A stretch of 49,214 bases of DNA. Source: Octopus bimaculoides. Its lineage: Eukaryota. The stretch lies in the NCBI RefSeq assembly GCF_001194135.2, contig NC_069007.1, positions 20,988,270 through 21,037,483 on the forward strand. Direction: 5' to 3'. The stretch's first letter is position 1; each line of letters starts with the position of its first letter. Made by a program: the position numbers and the translations under genes. The notes under the pieces are model-generated. The model saw nothing but the letters and a program-made list of their open reading frames with translations, was not told the DNA's origin and made no database searches. Positions 1 through 49,214 of the stretch are shown one piece after another.

Positions 1-61
1 ACCAAAACAAAAAAATTTTTTTTTTAATTTCGTCCAAATGGTTCCATAAAGACTTTTATTA

Positions 62-99
<38 letters not shown>

Positions 100-102
100 T
101 TT

Positions 103-556
103 AAGGTGACGAGCTGGTAGAATTGTTAGCACACCGGGCGAAATACTTAGTGGTATTTTATCTGCCTTTATGGTTTGGGTTCAAATGCTGCCAAGGTCGA
201 CTTTGCCTTTCATCCATTCGGGGGGGGGGGNNNNNNNNNNGGTCGATGTAATCGACTGCCCCCCCCACGCTCCCCCAAATTTCAGGCCTTGTGCCTATAG
301 TTGAAAGGATTATTATCATTATTATTATTATTATTATTATCATCTGTAGCAAGCTGGCAGAATCATTAGCACACCGGGCAAAATGCTTAGCGGCCTTTCA
401 TCTGCCTTTATGTTCTGAGTTCAAATTCTGCTGAGGTCAACTTTTCCTTTCTTCCTTTCAGGGTGGATAAAGTCAGTACCAGTTACACACTGGGGTCAAT
501 GTAATCGACTTAATCCCTTCCCCCGAATCTGAGGCCTTGTGCTTCCACTAGAAAGG

Positions 557-588
<32 letters not shown>

Positions 589-1090
589 GGCCGTGAGCTG
601 CTAGAATTGTTAGTATGTTTGACAAAATGCTAAGCAGTATTTCTTCTAGTTTTTTGTTCTGGGCTCAAATTCTGTGGAGGTGGTCTTTACCATTCATCCT
701 TTTGGGGGTCAGTAAAATAAATACCAGTCAAACATTGGGGTCAAGTGTTTTCTACTATAGTGCTGGGTTGACCCCCCCAGTGCTAAACTGGTATTTATTG
801 TATTGACGCTGAAAGGATAAAAGTGAACCTTAGTGATATTTGAACTCGGGACTTGAAGCTGAAAGAATTGTTGCTAAGCGTTTTATCCAGCGTGATTCTG
901 CCAGCTCACAGCCTTCTTAATAATAATAATAAAAATAAAAATAATAATAATCCTTTCTACTAAAGGCACAAGGCCTGAAACCTTAGGAAATGGAGCGCAG
1001 TACTCAACTGATACATATTTCATTGACTCTGATAGGATGAATGGCACAGTCTACCTTAGTGCCACTTAAAGTCAGAACATAAACCTGGAA
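103..1090. mobile_element. Cluster of about 5 tRNA-derived SINE copies (family A) separated by (TTA)n tracts; first three +, last two -
   Basis: Repeated head GGYGAGCTGGCAGAATCRTTAGCACACCGGGC ... GAGTTCAAATTC (A/B-box-like) plus a shared core GTCGACTTTGCCTTTCATCC, also present at 27835-28060 and 48000-48156. Confidence 0.8.
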
Positions 1091-1142
1091 AAAATGTTTA
1101 AGGACTTTTCATCTGGTATGTTAAAAATTCAACCAGCTTACC

Positions 1143-1174
<32 letters not shown>

Positions 1175-2535
1175 TCTCCCCTCCCATCCCACTATCTATT
1201 TTTCTTCCCCTCCACACCAAAAGAAAAGCAAAAAAAAAAANNNNNNNNNNNNNNNNNNNNNNNNNNNNNNNNNNNNNNNNNNNNNNNNNNNNNNNNNNNN
1301 NNNNNNNNNNNNNNNNNNNNNNNNNNNNNNNNNNNNNNNNNNNNNNNNNNNNNNNNNNNNNNNNNNNNNNNNNNNNNNNNNNNNNNNNNNNNNNNNNNNN
1401 NNNNNNNNNNNNNNNNNNNNNNNNNNNNNNNNNNNNNNNNNNNNNNNNNNNNNNNNNNNNNNNNNNCAAGACAGACAGACAGACTATCAAGAGATATTTG
1501 TAAATAGAATATTAAAGAAATAAAAACCTAATTTTTCTGTTTTTCTTTCTTTTTTTTGAGTTGAAGAATTGTTCTATATTTCGTTTTGTGTTTGATTTGA
1601 CCTTTTTTTTTATATCATCCTGTCTGAAATTGTTCTTGGTCCTGTGATACAAACTTCCTGTTTTAAAAGCGATCTACAGGGTGGTCGCTAGAAAAGCAGG
1701 AAAAATTTAAAGGCAAAACTAACGAGCATTAATTAGATCACTAATTAAACTGTGATAGGTGATTTGCTGATTCATTTCTCTCATCGATTACTGTGTCTGC
1801 AGCTCGTTATTAGCAGAGATACAGAGATATCGGTGCCATATAACCATCATTGATGAATTGAAAACATGCATGATAAAGGCTTGGAATACATCCTTATCCT
1901 TCGATTTACTCTTCGAAATTCCACATGAGTTTGCCCTAACCACTGGGCCATTGTGCTTCCACTATAGCTTTATTAAGCTATACGCAAACAAACTAGTGGA
2001 GACGAGAATGCATTTATCAAAGGTTTATTACTTTACGTACATCAGGGCTTAAGTCGCCAGTTATTTCTGTTTAGTTCACTCAAATTCGTTTCATACTCAC
2101 CTTTGACATTCCTTTGTTTTCCCTCTATCGGAAGTCCCTTTTTTTTGTTGCTAACCCGCAGCGAAGTTTCTGTCTACAGTTCGTCTGTCACGAATTCTGC
2201 CCTACAGTATCACTGTAAATCTGAGGGTGCACCATTGACTAGCGAGGGGGTAGTGCCCTAGCGACGGGGGTGTAACTGAACGGTACCCCCTTTGCCTGCT
2301 CAACAAATAATACACACCTATGGTCAGTTCTATAGCTTATAGTCATTGTATACCATATTCTTTACTTGGGGTACCGCAGCACTACTGGACGTTGACACGA
2401 TTAACAGAACAGCCAGTTCAAGAAACTAATCTGCAAGTGGCTGAGCACTCCACAGACACGCGTAGCCATAACGTAGTTCTCAGGGAATTTGGCGTGACAC
2501 AGAATGCGACAAGGATGACCCCTTTTGAAATATAG

Positions 2536-2692
2536 TTACAACACATTTTTGCCAGCTGAGTGGAGTGGAGCGATGGGAATGGGAAATAAGGTACGTTGCT
2601 CATGGACACAATGCGAAAGTGGGAATCGAACTCACAACCTTATGGTCGAGATCGATCCAAATACCCCTAGCCACTAAGCCACACGCCTTCAT
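2536..2692 (-). mobile_element. tRNA-derived SINE (family G), partial
   Basis: Same sequence family as 17340-17600 and 48425-48575 (GCCAGCTGAGTGG...GAATCGAACTCAC...CCACTAAGCCAC). Confidence 0.65.
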
Positions 2693-3972
2693 ACGAGCCA
2701 AGAGAAACTTCAAGGAACCCTATTCCAGAGACAGTGACCTTTAAAGGTTCCATTTTCCATTCCTAACGAAGACAAGAGTCCTCTCCCTGCATTATTCTCC
2801 GGAATACAAACGAGGTTCCTCCTCATGCCATTCTCACCTAGTTTGGGGTTAAATTTACTGGAAGGCTGTTTTCCCCTCTTTAACCTTGGTTTGATCTCTG
2901 AGTGGTGATGGTAGTGGTCGCTTAATAATGGGATTACTTCAATAGAAATTTATTCTTTCATGGGTTATGGCGTAAACGTTTAAAAGAGAACTAAGCTACG
3001 AAATTGTTCCATTCTCTCCATTTCGTCTTGCTCAGACTGCCTTATGGTCCCAGCAGACCAAATAGAAAAGGCAGTGCTCTGGAAAATGGCAAGGGAGACG
3101 TACTGGAACAACCACTCTGACCCACGGGGGCTTGTATTTGCGGATAGCGACGGGCAGGAATATGGTCCTGGGACCGAGAACGCCGGAGGTCTTTCACTAT
3201 CACGGGATCAACCGTAAACCTGTCAGAGAACGACCGATACTTCTTTGACAGTTTACTTTTCTCAGCCTGACGAGCAGGGGAGCCTGGGCTCAGAGCTGAC
3301 TACAGCAGGCGGCCGCGGGAGGAGGTGCCATAGTGATGGTACGTGAAGAAATCGATGAGTGACTTTTTAATAAACTTTTATCCTTCGCCTCTGTGCTGGC
3401 CGACATTTATAAGGATCACTTTTTTTATCACAATAACAAAATGACGTCACATAATGAAAAGCAATCTCCCTCCCTCTCTATCTGTCAAAGAAACGCAAAG
3501 TACAGGCACATACACACACACACACTTACGCACGCACACACATATATGTGCGCGCGCGTATATATCTACATACATATACATACACACACTCACGCGCGTG
3601 TGTGTATATGTGTGTTAAACACACTAACACACACACATGTGTATATATACACATTCCATTATTTTTTTCGCCTCCAAAAAAATTCTCGTCAGTGTACCTC
3701 TAAGAAGCGTATACCGTGAATACATGATTGACGGGGGAGAAAAAATAATAGGAGGTTCCCTGTGGTAAATATCAATAATGATAGTAATAATGATGATGAT
3801 GAATGCCGTCTAGCAAGAACAACAACAACGACATCAACAACAACAAATGAAGAAAAAGACAAGAAAATAAGCGGTCCGAATGACATTGTACACTATTCAA
3901 TGATTTCGTGTATATAAAACGAACCATCCTTTCGGTCAAAGGACATATTCATAAAGGTACACGCACACACAC

Positions 3973-4014
<42 letters not shown>

Positions 4015-4055
4015 GCTCACATCAGGCCGGAGTAGGACCCATAGAGGCCCTAAAC

Positions 4056-4360
4056 CGGGGCTGGCCAACTCGCAGACTTTTATCTTGCGGCCCGCTTGAT
4101 ACTTTGTGTTTAATTTCAAAATAAAATTGTTTGTGTAAAACATTTGTTTCGAAATGAATTTAAAATTTATAATTGGCAATAAAGCAATAATAGCCGACAA
4201 TTTTATAATTTTAAACAAACGGAAAACAATTTTTAAAATTCTTGATTCTGTAATTTGATTCTTTGGCTATTCGTGCATAAAGTATACAAGCAGCCCTCAA
4301 AAAAAACTTTCTTTAATTAAAGTGGTTCGCAATATAATTAATTCGAGTTGGCCAGGCCTG
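4056..4360. mobile_element. hAT-like MITE
   Basis: 17-bp imperfect terminal inverted repeats (CGGGGCTGGCCAACTCG and revcomp CAGGCCTGGCCAACTCG); 8-bp flanks ccctaaac/cccaaaaa match 6/8, consistent with a decayed TSD. Confidence 0.55.
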
Positions 4361-4869
4361 CCCAAAAATACGTAAAAGATGTTGGTGCCCCGATGAATAT
4401 GTAATTGAAATTATAAACAATAATAAACCATAAAATAATTTATTTTGCTAAATGAATGAAACGAAAGTAACAGTAAAAAAAAAATGCTTATTTTTGCATA
4501 CACCCACCTTATTTATATTTGAAAAGTTTTCTCTTACTGTCTTTTAATTGCAAAGTCTTTGATCAAATCCTCAAAATTAATCTGACGTAATACATCTGCT
4601 TCTGTCCTCGTTATTCCGAATATTACTTTAGCAAGTTTAAAGTTATTTCTTTTGAGCCGTAAACCGTTTACCATTTCTGTTCCACCCCCACCTTCCCATA
4701 ATGCCTTAAACATGTTCTTATTTTGCTTTATAAGTTAAACCAGCGCTGGTGTTTCCTCGTTGGGACATTCCGTCGCTATAACTCGACAAAATTTGACCTT
4801 TGACACTTCGGGTATTCCCGTGACAGTGGCTGAAATGGGAGAAGGAGGAGGAGGAGGAGGAGAAAGTAA

Positions 4870-5010
4870 TGGGCTGTGTGTGCGTGCTTGTTCTTGTCTG
4901 TGTGTGCATGCTTGTTCTTGTCTGTGCCTGTGTGTGTGCATGCTTGTTCTTGTCTGTGTATGTGTGTGCTTGCTCTTGTCTGTGTCTCTGTGTGTGCGTG
5001 CTTGTTCTTG
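4870..5010. repeat. Minisatellite (GTGTGCATGCTTGTTCTTGTCT-like, about 5 units)
   Basis: Direct tandem units visible; an inverted partial copy lies at about 5280-5330. Confidence 0.75.
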
Positions 5011-5339
5011 GCAGTGAAATCTTTCAAATCAATTTATCACTTTATAAGAAATACACTATAAATATACTATGACACTTTCTAAATAATTTTAATCATAGAT
5101 CCGTTCGACCAAGGTTGATCTTGGTCTAAACCATAATAAGCTTTGAGCTTAGCTAGAAAGTCAACAATTTCAAATATTACTCTTCCAAAACAAAGCTTTT
5201 TTTTCTTCAAGTTTAAAATGAGACATTACTGGTATAATTTTATTATATCTATATTCCACAACACATAAATACATGAAAACAGAACAGGTACACAGACAGA
5301 CACAGCCAAGAACAAGCACGCACGCACAACCCATCAGCT

Positions 5340-5465
5340 TTCTAATAAAATAAGTGCCAGGCTTAAATAAAGTTCTGGGGTCAATTCATTTGACTAAAAA
5401 ATTTTCAAGGCAGTGCCCCAGCATGACCTCAGTCTAATGACTAGAACAAATAGAAGATAAAACAG
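5340..5465 (+). mobile_element. 3' part of SINE family B/C
   Basis: CTGGGGTCAATTCATTTGACTAAA...GTGCCCCAGCATG, matching the tail at 13660-13835. Confidence 0.6.
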
Positions 5466-5954
5466 TTATTTTTTTCCCTATTTCAAGTCACTGTCAGAAA
5501 GCAGCGAAGCCTATGTTTCAAGGCAAATTTTCTATCATGGGGACACTGACTAAACATTTCACTTTCTGAATTTAAGAAATCCCCTGAATCAAGGAAACCC
5601 TTAGTCTCTTAACTCTGTGAATGAAGCAAAGTATGCATTGTCTGCTTCCATTGAGGTAAGGTCCAGGCTGTTCCCAGGGGTTTCCATTTAAGCCTGTATG
5701 GCATTTTCTCTTCTTTTAAATGCAATATATAGTTGGCCAAAGATGTTACGTTGCACCTCTCTGGGATCCTAAAAGGGGGCCTGTTGTTATTTAGTCGGAG
5801 CTTAAAAGTGTCTTCTGTTGCCCAAACATGTTTCCACCTCCATTAAGAAAGAGGTTATGTGTTTCAAGAGCAAAACAAAAGACTAGCAGCCAATGGCAGC
5901 TTTCTGACTAATCACAACCAATGACTACATGATATATATGCATATGCATGTATC

Positions 5955-6310
5955 ATCATCGTCATCATCGTCGTTTAACATCCACTTTCCATGCTAGCAT
6001 GGGTTGGACGATTTGACTGAGGACTGGTGAAACCAGATGGCTACACCAGGCTCCAATCTGATTTGGCAGAGTTTCTACAGCTGGATGCCCTTCCTAACGC
6101 CAACCACTCAGAGAGTGTAGAGGGTGCTTTTACGAGCCACCAGCATGAAGGCCAGTCAGGCGGTACTAGCAACGGCCACGCTCAAAATGGTGTATTTTAT
6201 GTGCCACCCGCACTAGAGCCAGTCCAGGGGCACTGGCAACGATCTCGCTCAAAAGTCCTTAGACATGCCGCGGGCACAAGTGCCAGAAAGGCGATGCTGG
6301 GCACATGTGC
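5955..6310 (-). mobile_element. RTE-associated LINE/SINE 3' end with (CAT)n tail
   Basis: GGATGCCCTTCCTAACGCCAACC motif plus CATCATC tail, shared with 32320-32540, 38891-39230, 40965-41090 and 47145-47300. Confidence 0.65.
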
Positions 6311-6511
6311 CATCACAATATATGTAAATATTTATTTAGGTGTCTCGGTGTGTATGAATATGTAAACAAATATCTTTATTTTTGCAGGTATATTGATAAA
6401 GCTATTGTGTGCCATTGGGAAACTTTGAAGAAAAATAGAAAATAGAAAAAAGGAAAAAATCCTGTTTGGGAATTATTTCAGAGGAACGCATCATAAAAGC
6501 TAAAAAAAAAA

Positions 6512-7594
6512 ATGTCTGAAAAGGAACCCAGTGAAGTGGTGGAATCAGAATCTGCCGAAAATCTAGAATCAGAAACTGTGGAGGGTCAGGGATTAAAGGT
6601 CACTGAAAGTGCAGAATCTGAATCGGAAAAAAATGCTGAAACGCAATCAGAAGAGAACTTTGATTTAGAGTTTGAAAAAATACTAGAAACGTTAGGAGAA
6701 GAAACAACCAAAACGGAAGAGGAAGCGAAACAAAAAGAGGAAATAAAGGCGAAACAAAAAGAAGGAATAAAGGCAAAACAAAAAGAAGGAATAAAGGCAA
6801 AACCGGGAGTGAAAACAGCAGCAAAACCAGAAGTGAAAACGGAAGCAAAGCAAAATGGGAAGACAAATGCCAAACCAAAAGCAGCAACAGAAGCAAAACT
6901 AGAAGCAGAAACGGAATCAAAATCCGAAATGGATTCAAAATCAGTTTCGGAAACGGAATCAAAGCCAGAAGTGGAAACAGAATCAAAGCCAGAAGTGGAA
7001 ATGGAATCAAAACCTGAAAAGGAACTCCAAAAAGACACAAAAGTCATATCTTCTAAACGTTATCTGTTAACCGGCATAAACCACCCATACTGTAATATTA
7101 TATACAACCGGAAGACTAATGATTGTCTCCAATACAATTATCCATCTCACTGTCACTTCCCTCACTCTCATCGCTTCAAATTCACCAACTGTCCGCACTA
7201 TAACAATTACCTGTGTTCCTGGTTGCCCCATAAATGCTTCCCTTGTTACAATGTTATATATGAACAGTTCTCCCACGATTGTCTCCCCTGTCATGATGTC
7301 CTACACAACCTTATCTCGCAATGCCGTCGCCCATGCCATGACCTATCCTCCTGCGATTACTCATGCTGCTACCACCACAACGCCCACCACCACCACCACC
7401 ACCACCACAACCCCTACAACCACTACCACCACCACAACCCCTACAACCACTACCACCACCACAACCCCTATAACCACTACCACCACCACAACCCCTACCA
7501 CCACTACCACCACCACAACCCCTACCACCACTACCACTACCAACACCGCCCGCATCAACATCACCAACATCACTGTTACTACCATCATTGGTAA
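6512..7594 (+). CDS. Uncharacterised low-complexity protein (360 aa): acidic N-terminus, K/E/A repeats, Cys/His/Tyr-rich C-terminus; alternatively a frameshifted acidic + Thr-rich mucin-like gene
   Basis: Long single ORF; in-frame TAA at 6494 upstream of the ATG; candidate acceptor tttgcag at 6381-6387; overlapping Thr-rich ORF at 7119-7625. Confidence 0.55.
   Translation: MSEKEPSEVVESESAENLESETVEGQGLKVTESAESESEKNAETQSEENFDLEFEKILETLGEETTKTEEEAKQKEEIKAKQKEGIKAKQKEGIKAKPGVKTAAKPEVKTEAKQNGKTNAKPKAATEAKLEAETESKSEMDSKSVSETESKPEVETESKPEVEMESKPEKELQKDTKVISSKRYLLTGINHPYCNIIYNRKTNDCLQYNYPSHCHFPHSHRFKFTNCPHYNNYLCSWLPHKCFPCYNVIYEQFSHDCLPCHDVLHNLISQCRRPCHDLSSCDYSCCYHHNAHHHHHHHHNPYNHYHHHNPYNHYHHHNPYNHYHHHNPYHHYHHHNPYHHYHYQHRPHQHHQHHCYYHHW
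7378..7540 (+). repeat. 27-bp coding tandem repeat (CACCACCACAACCCCTACAACCACTAC)n, about 5-6 units
   Basis: Reads HHHNPYNHY in one frame and TTTTPTTTT in another. Confidence 0.9.
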
Positions 7595-7862
7595 TAATCT
7601 TACAACCGGATGTCAAACAACTTGAAGCCAAATCCCCGACCATTTTTAACCGGAACCTATCCATCAACCAGTGACCATGCTACTTCCACCACAGGTTAAT
7701 ATCCCTTCAATAATACAAAGTATATGATATACAATATATACAAATATAAATATTTATCTTATACATATATTCAATAACAAGCAGTTGATAATGGTTTATG
7801 TATGTGTGTGTATAAACATATATATATATCAAAGATATACATTTACACACACACACAATATA

Positions 7863-9137
7863 CTAGCAGAAATACCTGGCATGGCCCGGGTTAAAGAGAA
7901 TAATGGAATTTAAATGGAATTTAAAAACACTGTCTAGATTACGCAAGTCTTGACTGCTAGTAGCTGAGAAACCAACTTTCTACATTAATAACTCTCTAAC
8001 CCATACCAGCATGTAACAAAGACATTAAGTGAAATGTTAAAAGAAAGTTTTCAACTCATATATGTATATAAAGTAAACACACGTAATTCAAAAACACGTT
8101 TTGTCTAGTTTATTTCGTAACCAAAAAAACAGGTCCAGATTATAGACAACGAAAGACTGATTTTGGTGATTCCTTTGACAGAGGTAGTAGAGAACCAATC
8201 CGATGATAAACCTGACCTTGGATCTTGAAAGTTTGCATGAATCCTGGCTCAGTTAAATCTCTTGTGACTCCAAATGATGTCATCTGTAGTGCAGCATTGT
8301 ATTGTCTAATTTTGTTTTGGAAGTGCTTGGAATCTCGGTCAGTTGATGACAACAGTTTCTCCAATGGCTCTGGAGGTTGGGGGATTGCAGGGAGTTTAAC
8401 CTTTGCACCACTGCAGCACAGTGCAGGTAGGTGTCTCTCCAGGCCACTTTCTTGCTTTACAATGTATGCACTCACTTGTCATTGCACCAATGGAAACTCT
8501 AGTGTCATCAGCATAATGAGCTGCTGGATCATAATTGAAAGCTTGTTTCATAGAAGTTGCTTCTCTGAGCTGTTGCAACTGCTCTTCGTTCTGCAGTCGA
8601 GATCCTATTCCTTGTCAACTGTGCGTACCACTGTTCATCACTTTGAGATGCTCTGGCTTTTGTAATGCACAGTCTGTTCATTTCTTGGCATGCTTCCCTT
8701 TCTGCAGCTGTTTCTCTTTCCCTGGACAGAGACATTCTTTTAGCTGACCGTAACATTGTAGACAAATTTGACACTTTCCTTCTAGCCATACGTATACAGA
8801 AATACACGGGTGCAGAAGATAGTAAACATTGAATATAACTGGGTAGCGGAAATTATATTTCTAAATACGATGGGCAGAGAGTAAATAAGAAATTTTCAGG
8901 GAAAATAAAGAATTGTATGGGCAAAGCGAAATTTGTCAGTGAACCCAAAACAGAAAAACACAAAACCTTTGCAAAAGTAAATAAGAAATTTTTAGGGAAA
9001 TTAACTAAGTGTATGGAACTACGTGAAATTTTTGAAGTTACTTCTGTCAGTAAATTATGAACTTGCTTTTATCAGTAATTCTATCAACAAAAAAAAAAAA
9101 AAGATATAGAGATAGAGATGGATAGAGATAGATAGGA
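7863..9137 (-). mobile_element. Internally deleted (non-autonomous) Helitron carrying an N-terminal RepHel fragment
   Basis: Minus strand ends CTAG followed by T at 7863, with an imperfect GC hairpin (ACCTGGCATGGCCCGGGT) about 10 nt inside; starts A|TC near 9137; frameshifted ORFs at 8140-8807 read CIHCKARKWPGE...CCSGAKVKLP...IRQYNAALQMTSFG...FKIQGQVYHRIGSLLP, typical of the Helitron RepHel N-terminus. Confidence 0.85.
8140..8807 (-). pseudogene. Helitron Rep/helicase N-terminal fragment, frameshifted and truncated
   Basis: Three overlapping minus-strand ORF pieces that join into a RepHel-like N-terminus; no Rep or helicase motifs follow. Confidence 0.85.
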
Positions 9138-9139
9138 TC

Positions 9140-9365
9140 CATGATGTGGATTCATCTGGTATCGCATAAAAATTTGTCCAGACGCTCTCTGAAGACCTCC
9201 ACTTCTACAACTTGCAGGCCTCTGAGGTTGTTTAGCGGAATGTTGAACAGTTGTGGACCCTTGAAGCCCAAGCTGTTACAGTACTGGATCCTTTCTCTAG
9301 ATGAGGAAGATGGGATCTTTGATGCTATGCAGTGCCGTCCAATTTGGTAGCTCCAGCGTTTGGAG
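9140..9365 (-). mobile_element. LINE ORF2 C-terminal relic (CR1/L2-group-like)
   Basis: Minus translation ...SLGFKGPQLFNIPLNNLRGLQVVEVEVFRERLDKFL resembles the C-terminus of CR1/L2-group ORF2. Confidence 0.55.
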
Positions 9366-9419
9366 CTGTGATGATAAATGTTTATTTACAGCCATCATGT
9401 GATGTCTAGATAAGGGCAT

Positions 9420-9715
9420 GCATACATATATGCACACACATGTAGCCTGTGTGTGTGAATATACATGAATGTTGATTTCCAGCAGTTTTGCTTGTCATTA
9501 CCTGAGCACAGGTGAAATGTTATATTCCTTGTTGACATGATGAGCAATCCCTCTGTAGTATTTTATGTGGCACTGGCACCTGTAATAGACAAGCCTTTAT
9601 GTAGGGATGATAGCGATTTTATTTAGATTGACCTGTCTTCTCAATTACAGCAAATCCCCAACTCCTGGTCCCTAGTCACGTCCTCAGTGAGGCCCAGTGT
9701 CCAAAGATCCTACAA
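9420..9715 (-). mobile_element. RTE-like LINE 3' relic
   Basis: Minus translation DLWTLGLTEDVTRDQ resembles the RTE ORF C-terminus. Confidence 0.45.
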
Positions 9716-9954
9716 TAAATTCATGTTAAGTTTCTTTCTCTTAATAAAAGGAACACATAGTGTAATCATATATTTTATTGAACTGTAGAATTTTAAGTAC
9801 AAACTATATAGAAATTTTATAATTGGATAAAAATGACATCTCTTGAATTTTTTATAATAAATTTAAAAAACTTTTTTTTTTAAATCTAAGGGAGGTAACT
9901 TGCATGCGAGTTACGTCCCTTCGGATTTTATTTATGTGTGACACATTTTGTACA

Positions 9955-9984
9955 AAAGTATACATATACATATATATATATTCA

Positions 9985-10030
<46 letters not shown>

Positions 10031-10115
10031 CATATATATATATACATANNNNNNNNNNNNNNNNNNNNNNNNNNNNNNNNNNNNNNNNNNNATACATACA
10101 TACATATATATATAT

Positions 10116-10150
<35 letters not shown>

Positions 10151-10151
10151 C

Positions 10152-10182
<31 letters not shown>

Positions 10183-10239
10183 CATACATACATACATATA
10201 TATATATACATACATACATACATATATATATATATATAC

Positions 10240-10272
<33 letters not shown>
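9955..10272. repeat. (TA)n/(TACA)n microsatellite with an assembly gap
   Basis: Direct inspection. Confidence 0.95.
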
Positions 10273-10273
<1 letters not shown>

Positions 10274-10454
10274 GAAACATTTAAATATTCTTAGATCATA
10301 GAAAAATTATCGAAGGCAGCTTGTAAAAGTCAGAATAAATTATACATATAAAATGTTTTGGAAGATTTCATCACATCGATAAATTTTGAAAAGGAGGCAC
10401 AAATATATAGATTATACACTCGTATACTGAGTATACGAGTGTATAATGAACTAT

Positions 10455-11432
10455 ATTAACCCTCTAGCATTCGGTTTACTTTGTCATATGTAATGCTTAT
10501 TTATTCACAATGCTTGGAGCTCTGAGATTTTAATGACATGATTCTATGTTTCTAGAATGATATTGTAGGGTAACCATAAGAGGTCACATCGGACCAGTTT
10601 AAACATAATACAGGTAGAATATTTTGGCCAGATATGGCCAGTTTGAATGCAACAGGGTTAAATTTGTTTTTCCTGCAAAATATAAGTAGAGATGTGTCTT
10701 ACATGAAAGTTCATCTTATATACAGGCAAATATGGCAATTGACTTGTTTTAATGAAATGAATTCAGTCTAGTTTTGTCTCTATTGATGGTTGAAGGCACT
10801 AAATGTGTAATATTTTTTAAATGGCAGAGCTAATCCACTGACCAGCACTTCAGGGCCTTTGTGTACCTTTAGTGGAGTCCACTTTGTTGCTAGTATTAAG
10901 ACCAGGTCTCAGAGCTGGCATTATCTCAAAAACCTTGAAAATATGTCATGGCCACAGCCCTAGTTATTCTAAAACATAAAAGTATTGAAATACAAATACA
11001 GAAAAATTTAACCCTTCAGTATTCAAATCACTCCATCAAATGTAATGCTTAGTTAATCCTATTATTTTGAATTAATCATGCTTTATCTCAGAGCTATGAC
11101 ATTTTGATGATGTAATTGTTTATTATTAGAATGACATTGTAGGGAAGGTGTGACAGGCCAGAACTGGCCAGTTTGAACATAAAATTGGCAGAGTATTTGG
11201 GCTGGAAACGGAGAGTTTTACCCTTTGGCATTCAGATTTCTGTCAATTCTTATTTATTCACATTATTTTGATTTAACCATGGATTATGCAGTAGTTTCAA
11301 TATTTCAATGATATGATTGCTTATTATTAGAATGACATTGTAGGACAAATGTGAAAGGCCAGATCAGGCCAGTTTGATCATAAATCAAGTAGAATATTTG
11401 GGCTGGACGTGATTGGTTTAAATGTTAAAGGG
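10455..11432. mobile_element. Three copies of a ~215-bp MITE (about 10455-10662, 11007-11220, 11217-11432)
   Basis: TIR TAACCCTTTAGCATT...AATGCTAAAGGGTTA variants and a shared body (GAATGACATTGTAGGG...GGCCAG); other copies at 27525-27750, 41095-41345 and 46915-47145. Confidence 0.75.
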
Positions 11433-11446
11433 TAGACCGGAACTTT

Positions 11447-12694
11447 TTACCAACACAATACAAAACTAAGCAATAAATACAACTGTAAGCTAAAAATTAA
11501 CCAAAAATTACAATTTGTGTTTTCATTAAAATTCTGATAAACACCTGAAAGAACGGCAAAAAAGATAATGAGCCGCAAGAATATTTTAACGAGTCCAACC
11601 TTTTTCTTTCTCTTTTCCACTCTTGGGAATATTTCAACTTTTTCAGTTTCATAATAAGGATAACCAAAAAATGGTTGAAATTTAAAACGCCATCTTTGGT
11701 GAAATTTAATTTTCTTAAGCTTAAACGACCGACGATGAAGATTTTCCTGTTCTGCTTCAATTCTGCTGAAAAATTTTGAAAATTCATGCATCGTTGGGAA
11801 ATTAGTTTCTTCGTCTTTCATTTGTTCAAACACTTTGCTTCCGCGTTCTATACTTTTGTAACAGTTCTGCAATTTGGAATAATGTCGGTCAAGCTCGTGA
11901 ATAAGCTGACTTTGCCACATATTGACCTTCTTCACTTGTTCGTTGACGGAAGCCTGCACTGCATAAAGAAACTGGTCACGACTGTCGTAGATTTTACTTA
12001 AAACTTCATCACGAGAAGTTGTTATCTGATTTTTCACCAGGTCAAGCTTCAAAAGTTGTAAATTGATTTGCTCTTTAATAACTTCGAGATATTCAAACTC
12101 TTTTTCGGTAAGTTCTTTGAACGTACTCAGCATCTCTTTGAGTGGCTTAGTTTTGTGTCGATAATGAGATTTGTAATAACACTGTAGGCAAATATCTTTA
12201 CTGCAGGTGACACAGAACACCTGTAGATATTCACCACTATGCAATTGGCACTCTGCTTCTGGTGGTTCCTTAGGATCAGGATAATTAACTTGAAGAGGTA
12301 CGAGTATGTTCTCAATGGAATCCATGTGTAAGGTAAGGTTGTGTTTGGTTGCACACCAGCTACACAAATCCATGTTACATTTGCTGCAGTTGTACTTGGC
12401 CAAACGGCTGTCTTTTGTACAGGAGTCACAAATCTTCTGTTCAAAAGATGTGGTGATTTCTTCTTTGAGAGAATTAATAAGAAAATTGGCAGGAAATTCT
12501 TGAGATGTTGAAATAGTTGCACGACACTGTGGACACTGTATCAAGCGCATGGACGATGCATTTTTTAGCTGTTGTAGGCACTCATAACAAATAGAATGAA
12601 AACAAGGCAGCAGCCTAGGATCTTCGTACTCATCAAGGCAGACGGGGCAATTCAGGAGACGCTCTCGAACCCGGCGCAGTTTCAGATTTTCCAT
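11447..12694 (-). CDS. TRIM-family E3 ubiquitin ligase: RING, B-box1, B-box2, coiled coil, two C-terminal hydrophobic segments (415 aa); coding region intronless
   Basis: C3HC4 RING CPVC...CFHSIC..C...CPQC; B-box1 CDSC...CSKC..LCSWC...H; B-box2 CQLH...FCVTC..ICLQC...HYRH; true ATG at 12694, 1 nt after the acceptor ttttgcttatttgttacag. Confidence 0.92.
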   Translation of the reverse strand: MENLKLRRVRERLLNCPVCLDEYEDPRLLPCFHSICYECLQQLKNASSMRLIQCPQCRATISTSQEFPANFLINSLKEEITTSFEQKICDSCTKDSRLAKYNCSKCNMDLCSWCATKHNLTLHMDSIENILVPLQVNYPDPKEPPEAECQLHSGEYLQVFCVTCSKDICLQCYYKSHYRHKTKPLKEMLSTFKELTEKEFEYLEVIKEQINLQLLKLDLVKNQITTSRDEVLSKIYDSRDQFLYAVQASVNEQVKKVNMWQSQLIHELDRHYSKLQNCYKSIERGSKVFEQMKDEETNFPTMHEFSKFFSRIEAEQENLHRRSFKLKKIKFHQRWRFKFQPFFGYPYYETEKVEIFPRVEKRKKKVGLVKIFLRLIIFFAVLSGVYQNFNENTNCNFWLIFSLQLYLLLSFVLCW

Positions 12695-12854
12695 GCTGTA
12701 ACAAATAAGCAAAAACAAAATGAAATATTAATCAATATCATAAGAATTTATAAACTCTTGAGAGAATATGATATAATTCTTTTGCGCAATACTGGTTCTA
12801 AAAGCATATCACATAAAGCTATAAATATTGGTATCAAATTTCGGCAACAATTAC

Positions 12855-12965
12855 AGTGGAGGGGTCAAGTTGATTATATGGACCCCAGTGCTCAACAGGT
12901 ACTTATATTATTGACCCTGAAGGGACAAAAGGCAAAGTCGACCTCAGTGGAATTTGAACTCTAAT
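12855..12965 (-). mobile_element. SINE family A, partial
   Basis: GGCAAAGTCGACCTCAGTGGAATTTGAACTC core. Confidence 0.7.
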
Positions 12966-13159
12966 TGTTGAGAAGGCGTTGGTGTTGCTTTGGCAGAGGT
13001 TTGTGCTCTCTGGGTGCTCTTGTTACATTTGGTAATTGGAACTAATACTACAAGGCTTTCTGTCCACCATACTAACAAATTTGCCAGGTCACACTAACGA
13101 CCTGCATGTCACTCTAACCCAACCATTTAATAATTGCAACAAATACTGTAAGAATTTCT

Positions 13160-13288
13160 GTCTACCGTGGGCAAGTGTCTGCTATTGTAGCCTCAGATTG
13201 ACAAAAGCCTTGTGAATAGATTTGGTAGATAGAAACTGAAAGAAGCCCATTATATACATACATATACATGCATGAGCGTGTATGTATG

Positions 13289-13330
<42 letters not shown>

Positions 13331-13835
13331 ACACACGCTACGCACAAGTCAGTAAAATCAATAAGGTAGTGAGATAATGTGAATTAAGAACAAAGTTCAG
13401 TTCGCACCATTGCAGGTTTAATATGGCCACAGAGATTAACACTGTTGTTGATATAACACACACACACGCGTGAACGCAAAGATGCAAAACGATATGGAGG
13501 AAATAATATTCGAATACCAAAGGCAGAGTAAAATAGTATTTTATTGAAGCTGTAAAAACTTCAGAAACTATTACTCAGAGTTATACGTTTTTTTTCTTTT
13601 CAGCTGCAATAAAACATTATATATACGTGTGTGTACATAAATATATATATATATATATATATCGCTTGACAACCGATGCTGGTGCGTTTACGTCCCCATG
13701 ACTTAGCGGTTCGGCAAAAAGGAGACCGATAGAACAAGTACTAGGCTTACAAAGAATAAGTCCTGGGGTCGACTTGCTCGACTAAAGGCGGTGCTCCAGC
13801 ATGGCCGCAGTCAAATGACTGAAATAAGTAAAAGA
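13160..13835 (+). mobile_element. SINE family B/C split by a microsatellite and a nested repeat
   Basis: Head-proximal GGGCAAGTGTCT...GAAAGAAGCCC at 13160-13250 and tail ATCGCTTGACAACCGATG...GGCCGCAGTCAAATGACTG at 13660-13835. Confidence 0.7.
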
Positions 13836-15045
13836 GTATACATACACACACACACATATATATATGTAAAAACATACATATATACACATAAACATAAACA
13901 AAATGGTTTAATATTGAATGTGTAACTATAAACAATATTAAATCATTCTTTATTACATAAGAATCGCTTAATAACAAAATGCTTATACATACATGTTTTC
14001 CAACGATCCAGCAACACAATATATTAATCACCCAAATAAGCTAATACTAACGGTTTTAGTATTTCAAAATTAAACATACTAAGAATAAAGATACTACCAC
14101 TACTAATTTTAATAACAATTATACTAATAATAGACACCACAACAAGCAAATCACGTTTCTCTTAACTGATTCCGACTGCTGGTTTTTGCTAAGGCGAACG
14201 GACCCACCCACACAAGTGTTCATCCAAATTGAAATGATACCGAATATATATTGTTCTTATATACTGTTCTTTAATATTTAAAAAGAAATCCGATCTTAAG
14301 GTAACCAGTTATTTTTAAATTTAACTTCAAAGCAGCCACAGCCAATAAGCTAATTAACATGCGAGTTTCTGCATTTGCGAACCGGTCTACAGGAAAGAAA
14401 TAAAATTCTATAAGGCTATAATGTATTTTAGCGGCGTAAAATCTCAAATGTCGCTGTTGAAGTTTTCCTTTCTCTATCCTTTCGAAAGGATGGAAAAGCA
14501 AAGTCAACCTCGGCGGAATTTAAAGACGGCTAACTTTTCTGCCATTTCGCCGCTTTATTTTCAATCCATATATAAAGATTGATTTCAAATTTTGGCGCTG
14601 TCAAGGTGGTGCTCCAGCATGGCCGCAGGGCAAGAGATATAAAGACTTTATAGAAAACATGAAGCTACAGACATGCGATGCACGTAAAGACGAATGGAAT
14701 GTGATCATGTGTGGGATGCTATTGATCATAGGTATGCTCATTCAGGACTGACCTAGGGTTAAAACAGCTACAACGATAAACAATGGAGACTAGTCGACCT
14801 GGTTGTTGAACTTGCTAGAAATAATAGCCAAATCTATCTCAGATCAAATGTTATTGTATTAAAACAGTGTAAGGACAAACTGGGAAATAAATATTGCTGA
14901 GTTAAATATTATTTTAGAAAATAAACATGCTTTAAATGTGCTTCCTTCACCGGACTAAAATCTATGATAATTTTATTAATTCCATCCTGCTAAATAGCTC
15001 GATATCATAAATGGATTCGTAGAACATAGAATAAAAGAAACTTAC

Positions 15046-15437
15046 TTGAATATTAGTGTGTGAACAAACAACAATGACACGGTTAATTAATCAGAATAAT
15101 GAATGAATCATAACTTTGGTGTGTGTCTGAACAGTTATAGAACTCCTTGTTATGTTAAACATAAACCAGACATTGTGAAAATGATAGTTAAAATAATTAT
15201 ACGGATGCACAGAAACAATAAATTCATTGCAACGTATTTATTTCTAGGAAAGAATAACACAATTCTTCCGACGACTACACAAATCAAACATTATAGCGCT
15301 TAGCATCTCCCATACTTCCATCCGACCTTTAATTACTTCAGCGCATGCTTCGGTCTCTTCCTCTTCTTACCCAGCCTATTGGTGGTTGTTGATTTCTTCC
15401 GTGGTCAATTTCAGGTTTTTCAATTAATTCATCCACA
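15046..15437. promoter_or_regulatory. Candidate bidirectional promoter and 5' UTR region between TRIM (-) and TOMM7 (+)
   Basis: Minus-strand donor CAA|GTAAGT at 15046/15045; GCGCATGC at 15341; pyrimidine tract TCTCTTCCTCTTCTT at 15354-15368. Confidence 0.35.
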
Positions 15438-15540
15438 ATGGTACACATGAGTCCAGAAATGAAATCTCGTGTCAGCAGTGTGCTGTGGTTAGCTAAGACA
15501 ATATTCCATGTAGGATTTATTCCTTCTGTACTTTATTTAG
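15438..15540 (+). CDS. TOMM7: TOMM7 exon 1
   Basis: ATG to TTAG|gtgagt. Confidence 0.95.
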
Positions 15541-17139
15541 GTGAGTTACATAAAACCTTTATTATTAATTAAACTAATTGGTAATTTCCCGTTTGACGTT
15601 CGTAAACATCCAATTCATTTTATTTTCAATTTCATTTCAACTCGATTACCCTGTTTTTCCTTGTGTTATTGTAAATCCCACCGAAATACTTACAGATCGG
15701 TATACAATTACAACTTGTATTGCTTCGTGTCCCCGCCGTGGAATTATTGAAGAATTCTCACATGTGCCCAGGGCCAATCTCTCTATTTAAAAAATATTTC
15801 TTCCTCTCTTTTTACTCGCTGTTCGTAGTGTGTACCACTTATAATTACGAAATGTTTTATTGAAACAAACTTTATGGATCACTGATTTTACTAACGTCAA
15901 ATAGGAAATAATTCTGTTATGGCTGTTTCGTTCCTTTAAATGTTTCACGTCTCATTCATTTAACCTTGAAAAATTAATGGGGTTTCCAACTCCAAACCCC
16001 TTGTTGGAACTGATTTGTTATGAAAGAAATCTTTGTTCATGATTAACGTTAAATTATTATTCTATGGCATACCTGCACAAATGTGATTCCCTACCTATGA
16101 TTTCGTTTCTTCATAACCTTCCGAGAAATGGGTATTCTTAAATGAAATTTTGCACGAAGTCGTAACGGGTCTCAGACTGTATATATTGACCGGTGTAGAT
16201 GACAATTACATCGGAAATTAATGTTAGAAAATGAGAAAAGTTGACGGTCGCGTCTACGTATATACTGGCAGACCTCGCATAATTAAGTATTGGGGACAAT
16301 GTGATCGATACAAACCTTGACGAAGGTACTACGGAATGTGGCTGCAGCCCCTATATTATTTGAAACCAGTACAAACAAAAAAAAATGTGTATATGTATAT
16401 ATATATAAAATATTATCATGTGTATGTGTGTATTACATATAAACAAGTATATCCACGCGTGTGTATTAAATATTAGCATGTGTAAACCACTGCATGCATT
16501 GAATAAAATTGGACCCCTTGACTCGTGGGGGCCCTCAGCAACTGTTGTCACAAAAATATTGTTTATTTTTATTTTAATTTTTTTATTTACTGAACACATT
16601 TTTTATTGCAGGTTTCAAAAAAGGTGCCGACGAAGGAATGCCAGAATTAACAGTGATGAGGTCAGATATTTTCAGCATTATCATCGTTCTAGTACCAGTA
16701 CTGTGGTTTACAATTTTTGATTATGAGCCTTTACATTCTGAGTTCAAATTCCACCATAGTTGGATTGATTTCATTTTTTTCCTTTTTCTTTTTTTATGTA
16801 CTTGATTTCCTTTTCCATGCTTGCTTTCGTTGGACAGAGTTCTTCAAGGCTGATTTTTCTATGGCTTCTTCCCACACAGCCATGCCTGTACCTAAAAATG
16901 CAGCATAACGTATAACTCTGAGTAATAGTTTATGAAGTTTTTACAGCTTCAATAAAATACTATTTTACTCTGCTTTTGGTATTCGAGTATTATTTCCTCC
17001 AGTCAGTTGATCAATCTATCTATCTATCTATCGATCGATCGATCGATCTATCTATCATGTGTGTTTATATATATATACATTTAGTGCATTCTGAATTATT
17101 GTTATTTTCTTATGTAATTTCAGTTTATTGTGGCAGTAA
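15438..17139 (+). CDS. TOMM7: Mitochondrial import receptor subunit TOM7 (55 aa); exons 15438-15540, 16612-16660, 17124-17139
   Basis: Spliced protein MVHMSPEMKSRVSSVLWLAKTIFHVGFIPSVLYLGFKKGADEGMPELTVMSLLWQ has the Tom7 signature GFIP..LYLGF..GAD.GMP; all junctions GT-AG; 103+49+16 = 168 nt; AATAAA at 17259. Confidence 0.96.
16612..16660 (+). CDS. TOMM7: TOMM7 exon 2
   Basis: ttgcag|GTTTCAAA...GAG|gtcaga; encodes FKKGADEGMPELTVM. Confidence 0.95.
17124..17139 (+). CDS. TOMM7: TOMM7 exon 3
   Basis: tttcag|TTTATTGTGGCAGTAA; encodes (S)LLWQ*. Confidence 0.92.
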
Positions 17140-17339
17140 GATGAAACAAAACACCACAAATCATGGTTAGCTGAGATGAAAGATTGTACATATTTGTGAA
17201 GAGAAAATATTTACTTCCTGTTCCAGAAACTTGTTAAACATGACAAAATGGTTTTGAAAATAAATCTTTAACTTCCAATCACTGCTTTCTTTTGGTTTTT
17301 CAACATTAATTACATATCGTCATCAATTACATATATAAA

Positions 17340-17600
17340 AAGGTAAAGGTAAAGCTACCTTCTCAAGTCATACTGACTCATAAAGGCCAGCTTCCTGATT
17401 TCATGGCATATATATATATTCCCCACCTGGATGGGACGCTAGCCCCTGGCACGATTACTCATTTTTGTCAGTTGTGTGAAGTGGAGCAACATGTAACGAA
17501 GTCTTCTGCTCACGAACACCAAACATTGCCTAGTCCAAGAATTGAAACCACAATCTTCTGATCACAAGTCCAACACCCTAAACACATAGCCACATGCCTC
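17340..17600 (-). mobile_element. tRNA-derived SINE (family G)
   Basis: Family shared with 2536-2692, 27060-27340 and 48425-48575. Confidence 0.7.
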
Positions 17601-17950
17601 CACTGTGTAGTAATAGGTCGGGTGTGTAAGGAGATGGAGTGTTTGTCATGTTGGTGGTAAAATTTATGCTCCAAACACCAGTTTTATAATTTCAAAATCA
17701 GTTGGAACAAAGGCAGAGTATTTTAAAAGAAATACACCAATAAAAGGTTTAACAAAACACAAACAAAAGGTTAACATAACATACATTCCATGTACGCTTC
17801 AACAGTAACAACAAAGAAATTTTTATTGAATATAATTTAAAAAGTTAAATTCAAAGAGAATTAAATATGAGTGCATAAACAAACACACGTATATACATAC
17901 AACTGTAGATTAATGACAGAAAATTGAATGAATGACAGTCTTTATTTGCA

Positions 17951-18056
17951 AATCACTACAATTGTTTCGACACACTCTCACACTTAGTAGTACATAGGTG
18001 AGATGGGCAATTATTATCTTAGATCCAAGGTGTGGAATGCATCTCCTCTGGTGATT
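17951..18056 (-). ncRNA. Hammerhead-ribozyme-like motif, type I, long helix II, U4 changed to A
   Basis: AATCAC-CAGAGGA-GATGCA...TGTGTC-GAA-ACAATTGT-A-GTGATT. Confidence 0.6.
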
Positions 18057-18600
18057 GTTTAAACATATTCTTCGTTAGATCCTCTCATCGTTTCAGTGTG
18101 ATAATGTATTCCCAAAGTGATGTGTTGTTTTCAGCAGTTTACAAACAAAACTAAACTTATAGATATACCGACAGATAAAATACAATTTCAATCAAAATAC
18201 AAAATGCATAAAGAAAGAAAAGAAAAGGGTCAGATTGACTATAAATTACCATTCTCTCTTAATGGTCAGATTATAAGGAAGAAAATTTATATAAAATGGA
18301 AATAGTCAAAGGGTAAGTCCACCTTTGTCCTGGGAGAATTTTGAACCTGGGTTCTCATTCCTAAGGTATTTTTCCGATGTTGTTGTTATCATCATCATCA
18401 TCCCTGTGGGATGAAGTTAAAATAATAGACAGAGAACACCACTGGAAAATATGAAAACTAAAAGAGGCAGCACATATGCTAGGACATAATAACTTCCTAA
18501 GCAGACCGAGTGCAGATATGAACAGCATATGGAAACCGGTATTAAGGAAGGATAGGAGAATATTAGATTTATAAGCCCTAAAATTCACTCCATAATTGCC

Positions 18601-18830
18601 CATGGGCATATAGCATAGTGGTTAAGAGCACAGGCTATTAACTGCAAGATTCCAAGTTCGATTCCAGGCAGTGACCTGAATAATAATAACATTGGAAAAA
18701 TACCTTAGGAATGAGAACCCAGGTTTGAAATTCCCCCAGGACACCTGATGAAGGCTGGAGAGTACATTGGCCGAAACGTGTTAACAACAAACCAGATGAG
18801 GACAAATATCTGTCAAATGTAAATAATGTA
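18601..18830 (+). mobile_element. tRNA-headed SINE with (AAT)n linker and hammerhead-containing tail (family D)
   Basis: A box TAGCATAGTGG at 18611, B box GTTCGATTC at 18656, then AAT repeats, then GACAC-CTGATGA-A-GGCTG...TGGCC-GAAACG at 18740-18782. Confidence 0.75.
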
Positions 18831-19089
18831 CATCCTATAAAATTATTGAGTGCTGTATTGTTTTATTTGTACACTGACCTAACTATTTCTGTGTCTGTCT
18901 GCCTTTTTATGTACCTGAATATCTGTTTCTATCTATATCTATCCATCCATCCATCTGTCTATCTACACATAAACCCACATATTTCTTTGTTTCACTATAA
19001 AATTACTTTGGTTTTGTAGATTATATTTTCTGTATAGTTAATTAAACAAATTAATTAAATATAAGACAAAGTTGTTGGAATATTTCTTA

Positions 19090-19253
19090 TCACTTGATAA
19101 ATATTTGTGGACATCCTTCTTCAGTGTCGACAATCTTTTCACATTCCATCATAAAATCATAAGTGATTCTCTCACTGATAACAGAATCATTCTTGTAATC
19201 CTCATGATTTCTAACAAACTGCCTTGTCCATTGAGCCATTGTCATTATATTTC
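19090..19253 (-). CDS. GCLC-like exon 16 (NIMTMAQW...CPQIFIK*)
   Basis: 164 nt ending in TGA. Confidence 0.92.
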
Positions 19254-22200
19254 CTGGAAAATAAATTAAAATAATAAATGGTTTATTATTTATTTTATAT
19301 GGAAATTATTTGCTGTATTATGTAACGATATCCTGGCTCCATGATCTGAGGCACAAATAGATAAAGCGTTGATTGTTTATTTTCTTTAAAACTGAATTAT
19401 GGTAGAATGATTTAATTTCAAGAATGATTCTGGAAATGATCTACTCATGTAATTTATGCACCACTAAAGTTTATTTTTGTGAAAAAAAGTGCATAAATTA
19501 CATGGGTTTTTATAGTAAGTGTGTAATGTTTGGAGTGTAAAAACATTAACAATAAGGATTACTGGGATAAAATACTGCTTAACATTATATTTTGTAACTG
19601 ACAAAGAAACTAGCATTATTGGGGATTTAATGTTGTATATTTGAAATAACATTTATTAATACTGAGGAAAAAAAATGAATCATTTTACCTGCAGCTTTGT
19701 CTGAGATATATTTCAGGTATTGCATTATCTGAGGTCTGCCATTGGCATCATAGTCAATGTAATCAAGATATTTGTGTATGAGAGGAATTAAACCAGGGAA
19801 ATCATCCTGTTGGGAATAGAATCAAAATGATTAAAAACGAAAAGAATCATGTCAATGCCATAATCGAAACCATTCTGGTTAATCCAAGAGTTCATTGAAG
19901 CATTTAAGAACTACAGTTGTCATGCAGATTCTTCATCCCACACATCAGGTGGAACTTACAGAACTTTCTAGAATCTTTCTTGTAGACTAATTCTTACTGA
20001 CACAAACAATTACCATTTACTTCAGAATCTAAATTTTACCCAATTCATTTTTAACTTAATCCCAATTCATTTAAAACTGATATAAAAACTAGACATCTGT
20101 TTCTTTTGGATTTTAGAATTTAGAATCTCAAATAACTGTTTTAGAATATATTAAAAATATTTTTTACCTTTCCATTCATGATGTCATTTATCGTCATCAA
20201 GGTGTAAATATCATCAGTTAGTTCACAACCAGCAAAGTCTAAATGACACAAAACAATTATAGATTTATAATATCAAAATATTTGGTTGGTTGATAGAACA
20301 AAAATATTTATTTATCATCATCAAATAAAAAAAAAAAAACTCAGAAAAGCGCTATTTGTGCAAGTGAATCAGTTTGTGTGTGTCAGCAATGTTGTTTGTT
20401 CAATGCCATAACTAAAGTTGAGAGGTGTAATTTCCTGCAGCTACTTGTATATATAGCCAATGGGTCTGTGTACATGTGGGGAAAATGTACACCACAGAAA
20501 CTGGGGAACTGCCCCTATGAGACTACATGACTCAGGAAGGACCTTTATCTTATTTATCCTTATGTGTCAGAGACCCCCATCATCCCACCGTCCATATATT
20601 TTAAGTACATGACACTCCTTGTACTGCAATAGAGAAACTATAAACCCCAGTAGAAACACTATCATACCTCTAACTAATGTTTGTGACACCCTAGGATGTC
20701 CCAACACTCTCAGGTGGTGTGGCCTTTAGTTAAACAACAAAATATATTTCCTAAACAATCATGATATTTAATCAAAGTTAAAATTAATTTCTTGTTATTC
20801 TTAAAATTTCTTACTTACCTTTTTGAATATCTTTCTTGAAGTAAAACTTTTCTTTATTGATGGCATCACGCTTCTGTGCTATTGAAATGTTTTCTTCAAC
20901 CTTGGAGAGAGTGAAACGATAAGGAATAAATAAATATTTCTATTATACATATATGGAGCAAAGAATTCAGGAGAAAATATTTGCAAAGATATTATTGACA
21001 TACTTATTATGTCCTTTGATTAATTTTAATCCTTCAGCTATTTTATGCTTTTGGGGGGCCTGCAATCACCCATGTTACTGATTCTGTTATTATCATTTTT
21101 AATTGTTACACTAGATAATATTAGAGTCAATAATATCTTCACGAATATTTTCTCCTGAATTATTTGCTCCATGTTGAAATTATTTTCACATTGGTGGCTG
21201 CCATGATTCAGAGCAAAACAAATCAGCTGCAGTACAGACTTCAACGTGACGGGTGGTGGCTTTCCATCATAGTAACGTGTGGTGAGGAAGATGAGGCTAT
21301 AATGCCTGTCCAGAAACCGGTCCATGTGAGTCCAAATACTTGAATGTATGCTGAGAGATTATCTTAGCCCATTTGCCCTCAGATGGTTGATTTCTGTAGT
21401 TATCATCAGTTTTTTTGGCGATTTAAATAAGAGTTTTGACTGTTATTTCCAGCAGGTAGACATACTTAGTATGTCCTTTGATTAATTTTATATTACACAC
21501 ACACACACACACGTGATCTTAATAGCTTTAAGTATGATCTTAATAACTTTAAAAATGGTAATCTTATGAAAGCAGTGTGTTGAGATATAATCAGGCACTT
21601 ACCATAGGCCACATATCAATGGCTATGTCAAAGAGTTCAATATTTATTTTAGAGAAATCAATATTTACCTTTGTTATCGGGATCAAAAGGTTCAGTTTGA
21701 AAGTAACAATAGCTCGAGTGAGAAGAAGAATAAACACAACAAGAGCAGCATTTTCAAAGTCGGTCAATTGAAGCTGGAAATATAGAAAATGGTTATTAAT
21801 GGCATTTCAAGACTTTTGAAAGTTGCAAGGCAAAGCAATATATAGTAATATATAAACATTGATATTTATTTATGGATATTTATTTATATTGATATCAGAG
21901 GTGACTCCAGGTCATCAGTGTCACTCAGGCTCATCATAGATTTTGCATAAGACATTCAAAGAATTATTAGAAATACTTTTCCAAGGTGTCTCGTAGTGAG
22001 ACTGAACTCAGAACCATGTCGATGTGAAGCCAACACCAAAAAGCTATGGCCGCACCTATATACAATGAAATATACAGAGATATTTATTACGGAGACAGTT
22101 TCTAGTAAAATGTTACCTCCATTGTTCTAAATTCTATTTTCCATCCAGATTTTTCATCAGGAAGTTTCAGTCTTATGCTGTGCCAATTACTTCCAATGAT

Positions 22201-22988
22201 GGTCTAAAACAGAAGGTTAAACAAGGTTTTTCACTGATATAGAACATCTAAAACAATTTAATAATGAATATATTTATACACATATAATATGTACTAGTGA
22301 ATTATGCATATCATTAATTATAGATTATGAAACCCAGAAGAAAATATGACCATTGTGCATTTAGAATCAAGATGTGTAGAAAAAGTATTTAGTCAGATTT
22401 ACTATAATTGCAGTGTAAAATACATTGAAAAGGGAACACATTGTGAAGAAAACAAAATGCAAATTTTTAAGTAACCTTTGACCTTTACCAGATTATACTC
22501 CACCTCCTGCACTCTATGTACCGATGGTGTATGACTGTTTTGAACACCCAGGGAGGGTATACATGGTATTGATCATGTCACACCCTACAATCTCATTGAG
22601 CTGGATCCACCCACTACCAGAACATATCACATTGACCCATAGACTGTGGTCAAAATGCATCCAGGAAATTGACTTTATCAGATCTATGAAAATTTATCTC
22701 TGACATAATGAAATTAAAACAGCTTATTTCTTAATTAATTTCTAGCTTCATAATTCACAACGATCTATTTGTAAATTGATAAAAAAAGTATTAAACAAAT
22801 ATATTTTACCTGAATGTGATCAGTATCCTTGGCATTGTCTTGGTGAAGCTTTTCTTTGAATAAAGTGATAGGATCTCTAATCAGGAACTGGGCAATATAT
22901 TTCGCCATCATTTCATCAACACCTGATTATTGGAGCAACAGTGTGTGAAGTTTTGTTAACTTTAATAAAATACTACACACAAACAGAG

Positions 22989-23019
<31 letters not shown>

Positions 23020-23037
23020 CATATATACACACACATA

Positions 23038-23093
<56 letters not shown>

Positions 23094-26000
23094 NNNNNNN
23101 NNNNNNNNNNNNNNNNNNNNNNNNNNNNNNNNNNNNNGTTTCACTTTTTTAGAAAAAGATTATCAAAAGTCTTTGAGAATAATAAAAAATGTTAAAAAAC
23201 AGTTTGAGTATTAAAATGCATATATACATTCTTTGATGATAAAATATATTTAAAGTATAAAGCTTATATTATTTATATAGATATGGTGATAAATTGAATA
23301 TTAATTCAATTTAAAACCAAGTGGCCTAGCATATAAAAATATCTGAAAATTCAGAAAAAATTGTATTACATGTGTATAAGGGATGACCACTAGGTGGACA
23401 TCCAATATGCTAGAAAGAGGTCATCAAAGAAAATAATGTTCTCCAGAAAAATTTCTTCTGGAGAACATAATAGGCTTCTTTCAGTTTCTGTCTACCAAAA
23501 CTACCCACAAGCCTTTGGTCAGCCTTAGTTTATAGTAGAAGACACTTGCCCTAGATACCATGCAGTGGGACTGAACCCATAACTATGTGGTTGGTAAGCA
23601 AGGTTATTACCACACAGCCACGCCTTTATGTGACATGCTTCAAGATATACTATTCCAAAAATCTAATTAATTTTTGTATGTTTTTAGAGAATTTCTAAAT
23701 ACCTTCAGCCTTCAATAATTCATACTGTTCATGATCATAACTGAAATCATAGTCATTATAAAATTGGTCGCTCACAGAAAGGTAACTGCTCAATGTATCA
23801 AAACGAGATTTCTTCACCAAGATGTTGCCATTTGTTAAAGGCTAAAAAGAAAAGAAAAAGATAAAATTAGATGACATTTATTCATTACTGCAATTCATTT
23901 GATAGCAACCCATACGTGACCACCACTTTGTAATAATTACAATTCCAGTCAAGTACCAGAGTTGGTGGAATTAATTAACTTCTATCCTTTCAAAATTGCT
24001 GATCATGTGTCAGGAACCATTCTTACATAGAGATTTCTCCAAGAGAGATGAAGGAATCATGATTCATTATTGAATAACCAACAAACAGATTATTTCTATT
24101 GTCATCATAAGATGATTAAAAAAAGACCTTCAGACGACCACAATTTCAGTGCCAGACCAAATATATCTGAAGACGAGAGTCTCTATAACAAGATTAGCAA
24201 TGTATTTCTAATTTCATAATTCATGTTATTCCATATTCTTCCGGTCACCTCCTCTCAAAACTGCTGGCCTTGTATCTAAATTCAAAGCAGTTAACTGATA
24301 TACTTCCTTGAAATATTTTAAAACGAAAAAGCATCATAGTTTGTTTGAAGCAGTGCCAAATGCAAATAACGTGAACATTTTGAAGAAGACCATTGAAGAC
24401 CATTGAAGACCATTGAAGACCATTGAAGACCATTGAAGAAGACCATTAAGCACTGCAGGTGATAAGCTATGCAAAATATTTAAGACGATGCCAATAAAGG
24501 CAAAGACAAGATATTGTTTCACCTAATATCATTTGTTTAACATTTCTATTATATTTTGGGAAAGATTCCCCTTATCAAATATAAGATAGAAAATATTCCA
24601 TAAGAATGTTATTGACAGGCCATTCTGGTAAGTTCTATCTTACATTTGATAAAAGAACTCTTTCCTCAAATATAATATAATAGAAACACTGAACACCCTA
24701 TATAAGGTGACACAGTATCTTGTTTTCGTTTTTATTTATTGGCATCACCTTACATATTTTACCGAACTTCACACCTGTGTTGCTTAAAGGTCTTTTCAAC
24801 AATATTTATACTTTAAAATGATTTTTACTGAGAAGTCAGGAAGGAATGGTTTGTCAGTAAATCTTTTACAGTTTCTTTTTGTTATTTACAGAACGAGGTA
24901 AATAACTTGAAACTCACTTCCAAACCCTGTTCTTGTTTGGTACGATCTTCACAAGTGGGAATCAGAGCACACCAACGGCAGTCAGTATCAGACAAAAATC
25001 CTCGATGAATAGGAGCGGCAGCTGTCAGTGCCAACTGAAGAACATTAAGAAAAATGGATAGAATGAAAAATAACATTACATGAAATAACATAAAATGCCT
25101 TCCTCAAAATTCTGATTAAAGGTAACGATATATTTAATATATGGTACGAGATTACAAAGTTCTCTCCCCTCATTTCTATTTTGGAACAATAATGTAATAA
25201 AGTTTTATGTTTTAACTCATTATAAAGCACTGGTGATGGTGCCACATAGAATGCACCAAATCCACCTACAAGGCTTTTGTTGGCCTGGGGCTATAATAAT
25301 AGACACTTGTCTAAGGTGTCATGCAGTGGGACTGAACCAGGAACCATGTAGTTGGGAAGCAAGCTTCTTATCACACAGTCACACCTCTTAACAAAAGAAT
25401 AGAGCAAAGCCTACCATAATTGGAGTAAGAGGTACCAGATTGTCAAAGAGATATACAGCTTCTTTCATATCAGCAGCTTGAAAAGTAACTTGTATAGAAC
25501 AACAACCAAGTCCGAATATTGGTGAGTCCATATAAATATATTCTGGTTTCAGACTTTTCTTCATTTCTTCATTGTCTCCATATTCGGACAAATCTTCTCC
25601 ATATGGCATTACGGTATTTTTATCTTTATAAACTGGAACAAAAAATTTGAGACGAAATCAGTTTTTAAGTCTGGCTCAACTTACTTCAATAACCAATAAA
25701 AGCTGGCTCAAATCACTTCAGTAACTAGTAAAATTAAGCTTAAATCACTTCCTTAACTAGGCTCAGATTAGTCCAGTCTTTAATTAGTTTATTAATCAAT
25801 AAAAATCAGGCATAAATTACTTCATTAACCAATGAAACCTAGTTCAAATCACTTTATAACCAGTAAAATTAAGCTTAAGCTTAACCAGGATCTATTTATC
25901 TATCAATTTGTGTGTGTCTGTTTGTCCCCTATCACTGCTTAATTACCAGTGCTGGTTTGTTTACATCCCTGTAATTTAGTGGTTCAGCAAAAAAGGAAAC

Positions 26001-28626
26001 AATAGAATAAATACCAAGCTTAAGAATTATAAGTACAAAAACCCTTTAAGGCGGTGCCCCTGCATGGCCACAGTAAAAAAAAAATAAACAAAAATAAACA
26101 ATATGAAAAACTGATGTAAAGTTTATTCTTTTACTTGTTTCAGCCATTTGACTGTGCCATGCTGGAGCACCAACTTCAAGGATATTTTTAGCCAAAGAAA
26201 TCGACCCCAGGACTTATTCTTTTGCCAAACCACTAAGTTACAGGGACATAAACACACAAAAATTGGTTGTCAAGCAACGGTGGGTGGACAGACACAAAGA
26301 CGCACACACATAAATACACTCACACACACACACACACACATATACGGTGGGCTTCTTTCAGTTTCTATCAACCAAATCCACTCACAAGGCTTTGGTTGGT
26401 CCAAGGCCATAGTAAAGAACACTTGCCCAAGGTGCCACATAGTGGGAATGAACCCAGAACCATGTGGTTGGGAAGCAAACTTCTTAACACACAGCCACAC
26501 TTGTGTAATTGTCTATATTTTGCAATCTCATTAATTAAAAAGATAATTAATTCTATGTTTAGTATACTTACTTGGGACATTGATAACAGTTTTACAGTTT
26601 CTTCTGTTTGCCATATTTTCAAAAATGTTTCTGGACACAAAAAAATATAAAATATTTATTTACATTATCTACATTTGACAGATATTTGTCCTCATCTTGT
26701 TTGTTGTTAACACAACGTTTCGGCTGATATACCCTCCAGCCTTCATCAGGTGTCTTGGGGAAATTTCGAACCTGAGTTCTCAGTCCTTAGGTATTTTTAT
26801 TACATGTCACCCCCTGTACTTAAGTGGTTTTATTTGACCAATTCCCAAATGTTGAAATGTAAACATTTAGAATACTTTATAGGCCATTAAATTGACTCCA
26901 GTACTTGACTGGTTATATTATACACACCATATTAAGTCCATATGAAAGCTAATCCTCTGCTATTACTGTTGATTTTATTGACCCTGAAGAGATGAAGGAC
27001 AAAGCTGACCTCATTGATGTACAGTTTAGCACCGGAATATATTAATATATTATTACTCGATTAATCTACTCCATCGGTCACAAATGACCAAGGGTGCACC
27101 TAAGAAGTTCCCCTCCAGGGTACAAGTTTGGGCGGAAAGTCACCTCACTGGCGAATGCACAACCTAAGGTTGTTGTTTTTATGGAAGACCAGCGGTTGTC
27201 CATGCATACCAGCCTCCCCACTCCACGTCACTGATGTTATCCAAGGGAAAGTCAAAGGGGCCGATACAGCTTGGCACCAGCGACATCGCAACTCATTTCT
27301 ACAGCTGAGTGAACTGGAACAACGTGAAATAAAGTGTTATAACGTGTTAGAAAATATATATAAAAAGGTAAATGGCTCACTTAAAGAACTCAAAGTGTGA
27401 ACCCAAGGCAGCGTCTGCTATAAAAACTGATTGGTGAATTCCAGTTGCTTGCTTGTTTGCTTCATAAGCAGGAAAAGAGAAATTAGGGCAACCCAATCTG
27501 AAATAGAAAAAAGTAAAAACTTTAATCCTTTAACATTCAGATTACTTTGCCAAATCCAATGTTTATTCATTTGCATTATTTTGAATTAATCTTGTATTAT
27601 CTCATAGCTTTCAGAATTCGATGATGTAATTATCTATTTTTAGAATGACATTGTAACATAGGTGTAAGAGGCCAGATCTGGTCATTTTCAACATAAAGCA
27701 AGTACAATATTTGGGCTAAATATGGCTGGTTTAAACGTGAAGGGTTAAACCAGTTATTTCTATTGTTGTTGTTGTTATTGGGTCCTCATGGTCAATAAAG
27801 GAAGTATTATTATTGCTATTATTATTATTTCTTTATTGCCCACAAGGGGCTAAACAAAGAGGGGACAAACAAAGACAGACAAAGGGATTAAGTCAATTAT
27901 ATCGACCCCAGTGTGTAACTGGTACTTATTTAATCGACCTCGAAAGGATGAAAGGCAAAGTCGACCTCGGCGGAATTTGAACTCAGAACGTAACGGCAGA
28001 CAAAATACCGTTAAGCATTTCGCCCGGTGTGCTAACGATTCTGCCAGCTCACCGCCTTATTTTATTGCTATTATTATTATCATTATTATTAATCAGTTGT
28101 AATGTACAAGAGAAAAGCCATCTGGTGGTGTTGGCCACCAGCAAAGAAATGTAATTCAGCTATCTTCGCTATGCTACAGATGTATAAATATTTACATAAT
28201 AAAAGGAAAATATTCAAATTTAAAACCTGAATTAATAATTAATAAAAAACAAACTCATAAACAAATATTTATGTAAAAAAAAAAACAGGCATACTCGTAA
28301 ATATTTCACTTACCTTGGAAAAGTTGTTAAAGTAACCAGACTTTGGTTTGGACCCAACAATTGTTTCAGTGATTTACGCCTAAAATATTAACAAGATGGA
28401 TTCTTGATGTGAGTGTCATGAAACTGAACAAAATTATTATTATTATTGTTATTATTCAGGTGACTGCCTGGAATCGAACTCGGAATCTTGGGGTTAGTAG
28501 CCCGTGCACTTAACCACTATGACATATGCCCATGGGTATTTGGCGTAGTGGTTAAGAGCACAGGCTATTAACCGTAAGATTCCGATCTCGATTCCAGGCA
28601 GTGACCTGAATAATAACAATAATAAC

Positions 28627-28657
<31 letters not shown>

Positions 28658-28894
28658 TTACCTTATGTGAGTCATCAAGATGTCGAAATAATAATAATAA
28701 TAATAACAATAATAATAATAGATAGAGAGAAGAGTTCTTTACTTTTGTATACGATTGACCTGTTGAAGGCACACGAGATGCCGAAATATATTAAAAGATA
28801 TTAAAAAAAAAAAAGTCAATTGTATACAAAAGTAAAGAACTCGTCTCTCTATCTATTACATTTCTGCTGAGTTACTTCAGTCCTTTATATAAAC

Positions 28895-28926
<32 letters not shown>

Positions 28927-29363
28927 TTGAAAAATACCTTATGACTGAGAACCCAGGTTCAAAATTTCCCCAGGACACGTGATGAAGGCTGGAGGGTATA
29001 TCAGCCGAAATGTTGTGTTAACAACAAACAAGATGAGGACAAATATCCATCAAATGTAAATAATGTAAATAATGAACAATGTTATTGTTTACGAAATACA
29101 CAACATGGACTATAAGTAAACAAAACGTTGAATATTTGTGTATAAATGTAAATAAAGTAAATTCAAAATATTATTGTTACCTTTCTTTAAAATAATCTTC
29201 TATACGATTCAGATCAGTCAAGGAGCTACCAAAAGGATTCCTGGGTTTGCCTTCCATCGTAAATTCAGCACATTCTGGGGTCCACAAGCTTTAATATTTT
29301 TTGTTTTAAAAAGAGAAACTATATTTAGGAAACCAAAAATTAAGAAAGTGTTAAAAGTGGTGG

Positions 29364-29407
<44 letters not shown>

Positions 29408-29518
29408 AGGAGGAGGAGGAAGAGGAGGGTGATGGTGATAAGGACAACAATGGAGGACTGTATCCTCCCATGACACACAATAGTGGGCAAAGAAGATGGA
29501 TGGATTTATCTATATCTA

Positions 29519-29565
<47 letters not shown>

Positions 29566-29567
29566 GC

Positions 29568-29621
<54 letters not shown>

Positions 29622-30555
29622 GTCAATCTATCTGAAGAAGTTGAGAAATTGACCAGAGAGGAAAGTGTTTGTCTGTAGACCTTTCAGACGCGTCCACCAT
29701 ACACATTCTTTCGCCATAGCCACAAGTACGATGAAATTGGCTCTTCCTTCTCGTTTCAAGGAAGGAGGTGCGACAATATTCATGATAGACTCGGTTGATA
29801 AACCGACTCGTCCCACACGCGATAGCAGTCATTCGACATAGACCCACAGGTCGGAAATGGTTGGACACTGTACGAGTGCATGCAGAACAGTTTCATCGCT
29901 CTGACCACATCTCGAGCAGGCCGGCCCCATGTTTCTTGAGCCATGCCTGTAGAGCCTATCCCGAATGGGTAGAGACAGACAGACAGATAGATAGATTGAC
30001 AGACAGACAGATAGATTGACAGATAGATATGTTTCTTTATTGGTGACACAGGGCTGAACACAGAAATAGTGGATGTGGGGTAGAGATGATGGATGGACCA
30101 ATAATTATACTCACCATGATTCTAATCCTTTTACTTCAGGAGATGCAAGTAAAGATGTAGCAGTCAACAGTAACTGGACAACACGTTTCTCATGGTCAAA
30201 TCGTATTAACGTATATTCAGTCTAAAAGAGAAATCAGACCATTTATTGCAAAATACCATACATGAGAATGGAGGGTGTTGCTGAAGAGGTCACATTAAAA
30301 GATAAAAGATATATAAAGATTAGTTTCCAATTTTTCTAAACTCAAGAATTTGTATAAAATCAACAAGTTTTCTTTATCTCTCTTTCTCTATCAAGCTACA
30401 CCTACCTCGTCACCCCAATAAAATGGATAATTCTTTTTGTCCTTATATCTCCTATACAGATGAACAAACTGCAGTCTTGCTTGTTTCTTGACACATGGAA
30501 TATAGGGTTTAATCTCTTCCCATGTCATTAGGGTACCCTCCGAAATAATGACCAT
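19090..30555 (-). CDS. Glutamate-cysteine ligase catalytic subunit-like protein (divergent GCLC paralog candidate), 16 coding exons, 606 aa
   Basis: All 16 exons have GT-AG ends and consistent phase (total 1821 nt, no internal stop); motifs WGDE.EY, PE...MEG, FPRLGCP, YMD..FG.G...Q, DCRW, KSR, RDP, NW, EFR align with GCLC/Gsh1. Confidence 0.93.
19689..19806 (-). CDS. GCLC-like exon 15 (DDFPGLIP...KAA)
   Basis: 118 nt, AG/GT ends. Confidence 0.92.
20168..20238 (-). CDS. GCLC-like exon 14 (...YTLMTINDIMNGK)
   Basis: 71 nt, AG/GT ends. Confidence 0.92.
20819..20900 (-). CDS. GCLC-like exon 13 (VEENI..AQKRDA...FYFKKD)
   Basis: 82 nt, AG/GT ends. Confidence 0.92.
21669..21773 (-). CDS. GCLC-like exon 12 (LQLTDFEN...IPITK)
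   Basis: 105 nt, AG/GT ends. Confidence 0.92.
22117..22203 (-). CDS. GCLC-like exon 11 (TIIGSNWH...WKIEFRTME)
   Basis: 87 nt, AG/GT ends. Confidence 0.92.
22810..22922 (-). CDS. GCLC-like exon 10 (VDEMMAK...IRDP...DHIQ)
   Basis: 113 nt, AG/GT ends. Confidence 0.92.
23480..23625 (-). mobile_element. SINE family B head region (similar partial copies at about 21950-22055 and 25255-25385)
   Basis: TAGTAGAAGACACTTGCCC...GCAGTGGGACTGAACCC...CCACACAGCCAC. Confidence 0.7.
23703..23841 (-). CDS. GCLC-like exon 9 (PLTNG...KSRFD...)
   Basis: 139 nt, AG/GT ends. Confidence 0.92.
24385..24450. repeat. 10-bp tandem repeat (GACCATTGAA)n, about 6 units
   Basis: Direct inspection. Confidence 0.9.
24918..25034 (-). 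CDS. GCLC-like exon 8 (LALTAAAP...DCRW...GLE)
   Basis: 117 nt, AG/GT ends. Confidence 0.93.
25415..25632 (-). CDS. GCLC-like exon 7 (YKDKNT...YMDSPIFGLGCCSIQ...PIM)
   Basis: 218 nt, AG/GT ends. Confidence 0.93.
25669..25875. repeat. Degenerate ~33-bp tandem repeat (CTGGCTCAAATCACTTCAATAACCAATAAAA-like)
   Basis: About 5-6 imperfect units visible. Confidence 0.65.
26125..26500 (-). mobile_element. Full-length SINE family B/C with internal (CA)n
   Basis: tRNA-like head GTGGCTGTGTGTTAAG...GGTTCATTCCC and tail as at 31067-31430. Confidence 0.8.
26572..26630 (-). CDS. GCLC-like exon 6 (NIFENMANRR...VINVP)
   Basis: 59 nt, AG/GT ends. Confidence 0.9.
26655..26800 (-). mobile_element. Family D tail (5'-truncated) containing an intact hammerhead
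   Basis: Near-identical to 28925-29075 and 18690-18830. Confidence 0.8.
26709..26754 (-). ncRNA. Minimal type-I hammerhead ribozyme, complete core
   Basis: GACAC-CTGATGA-A-GGCTG(GAGGGTATAT)CAGCC-GAA-ACGT-T/GTGTT. Confidence 0.75.
27381..27497 (-). CDS. GCLC-like exon 5 (LGCPNF...SHFEFF)
   Basis: 117 nt, AG/GT ends. Confidence 0.9.
27835..28060 (-). mobile_element. SINE family A, full length
   Basis: Head GGCGGTGAGCTGGCAGAATCGTTAGC, B-box GAGTTCAAATTCC. Confidence 0.85.
28314..28379 (-). CDS. GCLC-like exon 4 (RKSLKQLL...TTFP)
   Basis: 66 nt, AG/GT ends. Confidence 0.9.
28456..29075. mobile_element. Family D element with inverted duplicated tRNA-like heads (28456-28523 -, 28540-28609 +), a nested foldback insert, and a tail with a decayed hammerhead (28974-29019)
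   Basis: TGGCGTAGTGGTTAAGAGC...CTCGATTCCAGGCAGTGACC and its reverse complement lie back to back; tail GACACGTGATGAAGGCTG...CAGCCGAAATGTTGTGTT. Confidence 0.75.
29181..29288 (-). CDS. GCLC-like exon 3 (LWTPECAEFTMEG...)
   Basis: 108 nt; acceptor is weak but is the only in-frame one. Confidence 0.82.
29630..29975 (-). mobile_element. L1/Tx1-clade LINE ORF2 C-terminal relic (zf-RVT)
   Basis: LPIRDRLYRHG...CSRCGQSDETVLHALVQC...LW...MAKECVWWTR: CCHC knuckle of Tx1/L1 ORF2. Confidence 0.8.
30115..30221 (-). CDS. GCLC-like exon 2 (TEYTLIRFDHE...)
   Basis: 107 nt, AG/GT ends. Confidence 0.9.
30406..30555 (-). CDS. GCLC-like exon 1 (MVIISEG...YWGDE)
   Basis: 150 nt, donor gtaggt. Confidence 0.9.
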
Positions 30556-31066
30556 CTTTATTTTGACTGACAAATGAATCTTTCAACCAGATTTTCTTTC
30601 TTAGATCTTCTCTGTTCAGTTAGGACTGAAAATAGAAATAAAAGAAAAGAAAATGGTAAATTTTAACTTGTAAAACCTTTTGATTCCATAGAAATATTCT
30701 CTTCTACTCTCGGCACAAGGCCTGAAATTTTGGGGGAGGAGCCCAGTCAATTAGATCGACTGTTGCAGGTGAAGATAGCAGAAAATGAAGACTTTGTCAT
30801 TATCAAACCAGTGTTTGGGACAAAAATTAACATGGAATTTTGATGGAAAGTTTGAATTTAGATCTCTTTAATCTTTCATTACTGCTTTTTTATTTTTTTC
30901 CTTTTGAAATACAATCTTTATTTCAATTAATTTTGAAAATAATGTAGAATTTAGTAAAATAAGTCGTTATTTCTGTGGTGTTTGGAACATAAATAAACCA
31001 ACATGAAATTTTGGTAGAAGTTTTTAATTTGAATTACTTTCAAAAACAGAAAGTTTNNNNNNNNNN

Positions 31067-31430
31067 TACTCTTTTACTTGTTTCAGGCTTTTGACTGTGG
31101 CCATGCTGGAGCACCGCCTTTTAGTCGAGCAAATCGACCCCAGGACTTATTCTTTAGAAGCCTAGTACTTATTCTATCGATCTATTTTGTCAAGCGATGG
31201 TGGGGGGACAAACACACACATACAAACATACACACACACATACATATATATATATACATATATACGACGGGCTTCTTTCAGTTTCCGTCTACCAAATCCA
31301 CTCACAAGGCTTTGGTCAGCCCGAGGCTATAGTAGAAGACACTTGCCCAAGATGCCGCGCAGTGGGACTGAACCCGGGACCATGTGGTTGGTAAGCTAGC
31401 TACTTACCACACAGCCACTCCTACGCCTAT
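31067..31430 (-). mobile_element. Full-length SINE family B/C
   Basis: Head GGCGTAGGAGTGGCTGTGTGGTAAG...GGGTTCAGTCCC, internal (TA/CA)n, tail GGCCACAGTCAAAAGCCTGAAACAAGTAAAAGAG. Confidence 0.85.
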
Positions 31431-32319
31431 ATCTCTTTAACTTTTCATTACAGATTTTTTTCTTGAAGTACATTGTCTTTATTTCAATTAATTTTGAAAA
31501 TAATGTAGAATTTAGTAAAATAAGTCGTTATTTCTGTGGTGTTTGGAACATAAATAAACCAACATGAAATTTTGGTAGAAGTTTTTAATTTGAATTACTT
31601 TCAAAAACAGAAAGTTTGATTATAGAGCCAGGAACAATCTGATATGGATTGGAATCAAAAGACTTAATCAAAGTCTGAATTGTTATATAATTAAACTAAT
31701 TCTCTGTAAGATATTAATTGAACGTCTTACAGATACAGAGGACGAATAATAACTCATTAATTAAAAAAAGCTCACCTCAAATATTCAAAGCTGTCCTATG
31801 TTTTAGTTGCAGTTTTTTACCAGTTGCCACATAAACATTAATTCACAATGTCACAGCAGAAATCTGTTCCTCATATAGTCTCTGAATTATTTATCAAAGC
31901 CTGTAGCATCAAATTACAGTTAAAAAAATAGGTTAAAATCAAAATAGAATTAAAAAAACTGGGTTACATTTTGAAATACTATTTGTTGTTAGTATTCCTC
32001 CCTCCCTCCCATGAAGGCCATTCATTAACTAATTTTTCTGGCTGCTTCTACCAAACATTTGCCAACACGGAGCAGATGAAATGAGGTTATCAATACAGCA
32101 CACACACACACACAAGTTGCAATTACATGATATGCATAAATATAGCCATTCTAGTTGTTTTGGGACCCCGCCCCTTTTACACATACATCTAGGTTGTACT
32201 TTAAGTTTACCATCATCATCATCATCTTGTCATTGTCACTTCCTCATCGTCATCATCATCATCAACTTCATAATCACTGTCATTGCCATCATCTACATCA
32301 TCATTACGGTCACCATCTT

Positions 32320-32540
32320 TGTCGTCATTATTTGACATCTGCCTTCCATGCTGGGATGGCTTGGACAGTTTGACAGGATTTGACAGTTCCAAGGACTACA
32401 TCACACTCCACTGTCTTGCTTTGGCAGGGTTTCTACAGCTTGGATGCCCTTTCTAACAACAACCACTTTGCCACAAATACTGGGTCCCTTTTTTTTTTAT
32501 GGCACCAGCACTAGTGAGGTCACTTGGCAGCAGCTTGCAA
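32320..32540 (-). mobile_element. RTE-associated 3' end relic
   Basis: TTTCTACAGCTTGGATGCCCTTTCTAAC motif. Confidence 0.55.
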
Positions 32541-34154
32541 GACTAAGTCTCCTTTTGACTGAGTAGGGTTACAGTAGAGATGGATGCAGAGGGATGTGGT
32601 TTTATGCTACAAGAAAAAAGGGTCAAAGATTGAGATAAGGGGATAGAACAGAACATGCTGCGGAGAAGCTACATGGCTAAATTAGATATATTTTGTTAAA
32701 ATTAAAATATTATTTTTAAATTGGAATATTTTATACCAAAAATGTAGTTACTGTTGCGTTATCTAGCCACGAAAACCCAATAAAATACATCAACTATCCC
32801 TGAAATGATACTATATCTTGGCCCTATATTGGTCACAAATTTTGGTACAGGGCCAGCAGTTTCAGGGAAGGGGCTAAATCAATTACATTGACCCCAGTAT
32901 TCAACTGGTACTTATTTAAAATCATTATATTGCAAATATTGCATCGTCTTTTGGAGTAAAAAATTTGTCAGCATAATTGGTTAGTAAAAGTTGAGATAAT
33001 TTGGAACACAGTCATGCAACAGGTAGTTGTTTTCCAAGAAATGTTTCCTCAAATTTGACCTGATTGTAATTGAGGTTGCTAATAGAATATTTGGATAATT
33101 TTTGGTGTTTAATAATTAAAATTCTTTTCTCTGTTGGATTTCAAGTCAATCTTTTCCCACACTAATATCTAATTTGATAATTTTCAAGTTTCAAAAAAAT
33201 GATGTCTAAATTGGGGCAAAATGAGTAATGACATTTCACTAAATTCTTCTCTTTAACTGCATCGTGTGTAAACATGTTGGGAAGAGAGTCACTCCAGTGG
33301 ACCGTGAAGAAGCTGTAGAGAATTATTTCATGACTTTTTTTTATATTATTTAGTTGAGTTCCATTAATTTCATATCATTTGCCGTTTTTCACAGACTGTC
33401 TTTCATTTGACCGAAATATTTGAAATCTCTGTTGCATTTCTGATCTTTCTGGTGTCCAAGAATATCGTTTGCATGGGTCTTTTTCAAATGTAATTCTTGA
33501 AGAATAAAGAAACAAATTTACATTATGCTGCTTTACTAATTTTGCCCCAGCTAAATTTGTCTTTTACATACTCAAAGAGAACAGTGACAATTTTCTGAAA
33601 TAGTGTTTTAATTATGTTATCAGGTTTTAAATGCATTTAAAGAATGTCATTTGTTTTACTGATATAATTTTTGTAAGGTTGTGAACATTTTTGAAGAATG
33701 CATTCAGTAAAAACACATCATTGTGCCCCCCCCCCAACTTCTATATGTCATTTAATTTATACAATATTTAAATATGAGCTGTGAATTCTATCATGCTGGG
33801 CAAAAACAATAATCCGGGAGACTTACATAACATGCTTTGCGTTTGCAAGCAATCCTTCAGGCTCGAATACTCATGGCTGGTTTTATTTGGAAATCGATAT
33901 ACTAGTCTGTGAGAAAACACAAGGTAAGCAAGAAGATGGTGGATGCAAAAAGTGGAATGAGCAAAGGTGGAACGAGTAAAAGAAACGGAAAATGAAAGTA
34001 AGTCGAGAGTTGCGTACCTTTATCCATCAAAGCCATAGTAAATCCCATCTATTGTGGAACAATAAACCAGACACACACAAACACGCGCGCATTCACAGGC
34101 ACTGACTCGCATACACACACACATGCACAAACTCTCACACACACACACGCACAC

Positions 34155-34322
34155 ATACGGAGGCTTCTTTCAGTTTCCGTCTGCCAAACATACTCACAAG
34201 CCTTTGGTTAGTCCAAGGTTATAGTAGAAGACACTCGCCCAAGTTGCCATGCAGTGGGACTGAACCCAGAACCATGTGGTTGGGAAGCAAGCTTCTTACC
34301 ACACAACCACACCTGTGCCTCG
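34155..34322 (-). mobile_element. SINE family B head region
   Basis: Same as 31262-31430. Confidence 0.75.
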
Positions 34323-34959
34323 TGTTTGCCAAAACTTGATGCCATATTTAGAACCAGCCCATACCCTCACCCCAAATTAATCTAAAACTGCCATAACCTT
34401 GAAGAAATGGCATTTATAAATTGCTCTTTAACCCAAAGTTTCTTTATCGGTTTATTGATTTGTGTATTCACAGAACTTACATTTGCTCTCAATATTCTTG
34501 TCTCTTCCAAAATTCCTCATCAGATCATGTTGACATTTCAATCTACATATACTAATATGTACAAAAGAATTGGCATTCCAGTTACAATGATAAGGGTTCC
34601 AGTTGATCCACTCAATAGAACAGCCTGTTTGTGAAGTTTGATCTGCAACTGGCTGAGTACTGCATAGACGTGCATACCCATAACATATCAGGTGATCCGG
34701 AAAGTTCTTAACGTTTTTTAAGTGCAATGAAGGATAAAAAATTTTGAATATACTCTCGGCTTTATTCATTAAAGTAATTAAAGTAAAGTAATTCATAAAG
34801 TAATTGTTTTCTATGACCTTAGATCACCTAGCAAGCAATTTCGATATTGCCACGGCATAAAACTCAGTTACTTTTGAGGAAAATAAGTAACCTAAGTGGG
34901 TTTTCACACCATCTAAACCATTAAATGATTTTTCTTTTCCAGAGAATTCTGCTGGGACA

Positions 34960-35230
34960 AATTCCCCTCTCAGGTTCACACATTTATTGCAGCGGCCCTT
35001 CAGTTTATCTAAGCCCTGTAAAAGAACTCAGAAGGTTGGGCCTTCAACTAAGCCTTTTGCAATGCCATTAAAACAAGGAACTTTACAACATAGCCCCATA
35101 CACACACACATGAGGAGATGCTGAAAAGTTCCTGGTATATTCCCCTCTCATTGGTCCCCTTGCAGTGGTCCTTCAGTTTTTCTAAGCCCTGTAAAAGAAC
35201 TCAGAATGTTGGGCCTCCAGCCAGGTCTTC
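34960..35230 (-). mobile_element. Two mariner-type transposase 3'-end relics
   Basis: Minus translation LQGLDKLKGRCNKCVNLRGEFV resembles the mariner C-terminus; TIR-like GATGCTGAAAAGTTCCTGG at 35118. Confidence 0.6.
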
Positions 35231-36101
35231 CGTGACTGTATGCATGTGTGTGTGTGTGCATGTGAGTGTATGTGAGCGTATGTGTGTGCATAAGTGTATA
35301 TGCGTGTGTGTGTGTGTATATGAATGTGTGTATGTGCATGTGTCAGTGTATGAGTGTGTGTATGGGCATGTGTGTATGCATGTATATGTTTGTGATTGTG
35401 TCTGTGAGAGTGTGGTGCGTTGTGTGCATGTATGTGTGTATATCTGTATGTTTGTGTATGTGTGCATGCATGCTTGTGTCTGTGTGCATATGTGTGATTG
35501 TGAGTCAGTGTGTGTGACTCTGTGTGTGTGTGTGCATGTGTCTGTGTGTGTGTATGTGCATATGTGTATGCCTGCATGTATACCAGATTTCCTCTCTGTT
35601 TCTCTCTTTTCCTATTTCCCTTTCTTCTCTTTAATCGACCCTCCAGGGTGGAGGTGGGTCTCCACCCCTCCCCTTCCATCTCATCTCCTTTCTCTATCTA
35701 ATGTTTCTGTCATCCCTCCCTCCTACCACCTCTCTCCCCTCTCTGTATCCCACCTGCTTCAATCATAAAAAGTATCACTTCTCATTGCATTTTCTTTGTC
35801 ACCTAATTTATTATTCATCATGAATTTCGTCAACTAAATATTTATTAATACTCACATTTGCACAAAGCTAAGACCATTACTATCATATGCAAACCTTAAT
35901 TTATCAACACAATTTAGCTTTTCTTCTCCAAATATTTTTTGTGTCTTTGTTTAGCATTAAATATAATACCAGCAGACAAGAAGCCATTTTGTTGTACACT
36001 GTACACACAGACATACACATATGTGTGTGTGTGTATATATATATATATATACACACATACGTACATACATACATACATATAGAGACCCCACATTATATAC
36101 G

Positions 36102-36142
<41 letters not shown>

Positions 36143-37560
36143 GTTTATATATATATCCTCCATTCCGCTTTGTTACGAGAGTGACCTCCCTTGATCTCTC
36201 TCCCTCTCTCTCATTTATTTATTTTTTTTCTTTTCGTCTTATCTGGACTAAAATTGTTTTTCCTTTATCATATAGCATTTATGTTTTCCGAATGGTCATT
36301 ATCCTTTCTTTCTTTTTTTTTTTACCATATAAACATACGCACTATATATTCGTTCTTCATTCGTTTATCACTGTTCTTATTCTAACTCATGTCCGTTGTC
36401 TGGAAATCTTTCGTCACACATCTGCGATCTCTTCAGCGACACTTTTCGTTTTCGTGTGTTCTCTCGCTCCACTTACTCCTTTCTGCTCTTCTATACTTAT
36501 ATGATGGCTGTCTACTCGTGACCAAGGAAAACCATTGCTCATGCGAAATGCTAGCAATGCCGATGCATGATGTTGTTGCACCAGCAGTCGGCCTCACCCG
36601 GGTTTGCATCCGCGGCTTTTGTGTTCGTAGCGGTGCCCTCGTACTTGATGAGGCATCAGATAGTTGCTGCACCAGCGATAATACAACTCGAAATTTTAGG
36701 TCCAATAGGGCTTACACAGCACTTACAGACCTTCTCCACCCTATTGACTAGATCCAGAAATAAGCCAGAGCAAGATATCAAGTGCCAATAGGGGTCACAA
36801 GCCGTGGAGTGTGGAAACCCCATGATTTCAAGCGCAAGCAAAAAATCCTCAAAATTTTCAATGTCATTTCCTATAAACCGTTCTTTTTTTTTATTTATTA
36901 GTGACCTTCTCCTTGGGAAATACTTTAGCAAACGCTAAAGAGGGGCTAACTCCCAGTGGTCTTTCAGCTCGCCGAAAACCAATCCGGAATTTCTGAGATC
37001 CGGCGCTATTGCTAGATAGTCGTTCATCCGTCCTTTTGGTAGGTCTTGTTTTTAGTCTTGCCGGGTTTCCGGCAACTCTCCTTAATACGCAAGCCTAGTG
37101 GGGCGGTCATGGTCCAGTCGCCGACCACCCGACCATTCAACAGGTTGTACTAGTTTCCATGTTACCTGGAGCACTCATGAGAAACCTCACCTCACAAGTG
37201 ACCCTCACACACACACATGCACACATATTTTCAATCCCACCTCATTATCCTACATTTTTCTATAACTTCTCCCAGATCTATTGTAAATCCTGTTATTGTT
37301 AACGATCGTTGTACTTCATGGTACTTTGGAGTATTTCTTTGAAACTTTGCGGCCTCAAGTAGAAAAGGCCATCAATGTTGCTGTTACTGCTACAGAACGT
37401 GATTTAGTTGCTGCTGCTGCTGCTGTTTGTAGTGCTGCTGCTGTCTTTTCCAGTTATACTTAAAAACCGTCAGTCAACTCAACATTGCATTTGGTTGTAG
37501 ATACACTCGCATATAACACCATATTTATATATACGACCAGATATTTCCATATACAACACC

Positions 37561-37650
37561 ATGGTTCTTAACGTTGACTACAACTACCTGGGTTCCAGTG
37601 GTATGAAAGTTTCCAATATATGCCTTGGCGCCCTGACTTTCGGCACTACT
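37561..37650 (+). CDS. AKR exon 1
   Basis: caccATGG to ACT|gtaagt; 90 nt. Confidence 0.9.
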
Positions 37651-38028
37651 GTAAGTAAATCCCATTTTTACCCCTGTATTCATTGAAGAAGTCTCGTCCT
37701 AACATATTCTAAGAATCCCTAATAATGATTATAGTAACTTATCGAACTTGGTAAGAAAGCCAATAATTTTAAAATTTATGATTTTATGATTAAAAAAAAA
37801 AAGAACAAAGTTTTAGAGAAGCAAGGTTCGGTGGGCGGCTTTGTCTTCTCCCATCTACATCATCATCTACACTATTCATCTCATCTCATTAATGGATATA
37901 TAATACTGTACTCTTTAGTAAATTACACACACACACACGTGTATCACATGCGCACACAATCACAAAGACACATACACAGAATGTTCAGGATAAATTTGAC
38001 GATCTGTTATATCTCGCTTTTAATCAGA

Positions 38029-38062
<34 letters not shown>

Positions 38063-41000
38063 AAATGAATAAGAGAATGGAGATATTGAAATTAATAAGA
38101 GTTTATTATCAGCAAAAAATTGGGTAAGATATAGTATGCAAATATAATTAGGGTAATGAAGAGTAGATAAATAGAGATTGATTAAATTACAATATGAATG
38201 AGGTGAGGAATTAAATTACATTTGTAGGTTATATATAAAATTGAGAAAAACTTATCTANNNNNNNNNNNNNNNNNNNNNNNNNNNNNNNNNNNNNNNNNN
38301 NNNNNNNNNNNNNNNNNNNNNNNNNNNNNNNNNNNNNNNNNNNNNNNNNNNNNNNNNNNNNNNNNNNNNNNNNNNNNNNNNNNNNNNNNNNNNNNNNNNN
38401 NNNNNNNNNNNNNNNNNNNNNNNNNNNNNNNNNNNNNNNNNNNNNNNNNNNNNNNNNNNNNNNNNNNNNNNNNNNNNNNNNNNNNNNNNNNNNNNNNNNN
38501 NNNNNNNNNNNNNNNNNNNNNNNNNNNNNNNNNNNNNNNNNNNNNNNNNNNNNNNNNNNNNNNNNNNNNNNNNNNNNNNNNNNNNNNNNNNNNNNNNNNN
38601 NNNNNNNNNNNNNNNNNNNNNNNNNNNNNNNNNNNNNNNNNNNNNNNNNNNNNNNNNNNNNNNNNNNNNNNNNNNNNNNNNNNNNNNNNNNNNNNNNNNN
38701 NNNNNNNNNNNNNNNNNNNNNNNNNNNNNNNNNNNNNNNNNNNNNNNNNNNNNNNNNNNNNNNNNNNNNNNNNNNNNNNNNNNNNNNNNNNNNNNNNNNN
38801 NNNNNNNNNNNNNNNNNNNNNNNNNNNNNNNNNNNNNNNNNNNNNNNNNNNNNNNNNNNNNNNNNNNNNNNNNNNNNNNNNNNNNNNNNNTAAGAGCACC
38901 ATCCGAGCGTGATCGTTGCCAGGGCCGCTGACTGCCCCCCCCCCGTGCTGGTGGCACATAAAAAGCACCATTTGAGTGTGATCGTTACCAGCGTCGCTTT
39001 ACTGGCACTTGTGCCGGTGGTACGTGGAAGACAACATTCAAGCGAGGGCATTGCCAGTGCCGCTGGACTGGCTCCTGTGCAGATGACACGTAAAAACACC
39101 ATTTGAGCATGGCCATTGCCAGTACCACCTAACTGGCCCTCGTGCCGGTAACACATAAAAGTATCCACTACACTCTTGGAGTGGTTGGCGTTAGGAAGGG
39201 CATCCAGCTGTAGAAACTCTGCCAGATCTTAGAAATATGATGAAGTACCATAAACTACGATGAACATCAATGATAACAGGATTTAGAAAAGGGGTGGGAG
39301 AAGATTATAGAAAAATGCTGGATAGTGAGAGGAGTAAGCACATACATACATACCACCCCTGAGACACTTCAGAAAAAAGAAAAACCGTTGGAAAACAGTT
39401 TATAGCAGAGACTCCAGCAAATAAGATCTGAAGAAGGAATTCTAATTCCGAAATATCATCGGACTACAGTTTACCAAGTTACAACAGTTATACAGTCCAT
39501 TTTTTGTTCTATAGTGCATTGTTATACCTTCCTAAACTTTTTATTCTTTACAAACAAGAAGACCCGGCAAGCCAAGTGAGATCGTTGCCAGTGCCCCTGG
39601 ACTNNNNNNNNNNNNNNNNNNNNNNNNNNNNNNNNNNNNNNNNNNNNNNNNNNNNNNNNNNNNNNNNNNNNNNNNNNNNNNNNNNNNNNNNNNNNNNNNN
39701 NNNNNNNNNNNNNNNNNNNNNNNNNNNNNNNNNNNNNNNNNNNNNNNNNNNNNNNNNNNNNNNNNNNNNNNNNNNNNNNNNNNNNNNNNNNNNNNNNNNN
39801 NNNNNNNNNNNNNNNNNNNNNNNNNNNNNNNNNNNNNNNNNNNNNNNNNNNNNNNNNNNNNNNNNNNNNNNNNNNNNNNNNNNNNNNNNNNNNNNNNNNN
39901 NNNNNNNNNNNNNNNNNNNNNNNNNNNNNNNNNNNNNNNNNNNNNNNNNNNNNNNNNNNNNNNNNNNNNNNNNNNNNNNNNNNNNNNNNNNNNNNNNNNN
40001 NNNNNNNNNNNNNNNNNNNNNNNNNNNNNNNNNNNNNNNNNNNNGCAATGTGTGTTTTTGTATCAATTACAAGGAGGATATATTACGAGAGATACAAGGC
40101 TTGTTTGCTATCAGCCTGAACATGTTTTTAGATATGAAACATAAGGAGCATATTTAAAAGATATTCAAGATCTGTATTAAGAGCCTGAACTTATTTCCAT
40201 ATATGTACATGTGTGTGTGTGTGTATGTGTGTGTGTGTGTATGTGTGTGTGTGTGTGTGTGTATAATACATACACACTCACATGCCTGGTGAACTGGTAG
40301 GATTGTTGGTATGCCAGGTGAAATAGTTAGTAGTATTTCACCTGTCCTTACATTCTGCATTAAAATTTCACCAAGGCCAACTTTGCCTTTGTAGGGGTTG
40401 ATAAAAAATGTAGAAGTTTTGGGGTTGATAAAATAAGTACCAGTTGTGGGTGTTCTTCTCTAGCACAGAGAAGACCCAAATGGGTCTTCTTCTCCAGCAC
40501 AGCATATTACCAAATATTTTAGTCATTTGTCATTGCCTCTGAGACCCAATGCTCAAAAGGTGCTTTATACGGTCCACTGGCACGGGTGGTAGTTGCATGA
40601 CACCAGCACTGACCACACTGCCTCCATGAGGTGCCCTTTGTGTGCCTCTGACATGGGTGCCAGTTATGTGACACCATGGAGTCTGATTAAAAAATAAGGG
40701 GACTGATGTTATATAGAAAGAAAACTGCAACACATTAGTTAATTTTAAGATCTAATTTTGCTAAAATGTATTATTTTTGTTGATAGGATGGAATTAAATT
40801 GCATCGACCAGGTCAGTTGGACCCCACAGGTGCATATCAACTGCTTGACCGTTTTGCTGAATGTGGTGGCAACTTCATTGACACAGCAGATGTTTACACA
40901 GCCCGTCAGTCAGAGACAATTGTTGGTAATTGGCTCAGCAGGTAAGAATCATCATCATCAACATCATCATCATCATCATCAACGTCTGTTGTCCATGCTG

Positions 41001-41658
41001 GCATGAGTTGGACAGTCTGATCAGAGCTGGCAAGCCGAGGGGCTGCACCAGACTCCCGTCCGATTTGGATGCCCTTCCTAACGCCAATATGATATTTAAA
41101 CCCTTTAGCATTCAGATTACTTTGACAAATGCAAAACTTATTTATTCACCTTTGTTTTGGATTAATCAAATAATCAAACCAATAAAACATTTGATCTTGA
41201 AGCTACAAGATATTAATGATGTGAATGTTTTATTTTTAGAATGACATTATAGGGTAGGCGTGAGAAGCCAGATCTGTCTGGTCTGAATGTAAAACATGTA
41301 GAACATCTAGGCCTGATATGGCTGGTTTAAATGTTAAAGGGTTAAAGTGAATTCTACATAATATATTTTAGGTTCTTGTGGAAGCTGCGTTGCTTCTGAA
41401 TGACGTTGTTGCATGCATGCAACATTGTTGCCTGTGACAAGCTGGGCTTTGGATGTGATGTTGCATATGTAATGTAGGGGTCGCATTTGTTGGCTTGACA
41501 CCCTGTTTTTTTAATTTAGACAAATTAGGTTATATTACATTATTTACATTTGATGGATATTTGTCCTCACCATATTTTGGCTAATATACCCTCCAGCCTT
41601 CATCAGGTGTCTTGGGGAAATTTCGAACCTGGTTTCTCATTCCTAAGGTATTTTTCAA

Positions 41659-41699
<41 letters not shown>

Positions 41700-42883
41700 T
41701 CACTGCCTGGAATCAAACTCGGAATCTTGGGGTTAGTAGCTCGCGCTCTGAACCACAACGCCATCCGTGTGTTATGTAATTAATATTTGAACTCAAAACT
41801 GTTAATGGATATGTAATTATTCATTTTATTGAGGTTAAGTATCACAATAAAGAAAGTTATGTGAAATATCTGACCTTAATATAATTTATCTTCTGATCTT
41901 TAAGTGACTATGAAATTACCTGTGAACCTCATGTGATGTGTTGAGATAAAGCTGTTAATTCATACCAATGAGACATTTATATACTTCCACTGGGAATACA
42001 GAAGTAATATAACTTATTAGCTGATCGTTAAGTGATTATGATATTATGTATGAGCTTCATGTGACACGGTGAGACAACATTGGTTAAATCAAACCAATAA
42101 AACATTTATACAGGGTCTTGCAGATAAATTGAGACAATTTATCTGTAAGACCCTCTATATAAATCTAATTTGACTGGAGGAGATGGTAGGTGCTGTCTGG
42201 TGTAACTAGTAATGTTGTCTCATTTGGAAAACAGTAGCTACAAGGTTCAATTCCTCTGAAAGATCTTGCTTATCTCCTGTCCTTTCATGATATGCTGTTT
42301 TATGAACAAAAGCCCCTTTTTTTTAATCCCAAGTGTCACCTATCATGTGAGTCAGTCTGAGGTAGAACATTTCACTGTCATGAGGTGAAAGTGGACAATG
42401 TCCTCCAGATGTTTTAAGTAGTTTCCTTCATCCTGTCCAACCATGGCAAATTATCTCAATTTGAATCACTTTTTGCCTCCAGTACTTTTTTGGGGGGGGG
42501 GGAGTTTTGGTTGTTTAAAGATTCATGGAAGGACATAGCNNNNNNNNNNTGTGTGTGTGTATGCATGCGTATGTGTGATTCTGCATGTATGTGTGTGTGT
42601 GCATGCATATGTGTGTGTGACTGAGCATGTGTGTGTGTGTGTGTGTGTGCGTGTGTACACCTATGTATGTATGTATGTGTGTCTGGGTGTGCTTATGTAT
42701 GTGCATGCATATATGTCGTTGTGTGTGCATATGTATGTATGTGTGTGAGTGTGTTTGTGTGTGCATATGTATGTGCATGGGTATGTGTGGGTGTGTGTGC
42801 ATGCATTTGTATGTGTATGTGTACCTGTGTGTACCTCTGTACTTGTGTGTGCATATGTATTCATATGTGTGTGTGCATCTACA

Positions 42884-42932
<49 letters not shown>

Positions 42933-43150
42933 ATATGTATTTATATGTATTTATGTCTTTAATTTTTCTTAGCAAAGAGAGGAGCAGGTATGTTATTGCC
43001 ACTAAAGTCCGGTTCAACAATAACCTCAAAGATCCGACCGACGTCAATGCTGTTGGGCTCAGTCGTAAACACATTGTAGCTGGCTTAGAGAAGAGTCTTG
43101 AGTGTTTGCAGACAAATTATGTGGACCTTTATCAGGTAAGTTCACATGCT

Positions 43151-43201
<51 letters not shown>

Positions 43202-44365
43202 TCAAATCTTGTTAGGGAGGAGTTAGAATAGCATAGAAAGGATAAAGCATCTGTAGTATTTACTAAGTCCAGTTAGATCTGATCTTAGCTGGTCAGTGAT
43301 AAAACATGTTCCAAACAAGACCACCTACAAGGTGTCTGTTTCCTCATCCATTCGTCTGTCAGCCCCTGGCATGGGGCCTAACACTATATTTCATCTCTAA
43401 AGACTCTTATTCCACCTCCAAAGACCCATGTTCCCTCTATAAAGACTCCTATTCCGTCTCCAAAGACCCACGTTCCACATCCAAAGACTCCTATTACCTC
43501 TCCAAAGACTCAAGTTCTGTCTCCAAAGACTCATACTTTGTCCCCAAAGCCTCACATTCCATCTTCAGAGATGAGATCAACACCTAAAAAGCCATTCCAG
43601 TTCTTACTACTTCTCTATTTTTTCCTTTCGTAATCAGGCTCACTGTTGGGACAGTGGTACACCAATCAAAGAAACCCTTTTGACTTTCAATGATTTACAA
43701 AGAGCTGGCAAGATCCATCACATTGGTGTAAGTAATTTCTGCGGCTGGCAGTTACAGAAAACAGTTGACCTGGCTAACCACATCGGTATGTCGTCAATCC
43801 TGACTCTGCAGGTAAGTTGAAGCAATATTTTAGAGGTGGTTTTTTTACCTAATTTTGTTTTATTTTTGTTCTTTTATTTCATTCAAAATGGTTATACATC
43901 ACATAGCTATTGCAGCAGATTCATACATCAATGTGTGTGTGTACATATGTGTTTGTCACCCACAACTGGTGTTGGTTTGTTTACATCCCCATAACTCTGC
44001 AGTTTGACCTGAGAAATTTATAGAATATGTACCAAATTTTAAAAAAAATACATACATACATACATACTGGGGACAGATTTATTTGACTAAGGCCCTTCAT
44101 GTCAGTGCCCCAGCAAGGCCACATACCAGTAACTGAAACAAGTAAAAGATAAAAGAAAAGAAAGAAGAAATTAATATAAATATAAATAAATATATATGTG
44201 TGTGTGTGTGTGTGTATAGGCGTGGCTGTGTGGTAAGAAACTTGCTTCCCAACTACATGGTTCCGGGTTTGGTCCTACTGTGTGACACCTTGGGTAAGTG
44301 TCTTCTACTATAGCCTCAGGCTGACCAAAGCCTTATTTGGTAGACAGAAACTGAAAGAAGCTTGT

Positions 44366-44406
<41 letters not shown>

Positions 44407-45092
44407 TCATCATCTTCGTTTAACATCTATCTTCCGTGCATGCATGCAGCCAAGTAGAAAAACTATCCTAGGCTACTGTGTCTGTATGTATAATGCTTAT
44501 TTTTGTTTCCATAGCAACAATACAGTCTCATGGAGAGAAATGCTGAGTTTGAAGACTTCCAAGTGTGCCAAAATGAAGGAGTATCCATTTTACCATGGAG
44601 TCCACTGAAAGGGTAAGCAACATCCTCCTACTTCTCTAAAATAATTCCTAATTCTTTGAATATTTGTCATTGTTCTCGTTACTATGACAACATTAGGGGA
44701 AGACATTATGTGGTTGTTTGACATACTAGAAATAGCAGTCATCTTCGTCAAACATATGTTTAAAGAACAAAAAAAAAAGGTATGGTCATATCTAGAGTGC
44801 TTTTGATTATCTTTTTCAGTCAGACCTGACCTAAAGACTGACCTGAGACTGACCAACAATACCAAGACTGCCATAGCTCTGTTTGACCATAACTGACCTA
44901 GGCCTGCACATCTTTATTTTCATCACCATCAATTATAACTGTCCAAGGGACATTCTCCACCTCTGATATCACAATTCATTGCAACTCTGTTTGACCATAA
45001 CTGACCGAGGCCCGCACACCTTCGTTATCGCCACCCTCAGTCTGTCTTACACAAGCATGGGAAAGTGGAAGTTAATGATGTTGATGATGATA

Positions 45093-45124
<32 letters not shown>

Positions 45125-46567
45125 GTGGGTGTGCCTGCGCTTTGCGTGTGTTTGTTTGTGCTTTCATCGAAGAAGCTAATTTACCTTTTTTTGCCAGTGG
45201 TTTCCTTTCTGGTAAATTCAAAAGAACTGAAGCCCCTTCAACGGAAACAAGGATTGGGTATGCAGCTTTGGACGAGGAAAACCGGAGTCTTGAAATTCAG
45301 CCTGGATGGTCGGCATTACAATCAAGAGATGACGTTTGGCTTCTTCTTGATGCTATGACAAAAATTGCACAAAATCACAGTAAGTTCAGCGGTTTTATCT
45401 TTTCTATCAGTCTGCCTTTACCCCACTACTACCAACACCCCCACCATCATTTTTATTATTCTTTTTACTCAGTAGAAGAAGGGCAGTGTGTGGCCCTTTT
45501 TCATGCCCTTCCAGACCAGTGGGTCAAATACCTGACCCAAAATCTTTCCAAAACAATAGACACTGCAAAAGACATCCAAGAACTTTGAGGTGGTTTGAAC
45601 CATTTTCAAACCAGCCCACCCGAGACTGTCCCTTGGTTTTATGATACAACTCTTCTGCTTTAAAGTGATATATATACACATACATACATACATGGTGGTT
45701 GTCTACTCCTTACACAGAGTTTGACCACCTCCTGTACCTACACTTTAGCCCTTTCATGGCGTCTGATGTGGCTTTTTAAATCAGACAATGTTTTGAGAAA
45801 AAAACACCCACACAGATTGCACTTCTGATTTGAACTACCAATACCTGCAGGTAAGTTCTGCTCATTGTGGATCCTAACATGTCTTTTAAGAACTCCTGAA
45901 CATACATACATACATACATATATTCTTAACAAAAATAGCATTGACAATAACTTTGAAGTTTTTGGCCTGTTAAGCCATCATCAGACAGTCGATGATGGTT
46001 TAGCTGTCTGAAACTTTGAAGTCACTGTCAACTCTATTCTTTTTAAAAATTGATAAAAACCTATTCCACAAAATGTATTGAATAATCCTTCAATTTAATG
46101 TAAAATTGTTNNNNNNNNNNNNNNNNNNNNNNNNNNNNNNNNNNNNNNNNNNNNNNNNNNNNNNNNNNNNNNNNNNNNNNNNNNNNNNNNNNNNNNNNNN
46201 NNNNNNNNNNNNNNNNNNNNNNNNNNNNNNNNNNNNNNNNNNNNNNNNNNNNNNNNNNNNNNNNNNNNNNNNNNNNNNNNNNNNNNNNNNNNNNNNNNNN
46301 NNNNNNNNNNNNNNNNNNNNNNNNNNNNNNNNNNNNNNNNNNNNNNNNNNNNNNNNNNNNNNNNNNNNNNNNNNNNNNNNNNNNNNNNNNNNNNNNNNNN
46401 NNNNNNNNNNNNNNNGGCTTCAACTGGCTGGGAACTGACTTGTGAAGAGGTATGGCTTTCTTAAAACTTCTTTTTATTCTTATCTTGTTTTGTTAATGTC
46501 TGTCTTTTGATGCTAGGATCAGTTGGACTCATTCAAACATACACAAACCCATACACACACACACACA

Positions 46568-46602
<35 letters not shown>

Positions 46603-48794
46603 CAACTATAAAAGAATTCACACAATTGGATCTGGGTCTGGTTATGGTAATAGAAAAAGTCATGGAACAATTGATCTGTGACAGAATAGACAGAGATGAG
46701 ATGCAGTTCCGAAGATGTATTATGGATGCAATTTTCCTTGTGAGGCAACTGCAGGAGAAATATTTGGCTAAGGGCAAGCTGTTATTCTTGGCATTCTTTG
46801 ACTTGGAGAAGACTCTTGAAAGGGTATCACCTTCAGTAATTTGGTAATTCCTAAGAAAACTGGATGTGAACGACTGTCTTGTAATGGCTGTACAAGCTAT
46901 GTACAAAGATGTATTTAACCCTTTAGCATTTAAACCGGCCATATCCGGCCAAAAGTATTCTGCCTATTCTATGTTCAAACTGGCCAGATCTGGTCTCTCA
47001 CACCAACCCTACAATATCGTTTTAAAAATTAACAGCTACCTCATCAAAATCTCATAGCTACAAGATAATGCATGATTAGTTCAAAATAATGTGGAGAAAA
47101 AAAGCATTAATTATGGTAGAATAAGGCGAACACTAAAGGGTTAAGCAAGGGAGTGGTTAGTGTTAGGAAGGGCATCCAACCGTGAAAACCATGCCAAACT
47201 GACACAGAAGCATGGTACAGGCTCCTGCCTGGCCAACTCCTATCAAACTGTCCAAACCATACCAACATGGGAGGATGATGATGATGATGACAATGATGAT
47301 GTATGTATATACATACTAGCCATAATTAATTCAGTTAGAATACTTGCATAAATGGAAAGTATGCATATACATAATAGCCATAATTAATTCAGTTAGAATA
47401 CTAACATAAATGGGATGTATGTATATACATACTAGCTTTGGCTAATTCACTGAGAATGCTGGTGTATATAGCGTTGTCTCAACATACCTAAAGTGGTCGT
47501 AGCCGTTAATAAATTCACTGTGTATATGTCATTGACATTGAGAAAGATTCTGTTGTTGTTTAGCTTATCAAATCCTCATTGAATAGGCATACGGTCAAAG
47601 ACATTTCAGTAATGACCTCCCTGTCTATATCATTTTAAAGATGTACTGTATGAAGGGCCTACGTGTCTTTTCTTTTGAAAAAAATGTAGGGTGTGAGATA
47701 AGGAAGATTTGGCTGCTATTTCTAGCAGGTCAGGCAACTTAGCTATAATAGCTTTGTCGTATTACTTATTACACAAAACAGTGACCTTGTTTTGTCTCTT
47801 ATCTTATGTGCGTGTGTGTGTGTGTGTGTGTGCATGTATTTTTGTGTGTGAACATTGTGTGAATTAGCTTTTTATATAACCTGTATAAAATCTTGAGTTA
47901 CATCCAGGAGATAAAACAGTCTTCAGAAAGACAAATACCTCTGACAGTATCAATACCAGCAGATAACAGGTCACTACACTTATCTGCTACACTGGCTACA
48001 GTGAGACGGCGGAGTTGTTAGCACACCAGACAAAATGCTTAGGGGCATTTCGGCTGTCTTTATCTTCCGAGTTCAAATTCCGCCAAGGCCAACTTTACCT
48101 TTCATCTTTTCAGAGTTGATAAAATAAGAACTAGTTGAAAACTGGGGTCGATGTACCATATTTTAACGTGTATAAGGAACCCTTGTGAATAAGGAACCTG
48201 CTAATTTTGAGGGCTCTAAATTTGGTAAATAATTTTTTTAAGGGATTTTAATAATATCCATGGCTAAGAAACTTCCATATTTTTTTTAACCTAATTTTTG
48301 ACAAATTGTAGCCAGCACTGATTTTTGTTACGACAATTTGTATCTGACGTCTCGGATATGAAATGTTGTAACAGAAATCAGTGCTGGCTATTATTTCTAT
48401 AGAATATTTGTAGGGATAACTTTAACAAATGATCGACCCCGGTGTTTGCCAGCTGGAGCAACGTGAAATGAAATGTTTTGCTCAAGAACACAACGCGTCG
48501 CCCGGTCCAGGAATCGAAACCACAATCTTACGATCATGAATCCAACACCTGAACCACTAAGTCACACACCTTCACATTCAGCCAGGTTGACACCTAAATA
48601 ATACTAATAGTAGTAATAATGAAAGGAATAATAATAATATTCATAATGTCTGAATGATGATGATGATGATGATTATGTAAAGTCTTATTTCTTATTGCTT
48701 TTCACAGATGGAGACACTGAATGATTTGTCGGCCCCTGTGAAAAGATATCCGCATTGCTTCATTGCTAAGTCTAATGCTAATCGCCTGAAGTAA
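37561..48794 (+). CDS. Aldo-keto reductase (YajO/aryl-alcohol-dehydrogenase/Kv-beta-related branch), 8 exons; exon 7 mostly in the N gap
   Basis: [19 protein letters not shown]; catalytic tetrad in DTADVY, IATK, DLYQAH; also GVSN and PWSPL..GFLSGK; GT-AG junctions in phase. Confidence 0.93.
38891..39230 (+). mobile_element. RTE-associated SINE/LINE 3' region with internal ~60-bp repeats
   Basis: Repeated TAAAAAGCACCAT..GAGCGTG units, then GGTTGGCGTTAGGAAGGGCATCCAGCTGTAGAAAC. Confidence 0.65.
39425..39460 (+). ncRNA. Minimal hammerhead-ribozyme-like motif, complete core
   Basis: GAT-CTGAAGA-A-GGAATT(CT)AATTCC-GAA-ATAT-C/ATC. Confidence 0.6.
40787..40941 (+). CDS. AKR exon 2 ([10 protein letters not shown])
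   Basis: 155 nt, AG/GT ends. Confidence 0.9.
41545..41765 (-). mobile_element. Family D SINE (tRNA head, (AAT)n, tail with a broken hammerhead)
   Basis: Head GGCGTTGTGGTTCAGAGCGCGAGCTACTAACCCCAAGATTCCGAGTTTGATTCC; tail GACACCTGATGAAGGCTGGAGGGTATATTAGCC lacking GAAACG. Confidence 0.75.
42973..43135 (+). CDS. AKR exon 3 (VIATK...VDLYQ)
   Basis: 163 nt, AG/GT ends. Confidence 0.93.
43391..43570. repeat. 21-bp minisatellite (CTCCAAAGACTCCTATTCCGT-like), about 9 units, in AKR intron 3
   Basis: CCAAAGAC recurs every 21 nt. Confidence 0.85.
43638..43811 (+). CDS. AKR exon 4 (AHCWD...IGVSNF...LQ)
   Basis: 174 nt, AG/GT ends. Confidence 0.93.
44215..44365 (+). mobile_element. SINE family B head region
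   Basis: GGCGTGGCTGTGTGGTAAG...GGGTTTGGTCC. Confidence 0.75.
44515..44612 (+). CDS. AKR exon 5 (QQYSL...PWSPLK)
   Basis: 98 nt, AG/GT ends. Confidence 0.93.
45198..45379 (+). CDS. AKR exon 6 (GFLSGKF...IAQNH)
   Basis: 182 nt, AG/GT ends. Confidence 0.92.
45941..46030. repeat. Palindromic pair of decayed hammerhead-like motifs
   Basis: Plus: GACAGT-CGATGA...GAA-ACTTTGAAGT-C-ACTGTC; minus: GACTGT-CTGATGA-TGGC(TTAACAG)GCCA-AAA-ACTTCAAAGT-T-ATTGTC. Confidence 0.55.
46416..46449 (+). CDS. AKR exon 7, visible 3' end only ([11 protein letters not shown])
   Basis: Emerges from the N gap; ends GAG|gtatgg. Confidence 0.75.
46640..46912 (+). mobile_element. RTE-clade reverse transcriptase relic
   Basis: [15 protein letters not shown]...[27 protein letters not shown]...IW*FLRKL..AVQAMY. 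Confidence 0.85.
47302..47440. repeat. ~58-bp tandem duplication, about 2.3 units
   Basis: GTATGTATATACATACTAGCCATAATTAATTCAGTTAGAATAC repeated. Confidence 0.8.
48000..48156 (+). mobile_element. SINE family A, 5' part
   Basis: GTTAGCACACCAG...GAGTTCAAATTCCGCC. Confidence 0.75.
48425..48575 (-). mobile_element. SINE family G, head region
   Basis: GGAGCAACGTGAAATG...GGAATCGAAACCAC...CCACTAAG. Confidence 0.75.
48708..48794 (+). CDS. AKR exon 8 ([10 protein letters not shown]...RLK*)
   Basis: ttcacag acceptor; 87 nt ending in TAA. Confidence 0.85.
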   Translation: METLNDLSAPVKRYPHCFIAKSNANRLK

Positions 48795-48974
48795 CGCAGC
48801 TATCACTATACGTTTCACATGTATTATATACACCACATTATGGGTGTATACACACTATCCCATGGATGTATACATATACATATGGAAACACATACACAGT
48901 ATACCACAGAAGTACATATACATACATATCTATCTATCTCTCTAACCCTCTATCTATCTATCTATCTATCTATC

Positions 48975-49015
<41 letters not shown>

Positions 49016-49047
49016 TTTATTTAAAAGCAGCAAAAATATAACAAAAG

Positions 49048-49087
49048 ACTGTTACTCGGAGTTTCACGTTCCCGTTCATCGGACAGT
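49048..49087 (-). ncRNA. Hammerhead-ribozyme-like motif with U4 changed to C
   Basis: ACTGT-CCGATGA-ACG(GGAA)CGT-GAA-ACTCCGAGT-A/ACAGT. Confidence 0.6.
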
Positions 49088-49109
49088 ATATATATATATA
49101 TGTATATGT

Positions 49110-49214
49110 ATGCTCTTTTACTTCAGTCATTTGACTGCGGCCATGCTGGAGCACCGCCTTTAGTCGAGCAAATCGACCCCAGGACTTATTTTTTGTAAGC
49201 CTAGTACTTATTCT
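49110..49214 (-). mobile_element. SINE family B/C 3' tail, runs off the window
   Basis: CAGTCATTTGACTGCGGCCATGCTGGAGCACCGCCTTTAGTCGAGCAAATCGACCCCAGG. Confidence 0.85.

Follow-up and report, generated by a model that had tools for sequence, protein, structure and literature searches.

An octopod-restricted GCLC paralog in Octopus bimaculoides with a kept catalytic core and altered substrate-pocket and regulatory residues

The window analysed here, i.e. a whole stretch of 49,214 nucleotides from Octopus bimaculoides, contains an intact GCLC-type gene that is not the housekeeping enzyme. The reading to which we lean, at a probability slightly better than even and on the basis of sequence comparison, is that the gene represents lineage 'A' of an octopod-restricted, GCLC-derived family, and that it encodes an active ligase of which the substrate and regulatory surface would have been re-specified.

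Results

Gene structure

The gene runs from 30555 to 19090 on the minus strand and consists of 16 exons (Table 1), which make up a CDS of 1821 nt encoding 606 aa. All introns (15/15) are of the GT-AG type, and the start codon is the first ATG downstream of an in-frame stop. The translation is identical to the RefSeq proteins XP_014772723.1/XP_014772724.1, and window positions 9090-40555 match GCA_001194135.2 CM046627.1:20997359-21028824 base for base. An earlier note on this DNA had described a complete gene of this length and exon number, and the ORF, the splice sites and the RefSeq protein agree with it.

Intron 9 (23702-22923) holds an assembly gap of 44 N, located 565 nt after the exon-9 donor and 171 nt ahead of the exon-10 acceptor and adjoined by (TA)n/(TG)n microsatellites. 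The gap costs the gene no coding sequence and causes no frameshift. The exon 9/10 junction (...LLKAEG/VDEMMAKY...) aligns without gaps to canonical GCLC, and in the O. vulgaris ortholog these exons likewise measure 139 nt and 113 nt, separated by an intron of 487 nt in which no additional exon was found.

Table 1. Exons of the GCLC-type gene and the assembly gap (window positions)
Feature	Positions	Strand	Remarks
Exon 1 (aa 1-50)	30406..30555	-	ATG at 30555; W47-G-D49-E50; D49/E50 = yeast D49/E50 (ADP, Mg ligands)
Exon 2	30115..30221	-	starts T51-E52-Y53; E52 = yeast E52 (binds Mg and Glu amino group)
Exon 3	29181..29288	-	P90-E91-C92...M97-E98-G99; E91/E98 = yeast Mg ligands E96/E103; C92 for usual Tyr/Phe (yeast Y97)
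Exon 4 (66 nt)	28314..28379	-	
Exon 5	27381..27497	-	ends S177-H-F179-E180-F181-F182-K, the remodelled HPRF loop; Arg (human R185, yeast R196) to Phe, Pro to Glu
Exon 6 (NIFENMANRRNCKTVINVP)	26572..26630	-	canonical TLTRN to NIFEN
Exon 7	25415..25632	-	Y236-MDSPIFGLGCCSIQ250; human to window: M241 to P240, M245 to L244, C249 to S248; Q250 (yeast Q268) kept
Exon 8	24918..25034	-	D-C-R295-W296; R295 = yeast R313, kept
Exon 9	23703..23841	-	K-S-R-F328; Glu alpha-carboxylate-binding Tyr (yeast Y362, human Y329) is Phe
Assembly gap (44 N)	23094..23137	.	within intron 9; microsatellite on flanks; coding sequence unaffected
Exon 10	22810..22922	-	AKY369IAQFLIRDP; human numbering H370 to Y, H373 to Q, F375 to L; HIQ begins here
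Exon 11	22117..22203	-	TIIGSNW405HSIR409LK411LPDE...GWK420IE422FR424TME; W/K/E/R kept (yeast W445, K451, E470, R472); neighbouring residues remodelled, R423 to K
Exon 12 (LQLTDFENAALVVF...)	21669..21773	-	
Exon 13	20819..20900	-	
Exon 14	20168..20238	-	71 nt vs about 103 nt in canonical GCLC (shortened)
Exon 15	19689..19806	-	N-G-R-P538-Q; metazoan regulatory Cys553 to Pro
Exon 16	19090..19253	-	stop 19092-19090; C-terminal tail of ~30-40 aa, present in canonical invertebrate GCLC, absent

Paralogy and phylogeny

The canonical GCLC of O. bimaculoides (XP_052823647.1) is encoded on another, 148-Mb chromosome by a gene with 16 coding blocks, the positions of which are homologous to those of the window gene. 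The two proteins belong to separate ortholog groups: the window gene falls in an octopod-only clade (100% bootstrap, stem of 0.39 substitutions per site) that counts about six Octopus lineages and a single Argonauta lineage and nests within the cephalopod clade (99% support), and seven derived states are common to all cephalopod sequences. No close relatives of the octopod clade were found beyond octopods. The earlier note had taken the gene for a neofunctionalised paralog and had listed, among the findings that would speak against this, that it be the only GCLC in the genome and group with molluscan GCLC orthologs; the canonical gene elsewhere and the position in the octopod-only clade, apart from those orthologs, show that neither is the case and that the gene is a paralog.

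The same clade comprises the sister lineages B-F (e.g. O. sinensis XP_036370512.1, XP_029652730.2, XP_029652703.1, XP_036370436.1 and XP_029652761.2) and Argonauta hians GAB1605628.1; sister lineages and window gene have equal exon sizes and lie on one chromosome. Within lineage A, the O. vulgaris ortholog has exon sizes identical to those of the window gene, and in O. sinensis 16/16 exons are intact after allowing for a scaffold mis-join.

Conserved and altered residues

The protein carries the Pfam GCS domain (PF03074; 454 bits, cut-off 25) and shares the fold of the group-2 glutamate-cysteine ligases, i.e. canonical GCLC and yeast Gsh1 (PDB 3ig5, 3ig8, 3lvv, 3lvw). The comparison with Gsh1 that the earlier note had proposed yielded the GCL fold, with 3ig5 as the top PDB match (TM 0.85) of an AF2 model with a pLDDT of 81.6, of which the remodelled loops are the lowest-confidence parts (pLDDT 63-70). 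Identity amounts to 51-53% with cephalopod and 45% with mammalian GCLC, and both protein (606 vs 649 aa) and gene (11.5 kb vs 74-102 kb) are shorter than their canonical counterparts.

The motifs WGDETEY, PE..MEG, DCRW, NW and EFR and the Q of CCSIQ are retained, whereas PEY has changed to PEC, SHPRF to HFEFF, MDAMGFGMG to MDSPIFGLG, CCLQ to CSIQ, KSRY to KSRF and HFENIQSTNWQ.[LM]RFKPP to HIQTIIGSNWHSIRLKLP, each as listed beforehand. The HPRF loop aligns ungapped with the sister paralogs (SHFPLF) and with the octopus canonical sequence, which is of the same length, with H, P and R replaced by F, E and F, so that the Arg becomes Phe and the adjacent Pro becomes Glu. The five Mg-ligand glutamates of Gsh1 and the equivalents of its Q268, K451, two key Arg (R313, R472) and W445 are all present. 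Eleven residues (D49, E50, E52, E91, E98, Q250, R295, W405, K411, E422 and R424), which correspond to those in contact with Mg, ADP, Glu and Cys in the yeast enzyme, do not vary among 26 sequences that include both lineage A orthologs. The alignments thus display what had been claimed for this protein, a kept catalytic core combined with swaps of otherwise invariant residues.

Two points of that claim have to be revised. The Tyr of KSRY and the Met residues had been placed in the cysteine site, but according to the contacts in the yeast structure and a model of the L. donovani enzyme the Tyr (Sc Y362) forms a hydrogen bond with the glutamate alpha-carboxylate and the second Met (Sc M262) is part of the glutamate pocket, so that both lie outside the cysteine pocket (PMC5613772), which means that the glutamate site of the window protein is not fully conserved. 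Furthermore, the replacement of the 'active-site Cys' by Ser is not diagnostic, since Ser is found in 9/142 cluster representatives and the L. donovani GCS has Ala.

How unusual the replacements are follows from a comparison with other GCLs. Of 185 columns that are invariant in bilaterian GCLCs (n=24), 89 are altered in at least one octopod paralog and 32 in all eight; lineage A has 32 replacements in common with lineages B-F and Argonauta, including those at R185, C249, H370, F411, P413, R423 (to K) and C553. Near-universal residues swapped in the window protein are the HPRF Arg (R/K in 138/142 cluster representatives from a set of 149), H370 (H in 142/148) and R423 (R in 144/147), next to the alpha-carboxylate-binding Tyr of the glutamate site (Phe) and the metazoan regulatory Cys553 (Pro). 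With non-canonical states at 9/21 key sites the protein ranks highest among 150 sequences, although GCLs elsewhere that are presumably functional have several of these states too (Ser at C249 in the 9/142 mentioned above, Phe at Y329 in 11/148, Leu at F411 in 26/147).

The octopod lineages differ among themselves in the HPRF loop (FEFF, FPLF, LPLF, TPYY, HPVY, DPFF) and in the Met-Gly loop (SPIFGLG, TKLFGLG, APVFGAG, TKSFGVS, SFTFGAG, SMTFAAG). Two acidic residues, E180 and E187, were gained in lineage A alone, the Tyr of KSRY is kept in lineages E and F, and lineages D and F have lost more catalytic-site residues.

Selection and evolutionary rate

The gene is under purifying selection: the dN/dS analysis suggested earlier gave 0.176 for the O. 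bimaculoides/O. vulgaris pair (dS 0.25), with a minimum of 0.07-0.14 in the catalytic C-terminal half, and 0.21-0.26 for lineage A against lineage C. Its rate of evolution is two to three times that of canonical GCLC (ortholog identity 90.6% vs 96.3%). At the 89 altered sites identity is 89% between orthologs and 61% between paralog lineages (vs 71% at other columns), i.e. the altered states vary between lineages and stay conserved between orthologs. Pairwise omega is mildly raised in the remodelled motifs (0.20-0.37) and nowhere exceeds 1, so that positive selection is not demonstrated; an early phase of relaxed constraint, with constraint regained later, is an equally good fit.

Discussion

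The family, in which the intron positions are preserved (15/15), probably originated on the cephalopod lineage when GCLC was duplicated at the DNA level, after which it would have expanded to about six Octopus lineages. The window protein is most likely still an active carboxylate-amine ligase that has the GCL fold and depends on Mg-ATP, and it probably uses the kept residues for metal, ATP and the gamma-carboxylate to make an acyl-phosphate on glutamate or a close analogue. The surface for substrate recognition and regulation would have been re-specified through loss of the HPRF Arg, the alpha-carboxylate Tyr and Cys553, alteration of the Met-Gly loop and remodelling of the FENIQST loop. From this we infer that the protein is catalytically active with a different specificity or regulation, that it does not serve as the housekeeping glutathione enzyme, that control by GCLM via Cys553 is unlikely and that the acceptor or substrate preference has changed. 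A changed acceptor or a changed regulation is plausible in either form; the cationic amine acceptor of the earlier note is speculation, the acidic gains in the HPRF loop being confined to paralog A and absent from the other lineages. Canonical GCL itself already tolerates a range of acceptors, and pocket changes therefore need not yield a new product class.

It is less probable, roughly a one-in-four matter, that the protein still is a glutamate-cysteine ligase, i.e. a tissue- or stress-specific, GCLM-independent isozyme with altered glutathione feedback, in which the pocket changes tune regulation or kinetics and leave the product unchanged. This would agree with the retention of the documented yeast cysteine-moiety contacts (E96, W445) and of every catalytic residue, with the compatibility of Ser or Ala at the 'active-site Cys' with GCL activity, with the cephalopod GCLCs as nearest relatives, and with the disappearance from every paralog of Cys553, the regulatory, HNE-modified Cys of the holoenzyme. 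It has to accommodate, however, the loss of HPRF Arg, H370 and R423, which 94-98% of the representatives of diverse GCLs have kept, and of the alpha-carboxylate-binding Tyr. Moreover, six lineages that each have their own conserved pocket motifs are hard to fit to a single unchanged reaction, and the canonical GCLC has been kept alongside and evolves more than two times slower.

The S-crystallins of cephalopods are a product of recruitment from glutathione S-transferase, so that expansion and recruitment of glutathione-pathway enzymes have a precedent in this group. A similar fate of the window protein, as a pseudoenzyme or a recruited structural, binding or regulatory protein, is improbable. 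The long stem branch and the rapid rate of the family would be in line with it, and the residues matching yeast R313, R361 and W445 have been lost in lineage D (DSAW, KTGF, SNGH), as has the one matching W445 in lineage F, so that part of the family, at least, may lack activity. Lineage A nevertheless keeps every Mg ligand and K411, R424, Q250, R295 and W405, which would be unexpected if catalysis were dispensable, and its dN/dS is lowest precisely in the catalytic half. A decaying duplicate, be it an artefact of annotation or a pseudogene of recent origin, is very improbable: the faster evolution and the fragmentary RefSeq sister models, some with junk exons, might hint at it, but these models are the product of assembly gaps and mis-joins, O. 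bimaculoides, O. vulgaris and O. sinensis each have an intact ORF with 16 canonical splice junctions, dN/dS is about 0.18, and the family is older than the Octopus-Argonauta split.

Returning to the re-specified ligase, a switch of acceptor is known from elsewhere in the superfold, as ATP-dependent glutamate-activating ligases of the glutamine-synthetase type can switch to organic amines (e.g. the 1-naphthylamine GS, PDB 8wwu), but these gamma-glutamyl-amine ligases are only remote structural relatives of the window protein (TM about 0.25). Among molluscs, a ligase of ATP, Glu and histamine has been reported in Aplysia (gamma-glutamylhistamine synthetase, EC 6.3.2.18, an orphan activity); in view of the failure to find close relatives outside octopods, the octopod clade cannot be the ortholog of this enzyme. 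Other divergent GCLC-like proteins (Leptotrombidium RWS27097.1 and the cluster representatives P0242, P0291, P0289 and P0160) keep the catalytic Glu, Gln, Lys and Arg and have 6-8 non-canonical pocket states, which suggests that pocket remodelling of lineage-specific GCLC duplicates is recurrent. With 35-46% identity to the octopus protein, these divergent proteins are no nearer to it than canonical GCLC is, and nearly all of them keep the HPRF Arg that the octopod clade has lost. Given its altered substrate-pocket and regulatory residues, the octopus protein may perform a different ligation.

Gene model and membership of the GCS family

Six-frame translation combined with enumeration of splice junctions yielded a minus-strand gene of 16 exons, in which every intron is of the GT-AG type and the start codon is the first ATG past an in-frame stop. 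The coding sequence of 1821 nt specifies a protein of 606 aa that aligns end to end with GCLC, the catalytic subunit of glutamate-cysteine ligase, and is letter-identical to RefSeq XP_014772723.1/XP_014772724.1 (UniProt A0A0L8HFG7) from Octopus bimaculoides. The earlier description of a complete 606-aa, 16-exon gene is thereby confirmed, and every retained and changed motif listed in it was found in the protein. RefSeq already lists the model, naming it GCLC or GCLC-like. Positions 9090-40555 of the window are base-identical to 20,997,359-21,028,824 of chromosome CM046627.1 (GCA_001194135.2). A gap of 44 N lies within intron 9 (565 nt past the exon-9 donor and 171 nt ahead of the exon-10 acceptor) and adjoins (TA)n/(TG)n repeats; the alignment with canonical GCLC runs across the junction of exons 9 and 10 without a break, the ortholog in O. 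vulgaris has the same 139-nt and 113-nt exons with a 487-nt intron and no additional exon between them, and the gap is without coding consequence.

The protein belongs to the GCS family (PF03074) by sequence, fold and catalytic residues. It scores 454.3 bits against the Pfam domain (cut-off 25) and matches yeast Gsh1 (3ig5) with E = 1.3e-91 in phmmer. An AlphaFold2 model (pLDDT 81.6, pTM 0.88) retrieved yeast Gsh1 first in a Foldseek search (TM 0.85), followed by YbdK and the plant and bacterial GCLs, with glutamine synthetases appearing only as remote matches. Yeast residue numbers were transferred via the phmmer alignment, and contacts and roles were taken from a secondary tabulation of the yeast structures and an L. 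donovani model (PMC5613772, Table 3 and section 2.9). The Mg2+ ligands are all kept (yeast E50, E52, E96, E103 and E470, i.e. E50, E52, E91, E98 and E422 in the window protein), as are the ADP contacts D49 and K451 (D49 and K411), the glutamate/phosphate site residues R472, Q268 and R313 (R424, Q250 and R295) and the contacts made with the cysteine moiety in the GSH and BSO complexes by E96 and W445 (E91 and W405). All of these retained residues are invariant in an alignment of 26 sequences.

An octopod-specific family of paralogs

A homolog search over 5.8 billion proteins returned octopod 'GCLC-like' proteins as the top matches (O. vulgaris at 90% identity, O. sinensis at 77% and 75%), followed by further O. 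vulgaris and O. bimaculoides models and by a protein of Argonauta hians (60%). The canonical 649-aa GCLCs rank below these paralogs (O. sinensis 52%, Argonauta 50%, then other animals at about 45%). Cluster look-ups identified the canonical GCLC of O. bimaculoides as XP_052823647.1, encoded on the 148-Mb chromosome CM046604.1, so that the window gene is not the sole GCLC of the species and its proposed status as a paralog, which had been made to depend on finding such a second gene, is borne out. Within the window itself no second GCLC copy was found by tblastn with the protein, the gene being the only match.

In a neighbour-joining tree (Kimura distances, 604 columns, 200 bootstraps) eight paralog sequences form one clade with 100% support. 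Its stem is 0.39 substitutions per site long, and it is nested within a cephalopod clade that itself has 99% support. The window gene falls in this octopod clade and not among the molluscan GCLC orthologs, where a placement would, according to the earlier note, have counted against its proposal, and it is not an ortholog of the housekeeping gene. Six lineages (A-F) are discernible in O. sinensis and O. vulgaris, the window gene representing A, and all of them are found on a single chromosome. In O. bimaculoides the tail-to-tail pair of lineages C and E occupies 10.63-10.71 Mb of CM046627.1 (22.6 Mb), the chromosome that also carries lineage A, at 21.0 Mb.

Seven derived states are common to all cephalopod sequences, paralogs included, which places the duplication in the cephalopod lineage; three further states are found in canonical sequences only and none is confined to octopods. 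With respect to the split between octopods and decapodiforms, three states would favour a duplication before it and none a duplication after it. In a library clustered at 50% identity the entire paralog family forms a single cluster, the following match being a canonical GCLC at 45% identity, and no close relative outside the octopods was found there; from the cuttlefish Acanthosepion pharaonis only a canonical-like fragment was recovered. The canonical gene of O. bimaculoides has 16 coding blocks at homologous positions, spread over 74 kb compared with 11.5 kb for the window gene (the canonical genes of O. sinensis and O. vulgaris are longer than 100 kb). Duplication at the DNA level, not retroposition, therefore gave rise to the paralogs.

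Replacement of otherwise invariant residues

Of the 185 alignment columns that are invariant among 24 canonical bilaterian GCLCs, 96 show no change in any of the eight paralogs. The remaining 89 differ in one paralog or more, 32 of them in every paralog, and the changes are concentrated in the conserved motifs. In the window protein the HPRF loop has become FEFF (H183F, P184E and R185F in human numbering), the TLTRN that follows it reads NIFEN and FENIQST reads IQTIIGS. Further replacements are M241P, M245L, C249S, Y329F, H370Y, F375L, F411L, P413L, P415D, R423K and C553P. With non-canonical states at nine of 21 key sites, the protein has the highest number of all 150 sequences compared, i.e. 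itself and 149 cluster representatives of its nearest homologs across eukaryotes.

The rarity of these states differs from site to site. The Arg of the HPRF loop (human R185, yeast R196) is Arg or Lys in 138 of 142 representatives; the window protein has no basic residue in the loop and none of the eight paralogs retains the Arg, a loss that is almost unique to the octopod clade. H370 is conserved in 142 of 148 representatives, R423 in 144 of 147 and S403 in 132 of 147. More tolerant positions are F411, with Leu in 26 of 147 representatives, and the Tyr of KSRY (yeast Y362, Phe328 in the window protein), which is invariant in the 24 canonical bilaterian GCLCs, is Tyr in 111 of 148 representatives and is Phe in 11. 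Cys553, a participant in the disulfide to the partner subunit GCLM, is likewise present in all 24 canonical sequences; it is lost in all eight paralogs and is Pro538 in the window protein. The same cysteine has been described as a regulatory, HNE-modified site of GCLC (PMC6875399). By these alignments, the window protein lacks three near-universal residues together with the regulatory cysteine.

The roles that the earlier note had assigned to some of these residues need correction. The Tyr of KSRY was placed in the cysteine site; it hydrogen-bonds the alpha-carboxylate of glutamate, and of the Met residues said to line the cysteine site at least yeast M262 (human M245) sits in the glutamate pocket (PMC5613772). 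It is thus the glutamate site, not the cysteine site, that Y329F and M245L alter. The claim of conserved glutamate activation accordingly holds for the equivalents of the Mg2+ and ADP ligands and of R472, Q268 and R313, but not for these two positions. Nor is the change of the 'active-site Cys' diagnostic: the residue is not essential, being Ala in L. donovani GCS and Ser in nine of 142 representatives.

The HPRF and Met-Gly loops are the two most remodelled motifs, and each lineage has its own private version of them.

Loop sequences in the six paralog lineages of Octopus
Lineage	HPRF loop	Met-Gly loop
A	FEFF	SPIFGLG
B	FPLF	TKLFGLG
C	LPLF	APVFGAG
D	TPYY	TKSFGVS
E	HPVY	SFTFGAG
F	DPFF	SMTFAAG

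Orthologs (O. bimaculoides compared with its counterpart in O. vulgaris or O. sinensis) share 89% of their residues at the 89 sites that had been invariant; different lineages share 61% there, compared with 71% between lineages at the other columns. This pattern fits a burst of change early on, with constraint particular to each lineage afterwards, which is what would be expected from functional diversification rather than from plain relaxation.

Several GCLC-like proteins from other organisms combine a retained catalytic core with four to eight non-canonical pocket residues, namely P0283 (the A. pharaonis fragment, with MDAVGFGFSCCCLQTTVQ in place of MDAMGFGMGCCCLQLTFQ), P0266 (the chigger mite Leptotrombidium), P0242, P0291, P0289 and P0160. 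Because other lineages hold such divergent, pocket-remodelled proteins, duplication of GCLC with a change of the pocket may be recurrent.

Selection and intactness

The O. vulgaris ortholog (L001) has exons of exactly the same sizes as the window gene. Between the two, dN/dS is 0.176 (Nei-Gojobori; dS 0.254, dN 0.045), with a minimum of 0.07-0.14 over residues 300-606. Lineages A and C differ by a dS of 0.54-0.66 with an omega of 0.21-0.26, so that the Octopus expansion is fairly recent and its copies are under purifying selection. Judged by protein identity in different species pairs (96.3% for canonical GCLC, O. bimaculoides versus O. sinensis; 90.6% for lineage A, O. bimaculoides versus O. 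vulgaris), lineage A evolves more than twice as fast as the canonical enzyme, yet is clearly constrained. Within the remodelled motifs omega values between pairs are no higher than 0.20-0.37, which does not demonstrate positive selection.

In O. sinensis the ortholog is annotated as two proteins (XP_029652334.1 and XP_029652562.2; loci L006 and L007 at about 2.10 and 2.30 Mb of CM016886.1), with exons 1-10 and 11-16 about 195 kb apart, in the wrong order and adjoining gaps of 100 N. We rejected the idea that the gene is broken in this species: all 16 exons are present and open, and the arrangement looks like a scaffold mis-join. The RefSeq/UniProt models of O. bimaculoides lineages E and C (L004; P0007, P0140 and P0009) contain non-homologous inserts and duplicated or skipped exons and need re-annotation.

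Proposed function of lineage A

As a candidate for neofunctionalisation, the window gene has good support. We think it somewhat more likely than not that lineage A encodes a catalytically competent, Mg-ATP-dependent ligase of the GCL fold. This enzyme would still activate glutamate, or a compound closely analogous to it, but the surface by which it recognises substrates and is regulated would have been re-specified, and the Cys553-based coupling to GCLM would have been lost.

The main rival, less likely but to be taken seriously, is that the protein is a GCLM-independent, differently regulated isozyme that still forms gamma-Glu-Cys. A bolder reading, which we regard as doubtful, holds that the octopod family consists of GCLM-independent gamma-glutamyl ligases with lineage-specific pockets for different non-cysteine acceptors, the acceptor of lineage A being a cationic amine, e.g. 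a biogenic amine. Speaking for it indirectly, lineage A has lost the loop Arg and gained acidic residues at two positions of the HPRF loop, E180 and E187, which occur in this lineage only and are both kept in O. vulgaris; an activity ligating glutamate to histamine at the expense of ATP (EC 6.3.2.18) is documented in the mollusc Aplysia, and enzymes of the GS fold that gamma-glutamylate amines exist. Against it, the octopod clade is without gastropod members and the window gene is therefore not an ortholog of the Aplysia enzyme. A cationic amine acceptor may serve as a lead. Should the bolder reading be true, a gamma-glutamyl-amine synthetase of the GCL fold would for the first time have a known gene in animals, and cephalopods would have a new way of conjugating amines or amino acids.

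Recruitment as a non-catalytic (e.g. structural) protein is improbable for lineage A, which keeps all catalytic residues, partial decay being confined to D and F: lineage D (P0135/P0144) is without the equivalents of yeast R313 (DSAW), R361 (KTGF) and W445 (SNGH), and lineage F (P0139/P0006) is without that of W445 (SMNTP). Some members of the family, i.e. those of D and F, may thus be inactive, catalytically impaired or very different, lineage A not being among them. That lineage A is simply a decaying copy is very hard to credit given the constraint on its sequence.

Neighbouring genes and repeats

The features of the window are collected in the table below. The aldo-keto reductase gene next to the GCLC-like gene was considered as a GCLM-like partner and rejected, its exons being ordinary AKR sequence (PF00248) with no sign of such a role. 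The 360-aa open reading frame matched nothing in Pfam; it could be an orphan gene or an artefact of low complexity. A tRNA scan found none. The translation of the segment in intron 2 looks like the zinc-knuckle region at the C-terminal end of an ORF from a non-LTR retrotransposon. The seven SINE-like copies are 76-86% identical; three of them lie in introns 6, 7 and 9 of the GCLC-like gene, and the O. vulgaris intron is without the intron-9 copy.

Features of the window (positions in the window)
Feature	Position	Strand	Remarks
E/K-rich ORF	6512-7594	+	360 aa; tandem repeats, His/Tyr/Pro-rich tail
TRIM-like ORF	11447-12694	-	single exon, 415 aa; RING (zf-C3HC4, RING_UBOX) and B-box; about 6.4 kb downstream of the GCLC-like gene, same strand; called as a gene in public annotation
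GCLC-like gene	30555-19090	-	16 exons
Assembly gap, 44 N	23094-23137		intron 9
Minisatellite	24385-24447		intron 8; (GAAGACCATT)n, about 6 copies
Palindromic element	28420-28632		intron 3; self-complementary, about 200 bp, between (ATT)n/(AAT)n runs
Partial copies of the palindromic element	18597-18689, 41672-41764		
Retrotransposon-like segment	29500-30030		intron 2; about 350 bp, translation …CSRCGQSDETVLHALVQCP…, bracketed by inverted (CTGT/CTAT)n arrays
Aldo-keto reductase exons	~37560-45400	+	PF00248, e.g. ~43000-43160; head to head with the GCLC-like gene
Large N gaps	38259-38890, 39604-40044		intergenic/intronic stretch of the aldo-keto reductase region
SINE-like repeat, about 150 bp	13169-13250, 23470-23650, 25255-25386, 26350-26498, 31270-31422, 34161-34314, 44215-44361		seven copies

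Implications

The rate of glutathione synthesis is limited by the step that GCLC catalyses, and yeast and human enzymes alike have the conserved active-site motifs. Octopods have kept the housekeeping gene and have added up to six extra copies, which have been under selection since before the split between Octopus and Argonauta; our literature searches found no paper on this expansion or on the remodelled site. That the catalytic machinery is kept, while otherwise invariant residues of the substrate site and of regulation are rewritten in lineage-specific ways, is the signature expected of new specificities. In practical terms, the database names 'GCLC' and 'GCLC-like' could mislead studies of octopus expression or antioxidant defence that use the paralogs as markers of glutathione synthesis. 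Should the paralogs prove to be plain isozymes, the family would show which 'invariant' residues a GCL can spare. If, on the other hand, they have indeed acquired new specificities, the family would constitute a natural experiment on how the GCL pocket encodes the choice of acceptor, and a possible origin of unknown gamma-glutamyl metabolites in cephalopods.
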